A stretch of 64,000 nt of DNA from Spirochaetia bacterium (GTDB taxonomy: Bacteria > Spirochaetota > Spirochaetia > SZUA-6 > Bin103). This document shows, piece by piece, positions 1 through 64,000 of the stretch. The stretch spans positions 4,736,001 through 4,800,000 of the forward strand of contig CBDBDQ010000005.1 in NCBI GenBank assembly GCA_965203905.1, given 5' to 3'. Made by a program: the position numbers and the translations under genes. A model generated the notes under the pieces. That model made no database searches. It was not told the origin of the DNA and saw only the letters and a list, made by a program, of their open reading frames with translations. Each line of letters opens with the position of its first letter. Within the stretch, counting starts at the first letter, position 1.

Positions 1-172
1 TCCCGCCGTACTCTGGCGCGACTACCTGCTTGCCGGTGGTGGGGTCGGTCACGTACTTCTTGTCAGCGGAAGCAGTTGGCTGTTCCTCTTCTGGCGCCGC
101 CCAGAGTGTGGTCGCGGCCAAGCTTAAGACCAGTACGACCATGCAAACCTTCGTGATTCTTAGCTCTTTCAT
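1..172 (-). CDS. ABC peptide/nickel-type (family 5) substrate-binding protein, N-terminal part, runs off the window
   Basis: Manual translation MKELRITKVCMVVLVLSLAATTLWAAPEEEQ...KKYVTDPTTGKQVVAPEYGG: signal peptide plus the PxYGG start motif; AGAGGA RBS upstream. Confidence 0.75.
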   Translation of the reverse strand, partial: MKELRITKVCMVVLVLSLAATTLWAAPEEEQPTASADKKYVTDPTTGKQVVAPEYGG

Positions 173-388
173 ACATTTTCCTCTTTGAGGTTAGATTTGA
201 GAGTATTGTCCGGTGAGCTACCGCTCCCTGCCTCATCGTTAGAAACAAGTTTGTTTTCTTCTTTCGCAACTCCTACTGAATACGTTTTCAGACAATACAC
301 ATTTCGAGATCAATCTTACCTTGCGAGGATTTGGCGCTCTTTCACCTCCGTAATTTGTATTGTGTCCGATCCCATGCGCACCTCCTTT

Positions 389-660
389 TCACATGTTAAT
401 TTTAGCCTGATTAGCTACCGACTTTAGTTCTCTCCCATTCATCGGTGCGTTGTTTTGCCATTTAACCCCTTTGCGGATGTTGAAGATAATCGTGAATGGA
501 TCGGGGGGGGGCGCAGCTCTCAGCCAGATGCGATCTAAAGAGGGATAGAGGCTGGTACTGGCTGTTGCCGGTGCTCGGGTCGAGTACCATTTCCTTTTCC
601 TGTCGCCGCGGCCGGGTCCTGTTCCCCGACCGGGCTTGCCCACAGGCCGGTTGGCCTACA
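389..660 (-). pseudogene. Deleted and frameshifted paralog of the family 5 binding protein
   Basis: Fragments GLWASPVGEQ, EKEMVLDPSTG and DPFTIIFNIRKGVKWQNNAPMNGREL lie in different frames. Confidence 0.6.
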
Positions 661-863
661 GGGGCCCTGCATGACTTCCCTGTGCGACCGTAGTACGGAC
701 CCGCGACTCGGGTCAACCAGCCAGGTCGAAGGTCGAAGAATCCCATCGTCCCATCTATCCCGTCCCACGCTGCCGGCTCCCGGCCTCGCGTCGGCGCGGC
801 CTGATTTCCGAAGTCCCGCCCGCGGGCGGGGAGTTCACGAATATCGCCGGGCACCCACGCCGC

Positions 864-1230
864 TCAATCGGCTGGCGCGGTGATCTGCCGGATCACTTGC
901 TGAACCTCCCGGCCTCGCCGCGCGTTGCCGGTGCGGAACGACCGCACCGAGTCCAGAACGAGGAACTGTTTCCAGAGCGCCCAACCGCGTGCCCGTTGCC
1001 AGACAAGCCCGTGCAACTTCAGGTTGGCACGAAACAATGCTCGGCTGTCTTCGTCCAGCAGAGTCCATGCTACCGTCAGGTCGCACGCGGGATCCCCCGC
1101 CGCCAACTGACCGAAGTCGATCACGGCATGCAGTCGCCCATCCGCACCAGGAGGGTTCCGGCTGCGACGTCGCCATGCACCCACATCGGATTACCCTGCC
1201 AGCCGCCGGGCCGCTGTCGGACGCCGCCGC
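864..1230 (-). pseudogene. Aminoglycoside phosphotransferase-family kinase, C-terminal remnant
   Basis: PMWVHGDVAAG and AVIDFGQLAAGDPACDL motifs split by a frameshift; no N-terminus. Confidence 0.7.
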
Positions 1231-1249
1231 GGGGAGTCGGAGATCGGCC

Positions 1250-1700
1250 GCGGGCTTGGTGGGCGGCTGCCGCAGCAACTTCCACTGCCAGAGCTGCAGT
1301 TCCGGGTCCTCCGGTCCATCTCTCGCGTTTCCGCGGAAACGCGCGGCGCGGCAATGCCGGCTTCACGGGAGCAAAGGGTCTCCGCCTCCACGCGCATCGT
1401 CACCTGGAAGCGGTCGCCGGCACTGCCGGGATCGAGCTCGCCGGCCAGCGCGCTCTCTGCCACCATCCCCAGCGCATCTGCACGCCGCGGCGCGATGCTC
1501 ACATCGTTTCCGTCCGCCGTCGGCGGCACCTGCTCCAGCGCCGCCTCAAGGGCGTGCAGCACGACCGCGCCCACCTTCGGCGTCAGCCGCGCCCGCAGTA
1601 CCACCATGCCGTCCTCGTCCACCCGCGTGCTCGGCGTTCGCCGCGCCAGCCGCACTCTCACCGATTCGATGGCATGTAGACAACGCTGCGGGCGGCGGAG
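1250..1700 (-). pseudogene. DUF222/HNH-type repeat protein remnant
   Basis: DEDGMVVLRARLTP, RRADALGMVAESALA and VSAET segments typical of DUF222-HNH proteins. Confidence 0.55.
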
Positions 1701-1813
1701 AGGTGCGGGTCGCGGAATCGATGTGGCAGCGACGAGACGCGAATGACGACATGCGAGCCGCACGGCGAGTGATTTGCGGCCCACCGCCGAATGACCCGAT
1801 AATCGATCAGCCG

Positions 1814-2647
1814 ATGAGCACGCTCACCCCCGAGGAGATCCGGTTCTTCAAGCGCGAAGGGTACCTGATCAAGCGCGGCGTGCTCGATCCGGAGCCGATG
1901 GCGCGCGCCCGCAAGCGCAAGTGGGCCGGTGCGCCGGCGCGCATGAAGCGGGACGATCCCGACACCTGGTTCGGGCCGTTTCGGGCCGACGAGGAACTGG
2001 CCGAGAGTCCCGTGAACTATCGCTCCGGGTTCACCTGGAAGTACACCGCTCCGGCGTACGAGCCGTGGATCGTCGCCATGTTTGCCACCAACCCGGTGCT
2101 CCTGGGCTGGGCGCAGCAGCTCCTGGGCCGGGGCGAGATCGAAGTTCCGGAGCGGATCCGCGGCATCTACTGCCAATTGCCGGAGGGGGACCTGCCGCCG
2201 CGTCCGACCGTGTGCCACTGCGACGTGACGCCGGACCGCTTGCACAGCACGCCTTTGTCAGAGCTGCTGGCTCCCGGCCTGGGTGCGGTCGGCCTGATCG
2301 CCGACATCCCGCCCGCGGGCGGGGCGTTCACCGTGTGGCCGGGCACCCACCGCATCATCCATGACCTGCTGCTGCACACCGAGGGACTGGCCCGCAACGA
2401 GGCGTACCAGCGGCGCATCATCGAGTTCAACGCCGACCCGCGCGTGGAAGGACACGGCGCGGCCGGCGACGTCCTGCTGTGGCACCGCCTGCTGGCGCAT
2501 ACCGCGGGCTGGAACCGGTCGCCGCGGATCCAGCTCCGCGAAGCCGTGCTGTGTGACTACCGCAAGCGGGCGGCCGCGCTTCCCGATCCCGATGGCCCCT
2601 TCGAGGAGATGTGGCGGGGATGGTCGCACGAGGTGCGTTCGCTTTAA
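1814..2647 (+). CDS. Phytanoyl-CoA dioxygenase (PhyH) family protein
   Basis: LTPEEIRFFKREGYL start, HxD (HCD), GAFTVWPGTH, AGDVLLWH...H. Confidence 0.85.
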   Translation: MSTLTPEEIRFFKREGYLIKRGVLDPEPMARARKRKWAGAPARMKRDDPDTWFGPFRADEELAESPVNYRSGFTWKYTAPAYEPWIVAMFATNPVLLGWAQQLLGRGEIEVPERIRGIYCQLPEGDLPPRPTVCHCDVTPDRLHSTPLSELLAPGLGAVGLIADIPPAGGAFTVWPGTHRIIHDLLLHTEGLARNEAYQRRIIEFNADPRVEGHGAAGDVLLWHRLLAHTAGWNRSPRIQLREAVLCDYRKRAAALPDPDGPFEEMWRGWSHEVRSL

Positions 2648-2723
2648 TGTGACGACCGCAGGAGGCAGCCCGTTTGCTGAGCAACGACGACCTGACCCGG
2701 CGGGTGTTCCCACCCCAGAGCGC

Positions 2724-3638
2724 ATGACCGGCAGCAACACCCTCGGCCGGCGGATCGCGCGGAACTGGGAGCTGTATCTCTTCATTCTGCCCGCACTCGG
2801 CCTGATCGCGCTGTTCCACTACGTCCCGATCTACGGCCTGCAGTTGGCGTTCAAGCGCTTCCTGGCGGTCAAGGGCATCTGGGCCAGCCCGTGGACCGGG
2901 CTGCAGAACTTCCGCATTTTTTTCAACAGTGCTTCCTTCGAACTCATTGTCTTCAACACCCTGAGCATCAGCCTGTACGAGCTGATCGCCGGCTTTCCGA
3001 TGCCGGTGCTGCTGGCCCTGATCTTCCACTACACCCCGATTCCCGGGATCAAGAAGACCGTGCAGATGGTCTCTTACGCGCCCCATTTCATCACCGTGGT
3101 GGTGCTGGTGGGGATGATCGGCATCATGCTGCACCCGGTGTACGGCCCCATCAACCTGGTCATCAAGGCGCTCGGCTTCGAGTCGGTGTTCTTCATGATC
3201 AAGCCGGAGCTGTTCAAGACGATCTACGTGTTTTCCGGGGTCTGGCAGAACGTGGGGTGGGGCTCGATCATCTTTCTGGCGGCGCTGTCGGCGGTCGATC
3301 CCGGCCTGCATGAGTCGGCGATCGTGGACGGCGCCACCAAGCTGCGCCGCATCTGGCACATCGACCTGCCGCTGCTGATGCCGACCGTGATCATCCTGCT
3401 GATCCTGCGCTGCGGCCACCTGCTGAGCGTCGGTTTCGAGAAGGTGTACCTGATGCAGAACCCGCTCACCATCCGCACCTCGGAAGTGCTGGCCACCTAC
3501 GTGTACCGGGCCGGCATCGAGCAGGGCAGGATCGAGCTCGGGGTGACCGTGGGGCTGTTCAATGCGGTCGCCAACTTCGCCATGCTGGTGCTGGTGAACC
3601 GCATCGCCCGCAAGTTCAGCGACACGTCCGTGTTCTGA
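2724..3638 (+). CDS. Carbohydrate ABC transporter permease (LplB-like)
   Basis: Multiple TM segments, SYAPHFI motif, EAA loop ESAIVDGA. Confidence 0.9.
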   Translation: MTGSNTLGRRIARNWELYLFILPALGLIALFHYVPIYGLQLAFKRFLAVKGIWASPWTGLQNFRIFFNSASFELIVFNTLSISLYELIAGFPMPVLLALIFHYTPIPGIKKTVQMVSYAPHFITVVVLVGMIGIMLHPVYGPINLVIKALGFESVFFMIKPELFKTIYVFSGVWQNVGWGSIIFLAALSAVDPGLHESAIVDGATKLRRIWHIDLPLLMPTVIILLILRCGHLLSVGFEKVYLMQNPLTIRTSEVLATYVYRAGIEQGRIELGVTVGLFNAVANFAMLVLVNRIARKFSDTSVF

Positions 3639-3652
3639 AAGGCGATGTTCTG

Positions 3653-4555
3653 ATGTCGAGTACCACCGCGCGGCTCGGGGAGAGCAGAGAGGACCGCATC
3701 TTCAACGCCGTCATTTACGGCTGCCTGGCGCTGGTGTTCGTCTCCATGGTGTACCCGCTGTGGTTCATCCTGATCGCTTCTTTCAGTGATCCCAACTCGG
3801 TCTATAACGGCAAGGTGCTGGTGCTGCCGCACAACACCACCCTGCGCGGCTACGAGCTGATCCTCGAATACCGCCCGATCTGGATCGGCTACCGCAATGC
3901 GTTCATCTACCTGTTCCTGGGCACCGCAATCAACCTGGCGGTGATGGTGCCGGCGGCGTACGCGCTGTCGCGCAAGGACCTGGTGGGGCGCAACCTGATC
4001 ATGGCGGTGTTCGTGTTCACCATGTTCTTCGGCGGCGGCCTGATTCCCACCTACCTGCTGGTGCGCAAGCTGGGGCTCTACGACACCATCTGGCCGATGG
4101 TGCTGCTGCCGGCGGTCTCGGTGTACCTGATGATCATCGCCCGCACCTTCTTTCAGACCACGATTCCGGACGAGCTCCTCGCCGCGGCCCAGATCGACGG
4201 CTGCAGCAACCGCCAGTTCTTCCTGCTGGTGGTGATCCCGGTGTCGCCGGCGATCATCGCCGTGCTCACGCTGTTCTGCGGCGTGAACCACTGGAACCAG
4301 TTTTTCCTGCCGCTGATCTACCTGGAGCGGGAGAGTCTGCATCCGCTGCAACTGGTGTTGCGCGGCCTGCTCACCCAGGTGGAGTGGCTGGCCTCCGAGC
4401 TGGGCGGCGACGAGTCGTTCCTGGAGCAGCAGAAGATGGCCGACCTGATGAAGTACGGGGTGATAATCGTGGCGTCGGTGCCGATGCTGGTGCTGTATCC
4501 GTTCATCCAGCGCCACTTCGTGCGCGGCGTGATGATCGGCTCATTGAAGGGATAG
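3653..4555 (+). CDS. Carbohydrate ABC transporter permease (LplC-like)
   Basis: FGGGLIPTY, AAQIDG EAA loop, YPFIQRHFVRGVMIGSLKG C-terminus. Confidence 0.9.
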   Translation: MSSTTARLGESREDRIFNAVIYGCLALVFVSMVYPLWFILIASFSDPNSVYNGKVLVLPHNTTLRGYELILEYRPIWIGYRNAFIYLFLGTAINLAVMVPAAYALSRKDLVGRNLIMAVFVFTMFFGGGLIPTYLLVRKLGLYDTIWPMVLLPAVSVYLMIIARTFFQTTIPDELLAAAQIDGCSNRQFFLLVVIPVSPAIIAVLTLFCGVNHWNQFFLPLIYLERESLHPLQLVLRGLLTQVEWLASELGGDESFLEQQKMADLMKYGVIIVASVPMLVLYPFIQRHFVRGVMIGSLKG

Positions 4556-4600
4556 CGAGAACCGGGCACAATCGAAGACGAAACCGCAAGGAGGACGCTT

Positions 4601-6208
4601 GTGTACAAGAAAGCGCCGACCCCGATTCTGGGAGCACTGCTGGTGCTCATCGTTGCCGTCGCCGCCACGGCCGGCGGCGAGGGAGAGGCGGCCGGCGACA
4701 GCTCGGTCAGCGACAACTTCAACCCCACGGGACTGCCGATCCTGAACCAACCGGTCACCTTCCGGGTGGCGATGATCGACTACTGGAACACGCCGGATTT
4801 CAACGACAAGCAGATGGTGCGCGACTGGACCGAGAAGACCAACCTGGTGTTCGACTGGATCCACATGTCGGGCCAGGACGCCCAGACCAAGGTGCCCCTG
4901 ATGTACTCCACCAACGACCTGCCGGACGCGTTCATCGGCATCAGGCAGGCGGTGAGCGACGACTACGGCGCGCAGGGGCTGAACATCGCCCTGGAGGAGT
5001 ACGTCGCTCGCTATGCGCCCAACATCACCAAGGCGCTCGACGAGGTTACCGCCGCGCGCCGCCTGCACACCGCGCTCGACGGCCACCTGTACCACATCCC
5101 GAGCATCGGGTTTCTGAGCCGCGGCGGACAGGTTGCGTACAGCTCGTTCGTGCGCACGCAGTGGCTGGAAGCGCTCGGCGAGTCGGTGCCCGAGGACCTC
5201 GACGGCTTCGTCGAGCTGCTGCGCGCGTTCCGCGACGGCGACCCCAACGGCAACGGCCAGGCCGACGAGATCCCGTTCTCGGTGCGCTGGGCCGACGGCA
5301 TCTCCGGCATCCGCGCCTGGTTCCATCCGTTCGGCACCACCAGCGCGTTCATGGGGCCGATGTTCATCCGCGACAACGTGGTGCAGGCCACCACCCTGCA
5401 GCCCGGCTACCGGGACGCCATCAAGTGGCTGCACTCGATCTGGGCGGAGGGGCTGCTGGACCAGGAGGCGTTCACCTACGAAATCCAGGCCTACCGGGCC
5501 AAGAACCAGGAGGGTGTGATCGGCGTGAGCTCGGCCTGGGGCGGCTGGAACATCGTCCCGGAGGGCAGCGCGGCGCAGGCCAAGGAATGGTGGACCCCGA
5601 TCCCGCCGCTGGCCGGCCCCGACGGCAGCCGCGACGCCGAGTTCAACGCGCTCGCCGGGATCGGTAACGGCCTGGTGATCACCAACGCCGCCGAGATGCC
5701 GGAGGCGCTGGTGCGCTACGTCGACCTGAATTTCATCCCGGAAAACGCCGTGCAGTGGAGCCTCGGCCCGCTGGGACACAACCTGTTCCAGGACGATCAG
5801 GGACGGATCGGATACCTCCCGACGCCGGACAGCTACCAGGGCTACGGCCAGTTCCGCATTTCCGAGACCGCCGTGTTCATGACCAACGGCGTGGTTCCGA
5901 GCTGGTCTGCGACCAACTTCCTGCCCGACGAGCGCAACCAGTGGAAGAACGGCCTGGTCGACCTGTACCTGCCGCACGCCACCATGTCCGGCATCAACGC
6001 GGTCAAGCTGTCCGCCGACGAGGTCGCCGAAGCGGGCGTGTACCTGACCGACATCAACTCCTACATCCAGTCCAAGGAGGCGGAGTGGGTGGTCAACGGC
6101 AAGATCGACGAAGAGTGGGACGATTACGTAAAGCAGCTCAACAACATGGGTATGGAGCGGGTGCTGGAGATCTACCAGACCGGCGCCGACCGCTGGGCCG
6201 GCGAATAG
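4601..6208 (+). CDS. Carbohydrate ABC extracellular solute-binding protein
   Basis: Signal peptide, NFNPTGLPI, DPNGNGQADEIP motif; AAGGAGG RBS; in operon with the permeases. Confidence 0.88.
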   Translation: MYKKAPTPILGALLVLIVAVAATAGGEGEAAGDSSVSDNFNPTGLPILNQPVTFRVAMIDYWNTPDFNDKQMVRDWTEKTNLVFDWIHMSGQDAQTKVPLMYSTNDLPDAFIGIRQAVSDDYGAQGLNIALEEYVARYAPNITKALDEVTAARRLHTALDGHLYHIPSIGFLSRGGQVAYSSFVRTQWLEALGESVPEDLDGFVELLRAFRDGDPNGNGQADEIPFSVRWADGISGIRAWFHPFGTTSAFMGPMFIRDNVVQATTLQPGYRDAIKWLHSIWAEGLLDQEAFTYEIQAYRAKNQEGVIGVSSAWGGWNIVPEGSAAQAKEWWTPIPPLAGPDGSRDAEFNALAGIGNGLVITNAAEMPEALVRYVDLNFIPENAVQWSLGPLGHNLFQDDQGRIGYLPTPDSYQGYGQFRISETAVFMTNGVVPSWSATNFLPDERNQWKNGLVDLYLPHATMSGINAVKLSADEVAEAGVYLTDINSYIQSKEAEWVVNGKIDEEWDDYVKQLNNMGMERVLEIYQTGADRWAGE

Positions 6209-6361
6209 CGCGCCCCTTCGGATCCGGCCGACGGCGGCGCCCGGACGCTTGGCGCAATAAAGGGTTGAGCAGGAGGGCGACATGTAGGATGACCTAATGG
6301 AGAAGAGATAATGCGATAGGCTATGCATTGTCGATGTCATGTACCATCTACGGAGGTAATC

Positions 6362-7897
6362 ATGAAGGAACTAATGAGTATCCTGCTAGGGATGCTTCTC
6401 GCCGTATCGGTGTTCGGTACCGGGGAGGGTGAAGGTGCGACCGGCGAGATTGTCGAGGTCACCCATATGGTCGCTGACAGGGGCATCGTCCCGGCCGAGG
6501 TAGGTACGCTGCAGGATAACTGGTTCGTGGATCTGGTGAACGAGAAGCTCGCACCAAGCGGAGTAAGACTGGGAGTGGTAGTTTTCCCCCGGGGAGAGTA
6601 CTCCGCCAAGGTGAATACCATGATGGCAGCCGGGACAGCCCCGGACGTCATGTGGACGTGGAGTTTCGATCAGGTCGGAAAGTGGACGCAGGAAGGCGGG
6701 CTTCTCGATTACGCTCCCTACCTCGATGAACACGGACCCAACATCCGCACACTATACTCTCAGGAGGACCTCGCCGCAGGTACCTTTGACGGCAAGCTGA
6801 CCGGACTGAGAGGCATCCAAACGTGGGCCCAATGGGCGCGTATGACGTTCGCACGACAGGACTATCTCGAGGCTCTGGGTTTGGATGCACCGCAATCCGT
6901 CGATGAGCTCTATCAGGTGTTGGTTGCATTGAAGGAAAACGCCGCGGCACTGGGCCAGGATACGGAGTCGTTCTATCCGTTCACGATGTGGAGTTCACGT
7001 GAATGGTCGTATTACGTGATTCCAGCTTTCACCGAGGGCGAGCCGGATGCGGAACGGCTGAACATTCCAGCCCCGTTGTGGCCTGAGGCCAAAGATGGTC
7101 TTCGCTTCCTCAACAAATTGTACAACGAAGGCTTGATGTTTGACGACTCCTTGGATTCCGACTCAAGTATTCGTAAGGCGATAATGATAGACGGGAAGGC
7201 GGCCATAATTCCATGGTGGACCCATGGCCCGATCTTTACCGGCTATGGCGCCATTTACGAGAAGATGAGGACGGTGAATCCGCACGCTCGCCTGGTACCG
7301 ATTTTCCCGTGGGGGCAGAGTCCCGGCGACCACAAGCTGTTCTTCAACGTGGGCAGATACAATCTGCTGTTCATTACCCCTTCCGCCACGGAACATCCGC
7401 AAGCCGTAGTGAAGTACCTTGACTACATGGCGTCGGAGGAGGGCTACCGAACTATGACCGTCGGGGTGCTGGGAGAACATTGGGAAGCGACCGCAGATGG
7501 CGGCTTCAGACGACTCATCGATGACGCGACGGTGACGAATGAAATCTCCTGGATCCAGCCCTGCTTTGCGGTTCTATCGCTACCCTTTGATAGGGCCAGT
7601 CTCAATGCCAAGGTACTGTATGGAACGATGGCGCATGCTGACGAGTATCTCGTTTGGACCGATCAGGTTGAAAGGGCCGGCAACTATCCGCCTCCGGTGA
7701 TCAACCTGCCCACTCCCGCCCGAGATCGCTACTTCGGCGTTATCCAAGGTGAGTGGCGCGACGCGTTACCGAAGATCATCACCGCACCGGAGTCCGAATT
7801 CGATGCGGTTTTCGATCAGGCACTGGCCGCCTACCGGGCCAACGGCGGAAACGAAATAGAACAAGAGGCCATTACCAACTACCGTCAGAACTTCTGA
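6362..7897 (+). CDS. Carbohydrate ABC solute-binding protein, copy 1
   Basis: Signal peptide, MAAGTAPDV, RQDYLEALGL; GGAGG RBS; near-identical to 10535-12076. Confidence 0.85.
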   Translation: MKELMSILLGMLLAVSVFGTGEGEGATGEIVEVTHMVADRGIVPAEVGTLQDNWFVDLVNEKLAPSGVRLGVVVFPRGEYSAKVNTMMAAGTAPDVMWTWSFDQVGKWTQEGGLLDYAPYLDEHGPNIRTLYSQEDLAAGTFDGKLTGLRGIQTWAQWARMTFARQDYLEALGLDAPQSVDELYQVLVALKENAAALGQDTESFYPFTMWSSREWSYYVIPAFTEGEPDAERLNIPAPLWPEAKDGLRFLNKLYNEGLMFDDSLDSDSSIRKAIMIDGKAAIIPWWTHGPIFTGYGAIYEKMRTVNPHARLVPIFPWGQSPGDHKLFFNVGRYNLLFITPSATEHPQAVVKYLDYMASEEGYRTMTVGVLGEHWEATADGGFRRLIDDATVTNEISWIQPCFAVLSLPFDRASLNAKVLYGTMAHADEYLVWTDQVERAGNYPPPVINLPTPARDRYFGVIQGEWRDALPKIITAPESEFDAVFDQALAAYRANGGNEIEQEAITNYRQNF

Positions 7898-7984
7898 CCA
7901 GTAGGGTTTGAACGGACGTAAGACAGGCAGGGGGGCGGATGCTACGCTTCCCTGGCTGTCCCGTCTCCGCGTGCCACCAGCTAC

Positions 7985-8085
7985 CGGGTACGGGTCCGCC
8001 GTGGTCGCGTAGCCCGTCACCGAGGACGTTGCAGGACAGCACAGCGGCGATCACGAGCCCCGCGGGGATCAGCAGCCACGGTCAT
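7985..8085 (-). pseudogene. DppC/OppC permease C-terminal remnant
   Basis: Translates PWLLIPAGLVIAAVLSCNVLGDGLRD, the conserved OppC tail. Confidence 0.55.
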
Positions 8086-8299
8086 GTCAGCCTCCGTGCG
8101 ACGCGATCTCGCTCGTGTCCGCCGAAGCTGGCTGAGTTAGCGTCCCACGGCACCGTGCTGCTGTGTCAACGTGATCACCTTGACACGGTCGTTACCTTCG
8201 CCGACGGTGACGTGGATGGAGAACGCGACGACTGTGCGGCCGGCTTCTTGTAGGCCAGCATCTGCTTGTCGGGATAGGCGCGCGCTCGCGAGCACAAGT

Positions 8300-8430
8300 G
8301 GAGGGTACCCGGCGCGCTTGCAGGCTGATCCCGCCACATGGGTCGGACCGTTTCGTGCCGATGAGGAGCACGGCGAAGAGTGCGACAACTGCCGCACGGG
8401 GTCTACCTGGAAGTATCGCGCCCCGCGCCT
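8300..8430 (+). pseudogene. Remnant of a PhyH paralog
   Basis: ARLQADPATWVGPFRADEE...RTGSTWKYRAP aligns with DDPDTWFGPFRADEE...RSGFTWKYTAP of 1814-2647. Confidence 0.65.
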
Positions 8431-8610
8431 CACACGAGTTTTGAATGACCCTCCCGCGTGTGTTAAGATCAACGCCATCGTGGAACCAATCGTCGCCGCC
8501 GTTCGGAGGCCTTCGGCCGAGCGCCGCGAGCCGAGACACGCGGAACAGGAAGTCGTAGTGCGCCTGCCCCCGAGAAATCGTCGGCCGAGGCGCGCAGGCG
8601 CTCCGACACC

Positions 8611-9564
8611 ATGAAGACCAGGTCGCTCGCAAAGCCGGGCACGCTACCGGTCCGTTATGCGCCGGCCCTGACTGCCTATCTGAAGAAATACCATCAGTTC
8701 TATCTGATGCTGATCCCCGTGGTCGCGTTCTACATCGTGTTCAAGTACCTGCCGATGTACGGGATCGTCATCGCGTTCAAGGACTACAGCATCTTCAGAG
8801 GCGTCGCCGGCAGTGAGTGGGTCGGCTTCTCGGTGTTCGAGCGGGCCTTCGAGCAGCCCTCCTTCTGGCGTGCGTTCGTCAACACTATCAGGCTCAACCT
8901 GCTGTCGCTCATCTTCGGGTTTCCGGCACCGATCATCTTCGCGCTCCTGCTCAACGAGATCCGCCGTCGCAACTTCAAGAAGATCGTACAGTCAGTCTCC
9001 TACCTGCCGCACTTCTTCTCCTGGGTGGTCGTCTACGGCATTCTGCTGGCGTTCCTCAATCCCTACAGCGGCTTGCTCAGCGGGTTGCTCGAGGACCTGG
9101 GCCTCGAGCCGATCCCGTTCCTTGCGGACATCAGGTGGTGGCTCTCGGTCTACGTGGGCTCGGGAATCTGGAAGGGCGCGGGCTGGGCCGCGATCATCTA
9201 CATATCGGCGCTCAGCGCCATCGATCCCGATCTCTACGACGCCGCGTATGTCGACGGTGCCGGATTCCTGCGCTCCACTTGGCACGTCACCCTGCCGGGG
9301 ATCAGGCCGACTATCGTGATCATCTTCGTGATCAGCCTGGGACAGCTCCTCAGCATCGGGTTCGAGCAGCCGTTTCTGCTCGGCAATCCCCTGGTGAGCG
9401 AAGTGTCGTCGGTGCTCAGCACGCACATCTATCGGCTCGGTATTCTGCAAACGGAGTTCAGTCTTACTGCCGCGATCGGACTGCTTCAGTCGGTGATCAA
9501 CTTTGCCCTGTTGCTGGCTGCCAATTACCTGATCAAGCTGACGGGGGAGCGCGGCATATGGTGA
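8611..9564 (+). CDS. Carbohydrate ABC transporter permease (LplB-like)
   Basis: YLPMYGIVIAFKDY, SYLPHF, DAAYVDGA. Confidence 0.9.
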   Translation: MKTRSLAKPGTLPVRYAPALTAYLKKYHQFYLMLIPVVAFYIVFKYLPMYGIVIAFKDYSIFRGVAGSEWVGFSVFERAFEQPSFWRAFVNTIRLNLLSLIFGFPAPIIFALLLNEIRRRNFKKIVQSVSYLPHFFSWVVVYGILLAFLNPYSGLLSGLLEDLGLEPIPFLADIRWWLSVYVGSGIWKGAGWAAIIYISALSAIDPDLYDAAYVDGAGFLRSTWHVTLPGIRPTIVIIFVISLGQLLSIGFEQPFLLGNPLVSEVSSVLSTHIYRLGILQTEFSLTAAIGLLQSVINFALLLAANYLIKLTGERGIW

Positions 9565-10442
9565 AGTCGGGACGCCGTTCCGGCTCATATCGCGTGTTTG
9601 CGAGTTGCAACACGCTGTTCATGGTGCTGCTCTGCATCGTGTTCCTGTACCCGTTCCTGTTCGTGATTGCGCGCTCACTGAGCGACGGGTTCTACATCCT
9701 CAGAGGACAGATTTACCTGTTCCCGAGGGGATTCACGCTGAATGCCTACGAGGTGATGCTGGGTGATCCCCGCATGATCCAGGCCCTGCTGTTCACCACC
9801 CAGCTCACCATCGTCGGGACCCTGGTGAACCTGGTTCTGACCGTGCTGGCGGCCTACCCGCTGTCGCGCCGTTCGCTCAAGGGCACCGCCATCATCCTGG
9901 CCGGCATCTTCATTAGCTGGTACTTCTACCCGGGGCTGATACCGACCTTCCTGCTGGTGAAGGACGTGGGCCTGCTGGACACGATGTGGTCGCTGATACT
10001 GCCGGACGCGATTGCCCCGTTTCTGCTCATCATACTGATGACCTACATCCGCGGGATTCCGGAGGAGCTGGAAGAGGCGGCGGTAGTGGAGGGGTGCTCC
10101 TACTGGCGTATTCTGACTCGCATCGTCGTCCCGATCAGCAAGCCGGTGCTGGCGACCCTCACCATTTTTTACGCCGTGGGCCACTGGAACCAGTACTTCC
10201 AGGCCCTCATCTACATCAGCGACCCGGACAAGTACACCCTCCAGCTCCGCCTGCAGATCATCCTGGATCTGTGGTCGTCACGGCTGCAGATTGTGCAGAC
10301 CGCACAGGATTATGGATCGCTGGTGGCGGAAGGCGCCCAGGCCGCCGCGATCGTCATAGCCACGGTGCCGATCGTGTTGATCTATCCGTTCTTGCAAAGG
10401 TACTTCATCAAGGGGGTCACGCTGGGTGCGATAAAGGGTTGA
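9558..10442 (+). CDS. Carbohydrate ABC transporter permease (LplC-like)
   Basis: GLIPTFLLVK, EEAAVVEG, YPFLQRYFIKGVTLGAIKG; start at MVKSGRR. Confidence 0.9.
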   Translation: MVKSGRRSGSYRVFASCNTLFMVLLCIVFLYPFLFVIARSLSDGFYILRGQIYLFPRGFTLNAYEVMLGDPRMIQALLFTTQLTIVGTLVNLVLTVLAAYPLSRRSLKGTAIILAGIFISWYFYPGLIPTFLLVKDVGLLDTMWSLILPDAIAPFLLIILMTYIRGIPEELEEAAVVEGCSYWRILTRIVVPISKPVLATLTIFYAVGHWNQYFQALIYISDPDKYTLQLRLQIILDLWSSRLQIVQTAQDYGSLVAEGAQAAAIVIATVPIVLIYPFLQRYFIKGVTLGAIKG

Positions 10443-10534
10443 GGAGGAGGAACGATGTAGAGTTGCACGCTGGAGCAGAATCAATGCGACAGGCTACGCA
10501 TTGTCGAAGTCAGGTAGCATCTACGGAGGTTACT

Positions 10535-12076
10535 GTGAGAAGACTGACAAGCATCCTGACAGGGATGCTGATAGCGGCATCGGTGTTCGGTGCCGGGGAA
10601 GGTGAAGGGGCGGCCGGTGAGGTTGTCGAGGTCACCCACATGGTCGCGGACAGGGGCATCGTGCCGGCTGAAGTAGGAACGCTTCAGGACAACTGGTTCG
10701 TGGACAAGATGAACGAGACGCTCGCCCCGAGCGGAGTGAAAGTCGGAATCGTGGTGTTCCCCAGGGGCGAGTATGGGGCCAAGGTGAACACCATGATGGC
10801 CGCGGGAACGGCGCCGGACGTCATGTGGACATGGAGTGCCGACCAGGTCGGAAAATGGACCCAGGAAGGCGGACTTCTGGATTACGGTGAGTACCTTGAT
10901 GAGCTCGGACCCAACATCCGCAAGCTGTACACCGAGGAGGATCTCGCGACGGGCACATTCTACGGCAAGCTCACGGCGCTGCGGCGCATCCAGACGTGGG
11001 CACAGTGGGCGCGTACGACGCTCGCGCGCCAGGACTATCTCGATGCTCTCGGCCTGGAAGCACCGGAGTCGGTCGGCGAGCTCTATGACGTCCTGGTCGA
11101 ATTGAAAGAAAATGCCGAGGCACTCGGCCACGATCGGGAATCGTTCTATCCGTTCACGATGTGGGGTACAGGTGAATGGTCGTATTACGTGATTCCGGCG
11201 TTCACCGATGGTGAGCCGGCGCCGGAACGGCTCGCGGTTCCGCCCGCGCTCTGGCCTGAGGCCAAGGATGGACTTCGGTACCTCAACAAGCTGTACAACG
11301 AAGGCTTGATGTTCGACGACTCCCTGGATTCCGATTCGAGTATTCGCAAGGCGATAATGATAGATGGGAAGGCCGCCATCATCCCCTGGTGGACTCATGG
11401 GCCGGTTTTCACCGGATACGGGGCCATCTACGAAAAGATGCGGACGGTGAACCCGCACGCTCGCCTGGTGACGATTTTCCCCTGGGGCCAGCAGCCGGGA
11501 GAAAGCAAGCTGTTCTTCAACGTGGGCAGACATGGGCTGATGTTCATTACCCCTTCCGCCACCAAGCATCCGGAGGCGGTAATGACCTACCTCGACTACC
11601 TGGCGTCGGAGGAGGGCTACCGGACGGCTACCATCGGGATCAAGGGAGAACACTGGGAGGAGACTGCAGATGGGGGTTTCAAACGACTCATCGACGAATC
11701 GGCGGTGACCAGGCTGATCTCCTGGATACAGCCCTGTTTCGAGGTGCTTTCGCTGCCCTTCGCACGGGCCAGCCTGAACGCCAAGGTGCTGTATGGAACC
11801 ATGGCTCACGCCGACGAGTTCCTGGTCTGGACCGACGAGGTGGAAGCGGCCGGGAACTACCCGCGTCCCATAATCAACCTTCCGAATCCTGCACGAGATC
11901 GCTACTTCGGCGTGATCGAGGGTGAGTGGCGCGATGCGTTGCCGAAGCTCATCACTGCGCCGGAGTCCGAATTCGATGCGTTGTTCGATGAGGCGGTTGC
12001 CGCGTACCGGGCCAACGGAGGAGACGAAGTAGAGCAGGAGGCTCTTGCCAACTACCGCAAAATTCACGGCCAGTAG
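10535..12076 (+). CDS. Carbohydrate ABC solute-binding protein, copy 2
   Basis: GTG start after GGAGG; colinear and highly similar to 6362-7897. Confidence 0.85.
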   Translation: MRRLTSILTGMLIAASVFGAGEGEGAAGEVVEVTHMVADRGIVPAEVGTLQDNWFVDKMNETLAPSGVKVGIVVFPRGEYGAKVNTMMAAGTAPDVMWTWSADQVGKWTQEGGLLDYGEYLDELGPNIRKLYTEEDLATGTFYGKLTALRRIQTWAQWARTTLARQDYLDALGLEAPESVGELYDVLVELKENAEALGHDRESFYPFTMWGTGEWSYYVIPAFTDGEPAPERLAVPPALWPEAKDGLRYLNKLYNEGLMFDDSLDSDSSIRKAIMIDGKAAIIPWWTHGPVFTGYGAIYEKMRTVNPHARLVTIFPWGQQPGESKLFFNVGRHGLMFITPSATKHPEAVMTYLDYLASEEGYRTATIGIKGEHWEETADGGFKRLIDESAVTRLISWIQPCFEVLSLPFARASLNAKVLYGTMAHADEFLVWTDEVEAAGNYPRPIINLPNPARDRYFGVIEGEWRDALPKLITAPESEFDALFDEAVAAYRANGGDEVEQEALANYRKIHGQ

Positions 12077-12242
12077 GCAGAGTGACTCCTGACCCGCCCG
12101 CCCGTCGCGTCGCCCGCGGTCGGCGCGACGGGCGCGGTGGCAGGACTATCCCACGCTGCGCGAGAAGCCGACTACCGATCGTTGCTCCCGCTGCCCTCGG
12201 ACCGACGCCCGACGGCCCAACTCGCATCCTGGCGAGCGCCGA

Positions 12243-13560
12243 TCACGTGGCCCCGTCTGGCGGCGATCCGTACTCCCGATGCCGGAAACGGTGGTGCGCA
12301 GCACAATGGAGCCTCAAGTTCCGTGGCTCGGCGCTGCCGCCAAGCGCGAAGGGAACGATGTGGTCGAGCTCCAGCAGGAAGCGGGACCCGCAGCGCCGTC
12401 CGCTGTGCGGATCGACGTAACTGCAGCAGCCGCCGTCGCGGCGCCACACCTCGCGCCGCACTGGTACCGGGATGTAGCGGGATCGGCGCGCCCGGTGGGG
12501 CGGCTGCGTACTGCCTCCGGAGGGGCCGGCTGCCTCGGGTTGCGGCCGCGAACGGCCATCGAGCTGCGCCGCCCCTGCCCGCTGCGCCGTTCCTACCCGC
12601 TTCGCTGGCGAAGGAGCGTTGCGACCGCGATCCGCCGTGGCCGTCGCGGTCGGCAAGCTCTGGTCTGCCGGCAACGTCGCTACGGTGGCGTGGGATCCGC
12701 AACCAGCCGCCACCTTCGCTGCCGCTGGCTTGGCACTCACCGGCGTGCTGCTGCCGCAAGTCTCGCGCCCCGCCGGCGGCGCGGACAGTGCTGCCACCGC
12801 CGAGGTGCCGGCGTGGCCGATCCCGCGTGCGGGTTCCTCTGCAGACAGCGCTGCCGGCACTGGGGTGCTGCCACCGGCGCTCGTGCCCTCCGGCGGCGTC
12901 GGCACTCCGGGTTGCTCTTGCGCGCCCCGCTTCGCCAGCGAAGTCGCCCCGCCCGCCGGCCCTTGCTGCGCCTTCGGCTCCGGCGCTTGGCCCGTGCTTG
13001 CCTCTCGGCGCCCGCCTCTGCGCCCGCGCGGCGTCCGCCCCGGGTCGTAGCGCTGCAGGCCGTCCTGCACCAGCCGCTCCACCAACTGCCCCAGCGTCAG
13101 GTGCGGGTCCACGTGCGACAGCAGTGCCCGTAGCTGCTCGATCCCGCACTGACAGGCAGAGTCGATCGCCACCTTCAACTCCCAGCGGCCGTCGCCCAGC
13201 GCGCGCATGCGATCGGCCGGCCGCGCCAGCTCGGGAGCCACCCCGGCCAACAACTGCTTCACCTCGCGGGTGCTCTTGCCGCTCGCCTGCGCCACCAGCT
13301 CCTGCCGCTGCGCCGCGTCCAGCGCCGGCACCGGTGCCGCGGGCGCCGAGCCGGGGTCCACGGGGGCGGTGGCCGTGCGCTGCAGGAGATCGAAGGTGTT
13401 CTGCAACTGCGCCGCCGCGCTCAGGGTGAGCGAGCCGTCTTGCAGCCGCTCGCGTGTCCCGGCGGTATCGGAGCACAGACGCATGGCCTTTATGCGGCGC
13501 CAGGCGGCGCCTTCGCTGTAGCCCAGCTCATGCACCGCGTAGTCGAACAGGCTACTATAT
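12243..13560 (-). pseudogene. DUF222-like/HNH endonuclease protein, 5'-truncated by the island
   Basis: YSSLFDYAVHELGYSEGAAWRRI at the break; C-terminal RDGGCC...LELDHIVP...GG...NLRLHCAAHH HNH motif; sequence switches abruptly to AT-rich DNA at about 13557. Confidence 0.8.
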
Positions 13561-13723
13561 TAGTGTTTCTGGTTGTTCCACTTTGTTCTGTTAAGTAACC
13601 CGTTCACAATCACTTAACCCCAATCAACTGTCCCTTGACGTTTCATCGAATCCTGCATATTTTCATCCATATGGTGCTACCGTAAGTGATAACCAACCAC
13701 CGCGTCAATTCAAGGCCGCGACC

Positions 13724-14902
13724 ATGCCTCAGACACGACCGAAGAGACTGAGCGCTTCCTTCGTCCGCACCGTCAAGCAACCCGGCCGCTACGGCGACGG
13801 CCACGGCGGGCACGGCTTGAGCCTCCTGGTGAAGCCGCGCGCCCACGGCGGCGTGGCCAAGTCATGGAGCCAGCGTCTGCGTATCAACGGCAAGCCATGC
13901 AACATCGGCCTTGGCCCGTTCCCCATCGTCAATCTGGCCGAAGCCCGGGAGGCGGCGCTGGAGAACGCACGGGCCGTCTACCAGGGGCACGACCCGAGGA
14001 AGGGATCGGCCACACCGAGCTTCGACAAGGCCGCTGAGATTGTCGTCGAGATGCACGCCAGCACTTGGCGCAATCCGCGTACCGCCGACATCTGGCGTTC
14101 TTCGTTCAGGCGGTTCGTCTCTCCGCTGATCGGGAGCAAACCGATCGGCGCCGTCACCAGCGCTGACATTCTGTCCGTGCTGACGCCTATCTGGAACGGT
14201 GGGAAGCAAGAGACGGCGAGGCGGCTGCGGCATCGGATCGGCGCGGTGATGCGGTGGTCGATTGGCGCCGGGCACCGGGGTGACAATCCAGCCGGAGATG
14301 CCGTTTCGCAGGTGCTGCCAAAGAACGGAACTGTGCCGAGGAGACACCGGCGGGCGCTTCATCATCGAGAGGTGGCGAGCGCGCTGGCCAAGATTCGGGC
14401 GTCCAACGCCTGGGCAGCGACCAAGCTGCTGCTGGAGTACACGATCTTGACGGCGGCTCGATCCGGAGAGGCTCGGCTTGCTACTTGGAGCGAGGTGGAT
14501 CTACCTGCTGAGGTCTGGACCTTACCTGCCGAGAGAATGAAATCCGGTCGTGAGCATCGGGTGCCGCTGTCAACCCGGGCGCTTGAGTTGCTGATCGAAG
14601 CGCAGAAGCTGTCGGATGGCTCGGACCTGCTGTTTCCGTCGCCGACCGGCAAGGCGCTGAGTAGCGTGACGACAAGATCGCTGTTGAATGGGTCGGGCAT
14701 CGACGCCACGATGCACGGGTTCCGTACGTCGTTCCGGTCCTGGTGCGCGGAGAACGACGAATCGAGGGAGTTGGCCGAGGCGGCGCTTGCGCATGTGGTC
14801 CCAGGTGTCGAAGGTGCCTACATGCGCTCCGACCTGTTCGAGCGGCGGCGCAGATTGATGCAGGCGTGGGCGGACTACTTGGGATGTGCAGGGGCGCGCT
14901 GA
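13724..14902 (+). CDS. P4-family tyrosine integrase
   Basis: N-terminal arm-binding domain (YGDGHGGHGLSLLV), catalytic R (TAARSGE), HGFR, LAH, Y (AYMRSDLFERRR). Confidence 0.93.
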   Translation: MPQTRPKRLSASFVRTVKQPGRYGDGHGGHGLSLLVKPRAHGGVAKSWSQRLRINGKPCNIGLGPFPIVNLAEAREAALENARAVYQGHDPRKGSATPSFDKAAEIVVEMHASTWRNPRTADIWRSSFRRFVSPLIGSKPIGAVTSADILSVLTPIWNGGKQETARRLRHRIGAVMRWSIGAGHRGDNPAGDAVSQVLPKNGTVPRRHRRALHHREVASALAKIRASNAWAATKLLLEYTILTAARSGEARLATWSEVDLPAEVWTLPAERMKSGREHRVPLSTRALELLIEAQKLSDGSDLLFPSPTGKALSSVTTRSLLNGSGIDATMHGFRTSFRSWCAENDESRELAEAALAHVVPGVEGAYMRSDLFERRRRLMQAWADYLGCAGAR

Positions 14903-15032
14903 CGCGGGTGCAACCGGTGTCGCCGTCCTATACGAAAGCACCAGTTACGTGTTGACTATCCACGATGTGGAATGTACGCGTTGAACGCGTGAAGTACACG
15001 GAACGTGTGAGCCATTTGTCCTACTGGCACGA

Positions 15033-15275
15033 GTGCTTATGCGAAAACAATTCCGTTTCGACCGGTCGACAGAATCGGTCATAGATTCCTCTCTCGTAAT
15101 CTTGCGCACGCGAGATGTGCTGGCGCTGCTTGGTGTATCCCGTACTACATTATGGCGACGCGTCCAATCTGGTGACTTCCCGGCGCCTGTCCGGCTCGCG
15201 GGCGAGGGATCACGCGCCGTCGGCTGGCGACGTGAGGATGTCGAGGGATGGTTGGAGGCGCGGCCGAAGGCGTAA
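15033..15275 (+). CDS. alpA: AlpA-family regulator/excisionase
   Basis: ILRTRDVLALLGVSRTTLWRRVQSGDFPAPVRL...AVGW...V..W; directly after the integrase. Confidence 0.88.
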   Translation: MLMRKQFRFDRSTESVIDSSLVILRTRDVLALLGVSRTTLWRRVQSGDFPAPVRLAGEGSRAVGWRREDVEGWLEARPKA

Positions 15276-15868
15276 GCCGTCCCCGTGGCTGCACGGAGAC
15301 CAGAGAGAACCGATTCGGCGGCCGCGTCAGAAAGCGAGTTCGGAACCAGCCGATGCTCACGCTGCGATTGGCGGCGACCAAAGTCGCCGCCAACTACGCG
15401 ACGCGATGCTCCGGTTGGCGTGCCACGGTCCCCTTGGCGATGGAGCGATGGAGCGCGAATGCTGCGTCCATGCGCGCAGCCAACCTGCGGGCCATCGCGT
15501 AACCACGCGCCCGTTGTAAGCTCACCGCGACCGTCACCTCCACCAGGATCGGTATGCGTGCGCCCAGCCGCTCGGCGGCCGGGCGCACCCTCGCAGGCGG
15601 GGAACTCTTGCTGACGGCGCTGCTCAGGGATTCCTCCGGTGGCACGACTGCGACGCTCGTCGCTCACCTGCTTGATGATCTACTTGCACATATCGGTCGC
15701 TCCCGGCCGCACGACGATTCATTCCGCGCTCAAATCAAGATGGATAACCTGATCGCACTTCTTCGCCCCAGCACCTCGCGCCACTCCGCCGCTCGCGAAA
15801 GCGGTGGGTGTAAATATCAAAACGAGGGAATCGAGCGGGTCTGGCGAGGATCCTGGGCACGCGGATGA

Positions 15869-17035
15869 GTGCGGTGACAAAGTGGCACTGGGGCAGCGGT
15901 AGCGGCAACAGGTAGCGGTAGTGCAGGACGAGGATGAACCAAACCCAGCAGGTATGGGCAGCACTCCTACCGGGTACGATGAGGTGGGGAATCGTCCAGG
16001 AAGCCCTCCCTCATCAGGACGCCGAAGGAGTGGCCCGATGCCACTATCGCATACCTGCACTGATGGCGCTACCGGGAACAGCGATCATCTGACCCAGATT
16101 CTCAGCGACTTGGCGACGAACCTGCGGCGACTGTCGCAGGATGCTCCGGCGGAGCAAGACTTGAGCGCTACGAACGGGAGACGCATCAGTCTGTTCGCCG
16201 CCGCCGAGCGGGCGGTGCTGGCGGATGAGTAGGGACGGCTGGATGTAGACCAACCGGAGGTTAGCATCGAGAGGCGCCGCTACCGGAGCGTGTTGCGCGC
16301 CAGCAAGACCTACACCAGCGCAGTGGGCGCGATTCGCTGGCGCGGACTGTTGGCGGCTGGGGGCAGCACCGGCAGTGGCAAGGCGCCAAGGGTCGTCCGG
16401 GGTCGTGGACCGGCGCAGAGTCACGGGATGGGTCGCCAGGAACTTGGGAGGTCCTGTCGCTGCACCGCAGGGGACATCCGGATGTGCGGAGCGCCGGAGA
16501 ACCCAAGACTCCCGGCCCCGACGGCCTTCCGGCCATACGGTCGACAAGGGCATAACTTGAACACGACGTTCAACGTTCTTGGGTTCACCCACCTGTGGTG
16601 GCCATCGCGAATCGGGTGCGCTGGTTGTGCGCCAGATCACCGCCAAGGATCGCTTCGCCCGTGCGGTGAAAGCAGTGAACGTCTGGTGCCGGCACCTGCC
16701 GATTACGGTGCAGCAAGCGCAGCTTGCCCGTGTCATTCGGGGCCACTGTCCCTACTACAGTACAGTAGGCCGGGTAACAGCAAACGAATCGACGCTTCCG
16801 CCGTCGGGTAGTCCGCGTGTGTCACAAGTGACTCTCCCGTCGCAGCCACTCGGACTACCTGAACTGGGATCAAATGACGGCACTTCTTAACCCATACCCA
16901 TTGCCATCGAGCCACGATCCGGCGTGCAAGCCCTGCCGTATGGGCGAATCTGGTATGTAAGAAACCGACTGCGTCAATCGCGCGCGCTCGGGTCTATGAG
17001 GGGCGGAACGTGGTAACGACCCTACCTACTCAGAC
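15869..17035 (+). mobile_element. Degenerate group II intron with a fragmented RT/maturase
   Basis: GTGCG 5' end at 15869 (tentative); RT7/X fragments TFNVLGFTH and RQITAKDRFARAVKAVNVWCR...RGHCPYY; decayed domain V/VI ending CCTACTCAGAC; no YADD left. Confidence 0.7.
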
Positions 17036-17196
17036 CCGCTTACTCTATCCCTCAGACCTTCGACCCAACCGGGACTAACTCATCGCAAACCTTACGATCG
17101 ACATCAGCCGCTCAACGCCAACGAAGTCCATGGTAGTCGCCCCACCATAATCCGGTTACCTTTCGGTCTCCCTCTCTTTCTCCTTATGCTAGTATC

Positions 17197-17643
17197 TTAC
17201 TCGCGATCGGAACCACTGTGGCCCTGCATTTCAAATAACACTGACCGTACATCTCTGCGGCGAACACGAAGACGGCGCGACGAAATAGCATACACAAGAG
17301 AAACCTCACGATCCTCGCCGTTCCCACTAATCCTAGTCAGGCATACCACAGCGTACCTACCGTCATCGTTAAGCAATACAATCCACTTCTCGAGAGGCAC
17401 GAGCACACATTCCTCCGGAAAATAATCTGGCATTTCGAAAGCGGAAGGCTGTGTCTCATTCAACAAACAGAGCCCACTAACATTGAGATAATCGAACTGC
17501 TTTTTGCTGTACATCCATTCAGATTTCCCATCACATGTAGACAGTCCGAATCTGAATTGCTCACGCGGACTGGCGCCGATGACCGCAACACCGTCACCGC
17601 AAAATGTTGCAACTCCTATAGTTCTTATATTCCCAATCTTCAT
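17197..17643 (-). CDS. Hypothetical protein
   Basis: 148-aa ORF in lower-GC cargo, co-oriented with the two upstream ORFs. Confidence 0.5.
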   Translation of the reverse strand: MKIGNIRTIGVATFCGDGVAVIGASPREQFRFGLSTCDGKSEWMYSKKQFDYLNVSGLCLLNETQPSAFEMPDYFPEECVLVPLEKWIVLLNDDGRYAVVCLTRISGNGEDREVSLVYAISSRRLRVRRRDVRSVLFEMQGHSGSDRE

Positions 17644-17686
17644 CCGTTCGAGTCATTATTTGAGTCCATGATACTCCAAGATAATC

Positions 17687-18223
17687 TCAGTCTTGGCTAG
17701 ACGCTGAATCGCGGCTAGATGCTGAAAGTGTCAACAACATCAAGCTGGCGAGTCGAACAAGCGAAGCCAAGCACAATACCACCAGCGGTAGCCAGAGGAT
17801 GTCCCAGACCTCCGCCAGTTCCTCTATGTGGTACATAGTCACCAGAGACGCAAACACTAGCAAGAGCCCGGTGGCAAACGTGAAGCCTAAAATATTCCGG
17901 AAGTCTGAGAGGACTGTCGGGTCGCTACGAATTCGTTGCATGGCCGGAGTATCGAGTCCAATCAGTACTGATATGGACACGCCAACAAACGAACATATTA
18001 TTGAACTGAATGTTACAGTAGAAGAAAGAACTTCGACGGCGTTCTGAGGATTGACGAAACTGAAGGAGAGTATCTGTGGGAATGTTAACCCGTCGTGCTC
18101 GGCAGCTAGCGATCGAAGACGACGGCGGTTCAAAGAAAAAGAGTAGACTGCTGCTAGGACAGGAGGAATCACGAGAACGAACCTGTTGGAGGTTATCTTT
18201 AGAATGGTCATGGAAATATTCAT
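17687..18223 (-). CDS. Hypothetical membrane protein (about 4 TM)
   Basis: Four hydrophobic segments; start overlaps the upstream stop. Confidence 0.6.
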   Translation of the reverse strand: MNISMTILKITSNRFVLVIPPVLAAVYSFSLNRRRLRSLAAEHDGLTFPQILSFSFVNPQNAVEVLSSTVTFSSIICSFVGVSISVLIGLDTPAMQRIRSDPTVLSDFRNILGFTFATGLLLVFASLVTMYHIEELAEVWDILWLPLVVLCLASLVRLASLMLLTLSASSRDSASSQD

Positions 18224-18699
18224 TATTGTTCTCCTTGCTGAGAATTATTTGGTCCGATAAACAAGGAGGTTCCTTCAAGGTCATTGTCATAGATGTGGCT
18301 GAGATCTTCGCGAGGACTCTCGTCTCCTGGAGCAAATATGAAACGTTGCTGACCGGTGTTTCCGGCGCGCCACCGGCCATCTTCCTTCGTTGCGATATAT
18401 ACAGCCGCAAGGCCCAGAACATCCTCCTCAATAGACCAATACTGCAACTCTGTTACCACTTTCAGAAGGGTGTCGTCTGTTGTCGACTCAACGCAAAGAA
18501 ACACAAGCGAACCCTCGCTTAGACGTTCCCTGATAACGAACTTATCGAGAGAATTAAGGTCCGTTACGGACCGTTGTCCCTCATCTAGGCATCTTAGTTC
18601 GTGCGTTATCTCACCCATTGGTAGCGAGTTGGCACATGCTATTGCTGAAACCGCCATCATTAGCATAACGCTGCGTCTCAAAAAGACAGTACTTGCCAT
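18223..18699 (-). CDS. Putative lipoprotein
   Basis: Basic-hydrophobic leader ending SAIAC. Confidence 0.55.
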   Translation of the reverse strand: MASTVFLRRSVMLMMAVSAIACANSLPMGEITHELRCLDEGQRSVTDLNSLDKFVIRERLSEGSLVFLCVESTTDDTLLKVVTELQYWSIEEDVLGLAAVYIATKEDGRWRAGNTGQQRFIFAPGDESPREDLSHIYDNDLEGTSLFIGPNNSQQGEQ

Positions 18700-18748
18700 A
18701 TTATCGTATCATGGACTGAGCGACGGGCGTCCAGAAAGGGCCGGCGCA

Positions 18749-18781
18749 GGGTTGGACAGTAACCGGCGGATCGAACATATT
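18749..18781 (+). promoter_or_regulatory. Sigma70-like promoter, repeated at 23508
   Basis: TGGACA-N17-CATATT followed 4 nt later by ATG; 22 bp identical to 23508-23529. Confidence 0.5.
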
Positions 18782-18870
18782 CCTCATGGCGATAGCAACA
18801 TCCCTCGCGCGGTTCGAAGAAGAGGCCCGTCACCGAGTTACTCCTTTCTTAGGTGTCTCGCCCGCGCCAC

Positions 18871-20304
18871 TGAGGTGTGTTCGGGTCGGTTGGACAGTCC
18901 GCGGGGTAGTGTAGAGTGTATTCCGTTGGTTGTCAACCTACCCCTCCCTCTCTCAAACAGGTGGCGGTAATGGGGGGTGGGGGTCCGGGGACGGGGGTGT
19001 CCAACGCCTGTGGATATGTGAATAAGTCCCCGCTCCCGATGGCCTGACCACCACCTGCCCCGTGGGCTCGGAACTGGCCGCGGCACCCGTTTCTCCACCA
19101 CTACGCCACCTGCTCTCTGGGCAGCCCACCGGCGCGGTACACCTCGTCCGGCGTGCCTCCATCCAACGCCGAGTGGGGTCGCACTTCGTTGTAGAACTTG
19201 AACCACTGTGCAATCACTCGCTGCGCCTCGAAGCCGTCCTCCAGCTCGTGCAGGTACACCGCCTCGTACTTCAGCGAGCGCCACAGCCGTTCGATGAACA
19301 CGTTGTCCAGACAGCACCCGCGGCCATCCATCGAGCACCGTATCCCGCTCCCTTCCAGCATCCCGGTGAAGGCGACACTGGTGAACTGGCTGCCTTGATC
19401 GGTGTTGAAGATCTCCGGCACGCCGCACAGCCTTCCAGCGCCTCTGCCAACGCTTCCAGGCAGAAGCAGGTATCCAACGTGTTACTCAGCCGCCAAGCCA
19501 GCACCCGCCGGCTCGCCCAATCCATCACCGCCACTAGGTAGAAGTAGCCACCCTGCACCGGGATATAGGTGATGTCCGCGCTCCACACCTGATTCGAACG
19601 CTCGATCGTAACTCCTCTCAGCAGATACGGATACACGCGGTGCTCCGGGTTCGCCACGGTGAGCCGCGGCTTGCGGTAGATCGCCTCCAGCCCCAGCAGC
19701 CGCATCAGCCGCCGCACCCGGTGCCGACCTACCTTCACCCGCTCGCGCGCCAAGTGACGCATCATCTGACGGCTGCCGTAGAACGGGTATTTCCAGGTAC
19801 AACTCGTCGATCCGGCGCATCAACGCCAGGGTCTGCGCGCGCTCCCCGAGCGCTCGGTAGTACACCGTCGAGCGGCTCACAGCGAGCAGTTGGCATTGCC
19901 GGCTCACACGCAACCTCTGATGCTCGCGGTCAATCATCCTCACTCGCTCGGCCCGGCTCAGCTCCCGAGCCCGCGCGCTAAAAATCGCGCTCCACGGTCA
20001 ACTCGCCGATCTTGGCGTGCAGGTCGTGCACGATCTCCTCGTGGTCCTTCTGACTGCGCTTGGTGGCGCCGGCGAACACTTCCTCAAGACCCGCCTGCGC
20101 TTGCCGCTTCCACCCTGAGACCTGGTTCGGATGCACTTGATACTTGGCTGCGATCGCCTGGATCGTGCGCTCCCCGCGCAGCGCTTCGGTCGCTACCTTG
20201 GCTTTGAACTGCGCTGTGAATCGGCGTCGTTTCGCCATTCCGTTGGCCCTCCTCATGGCCTGGAATACACTTATCATCCTGCCCGACTTTTCGGGACCAC
20301 CTCA
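18871..20304 (-). mobile_element. IS3-family element (orfA 19978-20277; orfB frameshifted)
   Basis: TGAGGTG...CACCTCA imperfect terminal IRs; orfA HTH; orfB WSADITY, IFNTDQGSQF, DNVFIERLWRSLKYE in three frames. Confidence 0.92.
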
Positions 20305-20670
20305 CTGATCCTCGTGAACCGTGGCGAGCCATCATGTTCGGTATGGACGCAAGACAGTTCGCAATTCCTCGTTGGTTTCAGTTATGTTCACGGATTGGAT
20401 AAAACGATGAATGAAAAACCTAACCACGACACGATTGTTCCAACGGGATTTACCGTTGGGAGCGATGGCTCGGTGACGACTCTTACTTTCGAGACTGGTG
20501 ATAAACCGATAATGCTTCGATTTCCGCATCCAGGTTGGGAAGCACAGAAGGTAGAACTTTGTTTAGTCGCTTACGAGCTTCTGGCGAAATCGGACCCGAG
20601 TGACGCCGGACTCGTGCAACGGTTGGCGATTGATCTTCGCGACGTGATTCAGGACGTACAGACAATGTAA
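20305..20670 (+). CDS. Hypothetical protein, probably the 3' part of a gene starting at 18786 and split by IS3
   Basis: ATG 18786 frame joins this ORF in frame if the IS is removed leaving one CACTG. Confidence 0.45.
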   Translation: MILVNRGEPSCSVWTQDSSQFLVGFSYVHGLDKTMNEKPNHDTIVPTGFTVGSDGSVTTLTFETGDKPIMLRFPHPGWEAQKVELCLVAYELLAKSDPSDAGLVQRLAIDLRDVIQDVQTM

Positions 20671-20964
20671 GACCTCCACAGTCCCCCTCGTAGGGGTTGG
20701 GATTGATCGCAAAGTATTCCGCCACAAGGCGGGAAGGAGGGAACGTTCCATAATCATAGCAGCACTGATTGTGCTGGTCGCTACGGCGGGACTCGCCGTG
20801 AAAGAGACATAAACAAACCTCCCACGTCCCCGCCCCGGGGAAGGGAGGTTGGAATTGACAGTTTCGAAAAACAATGATTGAGCCTCTAAAGGAGGGAGTA
20901 TATGTCACGAGTGACGCTCTTGTTCTTGTTCGTTTGTACCTTGGCCTCACCTTAAGATACAACC

Positions 20965-21423
20965 GTGGTCGAACCTGGGATGTTAGTGTACTTATTCAGG
21001 TTCTCCAATAGTGCTGACGCGGTCGAAGAAATCCTCAACCATACTCTTGTTGTTGGCACCGATACATCGGCCATGACTGCCGATCGCAGCAGCGCAGTAG
21101 CGAATACAACGACAGTGACACACATCACTTACGATTCTACATCCGACGTCTATTTCATTCTTGACGAAGATGGGAATGTTACAAACGTCGAAGAGGTGCC
21201 ACACGGCGAGAAACCGAAATTCGGAGATAAATTTAAGAAAGTTGCGGAAAAGGGTTTGTTTCTTTTTGAAGCGGCCGGTGATGTGGTCGAATTTCTCTCT
21301 TTCGCTTTATGCAGACATGGTGTGACACACGATCTCGATGTGTATTTCGCACCGCCAATACCTGTGGGTGTGGGAACGACGGCTACCCTAAAGGTCGAAC
21401 GTCAATGCGATGACGGGCCATAG
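20965..21423 (+). CDS. Hypothetical protein
   Basis: 152-aa ORF in lower-GC cargo; start uncertain. Confidence 0.45.
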   Translation: MVEPGMLVYLFRFSNSADAVEEILNHTLVVGTDTSAMTADRSSAVANTTTVTHITYDSTSDVYFILDEDGNVTNVEEVPHGEKPKFGDKFKKVAEKGLFLFEAAGDVVEFLSFALCRHGVTHDLDVYFAPPIPVGVGTTATLKVERQCDDGP

Positions 21424-21485
21424 TTGGCCGGAATGGTTGACCGGTTGGGAATGTACATGCTATATTCCCAACTGGAGGATAGGTA

Positions 21486-21779
21486 ATGAGCAGCGATATA
21501 CACTTCGACAACTACACCGATCATCAGACGTCGATGGCTTTCGTGCTGACGACGACGGTTCTGATCGCAAATGCCGATGACACCGAATTGGTGCAAAAGG
21601 TTCGTGACAAACTCGCTAATCTTGGTTCAAAACACACCGGAGGAAATGATGACTTCGCGGCAGCCCTTCAGTTGTCCAGGGAAATCATCGATTATACTGA
21701 AGGAATAGTGTTACCAGGACAGGCTTTCGACGTGACGTTAGGGTTTTCTTTTCCTCCGCCGCCAAAAAAGACAAAATAA
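21486..21779 (+). CDS. Hypothetical protein
   Basis: 97-aa ORF with GGAGG RBS. Confidence 0.55.
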   Translation: MSSDIHFDNYTDHQTSMAFVLTTTVLIANADDTELVQKVRDKLANLGSKHTGGNDDFAAALQLSREIIDYTEGIVLPGQAFDVTLGFSFPPPPKKTK

Positions 21780-22003
21780 CCGAATCTAAGATACCCGCAG
21801 ACACGGCTTTTGTAGCGTGTGCTCAGACGGCGGCAAACCGGCTGCGCGATAAACCTGGAATGGCGCAAGCTCTGGAAGTGCTTGCTCAACACATGCGGGA
21901 CAGGGCGTTGGCGTTTGTTCCAAATATGATCGAGGGAGAGCAAGCAAAATTGTTTGTCTTAATTGGGTCAATCCGGGAAGACTTAACACCTCCCACTGAG
22001 TCG

Positions 22004-22226
22004 GGTTAGTCAAGTATATTGTCACCCTTCCGTCAATAATGCACGCGCTAACTCAGTTGCCACTGAAGAGCGTCACGATCTCGTATCCCAGATTCACAAA
22101 TACATCGACCGTCAAGTTCAGGGAAACCACGAGAACACGGTCCTGTACAAGGGCGCGGCAGAGGCGCTACTGAGTCTTCTGGATTCTCCGTCAGAGTCGG
22201 TTGGTTAGTCAAGTATATTGTTACCC
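22004..22226. repeat. 24-bp direct repeat GGTTAGTCAAGTATATTGTYACCC (22004-22027 and 22203-22226)
   Basis: 23/24 identical by inspection; the second copy abuts the truncated ISAs1 gene. Confidence 0.85.
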
Positions 22227-23043
22227 CATCCTGCATCGCCACCGCGCCCATTATCTGCTTTCGGTCAAGGGCAACGCTTCCGAGACCTTCGCAGCGTTGC
22301 GCACCATCGACTGGGATCAGACCGCCGCGGCGAGTTTCCGCGAGCAACCAAGCAAGGTCCATAGCCGCATCGAGCAGTGCCACATCCAGACCATGGAACC
22401 CGAGTCCGGCATGCTCAGCTACCCGCTTGTCAAGCAGGTGTTTCGCATCATCCGCCACCGCCACACAATCAAGACCGGCATCGATCCCAACGAAGTGGCC
22501 TACGGCATCACTTCGTGGTGCCCGAGAGTGCGGATGTGGCGCGGCTGCTAGCGCTCAATCGCGGACACTGGACCGTCGAGAACCTGAACCACCGCTTCCG
22601 CGATACCACCTTCGCCGAAGATGCCTCTCGATGCACACCCGCCACGGTCCGTCCAACAACGCCATCCTCAACAACTTGGCGCTCGCGGTGATCTTCCATC
22701 GCGGCCGCAAGCCCGTCGCCGTTGCGGTGCAGGAATCTGCGATGGACCGCAGCCAAGCTACGCGCGCTCACTGAACCCAGTCTGATCGTTCAGTGCAACG
22801 CCCTCTGATCCGAACCCTGCGTGTGCCGGAAACCACCGGCCAGCGATCCCACCGCTACGGTTCCCGACCGTTGCCCACCGTCACCGCCCTACCACCCGGT
22901 AGTCGCAGCGCTCCAACTGCCACCAGTACGCATTCGACTTCGTCCCCCGCACGCCGACTCTGCGCCACTGACCGAATCGTCCCTCTGCATCTCCCCTGCA
23001 TCGCCCTTCTTCGCTTCAGGTTCTCAAGCGTGACATGCCCCTG
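22227..23043 (+). mobile_element. ISAs1-family transposase remnant
   Basis: HYLLSVKGN, EVAYGITS, RGHWTVENLNHRFRDTTFAED; frameshifted; CCCTG end at 23043. Confidence 0.8.
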
Positions 23044-23162
23044 GGCGGAACGTGGCGGAACGCGCGACGGGTTGAACGGGTTGACAGCCGTGCTGTGAAA
23101 TGCGAAAGTAATTGCAACAATGAGTATGTCCCGTATAACTTAGGCCCAGGGCAGCGGTTCCC

Positions 23163-23399
23163 GTGCCCAATCATTTCGCTCCTAACCGAACGACAGCTTC
23201 GGCTCGTGATTCTCTTCCTGCAATCTTGAGGACGCCATCGGTGTTGGCTCTGATAGGACTCTCTCGCACGACGTTGTGGCGACGCGTACGTGCCGGCCAC
23301 TTCCCAGCGCCAGTCAGGCTCGGGGGCGAGGGATCCCGAGCCGTCGGCTGGCGACGTGAGGATGTCGAACGATGGTTGGATGCGTTGCCGAATGCGTAA
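23163..23399 (+). CDS. alpA: AlpA-family regulator, second copy
   Basis: ILRTPSVLALIGLSRTTLWRRVRAGHFPAPVRLGGEGSRAVGWRREDV, close paralog of 15033-15275. Confidence 0.85.
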   Translation: MPNHFAPNRTTASARDSLPAILRTPSVLALIGLSRTTLWRRVRAGHFPAPVRLGGEGSRAVGWRREDVERWLDALPNA

Positions 23400-23638
23400 G
23401 CCGTTACATGAGTCTTCCACAGAGTCCATCGACGGTGGGACGCCGCCTCTCTACAGCGCAGCCCGAACGCCGTTGTTCAGCGCCGGGCGGCTCAGCGGCA
23501 CGATCACGGGTTGGACAGTAACCGGCGGAACGAAGCATATACATGCCCCCATCACTCTGAAAACATCCCTGCGCACGGCCCAACGGACGGCCCGCGGACG
23601 CGACGGGTCAGAGTCGGTCGAGACGCCGGCACCAGCGC

Positions 23639-24417
23639 TCAGATCGCGCGCGAGCGCCAGGTATCGAGGAACTCGCGCAGGCGCGCTCTCCGCGGTCGCT
23701 TGAAGATGTCGTCCGGGGGACCGCGCTCGATGACCTCGCCGCCATCCATGAACACCACCTCGTCGGCCACGTGGGCGGCGAATCCCATCTCGCGGGTGAC
23801 CACGACCATGGTCATGCCGTCGCTCGCGAGTTCCTGCATCACCTGCAGCACTTCGCCCAACAGTTCCGGATCCAGCGCCGACGTGGGCTCGTCGAAGTAC
23901 ATCACGTGCGAACGCATCGCCAGCGCCCGCGCGATGGCGGTGCGCTGCTGCTGGCCGCCGGAGAGCTGCGCCGGTTATTGTGGGCCTTGTCGTCCACCCC
24001 TACCTTGCCCAGCATCTCCATGCCGATCTGCTCCGCGGCCCGCTTGCCGAGTTTTTTGACCACCCGCAACGCCTCGGTCACGTTTCCAAGCGCGGTCTTG
24101 TGCGGCCACAGGCTGTAGTGCTGGAACACCATGCCGATGACGCTGCGCACCGAGTCGACGTTGCGGTCGCTGTCGGGCACCCGCCTGCCGTCGACCTCGC
24201 GGTAGCCGAGCAGCCGGCCCTCGATGACCACCCGACCATCGTCATACCGGTCGAGGAACGCCATGCACCGCAGCAGGGTGCTCTTGCCGGAGCCGGACGG
24301 GCCGATTACGCAGACCACGCGCGAGGAATCGACGGCGAGGTCGATGCCGCGCAGGACGTGAACCGCGCCGAATCGCGTGTGCAGGCCCTCTACCAGGACT
24401 ACGGGCTCTTGTTCCAT
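23639..24417 (-). pseudogene. Polar amino-acid ABC ATP-binding protein, frameshifted
   Basis: GPSGSGKST Walker A, LSGGQQQR signature out of frame, [12 protein letters not shown]; H-loop mutated (VVTRE). Confidence 0.85.
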
Positions 24418-24440
24418 TGCCACTCCCGCCGTATCGCCGC

Positions 24441-25098
24441 TCATGCTACTCTGCTGAACCGGCGCTCCAGGAGGCCGCCGGAGAACGCGATGCCCTCGAT
24501 GACCAGCCAGTAGAGCAGGGCGACGGCGACGTAGGGCTCGATCACGGCGAAGGTCTCATTCACCATCTGCGTGGTGTTCTTGGTCAACTCGGCGACCGTG
24601 ATGATCGACAGGAGTGCCGACTCCTTGACCAGGATGATCACCTGGTTGGTCGATGGCGGGATGATCAGCGTCAGCATCTGCGGGATCTGGATGCGGGCAA
24701 CGATCAGCCGACGTGGGATGCCCGAGCATACGCGCGGCTTCGACCTGTCCGGACGGGATCGACAGGAAGCCGGCCCGGAAGATCTCCGCGAAGTAGCCGC
24801 CGCCATAGACGCCGAGGCCGATGACTCCGACCGGTTCGGCGTCCATGGTCAGCCCGATCGCCGGGCCGCCGTAGTACAGGATGAACAGCAGCCCCAGGAT
24901 CGGCGTGCCGCGCATGACCTCAATGTACGCCCGGCACAGAAGCTGGACGGGGCGCAGCGGCAGGCTGTAGAGGAGCGCTGCCGCGAGCCCGGCGGCCACG
25001 GCCAGAAGCGAAGCGAGGGCGCAGATGCTTACCGTCGTCCACAGTCCCGCCAGCAGTAGCGGACCGTAGCGGAGTACGATGTCGATGTCGAACGACAC
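24441..25098 (-). pseudogene. Polar amino-acid ABC permease, frameshifted
   Basis: RGTP, AEIFRAG...GQVEAA in one frame; LVKESALLSIITVAEL in another. Confidence 0.85.
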
Positions 25099-26113
25099 GC
25101 TCTTGCCCAGGACCGGCTAGCGCGGCGTGGCGCCGGCGTGGCGGCGCTCAAAGTAGGCCCCGGCGCGGGCCAATGCACTGGTAAACGAGCGGCTGATCAT
25201 CTGCGAGCGGCAGCGGCTGTAGGAGAAGCAGGACGGTGCCGGAGCCCTGGCTGTGGGCTGGCCGGTAGCGCTTCCTGATCGGCGCGAGATCGAAGCGGAG
25301 CTGTCGGTTCGGATAGGCTTCGCCAGGGATCCTCGTTGGCGTCGTGTGAGCACCATTGGCATTTGGACGGGGCGGACTCCCGGAACGATTCGGCCGCGGT
25401 CAGGACGAACACGGGCTGCGGCAGCCGCCGCTGTAGGAGATCACGATGGTGAGGATGTTGCCGGTCACCGCGCGGCGGCATTCAGGGCGAACGGATCGGT
25501 CTGCCGATCGGCAGTGGGGCCTAAGGCTGGCCTAAGGCGGCCTAAGGCCTATCCCGAGCCCTTGGTGCAACTCGCCGCAGCGGATCGAGTCAGGATGGCC
25601 GACGGCGCCGCGGCAGTCGGGTCGCGATGCAGGCCGCCACCACGAGCAGCGCAAGGAAGCAGAAGAACGGCCCAGGGCCGCGCTTCCCGTTCGATTTATC
25701 ACTGACAGCAAACAAACGGGTCCTCCGCCGTCACGACGGCAATCCTACCTGCGTTGACTGATCTGGCAATACCTCCCCACAATCCTTCCAACCGAGAAAG
25801 GGACTTGCGGCTGGGCTTCATGCCGGGTCGCTGGTCAATACAACAGCTCCATGTGGGGCAGGGAGTAGCTACCCGGTCCCGGAGCGAATAGCCAGAAACC
25901 CAAGGATACCTGTGTGCCCACGCATGCGAGTCCCTTTCTCAAACGGCCCGGCACCTTCCGGGGTGCGGGCGACTACGAGGAAGGAGCCACCATGCTCTAC
26001 CGTCATCCCGTCGCAGAGCCCTTCGTGATCATCACCGTGCCGTGCGGGTCACAGCACCGGCACGTGCGGTGCGCGCGCCGTCGCCTCCGCTGCCGTAGCA
26101 ACGGCGGCCGGTA

Positions 26114-27634
26114 ATGCCCGGTCGAGTTATAGCCGCGGCTGCCATGGCGGCAACCCTGACGCTGTTAGGCTGCGAGATGCCGCCAGGTCCACCGGGTCCA
26201 GCCGGTGAGAGGGGCCTACAGGGTGAGAGGGGCCCACAGGGTGAGCGCGGGCCACAGGGTGAGACTGGAGTTCCCGGACCCGAGGGCCCGGTCGGGCCGA
26301 CCGGACCACAGGGCGTGCCTGGAGACGACGGGGTACCTGGGCCGTCTCGAACGCTACCCAGTATTGAAAGTTGCAGGTACCCCTTCTGGTGGGGTGAGAT
26401 CGACTACATAGACGCCGAGTCATGTATCGATCAAGGGGTAGACCTGAATGACCACCGCGGCCATTGGCCTTTTTTGCACAACGCTGCTGCCAGACAAGAT
26501 GACCATCGGATTATCGGTCTCATGGTTGATCGCGGTGGTGCCAATATTGAAGCCGAGGACTCCAACGGTGAGAGGGCGGTCTATGCAGCAACACGAAACG
26601 ACAATCAAATGGCCATAGAGATGCTCATCATCTTGGGCGCTGATCTCGGCGTCCGGTACGGATATCAAAAAAGATCAGTTCTTCATCAGGCCGCCAGAAT
26701 CAGCAACTATGGTGTGATAAAAGCCCTTTTGGATGCAGGGATGAACGTAAATATAAAGAGTGGAATCGGACAAACTCCGCTGCAGGAAGCCGCGAGCCAA
26801 AACACATCTTCCGTAGTCAGGATGCTCATCGAGGAAGGAGCAAACGTAAACGTTACACAAGGTGGAGGATCGCCCCTATATCTCGCGGCCTACGACAATG
26901 AGGCAGATGTAGTAGAAACTCTAATTCGACATGGGGCTCACATCAACCCACCTGGGCTGACCCCACTACACGCTGCTGCTATAGGAAATCCCAGGCCTGA
27001 AGTGGTTTGGATGTTGTTGCACCACGGTGCTGATCCTAATTCTAGAACCCGGGACCAAGGCGAAACGCCTTTATACTGGGCTGCCAGAGGAGATAATTAT
27101 AGCGCCACCATAGCACTACTGAACGCCGGCGCTGACCCTCTGATAACTGACAACTTGGGATTCACCCCCCTGCACGCGGCAGCGACACTAGGGGACGGCG
27201 TGGCAGTCGCATTGGCTCTCATGTCGATAGGTGACGTGGCCGTAGACCATAGGACGATTACTCAGGTTACTCCGTTACATCTGGCAGCCCAGGCCAATAC
27301 GAACGTCATAATGTTGAAGTGTCTATTGCGCCAGGGAGCCGATATTGAGGCTCGAGATGTATGGCAACTGACTCCCCTACACCGAGCTGCACGTTGGAAC
27401 AATAACGCCGATGTTATCAGCGTTCTCTTAGATTCCGGTGCGAACATAAGAGCAGAAGACAAGAACGGTATGACCCCCTGGGACTTGGCGCAGAACAACG
27501 ACGCCATCAAGGGAACCGAAGCTTACTGGCGCCTAAGGCCCGATAGCAGCAGCTCGAGCTGGTGGATTGGCCAAGCTGTCCTTGATGCGAAGGCTGCGGT
27601 CCTGGCCGTACCAAGCATAGGAGTGTCTCGATGA
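26114..27634 (+). CDS. Lipoprotein with a collagen-like stalk and ankyrin repeats
   Basis: Lipobox LLGC; 18 Gly-X-Y triplets; about 10 TPLH.AA...GA[DN] ankyrin repeats. Confidence 0.92.
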
Positions 27635-28578
27635 ACTTGAACCTAAACGGCGCCGGTAATAGACATGAGCGTTGCCGGAGAGTTCCGCAAGCCGCGCATT
27701 GTATCGTGGCGGTGGTGTTCGGAAGTCTCTGGTTTATGGTCGCCGGGCGCGCTGTCTCGTTGCCCGATTGTCTGCCGGACTGTGCCGGTGCCGACCTGGC
27801 CGGCATTGATCTGAGCGTGTCCACCTTGACCGGCGCGAACTTGGAAGGGGCGGACTTACACCAATCCAACATGTTCGGCGTCAGGCTGACCGGCGCGAAC
27901 CTACGCAACGCCAAGCTGTACGGCGCCGACTTGGGCGAGGCAGACCTGAGCGGTGCTGACTTGAGCCGTGCCATCCTTTGGGCTGCCCATATGTCGGCTG
28001 CCGACCTAAGCGGTGCACAACTGTTCGGCGCCAACTTGGTAAGCACCAATCTGGTAGGCGCTAACCTGAGCGACGCTGACCTCAGTGGTGTGCAACTAGT
28101 GGGTGCCAGCTTGGCAAGAGCGGACCTGCGCCACGCTCGGCTGGCCCGAGCGGACCTGACTGGCGCGTTCCTGACGTACGCCAACTTGACTGGCGCTCTG
28201 CTGGTTAATGCGAGTCTGATCCATGCCAATCTGAGCAACGCCAACTTGGAGAGTGCCAGCATGATGGACGCGGATCTGAGTCATGCCCGCCTGCGCCACG
28301 CGGATCTGAGCGGCGCGGTATTGACCGGCGCCAACCTGGAAGGCGCGGACCTGCGCCATGCTGTCCTGCGCCACGCTGTCCTGCTCGGTGTTGACCTGAG
28401 CGGCGCGGACTTGAGCGCCGCTGACCTGCGTCAAGCTAGACTGGGGACCGCGAACCTATCCGGCGCCGACCTGACTGCTGCTGACTTGAGCGGAACCAAC
28501 CTGGAGGGCGTGATCTTGGCCGATGTGCAGGGTTGCGATACGGCAACGCAGCCGAGCCCTGTACTGCCCGGTTGCTGA
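27631..28578 (+). CDS. Exported pentapeptide-repeat protein
   Basis: Hydrophobic leader, CxxxC cap, about 50 A[DN]Lxx repeats; ATGA overlap with the ankyrin gene. Confidence 0.92.
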
Positions 28579-28852
28579 GGGCCGGCCGCGCGCCGCGTGA
28601 AACGGTGCCACACCTCTGCTCTCGCCCGTTTTGCGTGCCGTGAACATGAGTTGGAACGAGACGGGGTAGGCCGGTTGTGCTAGCTATATAGAGGCCTGTG
28701 ATCAGGGCCGACGAGATCAGGACCGCCAGGCGTCCGCGGTGGACCTTCCGGCTGAAAGCCGATGTGGCCCGAGCTGAAGCGCGCTGCGGGTGAGAGCCTC
28801 CCAGGCCGCGGCCGCCACGTCGGGATGGCACGCGGTCGACGCGCTCGCTCAC

Positions 28853-29296
28853 TCACCCGTCGCCGTCCTCCACGAGATAGTCGTCCAGGGTGACGGACTC
28901 GCAGAGGATCAGCTTCTTGTCGAGCGCTATGCGGGCTTTGTGCAGGCGGCGCACATCGGCGTTGTTGCCGGCCGCTACTATCTTCGACACTCGTTGATGG
29001 GTGACCCCGAACCGATACGCGATCTCTTTCAGGGAAAGGCCCTGCGCGTACAACTGGTGCATACGCATCTTCCGGATGTTCGGTTGGCGAGCGGCGGCAC
29101 GCGGCACATCGCCCGCTGACACCGGCCCGGCCGCGGTTGACACCGCCTGCAGGTGATTCAAGCGATGGCGGTGAACCGCTGCGTAGCTCACCCCGTTGCG
29201 CCGTCCCACCTCCCGCAGCGACATCCCTGCCGCCAGATCAGCCTCAACTCGTTGCTTGATTACCGGGTCTCTGCAGATCGAACAGGATCGCGCCAC
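28853..29296 (-). CDS. CxxC plus double-HTH DNA-binding protein (phage/satellite type)
   Basis: CSIC...GMSLREVGRRNGVS..AVHRH...H, and a second HTH GLSLKEIAYRFGVTHQRVSKI. Confidence 0.7.
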   Translation of the reverse strand: MARSCSICRDPVIKQRVEADLAAGMSLREVGRRNGVSYAAVHRHRLNHLQAVSTAAGPVSAGDVPRAAARQPNIRKMRMHQLYAQGLSLKEIAYRFGVTHQRVSKIVAAGNNADVRRLHKARIALDKKLILCESVTLDDYLVEDGDG

Positions 29297-29348
29297 TTAT
29301 ACACCACCACCATGTTACGACACTGCTCCGGTTCCACTCAATGGCCTG

Positions 29349-29396
29349 GACTTTCTGGTAGTGTCTCAGTTTGAACTGAGACACTGCCGACTTTCT
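29349..29396. mobile_element. 32-bp IR-only mini-element with an 8-bp target duplication
   Basis: GACTTTCT-[GGTAGTGTCTCAGTT-TG-AACTGAGACACTGCC]-GACTTTCT. Confidence 0.85.
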
Positions 29397-29482
29397 GTTA
29401 CGATTCACAACGCGAGGCACCTGCTACGAAAATCACAACGGTTCAACGGTTCGGTGCCTGTATCAAGAGCAAAATCGTATGT

Positions 29483-29549
29483 GGCAACACTATCGTCAAC
29501 ACGAACGTCAACCTTTCTGTCAACGTTTTCTGCAACGCTTTTCTGCTAC
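29483..29549. repeat. Phased array of CAAC boxes with a 12-bp period
   Basis: GGCAAC 29483, GTCAAC 29495/29507/29519, TGCAAC 29531, TGCTAC 29544. Confidence 0.8.
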
Positions 29550-30003
29550 TTTGCCGAATTACGTGGCTCTGTATTGGCCAAAAAATGTCTCGGACCCCTT
29601 GACACGATTCTCCAGCACCTCCCTACTAGTCCTGGAGTCGCTTCTGGCAGTCCGGAAGCTGGTGGCGTAAGCCACCGGCCCTCCGGGGAGAGCGCGCAGC
29701 AGGCCCACCTCCCGGTTAGAATAGTAAGTGAGGCAGAGCCGCTCACCGATGCCCACAGCCCGTCTCGGGAGTCTGAAGTGTTACGAAATGGCTGTGGATA
29801 GCGGGCAGAACGCCCCACAATGGCCCTCCGCGCCTCTATCTCAATGAAAAGCAGGGGGGCGGCCTCTCCGCGAGGTCAAACACTTGGTCTGCGCACCTGA
29901 ACACCAAGCTGCGCACCCGCTACAAGCCGGATAGACAGCCGCAGCGCTGAAGCAGTATCCTGCCTGCAGGGGCACCGAGCACGTGTAGGCTTGTGTATAC
30001 GAT

Positions 30004-30675
30004 ATGGATACCCCCCACCCCCCTGACAAACGGATAGAACCTCTCACTGAGCCAGAGGAAAAGACTGGCCGTAAGTACTTTGAACGCAACACAAAGAACG
30101 CCAGAGCCGGGCGCATCCTCTGGTTCCGGGTGCGGGTCCAGGGCATGTCAACACATGACGCCTGGATGTCGATCTTCCCGAACGCCGGCAAGAACCGCCG
30201 CAGCATCCAGCAACAGGCGTCTCGATTCCTGCGCTGGTACGAGGAAAACTACCCCGGCACGTTCCACGAAATCGCCGCCGCGTTCGACCTGACGCCGCAG
30301 CGCATGGGCGAGTTGCTCGACGAGATGTTCCATGCCAAGGTCTGGCGCTGGGACCCGAAACAGGAGAAGCACGTCGAGACGGACGAGCCCAACTGGAAGG
30401 TGCGCACCGCCGCTTTCGACCGGCTGCTGAAGCTCATGGAGAAGGATGAGAAGTGGCGCCGGCAGTTCATCGAGCAGGACGAGAGCCGGCCCGTCAACCT
30501 CGCCACCATCCCCGAGTTCAAGACGATGGAAGAGTTCGAGGCGTGGAAGGCCAACCGCGACATCCTCAAGGAGATCGAGGAGAAGCGCAAACAGGCGATG
30601 GAAGCCCATGAGCGCGTCGTCGAGGCCGAGGGCCGGAAGTTGCCCCCGCCGCCGACGAATGGCTCCCACCACTGA
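30004..30675 (+). CDS. Hypothetical phage protein, terminase small subunit-like
   Basis: GMSTHDAW...QQASRFL and WKVRTAAFDRLLKL resemble TerS HTH and oligomerisation motifs; by eye only. Confidence 0.45.
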   Translation: MDTPHPPDKRIEPLTEPEEKTGRKYFERNTKNARAGRILWFRVRVQGMSTHDAWMSIFPNAGKNRRSIQQQASRFLRWYEENYPGTFHEIAAAFDLTPQRMGELLDEMFHAKVWRWDPKQEKHVETDEPNWKVRTAAFDRLLKLMEKDEKWRRQFIEQDESRPVNLATIPEFKTMEEFEAWKANRDILKEIEEKRKQAMEAHERVVEAEGRKLPPPPTNGSHH

Positions 30676-30749
30676 GTGAACGGCTCTGAGTGAACGACAG
30701 ATGATGCGGCTCTGCGCGGGCTGGCGTGTGCCGACATGTGTCGACAAAT

Positions 30750-30956
30750 ATGGATACCCCTCAGCCCCCTGCGAAACGGCCAGAACCCCTTACAGAACCA
30801 GAGGAAAAGGAAGGCGTAATTAACTTGAACGCAACACAAAGAACGCCAGAACCGGGCGCATCCTGTGGTTCCGGGTGAAGGTCCAGGGCATGTCGACACA
30901 TGACGCTTGGGTCTCGATCTTCCCGAACGCCGGCAAGAACCGCCTGCAGCATCCAG
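30750..30956 (+). pseudogene. Diverged, frameshifted duplicate of the 5' 200 bp of 30004-30675
   Basis: Colinear match from ATGGATACCCC to CAGCATCCAG with mostly third-position changes and indels. Confidence 0.85.
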
Positions 30957-31670
30957 TCTCAGGCGTCTCGCGCCGCGCGGTTGCATCCGGTATACTCACG
31001 ACGATCAGCGCTTCCGCCGGCCCTGGTTCCTTTTCTGTCGGGGCTCTGGTCCGGGTGCCCGTTGAGTTGCGGAAACGACACTCGGGCACCTGTTCTTTTC
31101 TCCAGCGGGAATCGCCGCTCCTGTAGCCACGGCGCGCTGGCAGCGCTGAGGTGGTGCCCATACACCATCTCGCACGTGTGACGGCTCCTGGGGCGCCTGA
31201 GCGACTGGGCAAGCAGCGAAGGCGGCCCGGGGGTCCCCACCGGGACCTCCCCTTGCTACTTCTCACCGATACCCAGGACGCAAGCTCGATGGCGGTGATG
31301 CGTTGGTTCAGGACGAACGTGGCGTCGCCGGCCGTTCAAAGCGCCAGTCGTTCTGGTTGGGCATCGTTCCTTAGACGCGAAAAGCCGCCTCCCCCCGACA
31401 CTCGGCAGGGGAAGGCGGCAGTTACGGAGGGGTGTTACCCCAAGCACAAGCCTATCGGTGTGCGCCGGGGCACGGCAAGTAGCGGGCGGAAGGGACAAGG
31501 TGGGAGGCCCGCCCGCGATCCACGGGGTACGGCTCCCACGTCCGCAGCTCCGGGATTCGCCGCGGCGAGGGCCTTCGATCATCCCAGTTCGCGGCAACGC
31601 AGCCGCTCCAGGCGCTCGGTTTCGGGTGGGAGGCCATCCCGCTGTCGGCCGCCCTGGTCTCCCACCAGGT

Positions 31671-32771
31671 TCAACCAGGTGCGTCTGCAGTCGACGGGCC
31701 CGCGCGCCCAGGCGGCTCGGTTTCGGAGTCAGGTGGGGGATCATCCCGCGAATCCGCGGGTTCGACCGACACCAGCATGGGCGGTGGTGCCATGTAGGGC
31801 ACGTGCATCAACTCCGCGGCGCGGCGCTTGGCTTCCTCGGGGCGGCGGTCATAGCGCTGGGTGGTCTGGACGTTCGCGTGCCCCGCGAGCTGCTGCACAC
31901 TGGAAATATCGGCACCGGCATCGAGCATCTCGCCGACGAAGCTGCGGCGCAGGTCGTGCGGCGAGAACTGTTTGATGCCGGCGAGCTTGGCGAGGTAGCG
32001 CAGGCGCTGCATTACCGCATGGGCGGTCATGCCGCGATGCTGGATCTTCCCGCCCTTGGCGACTGGCACCAGGAGCGCACCCGGCCAGAAGCCGCGCCGG
32101 GCGAGCCACGCATCGACGGCCTCGCGGCCGCCGGTCGGTGCATAGACGATTCGTTCCTTGCGCCCCTTACCCCGGCGCACGGTAACCGCGCCGTCGTCGT
32201 AGTCGTCGAGTTGGACGGTGACGACCTCGCTGCGGCGCAACCCGCAGCCGTAGAGCAGCGCCAGCATGGCGGCGTCACGGGCGCCGACAGGCGTGTCCTC
32301 GCAGAACAGGAACAGCCGGCGCACGTCGCCGACGTCGACGTGGCGGCCAGCCGGCAGAGTGCTCGCCGGCACGTTCTTCACGTTGACGATGCGCGTCATG
32401 GTATCGGCGTCGATCTGTTCGAGGTTGAAGGCTTCCCTGGCCACGCCGCGCAAGGCCGACAGCAGGTGGTTGATCGTGGCCGGCTTGGCACCATCCTCGA
32501 TCAGCCGTGAGCGCAGCGCCGAGACATGCTGATAGCGTATCTGGGGCCAGTCCACGGCCAGGGCGTCGATGGTAAGGCCCGCGGTGAGGATCTCGGCCGC
32601 GCGATTGAGTGCGCGCTCCAGGCCGCGGCGGCCGACCGCGGACGGCTTGCCGGCCAGGTAGACGGAGGCAGGGTTTTCGTCGAGCGGTCCCGGATCGGCC
32701 AGGACCGGAACCGGCGCGGCCGCGGCCGGCGGTTGCGCCTGGGGAACGACAGCGGGCGGCAGCGCCTTCAT
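31671..32771 (-). CDS. Tyrosine recombinase/integrase (XerC-like)
   Basis: GARDAAMLALLYGCGLRRSE, GKGRKER, PHDLRRS, LAGHANVQTTQRYD; start MKALPP coupled to the upstream stop. Confidence 0.92.
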   Translation of the reverse strand: MKALPPAVVPQAQPPAAAAPVPVLADPGPLDENPASVYLAGKPSAVGRRGLERALNRAAEILTAGLTIDALAVDWPQIRYQHVSALRSRLIEDGAKPATINHLLSALRGVAREAFNLEQIDADTMTRIVNVKNVPASTLPAGRHVDVGDVRRLFLFCEDTPVGARDAAMLALLYGCGLRRSEVVTVQLDDYDDGAVTVRRGKGRKERIVYAPTGGREAVDAWLARRGFWPGALLVPVAKGGKIQHRGMTAHAVMQRLRYLAKLAGIKQFSPHDLRRSFVGEMLDAGADISSVQQLAGHANVQTTQRYDRRPEEAKRRAAELMHVPYMAPPPMLVSVEPADSRDDPPPDSETEPPGRAGPSTADAPG

Positions 32772-33070
32772 GCCGCACCCCGCCGTCGCGGCCGCGGCTC
32801 GGCGGGCGCACGGCGCCGCTGGATGATGCCGACCATGGTACCCTGCGTGGTGCGGGCGGTAGCGATCGCCGCCGTCGTCATTCCGTCCAGTGTAGCATCG
32901 ACCGGCAGGCCCGCACTCAGATAGCCGGCGCGCAAGTGGCTCCACCAGCGATCGCCGCGCGCCTCGCGGTGCGCGTACAGCGCGTTGACGCGCCCGATCT
33001 GGTGCGCCAACTGGAGTGCGGTCGGCATCCAGGGTACCCGCTCGGAGTACCGTAGTCTCTTGGTGCTCAT
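32768..33070 (-). CDS. Hypothetical phage protein
   Basis: AGGAGG RBS, MSTKRLRY start, stop overlaps the integrase start. Confidence 0.6.
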   Translation of the reverse strand: MSTKRLRYSERVPWMPTALQLAHQIGRVNALYAHREARGDRWWSHLRAGYLSAGLPVDATLDGMTTAAIATARTTQGTMVGIIQRRRAPAEPRPRRRGAA

Positions 33071-33127
33071 GTGTGAAAACTTCCTCCTGTAGATGTTTTC
33101 GGCACCCCGGCTGGGGCGCAAGGGTAG

Positions 33128-33195
33128 GGCGAGCGGGCAGGGCTCGAACCTGCCGGCGGGGTCATTGACCCGTCTCTCCAGCAGAACCTCTCGCC
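33128..33195 (-). ncRNA. tRNA-like element A (68-nt atypical cloverleaf)
   Basis: GGCGAG/CTCGCC closing stem; TTCT-GCTGG-AGAG D-like arm; GGGTC-AAT-GACCC arm; GGCAGG-TTCGAGC-CCTGCC T-arm; no encoded CCA. Confidence 0.7.
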
Positions 33196-33222
33196 AAGGG
33201 AACGGGGGCGCGTCCTGGCCTG

Positions 33223-33528
33223 CTACCGGAACGCACGATCCCAGCGCCGTGCGGCGATGCGGGCGCGCTGTACGCGGCGCCAGCCCCAGCCATAGGTGCG
33301 GTGCCAGCGGCGGCACGCGAAGTAGCCGCAGCCGACGACGATCGGCGTGGTCGGTGCCGCGCCTCTGGCGACGCGATCCCGGAGGATCATGCGCCAGCCG
33401 TCGAACTCGCGGTGCCAGCGCAGCCGCGTCACATCCCAGGCCATCACCTGCAGCAGCGCAGCCGCGTAGGCAGCCGTGGCGGCCACCAGCAGCACCGGCG
33501 GCGCCGCCCAGGTCAGATCAATCAGCAC
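33223..33528 (-). CDS. Hypothetical membrane protein
   Basis: AGGAGG RBS, GTG start, N-terminal TM segment. Confidence 0.55.
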   Translation of the reverse strand: MLIDLTWAAPPVLLVAATAAYAAALLQVMAWDVTRLRWHREFDGWRMILRDRVARGAAPTTPIVVGCGYFACRRWHRTYGWGWRRVQRARIAARRWDRAFR

Positions 33529-33734
33529 GGGTGTCCTCCTGCCGGCCCGGGCGGCCCGGGAACGGGACACGCGGTAACGGGCGCCTGCCGTGCGCGCCCG
33601 TGGTAGGGTGGGGTGGGTCATGACCTATCGCCTTCTGGACGAGTAAGCAGCCGCACCAGGAAGCGGACGGCGACCCACACCAGGAGGGCGGCAGCCGCGA
33701 TGGCTGCCGCCCCCAGGAACAACTCCGCCACCGG

Positions 33735-34214
33735 CTACTTGGCGTCCAGCGGCGGCGCCTCCCAGCCTTCCGGGAGCTGCTGCGTCTCCGGTCCGCGCTC
33801 CCACACCACCGGCTGGCTGTCGGCGGCCGCGGCGGCGATGGCCGCGGCGAAGTGGGCGTCGAGGTCGACGTGCACCGGCAGCGGCACGGCATCCGAAGCC
33901 GCCAGATCCAGGCCCAGGTCCGCGAACGGCGCGCCCCAGGGATCCACGGACGGCAGCACCAGCTCGGCGGCGTAGCCGTAGCCGTAGAAGGGATCGAACG
34001 GCAAGGCGTCCGGCCCCACGATGTCGGCCTGCACGTCGGCGACGGTGACGAAAGCGACGTCGGCCGGTGCTGCGTACAGCGCGGCGAGCGGGTCCCCGTT
34101 CCCCGGCGCCGGCGCGGCGTCCGACGTGGCCGGCGCGATCTCGTTGCCGGTGCAACCCATGACGAGGATCGCCACCAGGGCGATCACGATGAACGGTACT
34201 CCAAGCTTCACCAT
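33735..34214 (-). CDS. Phage lipoprotein
   Basis: MVKLGVPFIVIALVAILVMGC lipobox; AAGGAG RBS. Confidence 0.7.
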   Translation of the reverse strand: MVKLGVPFIVIALVAILVMGCTGNEIAPATSDAAPAPGNGDPLAALYAAPADVAFVTVADVQADIVGPDALPFDPFYGYGYAAELVLPSVDPWGAPFADLGLDLAASDAVPLPVHVDLDAHFAAAIAAAAADSQPVVWERGPETQQLPEGWEAPPLDAK

Positions 34215-34241
34215 GGAGCTCCTTGGCCGCAGTAGCGGCTA

Positions 34242-34291
34242 CGGACGGCGGGGGGAGTCGAACCCCCCGCTCGGGACCAACCCGGCGTCCG
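34242..34291 (-). ncRNA. tRNA-like element B (50 nt)
   Basis: CGGACG/CGTCCG stem; CGGG-TTGGT-CCCG D-like hairpin; GCGGGGGG-TTCGACT-CCCCCCGC T-arm. Confidence 0.72.
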
Positions 34292-34390
34292 GACACAGGC
34301 AGGGCGCCCCCGGTGTGCCTGAGGGCGCCCTGCAGGCGCGTGTCGTGCGGTGTGTGTGGTAGGTGCCGGCTGCCGGCCGGCGCGGTCTCT

Positions 34391-35308
34391 CTAACTCGGC
34401 TCCGCTTCCAGGTAGGCCACCACGTCCGACCAGCGGCGGGTCACGACCGAAAGCTGCTCGCGCTCGTCGTTCTCGCGGTCGGTCATGGCCAGCCACGCAT
34501 CCTCGTCGCGGTACTCGGTCACGGCCTCCCCGATCGGGTCCTGAATCACGCGCGGGTCGAGCGCATCCAACTCCCACGACTCCGCGCCGTAGCGGGCGAA
34601 GTACATCTCGTAGCGCGAATCACTGAGCTTCGCCGGGTTCGGCGGTGGCTGAAAGGTCTCGATCTGGTCGAAGTTGAGGGCCAGCCCGGAGCACCGTCAC
34701 GTCCTCGCGGGCGAACAGGCCCAGCCGCACGTCGTTGTCGCGGGTCATGTCGATGCCGCTGGGATCGTGGTCGCCCAGGTGCAGCACCACCACGTCCTGG
34801 CCGGCCTCGCGGTACTCGGCGAAGCGCTTGCCGGCCGCCCACTGCTCTGACTGGCTGACGTAGCCGCGGCAGGCGAAGAAATCCTCGTCCAGCCGGCGGC
34901 AGATCCGCTCACCACGCCGATCAGCGCTTCCTTCTCGATCCAGACCTCGACCCGGCAGGGCTGATTCTCCCACTTGTCGATGCGGAAGCTGCGCGCCGCG
35001 GCCTCGATGATGGCGGCGGGATCGTCCCAGTGTGGGTTGCTCTCCAGGTTCCTGGTGCGGTCCTCGATGGCGTTCCAGTCGACCCGGCCGGCCATGCGCG
35101 CCTCGCTGATGATGTTGCCCAAGCGCTTGTAGGAGCGCTGGGTGTTGGCGATCAGGTCGCGGGCCACGAACTGGTAATAGAGCTGGCGCAGGGTCAGCTT
35201 GAAGCCCTGCGCCGCGTACTCACCGATGATGGTGTTCGCCTGCTCGATGATGGCCAGCGACGAGGCGGCGAACTTCTTGTCGATGAATGCCTCGAATGCC
35301 GCGGTCAC
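34391..35308 (-). pseudogene. Topoisomerase VI A-like wHTH-TOPRIM protein (DUF2399-like), two frameshifts
   Basis: LTLRQLYY, VEVWIEKEAL, CRGY, HLGDHDPSG, WELDALDP spread over three frames. Confidence 0.75.
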
Positions 35309-35718
35309 TCGTCGCCCTCCTGCTTCGGCGTGAAGGTGAAGCGGCAGACCTCGCCGAACGTGTGGCTCAGCTCGCACCTGCCTGTGAAAGAATTGCCGGC
35401 GTCCTCGGCGCGGCCGTAGGCTTCGAGTACTTCGCCGATCAGGCGCCGGTCGCGGTTCGAGTACTCGATACCCTGCTCGGCGGCGGCCTCGATCCCCTCG
35501 ACCAGGGCGTAGCTGTAGTCGGCCTTGGTCTGGATCGTAACCGGGCAGTCGTAGGGAAGCTGGTCGGCCATCGCCAGCTTGCCGCGGCGCGCCGCCTCGG
35601 CTTCCATGCCGTCGGCGTAGCGCCACGCCAGCTCGATCTCGCCGGCTATGTCGAAGTTGGTGCGGGCGGCGATGATCCCCTGCAGGGCAGCCGCGGCGAA
35701 CGTCTCATGTCTTTCCAA
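35305..35718 (-). CDS. Hypothetical phage protein
   Basis: AGGAGA RBS, TTG start; FAAAALQG...AWRYADGM resembles a common phage early-protein motif. Confidence 0.55.
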   Translation of the reverse strand: MERHETFAAAALQGIIAARTNFDIAGEIELAWRYADGMEAEAARRGKLAMADQLPYDCPVTIQTKADYSYALVEGIEAAAEQGIEYSNRDRRLIGEVLEAYGRAEDAGNSFTGRCELSHTFGEVCRFTFTPKQEGDE

Positions 35719-35753
35719 AGTGTCTCTCCTGGTGGTGGTAGGTAGGTTCGGTC

Positions 35754-36737
35754 TCAGCCCCGCCGCAGATCGCGCAGCCGAAACACGCCGTCGGCGTTGA
35801 TGCGCCCCCGGTCCGCTGCCTCGGCGTAGTGCAACTCGCCATCGCTGGCCAGCACCTGCAGCGGGTAGCCGGGGGGCGATGTCAGGGGCGCGAAGCGCCG
35901 GGTTGCGCTGCGCATAGCGCGACGGGTAGCTGGCGGTCTCCAGGTCGGCGGCGTGGTAGACCAGGCGGAAGATGGCGACCTTGCCATCCTTGGTGCGCCA
36001 CAGGTCCTCAGGCGCGCTCATGGGCAGCCCCGCAGCGCCAGCGCGGCGCGGTAGCCGTCCAGGTACGCATGGGTCTCAGCCGCGGTGCCCTGGTAGAGCC
36101 ACTGGCCGCCTCGGGAAACGGTGTAGCCGGCGATCCCGGCGCCGGCGCCGTGCGGTTCGGTCTCGTCCCGGAGCCGGAGCTTGGCGGCCTTGTCGGCCAG
36201 GGTCCTGGTGCCGCCGGTCATTCTCGATGCTCCTCTTCCAGCAGCGCGGCGCGCGCGAGGCGGCGCGACTCGCGCAGCCGTTCCGCGCGCTCTGCGTGGG
36301 CGACCTTGAGCGCGTAGCCGATGTCGCTGAAGGCGAGCTCTGCGCACTGCAAGCACATCGGGCCGTACAGCCAGCCGTTGACCAGCTCGGCCGTGGCGAG
36401 GTTGCAGCGTACGCAGCGGGTCGTGTTCGCGGCGATCGCCCGGGCGTAGGCCTCGACGACCTCGAAGGCGCAGTCGCGCACCCGGTCGTTGCCGGCAAGC
36501 TCGTCGTGCAGCGCGCTGCGCAGGTCTCGGATGGTGCTCGCCAGATCAGTCATCCGACAGCCCCCACACGTCCCGCTGCCACTGCTCGGTGGGCATGTTG
36601 GCCATGGGCGCGGTCTCGACCATGGCGCGCTCGCGGGCGGCGCGCAGCGCGTTCGCATCGGTCAGCAGCTCGCGCTCGACCCGCTTGTTCTCGCGGCGCT
36701 CCTGGCGCCACCGTTGCGATCCTCTCGGGTTTGGCAT
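35754..36737 (-). CDS. Four small coupled phage ORFs (36737-36546, 36553-36218, 36221-36018, 36021-35754 with a frameshift)
   Basis: Overlapping start/stop codons and GC3-rich codon use. Confidence 0.55.
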
Positions 36738-36800
36738 AGGTTGTCTCCTCCGATCTTTCTGCGGCGGTCCTGGGAACCTTTGGAACGTGTCGCAGGAAGT

Positions 36801-36830
36801 AGGGCGGGCACCCCGAAGGGCACCCGCCTT
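36801..36830 (-). terminator. GC-rich UUCG hairpin after ssb
   Basis: AGGCGGGTGCCC-TTCG-GGGTGCCCGCCCT, weak U-tract. Confidence 0.45.
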
Positions 36831-36838
36831 TGTGGGAT

Positions 36839-37240
36839 CTAGCTGGCAGCGGCTGCCGGCTCCGCGCCGACGGAGTGGACCCCGGCGGCTTCGCGGGGCC
36901 GGTGCCGCACCGGCTGGAACTCCACCTGCTCGGCGACGATCACGACCTTGGCGCGCGCGTTGCCCTCGGTGTCCTCCCAGCGCTCTTGCTTCAGGCGCCC
37001 GACCACGCGGATGCCGCGCCCCTTGGCGAGGTGCTCGTGGCACACTTCGGCGAGCTTGCCCCAGGTCGTGGTCTCGATGAACGAGACTTCCTCGGTGCGC
37101 TCGCCCTGGCGTTCCGGGTCCCTGTAGGAACGGTTCGACGCCAGCACCAGCGTGCAGGTCGGCGTGCCCTTCGGCGTGTAGCGGAGCTCGGGATCTCGGG
37201 CGAGATTGCCCTCCAAGAGGACCGAATTGAGGTTGTTCAC
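36839..37240 (-). CDS. ssb: Single-stranded DNA-binding protein
   Basis: NNLNSVLLEGNLARDPELRYTPKG, WGKLAE, GRLKQERWE; no acidic C-terminal tail. Confidence 0.92.
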   Translation of the reverse strand: MNNLNSVLLEGNLARDPELRYTPKGTPTCTLVLASNRSYRDPERQGERTEEVSFIETTTWGKLAEVCHEHLAKGRGIRVVGRLKQERWEDTEGNARAKVVIVAEQVEFQPVRHRPREAAGVHSVGAEPAAAAS

Positions 37241-37328
37241 GTACAACCCTCCTGTGGCCATGGCTCATTCAGGCACCGGGCGGCCAATCCCGGCACGATA
37301 CGGGCCAGCTACGGCCCGTATTTCGCCA

Positions 37329-37604
37329 CTATTCGGCGATGGCTACCGTGACCCAGCCGCGCGCCGTATCGAGCGCAGCAGGCACGGTGCGGTGAGATTC
37401 GGTGCGGCAGTCGCCGCCGTCGCTGCGCAGCAGCATCACGGTGTACGGCCGGCGGTGCCGGCCCATCAGCAGTAGGTCGCTGCGCCACACCACGGCGCGC
37501 CGGTTGCCCTGGCGGTACACCAGGACCCGGCGCGGCGCGCGGGTGAAGCGCGCGGGTTCGCGGGAGAATTGCAGGCTCATGCCGTTGCGGATGGCGACCC
37601 GCAT
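37329..37604 (-). CDS. Hypothetical phage protein
   Basis: ORF coupled to its neighbours. Confidence 0.45.
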   Translation of the reverse strand: MRVAIRNGMSLQFSREPARFTRAPRRVLVYRQGNRRAVVWRSDLLLMGRHRRPYTVMLLRSDGGDCRTESHRTVPAALDTARGWVTVAIAE

Positions 37605-38021
37605 TCAGGCTGCCTCCGGCTGCCGCAGCAGCGCGCCGGCGCGGCGCAGCCGCTCGGTCACGGTCGTAGGCCCGATCTCCGCGTGGTCGTTCCAGGACGC
37701 GATCGCGTTCATCGGCAGCGTGCCCGGGTCGAAGTAATCCGGATGCGTCTCCAGGATTGCGTCGACCATCGCGCGTTGCGCGGTCTCGGTGATGGTTCCC
37801 AGCAGTTGCGGCGGCGCGCTGCGCCGCGCGGCGACGTGGATCGCCCCGGATGCGCACCAGCACACGGCGTCGTCACTGGTCGGTGCGCAGGGCACGTTGT
37901 CGGCGCCGCGCGCCGTGGAGAAGCGGCACCACCCGGTCTCGATGTACCGGGCGGCGCCGTCCAGGACCTCCGCTGCCGCTTCGCGGATTGTCTGAGGCTG
38001 CGGTTGCGCTACCATCACCAT
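37605..38021 (-). CDS. DUF6197-like phage protein
   Basis: GWCR...CWCASGAI...WNDH pattern; paralog of 40103-40594. Confidence 0.6.
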   Translation of the reverse strand: MVMVAQPQPQTIREAAAEVLDGAARYIETGWCRFSTARGADNVPCAPTSDDAVCWCASGAIHVAARRSAPPQLLGTITETAQRAMVDAILETHPDYFDPGTLPMNAIASWNDHAEIGPTTVTERLRRAGALLRQPEAA

Positions 38022-38760
38022 CAAGCAGCCCTCCGCGCCACGTAGGCGCCGAGCGGGTAGTCGGTGACCGCTGGGCGCCCCTGGCGCAGCCGGATCAGCT
38101 CGCGAAGGTGCCGGCGGATGTCGGCCTCGGTGTGGAACCGGGCCATGACCCATTCCGCTGCCGCGGCCTCCCAGGCGGCGCCGCCGGTGCGCTTGGCGCG
38201 CAGCCGCGCCTGCGCCTCGCAGCGCCGGAAGTACACCACGGTCTCGCGGTCCGCCTTCAGGGTGCGCTCGATCATGGTGACCAAGCTCGGCAGGGTGCCG
38301 TAGGCGGCCACGCCACGGGCGCAGCCGCGCTCGACCCGGCTGCCGTCGCGCATGGTCCAGACGGTGCTGTAGGTGCGGTCCTCGACCGTGACGGCCGCAG
38401 CGCGCAGCCGCGCCATGCGCTGCGCATCATCCAGGTCCTGCCTGATGAATCGCTGTGCCGCGGTCACGACAGCGACTCCGCTGCGTCGGCGTCGCCGCCG
38501 AGCGACCATATCGCGCTCGACAGGTTCTCGACGTCCTGATTGCGGTCCTCCAGGATCGACCGTGCCGCGCGCAGGATGTCCACGTCGCTCAGGCGCGTGT
38601 CGCCGCCGGCCTCGTAGCCGTCCAGGAACGGGCGCACCCCGGCAACCTCGCCGTGGTAGATGCGCTCATCGCCCCGGTACACGGCGCGCGCCGCGATCCC
38701 GTTCGGGTACGGCTCGGTCTCGACCCTCAGCCCAAGGCGGGCTGCCACGTCGTCACTCAT
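38021..38760 (-). CDS. Two coupled hypothetical phage ORFs (38760-38464, 38467-38021)
   Basis: GGAGG RBS, GTGA overlap; the first is paralogous to 36221-36018. Confidence 0.6.
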
Positions 38761-38810
38761 CGATATCCCTCCAGATCGCTCCGGCGCCCTGTAGCGCCTG
38801 CGAGCTATCG

Positions 38811-38855
38811 GCCGGCGGGGTGGTGTTGAACCACGCTCACGCTTGTCCCGCCGGC
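38811..38855 (-). ncRNA. tRNA-like element C (45-nt minihelix)
   Basis: GCCGGCGGG/CCCGCCGGC 9-bp stem stacked on GTGG-TTCAACA-CCAC T-arm; short GC-GTGA-GC linker hairpin. Confidence 0.68.
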
Positions 38856-38859
38856 GTTC

Positions 38860-39333
38860 TCATGCAAACCCTCCCAGCTTGCGCTCGGCCATGCTCACGA
38901 ATCCACGTCGCGCCACGATCACGTGGTCGTAGACGTCGATCTCCAGGGATTCGGCGCCGCCCAACAGCTTGCGGTTGATCCGCAGGTCGGCAGGGGAAGG
39001 CGCCGGGTCTCCGCTCGGGTGGTTGTGGACGACGATCATGTGCGGCGCCCCGGCAACCACTGCCGGGCGCAGGATCTCGGCGATACGGGTTGAGGCGGCG
39101 TTGACGGTGCCCTGGTAGACGGTCACTGCCTCGATCAGCTCTGACTTGTTGGTCAGCAGCAGCACCCGGAGTTGCTCTTGCAGCAGCCCCGTCATGTCTG
39201 CGCAGAACGCGGCGACACTCTCAGGGGTCATCAACACCGTGTCGCTGTTCTCCGCTCCCTTGGCCACGCCGTAGCGCAACGCGATCTCCCGCAGCAGCGC
39301 TTGGTTGTCCCTGAGAACTCCCAGCAGCTCCAT
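38860..39333 (-). CDS. RadC/JAB-domain protein
   Basis: QEQLRVLLL, GTVN, HNHPSGDPAPSPAD, DHVIV. Confidence 0.9.
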   Translation of the reverse strand: MELLGVLRDNQALLREIALRYGVAKGAENSDTVLMTPESVAAFCADMTGLLQEQLRVLLLTNKSELIEAVTVYQGTVNAASTRIAEILRPAVVAGAPHMIVVHNHPSGDPAPSPADLRINRKLLGGAESLEIDVYDHVIVARRGFVSMAERKLGGFA

Positions 39334-40103
39334 CAGTCCAGCTTCTCGCTTGGCAGCCGGATCTCGCTGCTCATGCACTCGCGCATTCCCATGACTCCGC
39401 CGTCCGCCATGTAGACTTGATCGCCCTCGATCCGGGTGACGGTGCGCCACTGGTGACCGTTCATCGTGTCCAGCACGCGGTCACCAACCGCCACCACCAC
39501 CTCACGCTCGTCAACGACCTCGGGCGGCGCGTCGCGCTCATCGCGCTCCGGGCTCGCCTCGCTCGCGTTCCACTCGCCGCTGCGCGTCCAGGTATCGGCG
39601 GCGCGCTCCGCATCGGTGTAGTGGGAGAACTGCTTGGTATGGCGATGCTCTGGCAGCGTGTTGCGGTCCAGTACGTAGGCTTCCACGGTGTAGGTCCGCG
39701 CGACCATCGCCGGCGACAGGCGCCGCTCGTTGGTCGCGAGCGTAGCGTTGCGCCCGGTCTCCCATGAGTCCGACACCCACCGGACGCGCGGCGCAGTAAG
39801 GTCGCTCATCACGTGGCCCGGCACGAACGTCTCGTCGGCAGTGTCGCCGCAGTACAGCTCGATCATGTTGGCGATCTGCTTCACCACGCCGTGGCACTCA
39901 TGCTCGGCTGCGATCGCCTGCGCCGCCTGTAGGACGTGCAGGTCCTTGATTCGCGGGTCCAACACCAGATCCTCGATGCGCTCCGGGAGCGCTGCGTTGA
40001 GCGCATCCCGGAGTCCCTCTGCCTCGCGCCGAGCCACCAGGATCGACACGTTCGGTACGTTCAGGTTCACCCGCCCGTTGCCGTGTACCGTTGCCGTTGC
40101 CAT
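39333..40103 (-). CDS. Hypothetical phage protein
   Basis: 256-aa ORF with GGAGG RBS, TGATG-coupled on both sides. Confidence 0.7.
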   Translation of the reverse strand: MATATVHGNGRVNLNVPNVSILVARREAEGLRDALNAALPERIEDLVLDPRIKDLHVLQAAQAIAAEHECHGVVKQIANMIELYCGDTADETFVPGHVMSDLTAPRVRWVSDSWETGRNATLATNERRLSPAMVARTYTVEAYVLDRNTLPEHRHTKQFSHYTDAERAADTWTRSGEWNASEASPERDERDAPPEVVDEREVVVAVGDRVLDTMNGHQWRTVTRIEGDQVYMADGGVMGMRECMSSEIRLPSEKLD

Positions 40104-40594
40104 CAGCGCCCCTCCTTCAGTCCGCGCTTCACCTCCGCGATGCGCTGCCGGATGTGGCGCGCTCCCTGGCGCAGCTTCCGCGCCGCCTGGCGCCCGTTCA
40201 CGGCCGTGTTGTCGTTCCAGTGACTCACGATGCGGGGCAGGTTGCTCATGGGGTCAGGCACCTGCCCCAGGATCACGTGTGCCGCGGCCCCGATCGCTCG
40301 CGCCCGTACCCGCGATGCGTCGGCCGTGCCGTCGGTCACCTCAGGCTCGCCGTCCTCGTCGATGTCCAGCTTGGTGTGCCCAAGGTCCAGCAGCGCGCGC
40401 TGGATGCCGCCACGCATGCAGAACCGCATCGCATCGGGCGACCAATAGTCGACCGCGCGGTTGCCCATCTGCGCCTCGACGCCGTGTGTCCACCCGCGCT
40501 CAACGCGGAAGGCGGCGCGTTCGAGAACCTGCGCCGCCTCCGTATCCCTGAGGATGCTGTCTTTGATCCCGTCGATGGTCTCTGCGCTCAGCAT
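40103..40594 (-). CDS. DUF6197-like phage protein
   Basis: GWT...FCMRGGI...HWND pattern. Confidence 0.6.
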   Translation of the reverse strand: MLSAETIDGIKDSILRDTEAAQVLERAAFRVERGWTHGVEAQMGNRAVDYWSPDAMRFCMRGGIQRALLDLGHTKLDIDEDGEPEVTDGTADASRVRARAIGAAAHVILGQVPDPMSNLPRIVSHWNDNTAVNGRQAARKLRQGARHIRQRIAEVKRGLKEGR

Positions 40595-41916
40595 CAGCAG
40601 TACCCCTCATGCGGTTCCCGCGAGTGCACGCACCCCGTCTCCTGGCACACCGGGCATTCCCAATCCTCTGGCGTTACGCCTGCGGCGCAGGTCGGGCACT
40701 GCGGGTCGTCCTCGGTGTGGTCGTAGTGGTAGGTGCACACCGGGAAGCCGAAGCGCTCGCCCGTCGCATCGCACCCACACAGGGTGCAGCGGCGCGGCTT
40801 CTCTTCCTCGCCGGTGTCGGTGTCGGTCGCCGTCACGGGTGGCGCGCTGCCGTAGCAGGCCGTTCCCATCACTGCGATGCGATGCACGCGGCTACCGTCC
40901 GCGAGCCGCCATGTCTGTTGACCGTCGACCGTGCCGAGCCGCTCCCCGTTCGCGTTCAACCACGCGATCCGCTGCTTGTCGTCAAGGTCCGTCCTGTTGA
41001 AGGTCTGCGCCGCCGTCACGCTGCCACCCCCAGGTCGACGTGGAAGCAGAACGGCTCGACGTGCTCAGCGCTGTCGTAGGCGACGATGAAGCGCTGCGCC
41101 ACGGGCGGCAGCATCGCGTACCGCGTCGTGCCCTTGGCGTCCTCATAGGTCAGCATGTCGTGGGTCACGCGCGGCGCGTACAGCCCAGCGTCCCGCGCTG
41201 CAAGGGCGATGGGGCAACGGCAAGCCGTCACCCCATGTCTGTACCTGTTGGCGTCGTCGATGTGCTCCTGCCGTACTTCGATGGTCAGCATGCCGGCAGC
41301 CCCGCAGCCTCACGGCCTTCCGGGAACCATCGCACCCGGCGCCCCTTGCCACGGGCGAGCATCGTGCCTGCGGTGTTGGACCGACAGGCCGGCAGGAACA
41401 CCGCCCACTCGCCCACCTGCACGCGGTCCGTGCCGGGTACACGTGCCGTTGCCATGCGCTGCGCGGCAGCCACGGCGTAGTCAAGCGCGCCGTAGACGGG
41501 GAGGTTGCGCCCCCCGCCTACGATCACGTGGTCGCCGATCCTCATGAAGCCGTCGCCCGTACCGCGCGCTCGACCAACCTGATGTCGCCGTCCGCCGTCA
41601 TCTCAGGCACGGTCTCCGTCACCACGAACAGGCCAAGCTCCTGAAGCTCCAACCCCGCCTGCACCCATGCGTCCGCGTCCCGCGCCGCACTCTCATCGTC
41701 CGATGCCTCGCTCAGCGCCGGCAGTTCCTCCGCCATCGCCGCGCCCCATCCGCGCGTCTCCACGATCTGCAGGGCTGCCCCTGCCTCGATGGGAGCGCTG
41801 TCGTCGTCTCCGCGCAGGCACCACGAATCGAGTGCGCGCGTTGCCGTCACCACGTTGCCGGCCTCGATGCGCCCGTCCACGTCGCCGGGCTGCACCCATA
41901 CCGTCCGTCCGTCCAT
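40594..41916 (-). CDS. Four coupled early ORFs (41916-41542, 41545-41285, 41291-41016, 41019-40594 zinc-ribbon)
   Basis: GGAGGT RBS for the first; overlapping start/stops; the last has several CxxC pairs. Confidence 0.65.
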
Positions 41917-41949
41917 CGTTACCTCCTGTCCCCTTCTGCGGGGAGGAAT

Positions 41950-42004
41950 GCGGCGCGCCGTGGGGTTGAACCACGTCGCTACTGCGAGCACCGGCGCGCG
42001 CCGC
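41950..42004 (-). ncRNA. tRNA-like element D (55 nt) in the operon leader
   Basis: GCGGCGCGC/GCGCGCCGC 9-bp stem; GCCGGTGC D-like segment; TCGC-AGTA-GCGA hairpin; CGTGG-TTCAACC-CCACG T-arm. Confidence 0.72.
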
Positions 42005-42196
42005 TGTCGGTCGATCTGTCTGCACCCCGTCACCCCTTCCGGTGTCGCGCTCTATCGGTCGGCACGTGGTGCGCCGCTCGCCGTCCGAAGTCGCATCGCG
42101 CGGATCGAAGTGAGGTCACGTCCCCGCCGTGCTCGGTTGGTGGTGGCGCGCGCTGCCGTTGCGCGCCTGCTGATTAGCCCTCCTGCGGAGACCCAT

Positions 42197-42258
42197 ACTA
42201 TGATCCCCACAATGCACATTGTCATAACTAAATTAAGGGTACTCAGGGACAAGATCAA
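42197..42258 (-). promoter_or_regulatory. Tandem sigma70-like promoters with an overlapping palindromic operator
   Basis: TTGATC-N17-TAATTT and ATGACA-N17-CATAGT in an AT-rich patch; ACAATG-CA-CATTGT at 42209-42222. Confidence 0.6.
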
Positions 42259-43200
42259 CTCCTTCAGGTGATTTTTTGAACAATCGGTCCAATTTCTGCG
42301 ATACGGGGCCGAGAACAGCGTTCACGCGGTCCATTCGCCCTGAATCGGCCTCGCGGTCCGCCTCGACGCGCGCCCCGCGGCGTCAGGATCTCGCGCTGCG
42401 CGCTGTGCTGTTGGTTGTACTACTGCTCCTGTGTAGGCCGGCGACGGCACGGCGCGGGTCACGGTCGGTCGTGCACCGGCACGCCGCCAGCAAGGCGCAG
42501 ATCGCCGGCGACGGCGGCGCTTCCGCTCGCGGCGCGGCTTGACGTGTATGCGTCAACCGACCCTCGATGCTCCCGGTGCCGGTGCCGGTGCCGGGGGCGC
42601 GGCACTCCCCTGCCGGAAAGCGAGTGCGCGCTCGGTAGCACGGTACCCGTGGTTGCTCGACCATGACCCTTCGCCGGCGCACGGTGCGGCGCGCCCCGCT
42701 CCCCTCACCCGCCTGTCGGCCAGTGCCGGCGGCGCTTCACTCCCGCCGGCAGCCCGGCGCGCCCTCGATGTCGTCCTCAGCGCCGCCTGGGTCACTGAAA
42801 ACCTGCGCCGCGACCCGCCAGTCGGCCGTGCAGCCGGCCTCCGACAACCCGGCAGCCGCTCGCCGACGCACTGCGGCAGCTCCCGGCAGGCCAACGTCGA
42901 CCGCCGGATCGGGTCTCGAACCGGCTCTGAACCGCCGGGATCGCCTCCTGAACCGGCCTCGACACGCCGTCGGCGCCCGTTACCGGGTCTCGACGGGCCA
43001 TCCGCAGCCCGATCGGCCGTGCTCAGGGCGACCAACGCCGTGCAGGCGCCCTTACGGCACGCTGTTCAGCGCTCCCGAGCGCCTTCACCGGCGCCCGATC
43101 CGGCCCGCGACCCTGTGTTTTGCGTGTGTGTGGAGGAAATCCGCATATCCAGCAGGGACCCCCGGCCCCCCACCCCGGCCCCCCTGTGAGTTCCCGCCCA

Positions 43201-43275
43201 CGGGCGGGAGGGAGTGGAACCCTCCACGTGCCCCTGCGACCGCCATTGCAGAATCGAGGGACCCATCCCATCCCG
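43201..43275 (-). ncRNA. Possible tRNA-like element E (75 nt)
   Basis: GGGA-TGGG-TCCC hairpin, CTGC..GCAG arm, GGAGGG-TTCCACT-CCCTCC arm; weak closing stem and a competing hairpin. Confidence 0.4.
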
Positions 43276-43362
43276 GCCGCGGACTGGGGCCCCACCTACG
43301 CCAGCAGAAAATCTTCAGGTGAAATCAGGGGTGGTTCGCGGGGCGTCTTGCGCGGGAACAGC

Positions 43363-44460
43363 TCAGCGGTGCGGCGTGGGCTGGCACTGCGCCAGTTGAT
43401 CCGCATGTTTCCGAAACGCGGTGAGGCGGTCGAGCCCTTCGGCACCCGATTCTATGGCGGCGTTCAGCGCCTTCATGCCTACTCCGGAGTCTGTAGAAGG
43501 TTCCGCTTGCGGTTCTACTATATTCCTACTATCCCTCCCGGAGGGAGGCAGTCCACATTCCCGCTGGGGTGGAGTACACTCTTCTGCCGGGGTACGCAGG
43601 CAGAGCTTCCAGCGACACACCGCCCGCCGGATCGGGCGAACGCTGGCCCAAACTATCCGGCGGGACAGCCAGCCATGCTCCCGCAGCCAGCGCAACGCCT
43701 TCGCGACCGCGGTACGGCCGCGGCCAGATAAGCGCTGTATGGTCGCCCACGCCACCTGGGTGAAGGCTGTCGCGCACTTCAGTGCTGAACGGCCGCGGCC
43801 GAGCATGGTGCGCAGAGCTGCCCACACCGCGCACACGGCGCAGCTACCGAGCAAGACGAGCATCAGCGGCAGTTCGACATAGGTACGCTCCAGCAGGAGT
43901 CGGTACTGTGACTCCTGCCCAGGGCGCCGTTCGACTTCGAGCACTCCCGCGTCCTTCAGTTCGTTGACCCGCTCTCGCGCTGATCGCTCGGAGCATTTCA
44001 GCGCGACGGCGATTGTCGAGACTGGCCCTGTCCAGGTGCGCGAGCTGCCGAAATCGTTGAACAGCAACGAGTACGCGCGCAGCAGCTTCGGTTTGTTGCG
44101 GAGCGACGCCGGGGCGTAGGTCTGCTTCGCAAGCACCCCTCGCCGCTCGCCAGAGAGCCAGCGCTTGGGCTCGGCATCCGGCGGCGCCTGCACGGCGTGA
44201 TTGCGCTCTCTCCTGGGAACATCCTCTCGCGGACCTTCTCGCAAGATGCGATCGATCTTCTTCTTCTCTACGCGCTCCCTGTGAAAAAACTTTCGCTTCC
44301 AGCGATCGATATTCCGACTCTTGAGAAGGCGCCGAACGTCTACCTCGGACCAGTCCTCGGTCACTGTATCGCGGTCACCGCCATCCAGCAGGCCGCTTCT
44401 GATAAGGAAATCACGGTAAGGCTCGATGAGGTAGATTTTGGGTATACTGAGACTCGTCAT
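43363..44460 (-). CDS. Phage replication initiator-like protein with two wHTH motifs
   Basis: STIAVALKCSERSARERVNELKDAGVLEVERR and ATIQRLSGRGRTAVAKALRWLREHGWL. Confidence 0.65.
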   Translation of the reverse strand: MTSLSIPKIYLIEPYRDFLIRSGLLDGGDRDTVTEDWSEVDVRRLLKSRNIDRWKRKFFHRERVEKKKIDRILREGPREDVPRRERNHAVQAPPDAEPKRWLSGERRGVLAKQTYAPASLRNKPKLLRAYSLLFNDFGSSRTWTGPVSTIAVALKCSERSARERVNELKDAGVLEVERRPGQESQYRLLLERTYVELPLMLVLLGSCAVCAVWAALRTMLGRGRSALKCATAFTQVAWATIQRLSGRGRTAVAKALRWLREHGWLSRRIVWASVRPIRRAVCRWKLCLRTPAEECTPPQRECGLPPSGRDSRNIVEPQAEPSTDSGVGMKALNAAIESGAEGLDRLTAFRKHADQLAQCQPTPHR

Positions 44461-45389
44461 CGGGGAACTCCTTGGATGACTACACGGCTACCCGTCCCGC
44501 GAAGACTTCACAGTCCTGGTGGGGTCGGTAACCATTCACACTTCTGGGCCGTCGGTGAACGCTCCACAGCCCGCGCCGATCTCCCTTCAGCGGATGCAGG
44601 GTGGTAGCCAAGCACGTCCATGTTGCCAGGCCGCTTCGCGCCCTAGAGGCAACAGAACCCGCCGCTGCCGCGGAACCAGGTCTGCAGACAGCCGTGAAGC
44701 CATCGGCGCGCTTATGCAGTGACCGCAGCGCGCTGTGCTTGATCCTCACGCCAATCGATTGTAACGAGAGACGATACAACTGCCCAGCCTATACTGGCGC
44801 AAGGAATTGCAGCCGGCGAATCGTCCAGAGTCGACGGCCAGTCGACGCCGCGCGACCCAGGGACCGATTGCCCGGCCACATCTGGTCTAATCGCGGCCGC
44901 GGCGGTCGACCGCAAGTCGATACGCCCGTCGAACCAAGCCGCAACTGACAAACGCTGGGAGCCGAAACCAGGGGCTCGGCGTGCGTGGTGGCGGGCACTT
45001 GGTCACGTTGCGCGGCAAGCGCTGGGAGCCGGCCGACGCGGATCCGCCCGGCCGCGAAGCTGCTTGGGTGCACGACATCCAGTCACGACATGGTTTGAGC
45101 ACCTGGAGCGGAGCCCGTCCGGCGTTTTAGGAAAGCGCGCTATGGTTCCAGTCTCACTGCTTTCGGAACAGCGCACGACGACGATACCAAGTCGCCCGTG
45201 ACACGCCCCGTCGCATTATGGAGCCGTCCAAGATGGCCCACTCATCGCTACGCCCTTGACCCGGCGCTCCAGCGGCTGCTAACGTTTAGGCGGTATGAAT
45301 GAATACTACCACGACGATAACGGCAGTTCCCGCATACTACTAGCTTTCGCTCCGCCCCGTATGGGCCGTTCGCCACAAGGCGGTTAACC

Positions 45390-46043
45390 ATGAGCCAGCC
45401 AGACGTAACCGCCCTCGTCGATAGTTTCATTGACTATGTGACGAAGATACGTGACCTAAATCAAATTATAGACGAACTGTTCCAGAATCCCTCCGCCCAA
45501 GACATCATGAACAACACCGCACCTAAATTCATGATGAAGATGAATGGGTTGGTCCTCAATTCCGTGATTGGAGCGATGAGTCGGATCACGGAACCCGCGA
45601 CGTCCCACGGGCACCAGAATCTCACTGTTCGAACAGTCGTGAAACGGCTAATATGGACCGATGGTCGAGGCTCTCAAGCGGAGCGAATAGCACAACGGTG
45701 CGACTGCTTTCATCAACAACTTAAGAAGGGCCGGGACAAACTGCTCGCCCATAATGATCTCCAGACCGCTCTTGCCGGTAAGCTGTTTCCGTTCCCACTC
45801 CCGCCAAGTATCGGCAAGGACGTAATCGTACAATTGGAGCTTCTCATCGAGCTAGCATCCGAGCAGTATGGATTATCCAAGGGACGTGTCGTCTTATGCG
45901 GTGACGAGCGGCAATTCATTAAAGCCCTGAATGATTCGTTGCTCTTTGAGCGCACTCTCAAGGATTGCAGACTACCGAGAGAGCTACGAAGCGACATGCT
46001 GGTGTGGAGATTAGAATCCGGCGAAAAACTTTTCGAAGCTTAG
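45390..46043 (+). CDS. HEPN-domain protein (AbiU2-like)
   Basis: RITEP...NLT and RDKLLAHND (Rx4-6H) motifs; helical, lower GC. Confidence 0.65.
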   Translation: MSQPDVTALVDSFIDYVTKIRDLNQIIDELFQNPSAQDIMNNTAPKFMMKMNGLVLNSVIGAMSRITEPATSHGHQNLTVRTVVKRLIWTDGRGSQAERIAQRCDCFHQQLKKGRDKLLAHNDLQTALAGKLFPFPLPPSIGKDVIVQLELLIELASEQYGLSKGRVVLCGDERQFIKALNDSLLFERTLKDCRLPRELRSDMLVWRLESGEKLFEA

Positions 46044-46202
46044 CGTACCGGGGCGCTCGCACGTCCGAGATGAACGAGTGGTGGCAGGAGTTCTTACTTC
46101 ACGCACGGCATGACCTTGGGCCTAACTCGGAGAGCCCAGTACTGATCGCCGTCGCCTTGGGCGGGAGGGGCGCGGTGGCTGGAGCTTTTCGAGTATTAGT
46201 AG

Positions 46203-47451
46203 GAGGTTCTTGCAAAAACTCTGTGAGCGTTGATGAGGAGTTGGGGACGCGATACCAGAGGACTGGATGGTAACCCGGCTTCGGCCGGGACGCCTTCAGA
46301 GCGTCGGCGGCGCCGCGAATCGGCCAGAATCGGCAGGTCATGCCACCTCCGTGACTGGGTGCGGACAGTACTGTGGCCTGTCTCCGGGAGATCAGCTTGG
46401 TCTCGCGCTACCGGATCGGAACGAGGATCGAGTTCAGTTCACCAGACGTAACAACTGATCCACGGTCAACGCCAGGACCCCGAACATCAGGTGGCACAGC
46501 ACCTTGCTGTGGCCGCGCACGCGTACCTGCCGGGCGCCGAACTCGTCCTTCAGCCGACCGTTGACGCGCTCCACCGTCGACCGCTCCCGGTAGCGCACCT
46601 CCTTGGCGTACGGTTGGCCGAGGGTGCGCTTCGCTTTCGCCTCCTGCTTCAGTGCCTGCTTGAATGCGGCACTGTTGTTGCGCGGATTGACACCTGCGGC
46701 AGATCGTCGAGTATCTCCGGCAGCGTCATGGTCTGCTGACGCTCAAGACGGCTCGGTTCCTTGGGCCGTTCCTCGCCCTTGCGCGGGCGTCCGCGCTTGC
46801 GCTTCGGCTTGGCTGGCTGCTTGGGCTTCGGCGTCGCTTTCTCGCGCCCCTCGATCGCCGTCGCATCGCGTGACACGTGGCCGACCAACTGCTCGGCCAT
46901 GGTGTCCTCGATCAGCGCCTGGTACAGGCGACTCGGCAAGGCACCCTCGGCAAACCCGGCAAAGGCCCGCGAGAAGGTCGCCTCGCTGGGCAGCGCGCCT
47001 CTATTCTCCCAGCCGCACAGACGGCGCAGCGCCTGGTCGTTGCCCAGCCGCTCGCGCAGCGCCCTGGTAGTGTCGATCCCGAACACCGCCTTGGCGATGA
47101 AGGCGCGCGCCAACGCCGCCCGATCCTGGCGCGGGCGCCCGCGCAGGGTACGACCGCACGACAGATGTCGTTCCACCCGGACGAACTCAAGCACGGTGAT
47201 GAACGACTGGTAGCGTTCTCCCAGGGGACCGAGGTCTTGCTCGAGGCTCGGGAACAGACACTCTTGAATGGTGCACCAGTAACTGGATAGTCTTGCGCGC
47301 AGGGACATGGCCGCTCCTCGCTCCCATCATGTGGGTTTGTGGTGAAACACATGGTATTACGGAGTGAGCCGGCCCGTCCCTGTTGAAGTCAGCCTCTGAC
47401 AGCCTCCCTCATCTCCAATTCCCGCTCTCTTGGGAATTTTGCAGGAGCCTC
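46203..47451 (-). mobile_element. IS1182/IS5-like element with an internally deleted transposase (46649-47308)
   Basis: IRs GAGGTTCTTGCAAAA and TTTTGCAGGAGCCTC; GRP...LRRLCGW...PSEATFSRAF...SRDATAI; C-terminal RSTVERVNGRLKDEFG out of frame. Confidence 0.82.
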
Positions 47452-48243
47452 AGGGGAAACCAGGGGGTTCAGCGTGGGGCTTCCGCGCTTGTTGACACGG
47501 ATCGAGGCGCATTGTGCATTGAGAGCGTAGGAACCTGGGCCGAAGGAAGCGCACCGATGTCAGATGAACAGAAAGAGCGCAGTACCCTGGGTGTAACGGC
47601 CTTTGGGGCGCGGAGGTTGGAGTCGGCATGGGCGTAGCTGTCGCTGGCACCCTACCGGTTGCACTGGCTGCGGGGACTGTCGGCATAGTTGGCGGCGGCG
47701 TGGTAGCACACGCCGTCCGGAGACGGCGGAATAGCAGGAAGAAGCGCCGGACCTCGGTCGTCGTTGCGCCGGAATCCCCGGAGCAGCGGCAGTTACAGAG
47801 ACAGCCTCCGACGAACCAGACTTTGGTAGCGTGGTCGGGATACCAGCTTAGACCTCGCAAGCGGCGCCGAACGGGTGACGATGACTACTTGCAGCGCGGC
47901 GAGAATCACGAGCCGTAATGCCCATGTTGCGAGCTCCCGAGTAGCGACGGTTCGTTCTCGAAGCGCTCTGTGATGGCCGTTCAGGAGTGAAGGCGCTGCA
48001 CTCCGGCACACGGCTTATCAGCTCAGCCCTTCGGCAACTGTAGCCGCGTACCCGCACGGGTGGTTCGCATTCCTTCCGTCTTCACCAACCTCCATTGCGA
48101 AGTGACCTGGAAGTCGTCCGTGGCGAACTTCCGGGCGTCGTAGGCAGAACGTCCGGAAGAGGGCGGTAGCCCCGGGCGCCACAGGCCCCTACTTACGCCG
48201 GGGTGAGAGCCTGGCAGTGCACCAACGCCCTCTGTGGGTTGCA

Positions 48244-48353
48244 GCGGTTTACGGTTTACGCCGATCCCCCTCTTCCCCAGTTCGTGCGCAATGTGTACGG
48301 ATACGTCGTTGACGAACTGGGGAAGACGTAAGAAACTGTAAACCGTAAACTGC
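48244..48353 (+). repeat. 110-nt nested inverted repeat upstream of the helicase
   Basis: 17-nt outer arms, symmetric 10-nt spacers, perfect 15-bp inner arms TCTTCCCCAGTTCGT/ACGAACTGGGGAAGA. Confidence 0.85.
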
Positions 48354-48398
48354 CTAAGTCCGCCGTCCGGGGAATGGTTGCGGTGGCAAGGAGCCCCA

Positions 48399-50468
48399 AT
48401 GGGGAAGGGCCGACACGCCGAGACCCTGGACCGCGAAGCTCTCTACGACGTGACCCCGCACGGGAATGCCAGCTACCTGCTGATGCAGTACGGCCGCCAG
48501 TTGCTCGTGGTGCGCAACGAGCAACTCTCGCACTCCGATCTGTACGTCCTGGACGACACCGGGATATGGCGCCGGGGTGACGAAGTGCTGCACGGATGGT
48601 TGCTCGAACGGGGCGACAGCCTGCGCAGGCAAGCGCTGCAGGAGGCACAGGACCAAAATAGGGACGAGAAGTCGCTGATAGGGGCGTTGCGCAGCATCCG
48701 CCCGCTGTTCGACCCGAGAGAGCTTCTGCCGCTGCGGAAGATCGCCGCCGCCTCGTATGCAGTGCTGCGCAAGAAGTACCAGAGCATTTCCGGGGGTGAT
48801 AATGACTTCGGCGTTACCCGATGCTTCGACCCCGCCCTGGACGCCGACCTGCAGTTTTTCGGGTGCGAGTCCGGGGTGATCGATCTGCACACCGGGAAGC
48901 TGCTCGCGCCCGAGGAAGGCAGGAAGCACCTGATCACCAAGCGAGCGCCGGTCAGGTACGCACTTGGCGCGAGCCACCCGGACGTCGACCGTCTGTTCGC
49001 GCACCTCCCGCCCGATCAACGTGACTGGTGGTGGCGGGCGCTTGGCTTCGCGCTCCGCGGCGTTCCATCCCGGCGTTTCTATGAGCTGAAGGGCCCGCCG
49101 GGCGGCGGCAAGAATGGCTTGATGCGGGCGTTGACTGGCACCCTCGGCCCCTACGCCAGCATCACCCAGGCGTCGCTCCTGGAGATGCGCCGGGGTGGTA
49201 GCAACGAAAGCGAGACGGGGCTTTCGCCGCAAGTCGTACACATCGTGCCACCGGTTCGCCTCGCCTTTGTCAACGAGGTGAAACCTACCAGGTTGAACCA
49301 CAGGATCCTGAAGGACTACTCCGGCGACGGGTTGGTCTCGTGGCAGCCAAAGAACAAGGACCCGCGCACCGACCCGGTGAGCGCCACACTGATCCTGCTG
49401 TGCAACCCCGGATCGCAGGCGCAGCTCGGCGGACACGACGAAGGCATTCGCGTTCGCCTCCGGGCGCTGCCGTACCCGGCGATCCCAAAGGACGCCGTGA
49501 TCGACGACTTCAACGACGTGCGGATCAAGGACCCTACCTTCAAGGAGGCCCTGTTCGCGCGCCTGGTCGCGGCCGCGGCGCATCAGCCGGTGGGCAAGCC
49601 CCCGGAGGAGCCGATCTCCATCAAGAAGGCTACGACCCAGCGCATCGTGGAAGACGTGGGCGAGATCGGTGTCTTCGCGGCACGGGTCGTTCGCGGAAGC
49701 GGCGTGCTCACCTCGCCGGATGTGTGGGCGGCTTGGTGCGAGCACAACGACGAGCCGACGGACGCCACGGAAGCCGGCGGCATCAGCCGCAACCGCCTCG
49801 GTGCACGTCTTCGCGAACACGTGACCGGCTTTCCGGAAAGGGCGTCGCCGTTGAAGCAAGGCGGCAAGAACGTGCGCGGCTGGCGTGGCTGGCGGCTGTT
49901 GACGGTGGAAGAGGCGGAAAACGAGACCGCCGCCCGACAGATTGTCGCCGATCTCCTGGCGGCCGTCCGGAAATGGGACCCGGACCAGATCGACAAGTGG
50001 ATTGCCCTGCTGCGCAGATTCGCGGAAGGCGAGATCATGGAATTCGATGGCCGCTTCTATATAAGTGCGCCGGCGTACTCGTACATGGAGAATGAAGAGG
50101 AACCGCCCGCCGCGTTCGAGCAAGCTTACAAGCGGTTGCTGCCGATGAGAGTGAGAACCGACAGTCATTCTATCGACTTAGAGACCGAAATCGCCATCGT
50201 GTTGGCCGAAAATTATCTGGTACAGGCGGCCTATAGGCTTCCTAACGATGCCACGGCTGAAGTTCTGGCCTCTGAGGCAGTCCGCCTGATGAAGGTCGGC
50301 ATGAGCACTACATCGGTGGAGTTCAGGTCAGCGGCGAAACTTCTCACGTCCGAACTTGAGAAGATTATCCAGAGGGTATGCAACGTTTCCGACAACGCCA
50401 TGCCCGACACGAAGGCAGGAGACCTGTTCAACGGCCAGCCGGCGCCAGCGGAACGCCTCGAACCGTGA
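48399..50468 (+). CDS. P4/D5-type SF3 helicase (primase C-terminal family)
   Basis: D5-N region FGCESGVIDLHTGKL...ITKR, Walker A GPPGGGKN, RLAFVNE, LILLCN, GIRVRL; AAGGAG RBS. Confidence 0.8.
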   Translation: MGKGRHAETLDREALYDVTPHGNASYLLMQYGRQLLVVRNEQLSHSDLYVLDDTGIWRRGDEVLHGWLLERGDSLRRQALQEAQDQNRDEKSLIGALRSIRPLFDPRELLPLRKIAAASYAVLRKKYQSISGGDNDFGVTRCFDPALDADLQFFGCESGVIDLHTGKLLAPEEGRKHLITKRAPVRYALGASHPDVDRLFAHLPPDQRDWWWRALGFALRGVPSRRFYELKGPPGGGKNGLMRALTGTLGPYASITQASLLEMRRGGSNESETGLSPQVVHIVPPVRLAFVNEVKPTRLNHRILKDYSGDGLVSWQPKNKDPRTDPVSATLILLCNPGSQAQLGGHDEGIRVRLRALPYPAIPKDAVIDDFNDVRIKDPTFKEALFARLVAAAAHQPVGKPPEEPISIKKATTQRIVEDVGEIGVFAARVVRGSGVLTSPDVWAAWCEHNDEPTDATEAGGISRNRLGARLREHVTGFPERASPLKQGGKNVRGWRGWRLLTVEEAENETAARQIVADLLAAVRKWDPDQIDKWIALLRRFAEGEIMEFDGRFYISAPAYSYMENEEEPPAAFEQAYKRLLPMRVRTDSHSIDLETEIAIVLAENYLVQAAYRLPNDATAEVLASEAVRLMKVGMSTTSVEFRSAAKLLTSELEKIIQRVCNVSDNAMPDTKAGDLFNGQPAPAERLEP

Positions 50469-51042
50469 GCCGTCGCCTGCCTCGCCTGCGTCTGTGCTGC
50501 CCGGCTTGCGGTGGCGCGCCGCTCCTGCCGCACGACCTGCGCCAAAGGGTCCGATGCTCCTGCGGCACTGCACTGCGCGTAGCGTTGGTGTACGCGCACC
50601 CGCCCGTCGTCAGGCAGCAGCCAGCCGGCACCAGTGATCGCAACGCCCGTAGCGTCGGCCCGCGCGCGGCCGACGCGCTGGCAGCGGGACCGCCGATTGC
50701 CCGGCCCCGTACTTAGCCTATCGTGGCATCGGCGACGCCCGTGAGCACCTGGGTTGCTGTCGTCGATACGCCCATCCGGCCCGACAATGCCACGGTGCAT
50801 GAACACCCTCCGGCGTCGCCGCGGTAAAGTAGGTCACCTGCCGAGGGATCGCTGCGTGTGGCTCTGCATAACTAGCCGGTTTGACTTCCGGAGGGAACCA
50901 TTGTAGGCATTCCACAATAAACGTGGCACGGTCTCGTCAGTTCCTAGGCTGACGAGACCGTAATCTAAGTCACTTGTACAGGAAGCGCCCGAATGACTGC
51001 CGTACGAACCCGTATGCAATCAGATGGGGTGCTTTCCTGTCG

Positions 51043-52197
51043 ATGGGAGCGCCCGTGTCAGACGTAAGACTCGTCTACTACATCGGTGCCGGTGCAAGCG
51101 CTAAGTCTCTACCGACGGCAGCAGATATTCCCTCCCGTATGAGAAAACTCGCAAACGCGCTCAGCACCGGCAACTACGAACCTGACTCTCAATACAAACA
51201 TTTGCTTGGGCGATTGTGCGACGAAATGAAAAGCTTGGCTACTCGTGCCGCAGCGTATCCATCTATCGATGTACTTGCACGAATCCTCCATCTTCAAGGA
51301 AAAGACGCCGAGCTACGTAAGCTCAAAGCTACATTATCCACCTATTTGCTACTCGAACAATCTAATAAGCCCTCCGATCCTCGCTACGGTTCATTCTTCG
51401 CATACCTTGCTGATAAAGATGCTAATGGAACACTCGCAATGCCGACTGACTTACGTATTGTATCGTGGAACTACGATATGCAATTCGAAAAATCATTTGC
51501 AGAGTTTATTCCCGACCATCTCTACGAAAAGAAAAGTGATGTCGGCAGGATGTTACAAATTGTACCTACAGGGGTTGAATCTCGTGATCATTACGACGGT
51601 ATCTTTTCGATATACAAACTTAATGGCGCGGCTGGCGTACGAGACCCCTCGGACCGGGGCCACTTTCACAACAACAGAATGATGATCAAGTCCTATGACG
51701 TTGTTATCTTCGGCCAGACCGACAAATTCGACTGTAGTAGCCTTAATCTAGCTCTACACTTCTATGAAAAGGTCATGGGAAATGACGATCCTTACCTGCA
51801 ATTCGCTTGGGAGGACGACAATCGCCGTGCTAGCGTACTTGAACTCATTGACCAATTCTCCCCCGTTGAAATCGTTGTGGTAATAGGCTATTCGTTTCCA
51901 CTGTTCAACCGGGAACTTGATCGTAAGGTGTTCGAATTACTTGGCCCGAGGAAGGTATTCTTGCAAGTCGCCGCGGGAGACGAAGCTGTGAAGGATAGGC
52001 TCGGAGGGCTAGGGGTGGATTCGGAAATCGTCAGGGTCGTTCGTGACGAGGACCAGTATTACATTCCGCCCGCGTACTCACCTTCGGCGTGGCTGTCACG
52101 GGAGAGTCGCGCTGAACGGGACCTGACCTGTCCGCGTTCATCGGGAATGCGGACCCTTCGACCCACCGCATACTGGCCGCCGGCGACCTCAACCTGA
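51043..52197 (+). CDS. SIR2-like protein (defence type)
   Basis: YIGAGAS, IVSWNYD, YKLNG, VVIGYSF motifs; lower GC. Confidence 0.75.
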   Translation: MGAPVSDVRLVYYIGAGASAKSLPTAADIPSRMRKLANALSTGNYEPDSQYKHLLGRLCDEMKSLATRAAAYPSIDVLARILHLQGKDAELRKLKATLSTYLLLEQSNKPSDPRYGSFFAYLADKDANGTLAMPTDLRIVSWNYDMQFEKSFAEFIPDHLYEKKSDVGRMLQIVPTGVESRDHYDGIFSIYKLNGAAGVRDPSDRGHFHNNRMMIKSYDVVIFGQTDKFDCSSLNLALHFYEKVMGNDDPYLQFAWEDDNRRASVLELIDQFSPVEIVVVIGYSFPLFNRELDRKVFELLGPRKVFLQVAAGDEAVKDRLGGLGVDSEIVRVVRDEDQYYIPPAYSPSAWLSRESRAERDLTCPRSSGMRTLRPTAYWPPATST

Positions 52198-52199
52198 TC

Positions 52200-52543
52200 T
52201 ATGACGGCAAGACCGGTTGCGCGCAGGACCTGGACGAGCGAAATAGCGGCGTCTTCGAGAGGATGAAGACAATCGGCCTTGAGCTGATAGGGCCACGTTA
52301 CCCGGCAGGGAGAAAGGCCAGCCCCACGCCGAACTACCTACCGCCATGCACCAACAACGTGCCGACCTTCCACACCACGGCCGAAACGCGGGCGAGTGCC
52401 AGTCGGCAGCTTGACTATGTGTTCGCATCGCGGGGGTTTCATGAGCAGGTGCGAGCCAGCGCTCTCAACAAGAAGCTCAATGGGGCCCGAGCGACCACTG
52501 CCGCGTCATGATCGAGGTCGATACGACACCGAGCGACGTGTGA
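52200..52543 (+). pseudogene. Endonuclease/exonuclease/phosphatase remnant
   Basis: VPTFH, RQLDYVFAS and out-of-frame WGPSDHCRVMIEV. Confidence 0.6.
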
Positions 52544-52882
52544 TTACGGCCGCCCCAGTTCCCCCGCTGACGCGCGTGGGAAGGTTGTGCAGGGCGCTTC
52601 CGGGAATGCCCAGTTCCGTCGCCCTCCCCGGTGCTGCCTGGTGAAGGAGGGCCGGTGCGCACGGCCGTATCTAACCGTCCAAGGATCCGTCCTCGGTATG
52701 GGGGTCACCACCCAGTCGAAGTCGCTGCTATAACCATCGGGTGCCGCCAACCGTTCTCGCCTCCTCGTCGGTCAGCGGTCGATTCCCATCAACGCCCCGT
52801 TCTGGACCTCGGAGACCCCTGCCGAGACCGGTGACGTGGCCCCGCCCGCCGCGCCTGTTCCGCAAATGACAGTCTACAGCGG

Positions 52883-53713
52883 TCACAACGAGCTCGACTC
52901 GGGTTCGTTCTGCTTCTTGCTTGCCGCTTGATGATGCTCGGCCCGTGCGTCTATCGCGTCCATGACCAATTCCCGACAGTCCACAAGGGCAGCGATAACG
53001 TCGCTCTCGAAATTCAGTCTGTGGTGCTTGTACCGAAGAATCGACGACTGAACGAAATCTGGCTGATTGAAAATCGTCAGTGCGTCCGCGTCAAACCTTC
53101 CTCCTCCGACCTTCCCCTCGGCGCGTTCATCGATGTGCTCGAACGCATTGCGCATCTCGATTACGGCTTCCCGTGTCTTTGTCACGCTGTCCTGCACCCG
53201 CAATTCTGGGCAGTGTTTCTCCACGAGAGCATTCACCATCCGGTAGCATCGGCCGAGAGCTACAATGGCCACCTCTGCCGCCGCGAGTGCGTTGAAATGT
53301 GCCAATCGCTGAGGGATTCCGCCTTCTGTCCTTGCCTTATCCCGCGCTTCGATGGCCAACACCCACAACGCATGGGCAGCGTCCGTACGCCGGGAAAAGG
53401 CGAATAAGAAAAGGAAGAATCCCAGTTGTTCTGTTGCAATCCGGTACCATGACCAGACGGTATTCGCTACGGGTCGGTACCCGCCAGTACGCTTGGGGTT
53501 GTAGTGTTCGTCAATGTCCCGTGAATCGATTACAAGCTCTCCCGCCGGAAATACAATCCTATCTCCGGGCTCCAGGTGGACGACCTCACCAGTGTCTTCT
53601 TCACCACGCCGGAGGGTTCGAGCGTAGACGATGTTGCCCTCGCGCCTGATTGGGACGACTCTCCCACTGAATAGAAAGGATCCTTGATCTTGATTGTCGT
53701 TTTCGGAAGTCAT
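52883..53713 (-). CDS. Hypothetical protein with a HEPN-like motif
   Basis: Helical C-terminal half with MRNAFEHIDER. Confidence 0.55.
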   Translation of the reverse strand: MTSENDNQDQGSFLFSGRVVPIRREGNIVYARTLRRGEEDTGEVVHLEPGDRIVFPAGELVIDSRDIDEHYNPKRTGGYRPVANTVWSWYRIATEQLGFFLFLFAFSRRTDAAHALWVLAIEARDKARTEGGIPQRLAHFNALAAAEVAIVALGRCYRMVNALVEKHCPELRVQDSVTKTREAVIEMRNAFEHIDERAEGKVGGGRFDADALTIFNQPDFVQSSILRYKHHRLNFESDVIAALVDCRELVMDAIDARAEHHQAASKKQNEPESSSL

Positions 53714-54537
53714 TTCGTGTCCAGCGTCCCATGATGCGTCAGCAGCGCAGCGAGCGTCAAGTGAGCGGAGGCCGCGGTGTCATGACGGACGGGAGTTACC
53801 GTGTTGTTCGGTGCGGTGGTCGGTGGGCGCGATACTGGCCGTCCTGGATACCGCTGATCCGTGCGCAAGGGAGCATGGCAGGAGCCGGCCCGGAGGGTTT
53901 ATGGACCGGCACAGGCTGTTTGGTGCGGGTGTCGAAAGCGGCCATTAAGGACGCGGGATCGGTCGACGCCGCCCTCGCCCGGCGGTAACTGGGACATGCG
54001 TTTACGAGTGCCGTCATCTATACAGTTACAGTTGTAGTCGAACTCATCGTGAAGCACATCTGGGAACGAGAGCACCTTTCCGAACTTCGCCATCGAACTG
54101 ACACGCTGGGCAGCCGGTCGAAGGGTTATCAGGGATGGCCCGGCCTCGAACCGCAGATGAAATCCAGTTCGCGCGGGCAGTGAAGCCGGGAGCCGGTAGC
54201 TTCCGGGAACGGGTGCTCTGTCGCCTCCCGCCTCTCCCGCAAGATGGACTGGGGCTGCTCGACCCCGCTTGACGCCGCGGCGCCAGTCGAGGATGGTGGC
54301 GCCTGTGAGTGCCGAGGCAATCGCCATAGCTGGGGTCGGCGTGGCCCTGTTGGCCGTGCTGGTACCGCTGATCCGCTGATCCTGACCTTGCATGGCCGTG
54401 TAGTCGCCGAGTTGGGCGTGCTACGCCGCGACCTGCACGCCCTGGCGGAGCGGTTGCCCGCATCGGGGGTGCGGTTGACTGGCTCCTGACTGCCAGCTTG
54501 GCAGGGTGCCGGCGACCCCTAAATCTGAGGAGATACT

Positions 54538-54795
54538 TTGATGTCTGATCTATGCAAACGAGTCCTCTTTGCACTTGCCGACGGTGAGCATGCTAAGCGT
54601 GAATTGGTTATCGGCCGTATGATTACGGAAGGGTTGCCTGTTGCTGGTGCCAAGATCATGGGTGGCTGGCCGTTCAAAGAAGGCTTGCGTCGCGGGCTCG
54701 TTCGACGACCGCAACGAGGCATCTACCAGATTACCGATGCAGGCCGCGCGGCTCTGAATCAAATGGGACCCGCCGGCGGTCACAGCCAAAGGTAG
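54538..54795 (+). CDS. Small winged-helix protein (Mrr-N-like)
   Basis: GLVRRPQRGIYQITDAGRAAL; GAGGAG RBS. Confidence 0.55.
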   Translation: MMSDLCKRVLFALADGEHAKRELVIGRMITEGLPVAGAKIMGGWPFKEGLRRGLVRRPQRGIYQITDAGRAALNQMGPAGGHSQR

Positions 54796-55442
54796 TCCGC
54801 TCTTTCGTTCCATCAAACCAGGTGCCGGCACGCCCCCTGGGAGGCCACCGCCGAGCGACCTGCCACTACCGATAAGGGCGCTTCTGTCTCCCGTAGGCAT
54901 GGCCGGCGCCGCCTTTCACTACGCTCGCTGGACACGCTGCCCTGCGTGGGGATACAGTGTTTGGCCGTCGGGGTGACTCGCGAATAGAGCTCAATGGAAA
55001 ATGATCGAGGACGCTATCGTAACTGAGGACGAGGAAGAGGCCAGCGACATGATTCGCCGGGCGAACGAAGAGAGCCAGCAGCAACTTCGTGCCGACGGCT
55101 TGGAGCCCACACGCAAGATCGTGGTCATTGACCAGTACCGTCATAACGTAGAGATCGACTCGGATATGCCGTGGCTGGTCCGGACACGGCCCATTAGCTA
55201 GTTCCTGTCCGATAATCCCGAATTGAGAGAAGGCATGCCAACGGCGAGGCTAGTGGAGCGTGTTCAGGGCCTTTAACAACTCACGAATCGGCGACCCCTC
55301 ACGTGATCGTGACGCGTCCGGGGCTCAGTTTTGACATTTCAACGGACGCAGAGCCCGCCGGGCAGCCCGATTACGACACAGCGAGCCGTCGAAGGCGCCC
55401 GAGAAACCGTCAGATGAGAGGAGCCGCGCCCGGTGGCGGGCG

Positions 55443-56138
55443 TCAGGTGGGCAGTAAGCGAACGAACCGCAGCAGGTTGTGGGCGAACACTGCCGAGTGT
55501 ACGTAGGCCTGGAAATGTTCCCAGCCGCGCCAGTGGCAGCGATCCAGCCCGAAGCAGCGCTTCAGATAGGAAACGCCTGCTTCAACGCCCGCCCGAAAGC
55601 GCTTGAGTTGGCCGTAAATCCACGCCGAAGGCGTCATCTCGGTCGGCTCCAGCCCGCTTTTCTTGTGGAACACCACGTGTTCGACTCCCAACTCCTTGGC
55701 GGCTGCCAGATTCGCCTGCGACGCATAGCCGCCATCGAAAGCCGCTCGTTGCGGTGCCTCGCCGTAGATTGCCACGTGCCGCTCCAGCATCGGCAGGCAG
55801 CGTTCGCTGTCGGCCGGGTTGCCGCTCTCCACCACCACGTCAAGCACCAGCGCACTGCGCCCCGTGGTCAGGTTGATCTTGTGTCCGTAGTGGGTCGCAC
55901 GCCCGCCCTTGCGGATGATGTCGGTGTGCGGCTCGAACAGACTCACCACCTTCCCGCTCGCTGGCACCGTTTCCCCGGCGAACACGCGGCGCTTGGTCTG
56001 ATCCACCACCCGCTCGAGCAGCTCAAGGTACGAGCGCACCTCGCTGCACCACCTCTCGGTCCACGGCGCAGCTTCGCAGGCCACCACCGGCAGCGCTGCC
56101 TCGACGTAGCCGATGGTCCGCTTCACCACCCGCAGCAA
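55443..56138 (-). pseudogene. ISNCY/IS5-like DDE transposase, C-terminal part
   Basis: KVVSLFEPHTDIIRKG, GNPADS, FDGGYAS, FRAGVEAGVSYLKRCFGL; N-terminus missing. Confidence 0.8.
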
Positions 56139-56522
56139 CTTCCGGTAGGTGGCCGCGCGCGCAGATCCAGCAGGGGCTTCCCCCGCTTGGGTTCGATGTC
56201 GGAAACGAGTCTACCAGACTGTGCGGGCCGTAGTTGTTATCGGCAGAGTGGTCGGATGGGTACTTCCGAGACACCGAGGGGCGTGTCCGTGCGTGGGACG
56301 GTGGAAAGACGAAGGAGGAATGCAGCTCCTGATAGTTGCAGGCCAGCGACGGGGCCGGGCAGCTTGGTCAGCGGCCGTCGTTCTGAGGCCCCGGACGGGC
56401 GTCAGAAACCCGTTCCAAGAAGCTGTATGGGCGGCCGGAGCAACCACCGTCTCGACTGAACGGGTTTGTACGGAAGTGAACACAGAGGTGGCATCGGCAC
56501 GCGATCTAGCGAGGGTGATCGG

Positions 56523-56867
56523 ATGAGCAACACGTCGTCGGAACCTGATGCTCTCCGTTGGCGCGCGGGCATGGTAGAGCTGAAAAAAGATGCGGTGGCG
56601 GTGGCGCGCAAACTGGAACGGCGGTTGGAACACGCTGAGATCATAGGTCGGTACCTTTGGAAGACACATGACAACGGTGTTTATTTCCTCTGCGCAAGTG
56701 CCGTTGTGGCACTCTTTCTCATCGTAGTGCCGGCAGTAGCTCAGAACCTGATCATCACCGATCGGAAATTGCCGCCGAACTACACTAACTTGAAGCAAAT
56801 AGTTGGACCCGCGGCGTATCGGGCCCATAAAGTATATTTTGGCCGCTTTGGAGGGCTATGGTCGTGA
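56523..56867 (+). CDS. Small membrane or exported protein
   Basis: One hydrophobic segment; overlaps the WD40 gene start. Confidence 0.4.
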   Translation: MSNTSSEPDALRWRAGMVELKKDAVAVARKLERRLEHAEIIGRYLWKTHDNGVYFLCASAVVALFLIVVPAVAQNLIITDRKLPPNYTNLKQIVGPAAYRAHKVYFGRFGGLWS

Positions 56868-59800
56868 AACTCAATACGTTGAAATGTAAGTTATTGAAGC
56901 CGTTATCCATTGCATTCTTGCTAATCGTATCCCCATTGTACTCCGACGATATTCGCTTTGTTCCCGTCCACGAATTAACCAATTTTAGGCCAATGGATGC
57001 CATCTACCACCCGCGTGACAACCACCGGTTGATGGTTCTCAATCAAGGTGGGCGAGTTGACATTTTTGACATCAATATCTGGAGCGAGCCTAAGAAGATC
57101 TTAGAAATCCCAACTGGAGCATATACTGTTGCGTTTAGTCCCGACGGGAAGCAGATCGTATCTGGAGCGGACGACGGAACTGTACGTATATGGAATGTGA
57201 ACGAAGCCGGAGGCATGCCTAACACGCTTGGTACCCATGATGGATGGATCTTTACTGTCGCGTTTAGTCCCGACGGGAAAAAGATCGTATCCGGAGGGCA
57301 AGACGGCAATGTACGTCTATGGAATGTGAACGACACTGTAGGAGTGCCTTACACGCTTGGTACTCATGACGGATGGGTCTCTACTGTTGCGTTCAGCCCA
57401 AGTGGCAGCCACATCGTGTCAGGCGGTTACGACAAGACGATGAGGATCTGGCACTTAGATTCCCCTAACACCGTAAGTGCGCCGTTAGCCGCACATGATA
57501 GCACTGTCCACAGTGTCGAGTTTAGTCCCGACGGAAACTTTGTCGTATCAGGTGATGCTTTCGGAGTCCTACAGTTGTGGGATGTTACCGACCTTGCTCG
57601 ACCTACGCTCGTAGGAATCCCCATCGAGGCTCATCGAGACGAATTATGGGATGTATCCTTCAGTCAAAATGGAGAATATATCGTCTCCGGAGGCAGCGAC
57701 GGAGCTATCCGATTCTGGTCTGTTGCCGATATCAGGAGCGGCAAAAAGGTAGTCGGTACGTTGATTGAGGGTCACAGATTCGGGGTCGGAAGTGTCCGCT
57801 TCAGCCCCGATGGAAACCGAATTATAACGAGCGGCGAGGATCGTACCGTGAGAGCCTGGGACGTCCATGGTATTGTCTCGATGCCCGGTTTTCTTGAGCA
57901 TGGTAGTTGGGCGACAACTGTCTCGTTTAGTCCGACTGGTGGATATATCGCGTCAGGTGGATACGACAACATAGTTAGACTGTGGGATGTCTCGGATTTT
58001 GCCGATGCTAGGCTAAAAGGAGAGTTGGAAGGGCACGAAGACGTGATAAACAGTCTTGCGTATAGCCCAAGCAGCAGCATAATTGCATCGGGCAGCAACG
58101 ACGGGTCGATCATTCTTTGGAACATCGAAGACATTGAGAAACCGAGAGCTATGGGCGAACCGATTTCAGGAGATAAGTTTTACGTAAACGCTGTTGCGTT
58201 CAATCCGGATGGAACGCACCTTGCATCAGGAGGAACTGCCGGTATTCGACTGTGGCATGTGGACGAGGGCCGATTGACCGAGACGTGGCGCGATGCGCAT
58301 GACGCCTGGATAACGGCCGTCGCATTTAGTTCTGACGGAAAGTATCTTGTGTCGGGATGCGACGAAGGGCTCCTGCGACTGTGGAGCGTAGAGGACGTCC
58401 ATAATATTAGGCAAATTGGCACTCCTTTGTCGGCGCATTTTGGAGTTCGGAGCGTGGCCTTCCATCCCGATGGAAAGCACTTCGTGTCTGGTGGAGATGA
58501 CGACCAAGTGTTGATGTGGAACGTTGACAAGATTGAAGCCGGAGATGGCCGTGGCAGCCCAATCCCGGGACATGGAGGCGAGATTCTTAGTCTGTCGTTT
58601 GATCGGCAGGGTACGTATCTCTTGTCAGGTGGTTATCAGGGTGATCTGGGATTATGGGACTTCAAAAAAGGACGGAAGATCAGCGTACCAACCGAGGGAC
58701 ATAGAAGTTGGATTCAGAGTGTCGCGTTCAGCCCAGACGGACGTCATATGGCCTCGGCCGGAGGAGATGGTACGATACGATTGTGGCGATTGGGTAACGG
58801 CACCAGTGCTGGCGGCCCACTGAAGAACCTCAGCGGACTGATGAGGAACGTGGTGCTAAGTTCGACCGGTGATCAAATTGTTTCAATTAGCGAGCGTGGT
58901 GTCGCTCGCCTATGGCGTTCGGACGGCGTTAGGTTGCTAGGTGCCACCAAAGTGACTAGCGCGGAGTTTAGCCACGACGACACGAGGTTGTTTTTGGGAC
59001 GAGACAACGGTGCGGTGGAGATCTGGGACACAGATAGTGCGACGTACGTGGGCGAGGCACTGGGCGGTCCGAGGAGCGCCGTGAACAGCATAGCCGTGGG
59101 CCCGGAAGGGAAGCACGTTGTGTCAGTGCGCCGTGATGGTTTAGCGATACTCTGGGACGTGGACAGCCTCTCATCTACGGATCACGAGGCCGCCATCGAA
59201 AGCGCCGCGTTCAGTCCAGATGGCACGCGTGTCGTCCTAGGCACCAACGACGGCACGGTACGGCTGTGGGACGTCAGAGTCCGAGATCGAGTAGGCGGAG
59301 CCGGCGAGGGACATCATGGTCCCGTTGAGAGCGTGGCGTTCAGCCCGGATGGAAACCACGTCGTGTCAGGGGGCGAGGACGGGACAGTCCGTTTATGGGA
59401 GGTCAATGATTTGCGCCTCTCAGGCGGCCTACCGATCGGAAACCACTTCAGGAGCGTTTGGAGTGTCGACTTTAGTATCGACGGGGAACGGGTGGTTTCA
59501 GCCGGCCATGACGGGAACGTTAGAATATGGGAGCGAGATGGTGAACAGATGGTACAATCAGCAGTTATTTGCGGGAGTGGATATCGTGAAATACGCTCTG
59601 TGAATTGGATAGCGCCTAGTGCGATCATAGTGGGCTGCCGCGATAGGACCGTGCTCTTGAACTCTAGTCTTGGACGTACGGGAGAGGTTTTTGTACTCCG
59701 AGAGGGGCTTGTAGCGACGATTGAGGGGCACGGTGTGTATGCATCACCGCCGAACCTAAAAGACAAGATAACTGCTTTCATCGGATCCGAAGATCAGGGC

Positions 59801-61336
59801 GTCGCAGACGTTATATCAGATCGACAAATGCAGCACTATCTGTTTGGGAGGTCAGACCCATGGTTGATCATCGGCACGACCACGGAAAGGGCAATAAACA
59901 AAGTCGTTGAGTTTCATAGGAGACTTGGAGTCTATTCGGTAGGCCTGTGGCTCCTGCTGGCGGAAATTATCGGAGTGTTGGCAGTAGTCACCGCGTGGCT
60001 ATTTTGGCCCGCGAAGTTGGCTTGGTGGTCGATGCCAAAGGCTGGCAGCAGACATGCGGTACTTGAGATCTTTGAAGATAGCAGTAATCCGGTAACTGCG
60101 CGGCTGTCTGGTGTCGTTAGATTGCTTACTTTATTCCATGTACTAGGTCGCACGAAACGTCCCTTGGTAAAGTGGCTACAAGAGAGTCGTCCGGAGATCG
60201 AAGAAAGATGTTTCACTGACCGAACTCAGGTGCGCGAGCGTGCCAATTATTGCTCCGTTGGAAATGAGGACGATACAGCAAGATTCTTAAGCCATCTCGA
60301 CGCCAATGAACGTGGGCTAATTTGGATATTGGGTGCTGGTGGCACTGGCAAGAGTGCGCTAGCTATTCACGTAGCCGGTGAGACCCTCGTGGGGAACACC
60401 AACAGACCGATTCCGTTATATATTGGTGAGGACTGGAAGGGATCACTTGCTGCGCAAGTGGCCCGCTACTTGCGAGGTCCCAATTGGACCAGAGGGCCGA
60501 CTGAAAATATGGTCAAGACGCTCGGGGCTTTGGGTCTAGTCTGCCCATTGGTAGATTCATTGAGCGAGCGGAGCGACGAGGCTGGAACATCGGTGAAGAG
60601 TGCGGTGTTGGAGCACGACTTCAGACACGTTATAGTGACGTCTAGGAGAGAAGTGCACGATGAGCAGTTGGAACAGATAGTGGAGTCCATTGAAGTTCAT
60701 CAACTAAAACGTGCTAACATACTACCGTTTATTGAGTCATACCGAGATTACTACCGCATCGATGTAGGATCGGAGGAGGTGAGGCGAAGAATTCAACCGC
60801 TCTTCGACGACGGTAGGAACATGCCTAGCCCTCTATTTCTTCGCTTCGCCATTGCGGAGGCCACGGCGGGGCCGGTGGGTGTGATAGATAATATGACCCT
60901 CGTGTTGAGGTATATGGAGGCGCTGCGCGCTGATAAGATAGATATTCGTAGCGAGGACATGGAGCGAGCGGCGGGAGTGGCAGCGATTAGGGCCGTTCAA
61001 GACAGGTTGATACCGGGTGAAGTCTCCGTGTCGGAATTACGAGAGACGCTAATGGCTGAGATCAACTCAGATGAGTTCTACGACGTGGCGGGAAAGGAGT
61101 CAATACGTCCACCGGAGGTTGTTAACTTGTTGGTGGAATCGGGGCTCTTGGTGCGTTGGTCAAATACCCTTCAGTTTACATACGATCCAGTAGCGGAATA
61201 CCTTGCCGCGTGGTGGGTGAGAAGAACACGCCGTGGCAATCTTGAAGGCCTGCGCAGTCGCATAGAGCGTGCGGCTAATACGGGTGTGGGGCGCGCTTAT
61301 CAGGAGGTAGCGGTGGCACCGCGACAGGCTATCTAG
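56858..61336 (+). CDS. Signal peptide-WD40 (about 20-21 repeats)-TM-STAND/NACHT-like NTPase
   Basis: VAFSPDG...SG..D..VRLWD repeats; TM LWLLLAEIIGVLAVVTAWLFW; Walker A GAGGTGKS; LVDSLSE; IVTSR; SPLFL; FTYDPVAEYLAA. Confidence 0.88.
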   Translation: MVVKLNTLKCKLLKPLSIAFLLIVSPLYSDDIRFVPVHELTNFRPMDAIYHPRDNHRLMVLNQGGRVDIFDINIWSEPKKILEIPTGAYTVAFSPDGKQIVSGADDGTVRIWNVNEAGGMPNTLGTHDGWIFTVAFSPDGKKIVSGGQDGNVRLWNVNDTVGVPYTLGTHDGWVSTVAFSPSGSHIVSGGYDKTMRIWHLDSPNTVSAPLAAHDSTVHSVEFSPDGNFVVSGDAFGVLQLWDVTDLARPTLVGIPIEAHRDELWDVSFSQNGEYIVSGGSDGAIRFWSVADIRSGKKVVGTLIEGHRFGVGSVRFSPDGNRIITSGEDRTVRAWDVHGIVSMPGFLEHGSWATTVSFSPTGGYIASGGYDNIVRLWDVSDFADARLKGELEGHEDVINSLAYSPSSSIIASGSNDGSIILWNIEDIEKPRAMGEPISGDKFYVNAVAFNPDGTHLASGGTAGIRLWHVDEGRLTETWRDAHDAWITAVAFSSDGKYLVSGCDEGLLRLWSVEDVHNIRQIGTPLSAHFGVRSVAFHPDGKHFVSGGDDDQVLMWNVDKIEAGDGRGSPIPGHGGEILSLSFDRQGTYLLSGGYQGDLGLWDFKKGRKISVPTEGHRSWIQSVAFSPDGRHMASAGGDGTIRLWRLGNGTSAGGPLKNLSGLMRNVVLSSTGDQIVSISERGVARLWRSDGVRLLGATKVTSAEFSHDDTRLFLGRDNGAVEIWDTDSATYVGEALGGPRSAVNSIAVGPEGKHVVSVRRDGLAILWDVDSLSSTDHEAAIESAAFSPDGTRVVLGTNDGTVRLWDVRVRDRVGGAGEGHHGPVESVAFSPDGNHVVSGGEDGTVRLWEVNDLRLSGGLPIGNHFRSVWSVDFSIDGERVVSAGHDGNVRIWERDGEQMVQSAVICGSGYREIRSVNWIAPSAIIVGCRDRTVLLNSSLGRTGEVFVLREGLVATIEGHGVYASPPNLKDKITAFIGSEDQGVADVISDRQMQHYLFGRSDPWLIIGTTTERAINKVVEFHRRLGVYSVGLWLLLAEIIGVLAVVTAWLFWPAKLAWWSMPKAGSRHAVLEIFEDSSNPVTARLSGVVRLLTLFHVLGRTKRPLVKWLQESRPEIEERCFTDRTQVRERANYCSVGNEDDTARFLSHLDANERGLIWILGAGGTGKSALAIHVAGETLVGNTNRPIPLYIGEDWKGSLAAQVARYLRGPNWTRGPTENMVKTLGALGLVCPLVDSLSERSDEAGTSVKSAVLEHDFRHVIVTSRREVHDEQLEQIVESIEVHQLKRANILPFIESYRDYYRIDVGSEEVRRRIQPLFDDGRNMPSPLFLRFAIAEATAGPVGVIDNMTLVLRYMEALRADKIDIRSEDMERAAGVAAIRAVQDRLIPGEVSVSELRETLMAEINSDEFYDVAGKESIRPPEVVNLLVESGLLVRWSNTLQFTYDPVAEYLAAWWVRRTRRGNLEGLRSRIERAANTGVGRAYQEVAVAPRQAI

Positions 61337-61338
61337 CT

Positions 61339-62337
61339 ATGCAGTCCACCATACCGGACCTACTTGTGCAGATCTGCAAGCTCGGTGGAGTCTTATGGAC
61401 TGCGGCTTTTGGCATAATGGGTCTGCTGGTGACGTTTCGCGATGAGAGAACGCAACGAGTCACCAAATGGGGCCGCATAGCACTATCAGGTATTGTCGTT
61501 TCGACCACTCTTGGTGTCGTGGGTCAGCTTCTTGAACACACCCTTGAAATAGAGAGCCTTTCCGAGAGTGTTGGACGGCAGGAGAAAATACTTCTCGAGA
61601 TCAATCGCCAGAATCACTCGTTCACTGCTGACGCCCAGATCATTACAGCTCTTCGGTTTCCTAAAGACCATCCGGTGACCAAGGAATATCTTGATGACTG
61701 TCTTGATAACTGCCTCATGCCGCTCTTTAACGACATCATAGAGGAGTACGGTAATCGAGGTAGTTGGTACAATCCGAAATATTCGCAGATCTACGTTGAT
61801 GGACATACTGGTCCCGAAGGAAATCAAGTAGATAAAATCTGGCTGCCAGTTCCTCATGACATATTATTTCCGAAGGAAGCCATTAAAGTGTCGCTAGAAG
61901 TTGGAGTCTACGAAGGATCTGTATCCGTCAATGACGTGGACCTTTCGCTCCCTGCCTCTGCTGGTAAACCATACTCTGAGGTTTCTTTCGCGCTGTCCTC
62001 AAATCGTCTCGAAGCAGGCCGCCTACACTACTTTCCGAGCCGCGAGATCTTCGTGTTCGAATTCCGAGCACCTCCAGGCCATATACGCACGGCATTCGCC
62101 CCGATGAGCATCCTAGATCTTCAGGATAAATTGCTCGTCGTCGGCATCCTCGGAGAGGAAAATGCGACGATTTCATTAGTCGGCATACAGTTCAGGCTTT
62201 CTTCTGGAGTTGCCGTGACAATTGGAAGTGAGGCATTCGAAGCTACCTCGAATTCCTGGCCGGATGTGTCGCACTTCGCGGTTATTGACGATCTCGATCA
62301 AACGGGGCAATGGCCGGTCGAGTACATACTGCCATGA
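61339..62337 (+). CDS. Hypothetical protein with two N-terminal TM helices
   Basis: Starts 2 nt after the STAND gene; two hydrophobic segments flanking RVTKWGR. Confidence 0.7.
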   Translation: MQSTIPDLLVQICKLGGVLWTAAFGIMGLLVTFRDERTQRVTKWGRIALSGIVVSTTLGVVGQLLEHTLEIESLSESVGRQEKILLEINRQNHSFTADAQIITALRFPKDHPVTKEYLDDCLDNCLMPLFNDIIEEYGNRGSWYNPKYSQIYVDGHTGPEGNQVDKIWLPVPHDILFPKEAIKVSLEVGVYEGSVSVNDVDLSLPASAGKPYSEVSFALSSNRLEAGRLHYFPSREIFVFEFRAPPGHIRTAFAPMSILDLQDKLLVVGILGEENATISLVGIQFRLSSGVAVTIGSEAFEATSNSWPDVSHFAVIDDLDQTGQWPVEYILP

Positions 62338-62784
62338 ACCCCTGATCACTTATTAAAATCGCTCTGCGGGAGCGTCGGACGGAAGCCAGACGGTCACCCC
62401 ACTTCCGATAATACCGCCATCTGTCAACCCGGCGCCGGCTCGCCCGCGTGCTCCCACACTTCAAGCCTTCGACCCGGCACCCTATCAAATCTGCATACTA
62501 CATTTGGAGTGGATGTACTATGGAATATTCGTGTATTTTGGCGGGCAAAGACTGTCTTTATGACGAATCATGGTTCCGCGCGCATGATGTCGGCGCAAAG
62601 GCCCTTCCGGCACCGAGCACGGCCGGCGTATGACGGGTCCGTATTGCTCGCCGTGCCGCCGATCTCATACTATTTGAGGACCATGCGAGATACTAATGAA
62701 ACCGCCGTCGAGCTATGCTTGAATGCGCTACATGCCGCTGTAGCGCAAGCCCTTGATACGAGAACTGCGGATGGTAGTCGCCGG

Positions 62785-63261
62785 ATGCACCGTCTACTCG
62801 CCGTGGCCGCGCTACTGATGGTTCTGGCCGTCGCTTCGCCCGCCTACAACCCGCCACCAGAGGGTTGGTTAGTAACGATCCGCGAGTACAGCGACCCGGA
62901 TTCGGTGTCCTATTGGATTGACGTAACCGGAGACTGCATCGATCAGGATACAGCCAACGATTTGGTTGAGTCCGAGATGGTGCGCAACCGTATCACGAAC
63001 GAGTACACCGGGCTTGCTCTGAACGTGGATGTGATGTGCCTGGCAACGGGGGACGGTTCGTGGGTGTACCACGTGAGGCCCTTTCTCCGGCGTTGGGAGC
63101 GGTTCGGCGAGCTTTTCGTTTTCTGGGACATATCTCTCAACCGAGCCACGATCGGGATAGCGGACACGGTCAAGACCATTGAGGATACCGTTACAGAAGC
63201 CGTGCGAATCGCGCTCACCGACTTCATCTACGCCCACAGTCAAGGGGTAGATTCAAACTGA
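62785..63261 (+). CDS. Hypothetical exported protein
   Basis: Signal peptide MHRLLAVAALLMVLAVASPA; its stop codon lies inside the IR at 63252-63270. Confidence 0.6.
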   Translation: MHRLLAVAALLMVLAVASPAYNPPPEGWLVTIREYSDPDSVSYWIDVTGDCIDQDTANDLVESEMVRNRITNEYTGLALNVDVMCLATGDGSWVYHVRPFLRRWERFGELFVFWDISLNRATIGIADTVKTIEDTVTEAVRIALTDFIYAHSQGVDSN

Positions 63262-63270
63262 AGCACTACC
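63252..63270 (-). repeat. Orphan IS-like terminal repeat related to 29357-29375
   Basis: Reverse complement GGTAGTGCTTCAGTTTGAA, 17/19 identical to GGTAGTGTCTCAGTTTGAA. Confidence 0.7.
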
Positions 63271-63373
63271 GGTAAGTTGCATGCATCCCCGTCTCCGGAC
63301 AAAATTGAAACCAGTAGGGCAACGCCACGTCCGAGAACCGGGCACTCTGTCGCCTGGGAGCACCGGCTCCGAA

Positions 63374-63990
63374 TCAGGGCGCCTGGTACGGAACGGTCAT
63401 CACGGGTGCCGGTACCTCGGGCCTGCCCTTCGTCTGGGCGGCGAGTTGCTGCCTCTCCAGCTCGGTCAAGTACGTCCGGCGTAGATCGTTCGGGGTCACC
63501 GGGTCGACGCCTGCCTGCTTGGCGATGGTGCATACCCGCAGCATCACGGCTTGGTCGGTCATGGCCTTCGTCTGGATGCGCCCGCCCCTGACCGGGCACA
63601 GCAGGGCCCCTGACCAGTCGCCGCGGATCGCGATCCAGGCGTCGATCGCTTCCTTGCCACCGTCTGTCGCGTAAATCTGCCGCACGTCGTGGCGTACGGT
63701 GATGGCCCCGGACATCTGGTCGTAGTCCGCGAGCAAGAGCGCGGCTGCTTCCGAGCGCCGCAGGCCGGCGCCGTAGAGCAAAGCGAGCATGGCTACATCC
63801 CGTGCGCCGACAGGATCGGTACCGGGCGCCGCGAACAAACGCCGAACCTCGCCCCGTTTGACGTATCGTCCTCCACGTCGGCGCTGTTGCGGCTTCTCGT
63901 TCCGCTCGTCCTCGACAGCGATCCGCGTCTTGTCGTCTACCAGCCCGAGTTCCTATGCTATGCGCACCGTACTCCGGACCCCGAAAGCAT
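63374..63990 (-). pseudogene. Degraded tyrosine recombinase, relative of 31671-32771
   Basis: GARDVAMLALLYGAGLRRSE, PNDLRRT; the GKG segment and the catalytic H/Y region are deleted. Confidence 0.8.
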
Positions 63991-64000
63991 GTGGTTGACG

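Follow-up and report, generated by a model that had tools for sequence, protein, structure and literature searches.

What are the four small tRNA-like structures found between the genes of an integrase-bearing island in a Spirochaetia bacterium, and what might they do to the transcript that contains them? The window, i.e., the whole 64,000-nt stretch of DNA analyzed here, was described in an initial annotation as holding a phage early operon punctuated by four such elements (E1–E4) and a weaker fifth (E5). The phage assignment is not borne out: there is no structural or packaging protein among the 37 window proteins compared with Pfam, one protein of ten has a PHROG match, and no relatives were found in phage, plasmid, and IMG/VR collections. 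The locus is an island of ~12 kb with integrase, SSB, RadC, and DUF6197 genes, while the remaining genes of its co-directional array match no family. The main features are as follows.

31671..33072, minus strand: tyrosine integrase, last gene of the co-directional array
33223..41916, minus strand: co-directional array of ~19 small genes
36839-37240, minus strand: SSB
37605-38018 and 40103-40594, minus strand: DUF6197
38860-39333, minus strand: RadC
42197..42225, minus strand: promoter-like site (ATGACA, 17-nt spacer, CATAGT), ~190 nt upstream of E4

The elements and the hairpins that flank them are all on the same strand.

33128..33195, minus strand: E1, the most tRNA-like element; 8-bp acceptor stem with one A.G mismatch, D-like segment with GG, 5-bp hairpin with a 3-nt loop at the place of the anticodon arm, 6-bp T-arm with loop TTCGAGC
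33102..33119, minus strand: 7-bp GC hairpin 3' of E1 (dG -13.9, z -2.8), before a Shine-Dalgarno site and ATG 33072
34242..34291, minus strand: E2; 6-bp acceptor stem, small D-arm-like hairpin with a TTGG loop, 8-bp T-arm with loop TTCGACT
34293..34345, minus strand: strong GC hairpin directly upstream of E2 (dG -36 to -39, z -4.7 to -6.3)
34226..34239, minus strand: 5-bp hairpin after E2, followed at once by a Shine-Dalgarno site and ATG 34214
38811..38855, minus strand: E3; 9-bp acceptor stem, 12-nt inner segment, 4-bp T-arm with loop TTCAACA
41950..42004, minus strand: E4; 9-bp acceptor stem, 4-bp inner hairpin, 5-bp T-arm with loop TTCAACC
43201..43275, minus strand: E5; loop TTCCACT, tRNA-Sec match of 21.3 bits (E = 2)

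A hairpin scan and a descriptor search place E1–E4 exactly where they were initially annotated, on the coding strand, and recover the described fold, in which an acceptor-like stem stacks onto a T-arm whose loop is TTCRANN. The scan (stem of at least 4 bp) finds eight TTCRANN-loop hairpins on both strands of the whole window, four of which lie at 33136-33154, 34248-34270, 38820-38834, and 41959-41975, all minus. The descriptor, which demands a T-arm together with an acceptor stem no shorter than 6 bp, returns 41950-42004, 38811-38855, and 34242-34291 exactly, and also E1 at 33128-33195 when a 2-nt 3' spacer is permitted. Between 33000 and 43300 it detects four elements on the sense strand and none on the antisense strand, whereas 500 dinucleotide shuffles average 0.084 and yield at most one, never four; in the intergenic gaps alone (897 nt) the shuffle mean is 0.006 for the same four observed. 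The whole contig C5 contains 93 GG-TTCRANN-CC hairpins, 44 inside ARAGORN tRNAs and 49 elsewhere, and three or more of them occur on one strand within 10 kb at two places only, namely the island and its paralog.

Each element mimics the top half of a tRNA, with the acceptor-like stem coaxial with the T-arm (14, 14, 13, and 14 bp in total for E1 to E4), and most contain a small hairpin resembling a D-arm, with GG, the T-loop's partner in a tRNA elbow, in its loop. As first described, three of the inner segments (E1, E2, and E4) include the GG and that of E3 does not. All four are intergenic, and the gap to the next start codon, initially given as 28–58 nt, is 27–55 nt. The elements are not tRNAs: they lack a 7-nt anticodon loop, ARAGORN makes no tRNA call, and Rfam has no match to them at the gathering score, nor any match to Y RNA or tmRNA. 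Weak tRNA-type Rfam matches (tRNA-Sec, mascRNA) are limited to the elements and to the sense strand, with tRNA-Sec scoring 19.4 bits for E1 and 20.7 bits for E2. The elements indeed encode no CCA, but this is no departure from tRNA, because CCA is not encoded in the host tRNA genes either and its absence is normal here. E5 does not belong with the others; the descriptor finds no acceptor stem for it, a competing long hairpin is predicted, and there is no T-loop hairpin or weak tRNA match upstream of E4 in any of the three paralogous copies.

Three paralogous copies within this genome, as well as related islands elsewhere, have the elements in the same gaps between genes. In total, 26,346 nt from five independent related islands contain 11 on the sense strand and none on the antisense strand, all 11 between predicted ORFs, whereas 300 shuffles yield a mean of 0.27 and a maximum of three. 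A control set of 69 loci whose integrases are more distant (910,300 nt) gives 11 non-tRNA hits on each strand, that of the integrase and the opposite one, which is genome background; the elements are shown to be confined to this island family. E1 and E2 are both kept in P2 and C3. The position and architecture of E1 are common to L025, L026, L081, and L082, and E2 has counterparts by position, with unrelated stems, in L024, L025, L026, L078, L081, and L082. The site before the lipoprotein gene is represented by nine copies in three unrelated sequence subfamilies with one architecture. Weak tRNA-type Rfam matches are seen at other loci as well (27.7 bits in L082, 25.2 in L081, 25.0 in L001, and 22.6 in L078).

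Comparison of 26 instances indicates, in keeping with the initial annotation, that the T-loop is retained in homologs and that the stems differ in sequence from copy to copy without losing their pairing. The acceptor helices comprise 22 distinct versions and the T stems 16, and among 334 stem cells 315 are Watson-Crick and 16 G.U, leaving three mismatches. The T-loop is present in all 26, its invariance being partly circular since loop positions 1, 3, 4, and 5 are in the search pattern, and the inner GG in 21. The split between acceptor and T stem ranges from 4+10 to 10+4, with the total helix held to 11–14 bp (mean 12.85). Five loops read TCCGA, with C where nearly all tRNAs have U (pseudouridine 55); the E4 loop is TCCGACT in two of its four copies. 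In those four copies, 98.6% of 72 cells are paired, two pairs are changed on both sides, and four one-sided changes give G.U. Alignment of the four E3 copies reveals one compensatory change (G-C to A-U), two G.U pairs, and a single A.A mismatch. Compensatory changes occur in the E4 inner hairpin and the E3 acceptor, and also in the post-SSB T stem. Within the four close paralogs, covariation falls short of significance against shuffles (61/500 for E4 and 407/500 for E3, in which indels put the pairs out of register). A covariance model of one subfamily does not detect the others above noise, so that the "family" is defined by architecture rather than homology. The E2 region as a whole (folding z -5.5) is more conserved than its flanks, with mean column identity of 87%, and the 29 nt 3' of E2 are invariant in the three copies in this genome, which also keep the strong hairpin upstream of E2. 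We are highly confident that the elements are real, selected, tRNA-like structures of the sense strand.

Every element lies 19–58 nt from a Shine-Dalgarno-plus-start pair, and in 25 of 25 instances a hairpin starts 1–9 nt past the element and is followed by the Shine-Dalgarno site and start codon. These hairpins sit in GC-rich, readily folding sequence (z at or below -2 in 10/25), and many of the copies are paralogs. The hairpin after E1 has a counterpart of other sequence in all six E1-type copies. E1 is 55 nt upstream of the integrase start; E3 begins 4 nt past the stop codon of RadC, with 50 nt between its end and the next start codon; E4 is part of the first gene's 5' leader, and ATG 41916 follows 33 nt later.

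The elements are structured parts of the sense transcript of the island. We favor, by inference and with about even confidence, the reading that E1–E4 are cis-acting tRNA-like processing or stabilizing signals for RNase P and RNase Z. The elements would be recognized by the host tRNA-maturation enzymes as resembling tRNA, with RNase P cleaving at the acceptor stem's 5' end and RNase Z past the unpaired base that follows the 3' strand of the stem. The cuts would either divide the long transcript into individual mRNAs or provide the upstream 3' end with a tRNA-like cap, and the downstream piece would start a few bases before the GC hairpin preceding each Shine-Dalgarno site. The host has RNase P RNA (218 bits), RNase Z (333 bits), and two genes of the CCA-adding family. 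Points against this reading are the TCCGA loops, the missing GG of E3, and the helix length, which is 13–14 bp in 17 of the 26 instances although RNase P and RNase Z gauge 12 bp in tRNA; with the same scoring it is 12 bp in 25 of 35 host tRNAs.

If this reading is correct, the elements are a bacterial mobile-element functional counterpart of the t-elements of plant mitochondria. These t-elements (Forner et al. 2007, PMC1920247) were discovered by a GGTTCRANYCC screen, their ends coincide with mapped mRNA termini, they are proposed or shown to direct cleavage by RNase P and RNase Z that sets the ends of mRNAs, and non-templated C or CCA is added to them. The island elements resemble t-elements in being non-canonical tRNA-like structures with the GGTTCRANYCC T-arm motif inside mRNA leaders or trailers rather than tRNA genes; they differ in lying in a bacterial integrative island, several per operon and each coupled to a hairpin and a Shine-Dalgarno site, in mostly having no anticodon arm, and in being known from sequence where t-elements have mapped ends. 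The best weak Rfam match of E2 (23.1 bits) and of the E1 copies in L081 and L082 (24.4–24.5 bits) is mascRNA/MEN-beta (RF01684), which likewise joins a T-arm to a small acceptor and reduced inner arms; these scores are far under the 42.5-bit gathering score and imply no homology. mascRNA is excised by RNase P and RNase Z from a long transcript, in its case a vertebrate nuclear long non-coding RNA rather than that of a bacterial island. Animal mitochondrial polycistrons, P1 C4, and P4 CI share the proposed principle of tRNA-shaped signals by which RNase P and RNase Z cut a long transcript. However, the mitochondrial punctuation consists of real tRNAs, and P1 and P4 each mature a single regulatory antisense RNA, whereas the island has many non-decoding mimics between protein-coding genes. 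The tRNA-like domains of YrlA Y RNA and tmRNA share with the elements the mimicry of the acceptor/T-arm/D-loop elbow without a decoding anticodon, but the island elements are not free-standing genes, and no TROVE/Ro60 domain is present among the 37 window proteins scanned. Structured intergenic sites in a co-directional early-type operon are also known from phage T7; there, the RNase III sites are long double-stranded hairpins without a T-loop or tRNA mimicry, both of which the island elements carry, and the processing role is here proposed.

Two alternatives at the RNA level appear unlikely, to a similar degree. The RNAs could themselves be the product, with excised mini-tRNAs of 35–75 nt accumulating, perhaps with CCA added, and acting in trans as elbow or acceptor decoys or inhibitors of tRNA-binding host proteins (e.g., tRNA-targeting defense nucleases, modification enzymes, or the CCA enzyme). 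Consistent with this, each island has several different elements, all with the elbow-forming parts; SSB, RadC, DUF6197, and the ParB-like protein encoded in L081 are of the kinds that mobile elements carry for establishment in a new host; and a 179-nt contig from an RNA run (34214-34382) is centered on E2 and its flanking hairpin. The run consists of assembled contigs, which cannot show RNA ends, its other contigs cover coding parts, and DNA carry-over is possible. On the other hand, elements without an anticodon loop cannot decoy anticodon nucleases, none of ten island proteins has a PADLOC match, and the tie of each element to a downstream hairpin, Shine-Dalgarno site, and start codon fits a role in cis. 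Alternatively, the structures could act in cis without being cut, blocking 3' exonucleases or RNase Y, insulating cistrons, or positioning ribosomes at the next Shine-Dalgarno site. RNase Y is present in the host, and RNase E/G and RNase J have no match there, which makes decay control based on structure plausible; the intergenic position close to the next start also agrees with such a role, as do plain stable hairpins in other gaps of the same operon (e.g., after ssb, ~36770-36810). A plain hairpin would suffice for these functions, though, and the constant T-loop, the GG loop, and the fixed helix length with a varying split are left unexplained.

It is rather improbable that the elements are DNA-level signals of a mobile element, such as a single-strand initiation site or origin, a single-stranded promoter, or a tyrosine-integrase recombination site, which would in this version have a 7-nt loop between inverted arms. 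SSB, RadC, the ParB-like protein, and the integrase suggest a single-stranded or recombination stage, E1 adjoins the integrase gene, and T-arms are classic integrase targets. However, the 16 G.U pairs compared with one A.C place the fold on the sense strand, while the template strand is where a single-stranded promoter would form. The 5' and 3' strands of the acceptor co-vary, for which a double-stranded att site has no need. Elements do not match host tRNAs beyond 19 nt of the T-arm, E1 is unsplit in every chromosomal copy, the island ends have no direct repeat of at least 12 nt, and gene-content differences between copies start elsewhere than at the elements. Least probable is that we are observing decaying tRNA genes or captured tRNA fragments without a present function; the cloverleaf-like layout still visible in E1-type copies and the tRNA-clan scores of 19–28 bits would fit decay, but 331 of 334 stem cells remain paired despite sequence divergence, strand and position are kept across genomes, the E2 region is better conserved than its flanks, and similarity to host tRNAs is restricted to the T-arm.

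The promoter-like site lies within the only AT-rich stretch and is the sole such site in 11.7 kb; alone it is not significant, because shuffles yield a mean of 0.9. The integrase copy in the window has a 330-bp N-terminal insertion relative to its paralogs, and its conserved ATG 33072 does not share the reading frame of the long ORF.

The four tRNA-like elements E1 to E4 lie on the sense (minus) strand of a ~12-kb locus, here called the island, which carries genes for an integrase, SSB, RadC and DUF6197 proteins. When the window was scanned for TTCRANN loops closed by a stem of 4 bp or more, eight hairpins were returned, four of which coincide with E1-E4 on the minus strand. A stricter structural pattern (the descriptor) demands a T-arm together with an acceptor stem of 6 bp or longer and tolerates no more than 45 nt of insert and 2 nt of 3' spacer; it recovered the coordinates of E2, E3 and E4 exactly, and those of E1 when the spacer was 2 nt, which confirms the four strong elements at the places assigned to them in the initial annotation.

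Features of the island and its upstream neighbor (window coordinates; each hairpin has a counterpart at the same place in related loci)
31671-33072, minus strand: tyrosine integrase at the downstream end of the island (Pfam)
33102-33119, minus strand: hairpin after E1
33128-33195, minus strand: E1
34226-34239, minus strand: hairpin after E2
34242-34291, minus strand: E2
36839-37240, minus strand: SSB (Pfam)
38774-38809, minus strand: hairpin after E3
38811-38855, minus strand: E3
38860-39333, minus strand: RadC (Pfam)
41923-41948, minus strand: hairpin after E4
41950-42004, minus strand: E4
within the island, minus strand: two DUF6197 proteins (Pfam)
43363-44460: HTH_36 protein, just upstream (Pfam)

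Between 33000 and 43300 the descriptor matches four times in the sense and never in the antisense orientation, compared with a mean of 0.084 and a maximum of 1 in 500 dinucleotide shuffles; the equal frequency in shuffled sequence that would have counted against the initial annotation is thus not seen. When the 897 nt of gaps are considered alone, the four elements compare with a shuffle mean of 0.006. Contig C5, of which the window is positions 4736001-4800000, contains 49 GG-TTCRANN-CC hairpins outside tRNAs, and three or more of them on one strand within 10 kb are found only at the island and at its paralog at 1.93 Mb. The proposed weaker fifth member, E5 (43201-43275, minus strand), is not supported: its loop is TTCCACT, it lacks an acceptor stem and is predicted to compete with another hairpin, and the paralogs have no counterpart. 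At permissive thresholds it scores 21.3 bits against tRNA-Sec.

The genome containing the window measures 7.99 Mb with 66% GC, and the DNA runs in which the stretch is found are sponge, coral and marine metagenomes. GC content is 68-71% at 32-44 kb versus about 51-66% elsewhere in the window, and GC3 and ORF analysis places all genes at 32-44 kb on the minus strand. Apart from the proteins listed, the small island proteins have no match in Pfam; ten island proteins gave no match in NCBIfam and none in PADLOC, and only one of ten matched a PHROG, itself of unknown function. Among the 37 window proteins scanned, Pfam identifies no phage structural protein (capsid, portal, terminase and tail hallmarks were sought), and no relative was found in phage records, plasmid records or IMG/VR. 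Consequently, the designation as a phage early operon was dropped and the locus is called an integrase-bearing island. No direct repeat of at least 12 nt was found between the island flanks.

Several features of the region stand apart from the elements. In the integrase region (31671-33161, minus strand) ATG 33072, the conserved start, does not share the reading frame of the long ORF, and compared with its paralogs the copy in the window contains 330 bp inserted near the N-terminus; a gene at about 34391-35300/35310 (minus strand) is missing from the paralogs and broken across several frames. The odd integrase frame and insertion and the split gene could be pseudogenes or assembly indels. Upstream of the operon, 42052-43362 belongs to a stretch of 1.3-3.4 kb across copies that lacks any ORF bearing the coding GC3 signature; its counterparts lie at about 1030-3500 in locus L001 and about 500-3900 (reverse strand) in locus L002, conservation between copies is poor, and the one patch of the island that is AT-rich (42190-42330) lies inside it. 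Just past the integrase end there is a direct repeat of 224 bp with 87% identity (30002-30224 and 30748-30970). The surroundings (13724-14899, 26114-28575, 45390-46043, 46649-47308, 48378-50465) form a patchwork of further genes of mobile or symbiosis type, namely a second integrase, ankyrin/collagen-repeat, pentapeptide-repeat, AbiU2-type HEPN, DUF772 transposase and D5_N primase-like genes.

Three further copies of the island occur in the assembly at 72-91% identity (C5:1.925-1.934 Mb, contig C3 and contig C4), and in this assembly E1 and E2 are each present in three copies and E3 and E4 in four. A profile search with the integrase yielded 52 loci in genome contigs and 25 in metagenome contigs, among which L024 and L025 (from one genome), L026, L078, L081 and L082 share island genes. 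In five island-sharing loci (26,346 nt) the descriptor finds 11 sense and no antisense elements, all 11 located between ORFs; the mean over 300 shuffles is 0.27, and none exceeds 3. A further 69 loci (910,300 nt), whose integrases are more distant, yield 11 matches on each strand, which is the background level, and the elements therefore belong to the island family and not to integrase neighborhoods in general. The positions are reused: elements precede the integrase in seven copies, follow radC in four, occupy the operon leader in four, follow ssb in three and precede it in one, and the position before a lipoprotein gene is filled in nine copies by three unrelated sequence subfamilies.

Further copies of the island were also sought. 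No relative of the 98-aa protein encoded downstream of E3 turned up in the genome contigs searched; a DNA search of 24 genomes of the family detected only RadC similarity and one 31-nt E3-like match (genome G008), and four further integrase loci in the family are without the island. An exact 20-nt search with the E2 trailer produced one match, in an Acidimicrobiaceae MAG, which was judged to be due to chance. DNA runs X1-X3 contain many divergent variants over 31000-44600, with hundreds of contig pieces 85-99% alike and contig joints that skip whole genes, and the island family is thus abundant and mosaic in these communities.

Pooled over the copies there are 26 instances, which were read by coordinates in a script; pairs across subfamilies were likewise counted by coordinates because MAFFT alignments misplace the 3' acceptor strands. 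Their acceptor helices come in 22 different sequences and their T stems in 16, and the 334 stem cells include 315 Watson-Crick pairs, 16 G.U pairs and 3 mismatches. The stacked helix is 11-14 bp long (mean 12.85), with the split between acceptor and T stem ranging from 4+10 to 10+4; host tRNAs scored in the same way have 12 bp in 25 of 35 cases. All 26 instances have a T-arm whose T-loop is closed by G-C and which is stacked on an acceptor stem, and the loop reads T-[T21/C5]-C-[G19/A7]-A-N-N, the second base being C in 5, where some positions are partly fixed by the search pattern. The inner segment contains GG in 21 of the 26 instances, usually within the D-loop-like loop of a small hairpin, and E1-type copies carry a short hairpin with a 3-4-nt loop at the place of the anticodon arm. 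Within the close paralogs, 98.6% of E4 positions pair; two pairs have both partners replaced, and four changes affect one partner only and yield G.U; this covariation is not significant by a shuffle control (61/500), and that of E3 is blurred by indels. A covariance model, R1, built from four type-B copies scores its own members at 72-79 bits, and E4 (14.9 bits) and E2 (8.9 bits) lie amid GC-rich noise.

The elements are not ordinary tRNAs. ARAGORN calls no tRNA in the window and none of the elements in nine related loci, its sole call there being an unrelated tRNA-Trp (L024 16419-16491, 5.4 kb downstream of the integrase), and in that locus Rfam at the gathering score reports no tRNA. Nor does Rfam report anything at the elements at the gathering score, in the window or in related loci, so that the prediction of no strong match to a tRNA or a known RNA family is borne out. 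At permissive thresholds the tRNA-type matches in the island are confined to the elements, E5 included, on the minus strand: E2 scores 23.1 bits against mascRNA and 20.7 bits against tRNA-Sec, and E1 19.4 bits against tRNA-Sec, whose best scores over the window and related loci are 19.4-27.7 bits compared with a gathering score of 47. A canonical tRNA gene was rejected since no ARAGORN-detectable cloverleaf with a 7-nt anticodon loop was found and tRNA-clan scores stay below gathering; mascRNA-menRNA (RF01684) was rejected at 23.1-24.5 bits versus the required 42.5. The absence of CCA noted earlier is correct, as none of the elements encodes it, but it is uninformative because the tRNA genes of this host do not encode CCA either.

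All 25 of 25 instances have a GC hairpin that begins 1-9 nt past the element, and next come a Shine-Dalgarno site and a start codon. These hairpins vary in sequence between groups, and their z-scores are modest (10 of 25 reach -2 or lower); in this genome, E2 also has a very stable hairpin directly ahead of it (z -4.7 to -6.3). There is a promoter-like site about 190 nt upstream of E4, and no intrinsic terminators are predicted at the elements.

The host carries RNase P RNA (gene at C5:53500-53920), RNase Z (C5:4130348-4131247), RNase Y and two genes of the CCA-adding family; RNase E/G (PF10150) and RNase J (TIGR00649) have no match in the genome, which is 98.7% complete, and the lack of a match does not prove that they are absent. 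Because the stack of acceptor and T stems together with the elbow is what RNase P and RNase Z read, these enzymes could recognize the elements, and recognition would direct cuts at the element borders or cap the 3' end of the upstream RNA. We infer, as the best reading, that the elements act as RNase P/RNase Z cut sites or as 3'-end caps. Four runs were compared with 31000-44600, all as assembled contigs that carry no ends, strand or level; those of the one RNA run cover 20 of the 30 bins, including E2, which is not proof of transcription.

Rival readings were rated less likely. If the elements were single-stranded DNA signals of conjugative elements, for a promoter or for initiation, the fold would be needed on the template (transferred) strand; the 26 instances contain G.U and A.C in a ratio of 16 to 1, and this excess, obtained with a scan that allowed G.U and not A.C, would favor a fold on the sense strand, that is, in RNA. 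Decaying tRNA genes are another rival. As for att sites that originated from host tRNA genes, matches to host tRNAs reach at most 18-19 nt and cover the T-arm only, without the acceptor strand, which argues against att-site relics. Among readings that keep an RNA, the elements might remain uncut as stabilizers or insulators, or the mini-tRNAs might act in trans as decoys. The decoys enter a joint reading in which a family of mobile elements carries a portable expression module (mini-tRNA, hairpin and Shine-Dalgarno site), uses the host's indispensable tRNA-maturation enzymes to punctuate its operon, and releases CCA-tagged mini-tRNAs as trans-acting elbow mimics against host tRNA-binding defense or maintenance proteins; taken as a whole, we consider this combination improbable.

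Signals shaped like tRNA that direct processing within mRNAs are established in organelles and in a few eukaryotic long non-coding RNAs. To our knowledge, RNase P cleavage of bacterial operon mRNAs is limited to scattered cases, and a full-text literature search found no description of tRNA-like punctuation in bacterial islands or prophages. The t-elements of plant mitochondria were identified through the same T-arm motif and have ends that coincide with mapped mRNA termini (PMC1920247). The island elements resemble them in combining a non-canonical tRNA-like fold and the GGTTCRANYCC motif inside an mRNA transcription unit; they lie on the sense strand, between genes of a co-directional array. 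The islands would represent a bacterial mobile element with three to four such signals per operon, combining interchangeable stems and a constant helix length with a fixed partner hairpin and ribosome-binding site. If cleavage is confirmed, they would be, in bacteria, a natural parallel to the tRNA-spacer trick that releases multiple RNAs from one transcript, and a new case of a mobile element depending on enzymes its host cannot do without.

A separate motif occupies the gap just upstream of ssb (window 37258-37328, minus strand; L001 7031-7101; L003, another compared locus, 6477-6547). It resembles a type II hammerhead ribozyme at 19.1, 22 and 28.7 bits in the window, L001 and L003, respectively, all below the gathering score of 37; the GAAA box and the AUC cleavage triplet are present, and the CUGANGA box is one base too long. 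The 70 nt are 91-100% identical in four copies, exceeding their flanks, and if active the motif would be the operon's second type of RNA-processing signal.

Follow-up and report, generated by a model that had tools for sequence, protein, structure and literature searches.

To our knowledge, STAND/NLR receptors have been described in all kingdoms as cytoplasmic proteins in which direct contact with the repeat domain keeps the NOD locked. The propellers of Apaf-1 contact and lock its NOD, and in ZAR1-type plant CC-NLR resistosomes the sensor is cytoplasmic and a helix inserts in the membrane only after activation. A Walker B of the form hhhhD and a sensor-1 of the form hhhTSR or TTR are the defining STAND motifs.

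Among bacterial systems, the available text of Kibby et al. (bioRxiv 10.1101/2022.07.19.500537) describes bNACHT proteins as an N-terminal effector, a central NACHT module with the Walker B signature D[GAS]hDE and a C-terminal sensor, the sensors including beta-propellers and HEAT repeats. In the same text some bNACHTs carry a transmembrane (TM) segment, a subset is suggested to sense intramembrane or periplasmic signals, and some end shortly after the NACHT module. KAP P-loop NTPases are described, in the part of the literature available, as having TM helices inserted within the NTPase domain (reference cited in Kaur 2021). The sea cucumber protein AjNLRC4 is described as joining an extracellular Ig region and a TM segment to an intracellular NACHT, with a reported cytoskeletal output (JBC 2026, PMC13133943).

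The receptor gene P0001 was found in a window (the whole stretch of DNA analysed, 64,000 nucleotides) from a Spirochaetia bacterium. As far as the available descriptions go, bNACHT and Avs/AVAST proteins share with P0001 the NBD–helical–winged-helix order, the P-loop, the TSR motif, a Walker B of the D[GAS]h.E type and repeat sensors, but P0001 places its repeats first, is predicted to export them, has the membrane between repeats and NOD and lacks an effector domain, and the Walker B of its family is D[GSA]hSE instead of D[GAS]hDE. The canonical NLR/bNACHT architecture, with effector, NOD and sensor all cytoplasmic, is not the one seen in P0001. Apaf-1 and the fungal NWD/HNWD WD40 STAND proteins also combine a NOD with multi-propeller WD40 domains, yet they are soluble and run NOD-then-WD40, whereas the propellers of P0001 would lie across the membrane, where contact is impossible. 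AjNLRC4 is likewise a surface receptor on an NLR module, a likeness of design only and by available description, and differs as an animal protein with Ig instead of WD40 in its ectodomain. As in the ZAR1 type, a helix just N-terminal of the P0001 NOD ends in the membrane and would be gathered by oligomerisation, which makes the ZAR1 resistosome the model for the output proposed below; unlike in ZAR1, this helix is a constitutive TM anchor with no conserved pore-lining pattern. KAP proteins, as described in the available text, are also membrane-tied P-loop NTPases with a role in conflict systems. Assignment of P0001 to the KAP group was rejected, since its single TM lies ~130 aa upstream of Walker A, none lies inside the NOD and the fold is NLR-like.

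Order of parts and predicted membrane topology

P0001 (1492 aa, 56858..61336) was defined from the ORF list and its translation, with an ATG start, GGAGGG 4 nt upstream and a TAG stop; coordinates are those of the window, and features lie on the + strand unless stated otherwise. The coordinates of P0001 and its downstream neighbour P0002 in the original prediction agree exactly with the ORF calls and translations. As read from the sequence, the order of parts is leader, WD40 region, linker, TM helix, juxtamembrane motif and NOD, after which the protein ends. The inverted order proposed earlier, sensor repeats first and NTPase last, is therefore present in P0001, and it is conserved across the family, as is the lack of an effector domain, nothing being found beyond the winged-helix end. 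The membrane-spanning layout is supported, topology having been assessed by hydropathy, motif logic and family conservation.

The predicted signal peptide (residues 1-29, 56858..56944; hydropathy and homologue alignment) has a Lys-rich n-region and a 13-aa h-region at residues 15-27 by hydropathy, and is weakly hydrophobic (1.54, 19-residue window). Cleavage is probable after LYS and before DDIRFVP, a site placed by alignment to homologues with AXA or lipobox sites and by the R-[FYLIV]-VP motif; LYS–DD is itself non-canonical and the h-region of P0001 is short. The signal-like N-terminus noticed earlier is seen as an n-region and h-region that align with AXA/lipobox homologues. An N-terminal h-region was detected by hydropathy in 42 of 52 long family members, and a strong one is absent in 10 of the 52, some of which may have wrong starts. 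The post-leader motif R-[FYLIV]-[VIE]-[PE] was present in 33 and a lipobox in 7 of the 43 long members with an h-region in the set used for leader motifs, and AXA sites were judged by eye to be present in many family leaders.

The WD40 region (residues ~36-940, ~21 blades, 56963..59677) was delimited using Pfam, a self-built repeat HMM and inspection by eye. PF00400 (WD40) matched P0001 with an E-value of 1.9e-148 over 17 stretches, and many other propeller families matched too. The repeat HMM located 19 repeats in residues 89-894, to which two degenerate blades (~36-88 and ~905-940) were added by eye, in agreement with an earlier estimate of 20-21 repeats. About 21 blades would be enough for three 7-bladed propellers. 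A 129-nt tandem duplication, 84% identical, lies within the WD40 region at 57124..57393. The ectodomain is Cys-poor (0-0.6% vs 0.24-1.65% in the NOD; lower in 26/32 sequences), with a Cys pair in the last blade, C905 being kept in 23/32 and C927 in 24/32 sequences. A juxtamembrane ectodomain linker of ~80 aa (residues 941-1022, 59678..59923) was recognised from conserved columns of alignment A4.

The TM helix (residues ~1024-1050, 59927..60007) was placed at the hydropathy maximum and by family conservation. Its peak of 2.33 over residues 1023-1055 agrees with the single TM helix first proposed, and no hydrophobic segment was found by hydropathy inside the P0001 NOD. The helix lies 131 residues before Walker A in P0001 and 106-164 aa before it in 52/52 long members (hydropathy 1.62-2.95); judged from these sequences, the TM-then-NOD layout is a family trait and not peculiar to P0001. 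The charges flanking the TM gave no hint of its orientation (mean K+R of 1.63 ahead of it and 1.60 behind it), and no conserved polar or small-residue face marking a pore was seen in the 86-sequence alignment. The same alignment defined the cytoplasmic juxtamembrane motif PAKLAWWSMPK (60008..60040; consensus P-[AS]-[RK]-L-A-x-W-[SA]-M-P), in which P1051, A1055 and M1059 are each at least 90% conserved in alignment A4.

The C-terminal NACHT-like module

A helical pre-NBD region (residues ~1078-1150, 60089..60307) was delimited from alignments A2 and A4 and from helices at model residues 23-42, 45-65 and 82-93. Its block pLDDT was 80-96 starting at model residue 41, the first helix being modelled less confidently, and alignments A2 and A4 contain the conserved motif LGxTxRxLxxWL...CF..R..V.ER..Y. 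The NOD that follows (60308..61336; AlphaFold2, Foldseek and profile) comprises an NBD, a helical domain, a winged helix and three terminal helices.

The AlphaFold2 model of the P0001 C-terminus (pLDDT 88.3, pTM 0.83) shows the order NBD, helical domain and winged helix that characterises STAND proteins; model residues 376-385 form the beta-hairpin of the wing. Foldseek matched it to NLRP3, NLRC4, NOD2, Avs4, Apaf-1 (3sfz) and CED-4 (E 1e-7 to 4e-6) in alignments spanning 370-430 columns, and a profile of 22 family NODs matched NLRC4 residues 160-396 with an E-value of 9.9e-5. The fold check on the C-terminus thus returned a STAND fold by model, fold search and profile alike.

Walker A (60332..60355) reads GAGGTGKS from residue 1159, a P-loop of the STAND form GxxxxGK[ST]; within the family form GxGGxGKS, G1161, G1162, G1164 and K1165 are invariant in alignments A2 and A4. 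Walker B (VDSLSE, 60545..60568) follows the hhhhD pattern as PLVD1233, with D1233 invariant in both alignments, and the sensor-1 arginine stands on the next strand in VIVTSR (60629..60646), R1263 showing no variation in A2 and at least 90% conservation in A4. The winged-helix motif QFTYDPVAEYLAA is located at 61172..61210. NACHT proteins also have signatures ahead of the NTPase domain and a wHTH extension at the C-terminal side; what the family shows in these places is a conserved helical stretch before the NBD and F..D.hAEYLAA in the winged helix. Of 107 family sequences, 97 have a D[GSA]hSE Walker B and 1 has DGIDG; TSR occurs in 82/107 and F..D.hAEYL in 80/107. The strict NACHT Walker B D[GAS]hDE is not found in P0001, which reads DSLSE, keeping the small residue and the last Glu and having Ser in place of the first acidic residue.

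Pfam PF05729 (NACHT) gave no row at E<=10 for the P0001 C-terminus. The same model matched 12 of 22 family NODs at E<=1 (best 1.7e-6), and P0067 (35.1 bits) and P0161 (28.3 bits) pass its gathering score of 26.7 bits. Weak local matches to the P0001 C-terminus were returned by PF24406 (nSTAND_NTPase4), PF20720 (nSTAND3) and PF24883 (NPHP3_N). The first scored 18.2-18.6 bits over the winged-helix motif, below its 27-bit gathering score, and matched 1/22 family members at E<=1; it occurs in 35% of members of the nearest language-model cluster. Because of the fold matches and the motifs GxGGxGKS, hhhhD[GSA]hSE and TSR, the modelled C-terminus of P0001 is assigned as a NACHT-like STAND NTPase missed by Pfam, in line with the NACHT-like P-loop and terminal winged helix of the original prediction.

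Family and genomic context

A search with residues 1056-1492 yielded a family of 189 cluster representatives; for the receptor gene as a whole, 26 other full-length-type homologues were found. The distribution of the family is patchy, the annotation of its members goes no further than 'WD40 repeat protein' or 'hypothetical', and searches of plasmids and phages returned no homologues. Within it there is a clade of ~400-aa solo NODs without a TM. The family NOD is below the NCBIfam thresholds. PADLOC-DB 2.0 gave no significant defence model, the NOD matches being weak P-loop hits: for P0001 it returned mad8 (E 0.012) and HEAT-ARM_XIII, the latter driven by the repeats of the WD40 part, and for the family NODs only mad8, in 4/22 (best 1.2e-3).

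The ectodomain carried on the common NOD chassis is usually WD40, but three members have HEAT (P0151, P0068 and P0114), P0159 has a BNR propeller and P0077 a trypsin-like domain. It diverges faster than the NOD in 29/31 comparisons with P0001. Sensor swapping together with fast ectodomain divergence would be more typical of conflict receptors.

The GC content around the P0001 gene is low, at 0.44-0.55 as against 0.60-0.68 upstream, although it reaches 0.63 in one stretch at 58.8-59.5 kb. This patch belongs to a mobile island in which integrases and transposases occur together with a HEPN AbiU2-like gene and a weak SIR2-like gene. Ten related loci were compared, and no neighbour family is common to them. 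C5 methylases, a PRTase-CE gene, a patatin gene and a HicB gene lie near loci L004 and L008, and a transposase near L002. Ordinary-looking genes or nothing diagnostic were found at L001, L003, L006, L009 and L010 (L006 being without scanned neighbours), among them histidine kinases at L003, GlnA at L009 and an O-antigen ligase and glycosyltransferase at L010; L005 and L007 have too little flank for a context reading. Directly upstream of P0001, ORF calling gave an orphan ORF of 114 aa with one TM (56523..56867), the stop of which overlaps the P0001 ATG by 10 nt. It had no Pfam or PADLOC match, the protein collection returned only itself, and there is a rival ORF of 205 aa on the minus strand (56211..56828), so its place in the P0001 unit is uncertain.

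Proposed action and alternative explanations

The explanation towards which we lean, and which we regard as somewhat probable, is that P0001 is a single-pass inner-membrane STAND receptor with reversed part order and an extracytoplasmic sensor, probably with a role in conflict or defence, the role we consider most likely. It is strongly supported that a predicted Sec-type signal peptide takes the WD40 propellers, ~1000 residues, out to the periplasm, that the TM helix brings the chain back into the cytoplasm, and that the juxtamembrane motif and helical region lead into the NBD–helical–winged-helix module at the protein end. The propellers would act as sensor of an extracytoplasmic ligand, for instance a protein from a phage or a competitor, or a molecule derived from the envelope. 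As they would be out of reach of the NOD across the membrane, the usual intramolecular lock would be excluded as a means of control. Ligand binding may instead cluster or reorient receptors via the TM and juxtamembrane segment, which would permit ATP-dependent oligomerisation of the NOD. Since there is no enzymatic effector domain, the likely output would be the oligomer itself, with bundling of TM and juxtamembrane segments damaging the membrane by a resistosome-like or TM-effector logic; alternatively, an unlinked factor may be recruited. The sensor role is favoured by the varied ectodomains on one NOD and their fast divergence, the conflict role by the low-GC mobile island and the genes near L004, L008 and L002, and the strong conservation of the juxtamembrane motif also speaks for this reading. 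Weighing against it are the short h-region and unusual cleavage site of P0001, the 10 long members without a strong h-region, the uninformative charges at the TM, the lack of plasmid or phage homologues, of a PADLOC defence model, of an effector and of a pore-marking face on the TM, the deviating Walker B, and the five related loci with ordinary or undiagnostic surroundings. The full chain of events, in which exported propellers recognise, the ligand-clustered TM signals, the NOD polymerises with ATP and the bundled TM/juxtamembrane helices kill, is a speculative and rather unlikely version. If true, it would represent a prokaryotic 'surface NLR', a pre-inserted resistosome without need of a separate effector domain, and phage or competitor proteins would be detectable in the periplasm before the cytoplasm is breached.

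A non-immune receptor, in which the propellers respond in the periplasm to a cue from the envelope, from nutrients or from other cells and the STAND module is an ATP-gated switch acting on an unlinked cytoplasmic target, is considered unlikely. Bacteroides hybrid two-component sensors join periplasmic propellers to cytoplasmic outputs, STAND regulators such as MalT are non-immune proteins, and several related loci are among ordinary genes (L010, L003 and L009). A further precedent, as described in the available text, is a membrane-spanning one-component regulator with a periplasmic propeller sensor, a single TM and a cytoplasmic output (bioRxiv 10.64898/2026.01.10.698779). Against such a role, P0001 has no DNA-binding or enzymatic output domain, the family is patchy and without conserved neighbourhood, the copy in the window is part of a mobile island of low GC, sensors are swapped and ectodomains diverge fast.

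P0002 (332 aa, 61339..62337; ORF and hydropathy) starts 2 nt after the P0001 stop and has two N-terminal TM helices (61381..61437 and 61477..61533; hydrophobic helices at residues 8-33 and 47-65), followed in the model by what appear to be one long helix and, at the C-terminus, a beta-rich domain of unassigned family. Its AlphaFold2 pLDDT was 57.5, with no fold match at E<=1e-3 and no Pfam, NCBIfam or PADLOC family. A SLATT-type assignment was rejected, as there was no SLATT Pfam match and the sole Pfam row was PTS_EIIC_2 (E 0.011, below cut-off). A two-gene system, with P0001 as sensor and P0002 as dedicated membrane effector or co-receptor, would fit the 2-nt gap with no terminator-like site on the + strand, the low-GC patch common to both genes, and the conservation of two TM helices and the C-terminal domain in P0002 and its 3 homologues (mean column identity 73%). 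Two-TM effectors also have precedent in conflict systems, e.g. SLATT, in the available text of Kaur 2020. However, only these 3 homologues were found among 5.8 billion clusters, a P0002 relative is encoded in 0/10 related loci (8/10 having at least 1.6 kb of downstream sequence), the contigs of the homologues P0030 and P0031 differ in length (15740 and 21000 nt) from those of 46 P0001-like proteins, and neither a family nor a fold match points to an effector. P0002 is therefore not a regular, conserved partner of P0001 and is at most a local accessory. The coupled membrane partner proposed originally fails on the neighbourhood check set beforehand, the downstream gene not being conserved next to homologues and no neighbour family being shared, and the two-gene system is accordingly improbable.

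An inside-out machine, in which a WD40 scaffold in the periplasm, e.g. for an envelope-spanning structure, is built or remodelled by the NTPase at the expense of cytoplasmic ATP, is very improbable. In its favour, no sensor is attached to the NOD on the cytoplasmic side, the conserved juxtamembrane motif could pass force in either direction, and exported WD-repeat lipoproteins with structural roles, e.g. AglU of Myxococcus, provide a precedent. On the other hand, STAND modules are known to us as switches and oligomerisation platforms and not as motors, none of the 10 related loci shares conserved partner genes for a machine, and the ectodomain type varies (WD40, HEAT, BNR). An ordinary soluble WD40-STAND protein of odd order, its topology mispredicted because segments do not span the membrane or the WD40 part is cytoplasmic, could draw on the weakly hydrophobic leader (1.54), the indirect topology basis and the TM-less solo NOD clade, but is hardly credible given the TM in all 52 long members (1.62-2.95), the classical AXA sites and 7 lipoboxes of relatives, the conserved Cys pair in a low-Cys ectodomain, and the fact that an NTPase requires cytoplasmic ATP, so that, should the leader fail, a protein with only this one TM would have its ATPase on the outside, away from any ATP.

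Surveys that rely on Pfam, NCBIfam or PADLOC models would overlook the family, as its NOD falls below their thresholds. P0001 would be practical to study, being one gene with clear mutants (K1165, D1233, the leader and the TM). With the repeats across the membrane from the NOD, a direct-contact lock is unusable in the P0001 family, which would show a second mode of NOD control. The family would also extend NLR-type surveillance to the periplasm, and P0001 may sense threats before they enter the cytoplasm.

Domain architecture and topology of P0001

The receptor P0001 (1492 aa; 56858..61336, forward strand) had been described in the original prediction as an inverted, membrane-spanning NLR-like protein, and this reading was supported; the features first seen in its sequence were confirmed, and the placement of a TM helix ahead of the NTPase module is conserved in all 52 long members of its family (those in which 700 residues or more precede Walker A). 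The positions of its gene and of the gene directly downstream, which encodes the two-TM protein P0002 (332 aa; 61339..62337, forward strand), were exactly as predicted. The P0001 gene starts with ATG, with GGAGGG 4 nt upstream, and P0002 begins 2 nt past its TAG stop.

In residues 1–29 of P0001, a Lys-rich n-region precedes a hydrophobic core of 13 residues. WD40 was recognised by Pfam in 17 stretches (E 1.9e-148), and all 25 further Pfam families listed for the protein, of 56 matched, were propeller models. An HMM built from P0001's own repeats detected 19 units at residues 89–894, and two degenerate blades were identified by eye (approximately 36–88 and 905–940), for a total of about 21 blades; this would suffice for three 7-bladed propellers and agrees with the 20–21 repeats first counted. 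Two adjacent repeats are encoded by a tandem duplication at 57124..57393 of the forward strand (129-nt period, 2.1 copies, 84% identity), indicating recent turnover of the sensor repeats. The propellers are followed by an 80-residue linker and then by a hydrophobic helix (peak 2.33 over residues 1023–1055).

Searching with the cytoplasmic part of P0001 retrieved 189 cluster representatives at E≤1e-3 among 1.84 billion (70 at E≤1e-30), and among the 189 nearly all matches extended to the end of the protein. Every one of the 52 long members carried a strongly hydrophobic segment 106–164 residues before Walker A, equivalent to the TM helix of P0001, and 42 had an N-terminal hydrophobic core. The motif R-[FYLIV]-[VIE]-[PE] was found directly past the leader in 33 of the 43 scanned members with a hydrophobic core; DDIRFVP of P0001 aligns with it, placing a putative cleavage site after LYS29. 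Past the TM helix, the motif W..P-[AS]-[RK]-L-A-x-W-[SA]-M-P was strongly conserved.

Since a cleavable leader is followed by a single TM helix, and only this arrangement gives the NTPase access to ATP, we infer with good support that the propellers lie outside and the NTPase inside. Charge bias on either side of the TM helix was uninformative for topology. The ectodomain is Cys-poor, often with exactly two cysteines, and a conserved pair was present (C905 in 23 and C927 in 24 of 32 sequences), which would suit an oxidising compartment. Cysteine made up 0.24–1.65% of the cytoplasmic part and was above the ectodomain level in 26 of the 32.

Leader types varied among the same 43 members. A lipobox was present in seven (for example P0076, P0083, P0091 and P0102), and members with a lipobox leader and a TM helix are predicted to have both ends anchored. 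Another 12 of the 43 counts concerned twin arginines, which lie in the n-region just ahead of the hydrophobic core (for example in P0008, P0012, P0038 and P0041); judged from this leader motif, folded propellers may be exported by Tat. P0038 and P0042, which are different family members, were each reported on a 127124-nt contig and may be paralogues on one contig.

The C-terminal STAND module and its relatives

The C-terminal part of P0001 is a STAND module, as had been proposed. Pfam did not recognise it: the best row was nSTAND_NTPase4 (18.2 bits against a 27-bit cut-off), and NB-ARC, NPHP3_N and nSTAND3 rows reached E 0.04–0.15 only. NCBIfam and PADLOC added nothing on this module, and a single-sequence search against the PDB gave no match. 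A profile search against the PDB matched NLRC4 residues 160–396 (E 9.9e-5), the sole match spanning 220 columns; ArsA and APS kinase ranked above it but were discounted as local P-loop matches of 30–60 columns.

An AlphaFold2 model of residues 1056–1492 (pLDDT 88.3, pTM 0.83) had as top fold matches NLRP-type chains, NLRP3 NACHT, NLRC4, NLRP9, Avs4, NOD2, NRC2, Apaf-1 and CED-4 (E 7e-9 to 4e-6 over 370–430 columns). TM-scores were low (0.26–0.47), as expected when domain angles differ. The highest were to activated NLRC4 (0.47) and portal-bound Avs4 (0.45), a hint that the modelled module may be in an open arrangement. The protein ends with three short helices past the winged helix and has no effector domain.

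Alignment of the P0001 C-terminus with 21 relatives revealed the motifs GxGGxGKS, hhhhD-[GSA]-h-S-E-R, hhVTSR, SPLFxRxA and F-x-Y-D-P-V-A-E-Y-L-A-A. Across a broader sample of 107 sequences, D[GSA]hSE was present in 97, TSR in 82 and a final motif of the F-x-Y-D-P-V-A-E-Y-L-A-A type in 80. The NACHT Walker B is D[GAS]hDE by the rule given in Kibby et al. (bioRxiv 10.1101/2022.07.19.500537), whereas in the P0001 family its first acidic residue is replaced by Ser. P0001 was below the Pfam NACHT cut-off, which two relatives (P0067 and P0161) reached. In view of the Walker B Ser and this mixed outcome, the module is termed NACHT-like and is assigned to no clade.

Most relatives carry a WD40 ectodomain. 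HEAT repeats were found in P0151, P0068 and P0114, a BNR/Ycf48-type propeller in P0159 and a trypsin-like domain before the TM helix in P0077, while the ectodomains of several relatives had no Pfam match. P0167 is named 'caspase domain protein' in its source, which was not borne out, as the 25 Pfam rows listed were all WD40. With P0001 as reference, the ectodomain was less conserved than the STAND module (NOD) in 29 of 31 full-length relatives.

A NOD tree was built with FastTree and midpoint-rooted, without support values, and is used descriptively only. On it, the WD40 forms group with P0001 and the HEAT forms are split, P0151 falling with the BNR form P0159 in a distant clade and P0068 and P0114 lying apart from it, among other lineages. 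A further clade (P0081, P0096, P0098, P0101, P0103, P0110 and P0111) consists of proteins of about 400 aa whose N-terminus lies some 80 residues ahead of Walker A; they have neither TM helix nor ectodomain and may represent the NOD module as a soluble, stand-alone protein.

The downstream gene and the genomic setting

P0002 had also been put forward as a coupled membrane partner of the receptor, and this part of the prediction was not supported. Only three homologues were found (54–58% identity). Ten related loci were collected from reference genomes using an alignment of 7 closer sequences (seven Alphaproteobacteria, including Leisingera and Ruegeria isolates, one Phycisphaeraceae, one Acidobacteriota and one Propylenella). 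None contained a P0002 relative, with at least 1.6 kb of downstream sequence in eight, and none contained a relative of the 114-aa ORF upstream of P0001. All-against-all comparison of 324 neighbouring ORFs gave no shared neighbour, except for a C5 DNA methylase at two loci (L004 and L008) and a pair of cyclase-like fragments. The receptor gene thus usually stands alone, although P0002 may assist it at the locus in the window. No P0002 homologue could be traced to the contig of any of 46 P0001-like proteins, which is a weak test.

Hydropathy and a low-confidence AlphaFold2 model give P0002 two hydrophobic helices at the N-terminus, a long helix and a beta-rich domain. Pfam, NCBIfam and PADLOC place it in no family. 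It had no BLASTP match to P0001 and no tblastn match in plasmids and phages, and its best ESM Atlas score was 0.87, to unnamed clusters. A fold search gave no match at E≤1e-3 and was uninformative, the model being poor (pLDDT 57.5). The positive-inside rule weakly suggests that its large domain could be periplasmic, beside the propellers.

The upstream ORF (56523..56867, forward strand, one TM) has a stop that overlaps the P0001 ATG by 10 nt, and no relative but itself was found in the protein collection. A 205-aa opposite-strand ORF (56211..56828) competes with it for the same DNA.

The receptor block is a low-GC patch, mostly 0.44–0.57 but reaching 0.63 in one stretch, compared with 0.65–0.68 just upstream (300-nt windows). 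Positive GC skew was strong across 57500..61500 (0.13–0.29, 300-nt windows) and fell where P0002 begins; over the receptor gene it probably reflects composition, namely repeats rich in Gly, Asp and Trp together with the coding strand. This patch is embedded in what looks like a large mobile island (about 13.7 kb to the window end) with integrases (13724..14902, forward; 31671..32945, reverse), RadC (38860..39450, reverse), a DUF772-type transposase (46649..47308, reverse), a D5_N primase-like gene (48378..50468, forward), a DDE transposase (DDE_Tnp_1; 55443..56138, reverse) and an open frame that looks by eye like a recombinase (63240..63998, reverse; no Pfam match at 0.01). No tRNA was found within the 64-kb window. 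An HEPN AbiU2-like protein (45390..46043, forward; Pfam E 1.4e-6) and a low-GC 407-aa ORF (50974..52197, forward) with weak PADLOC matches to Argonaute-associated SIR2 (E 3e-5) could be additional defence genes of the island. The window also holds an odd pair of repeat proteins, a collagen-triplet and ankyrin repeat protein (26114..27634, forward; PADLOC candidate PDC-M72A, E 7e-41) and a pentapeptide-repeat protein (27631..28578, forward), whose genes overlap by 4 nt.

Comparison with known systems and proposed function

As described by Kibby et al. (bioRxiv 10.1101/2022.07.19.500537), bacterial NACHT proteins consist of an N-terminal effector, NACHT and a C-terminal sensor. Many membrane-proximal conflict systems were described by Kaur et al. 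(2020, 2021), none with a layout like that of P0001 in the portions available. A periplasmic NACHT–CLec target is predicted in one DGR locus (2024 PNAS paper), and 'transmembrane STAND ATPases' are named as sensors fused to proteases (2025 preprint). The 2026 survey of STAND clades in Nature makes no use of the word 'membrane' in its main text. In the literature searched, no leader–WD40–TM–NOD protein was described and 'nSTAND4' was not mentioned; the original STAND classification and the supplements of the bNACHT/Avs surveys may list such a protein.

In known STAND proteins such as Apaf-1 and NLRC4, the repeat domain contacts the NOD and keeps it shut until ligand binding releases it. In P0001, where the membrane is predicted to lie between the two, such a contact would be impossible. 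In the simplest working model, a ligand outside the cell would bind the ectodomain, receptors would cluster or reorient through the TM helix and the conserved juxtamembrane motif, and ATP-dependent assembly of the NOD would follow. As there is neither an effector domain nor a conserved partner, NOD assembly itself would be the output. It might gather the TM helices, comparable to the N-terminal TM effectors of bacterial NLR-like proteins, or form a platform for an unlinked factor. Plant resistosomes act by gathering helices in the membrane and offer a model for such an output.

Counting against a defence role, other related loci look ordinary, no PADLOC model matches the P0001 family and no family copies were found in plasmids or phages. 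Several things nevertheless point to a role of the family in conflict or defence: the mobile low-GC setting of the copy in the window, the patchy taxonomy, the swapping of sensors, and the neighbouring genes at two loci, namely a C5 DNA methylase, a PRTase-CE gene and a HicB-like antitoxin in a Ruegeria isolate (L004; 2731–4874 and 9802–10266) and a C5 DNA methylase and a patatin-like phospholipase in an alphaproteobacterial MAG (L008; 1323–4274).
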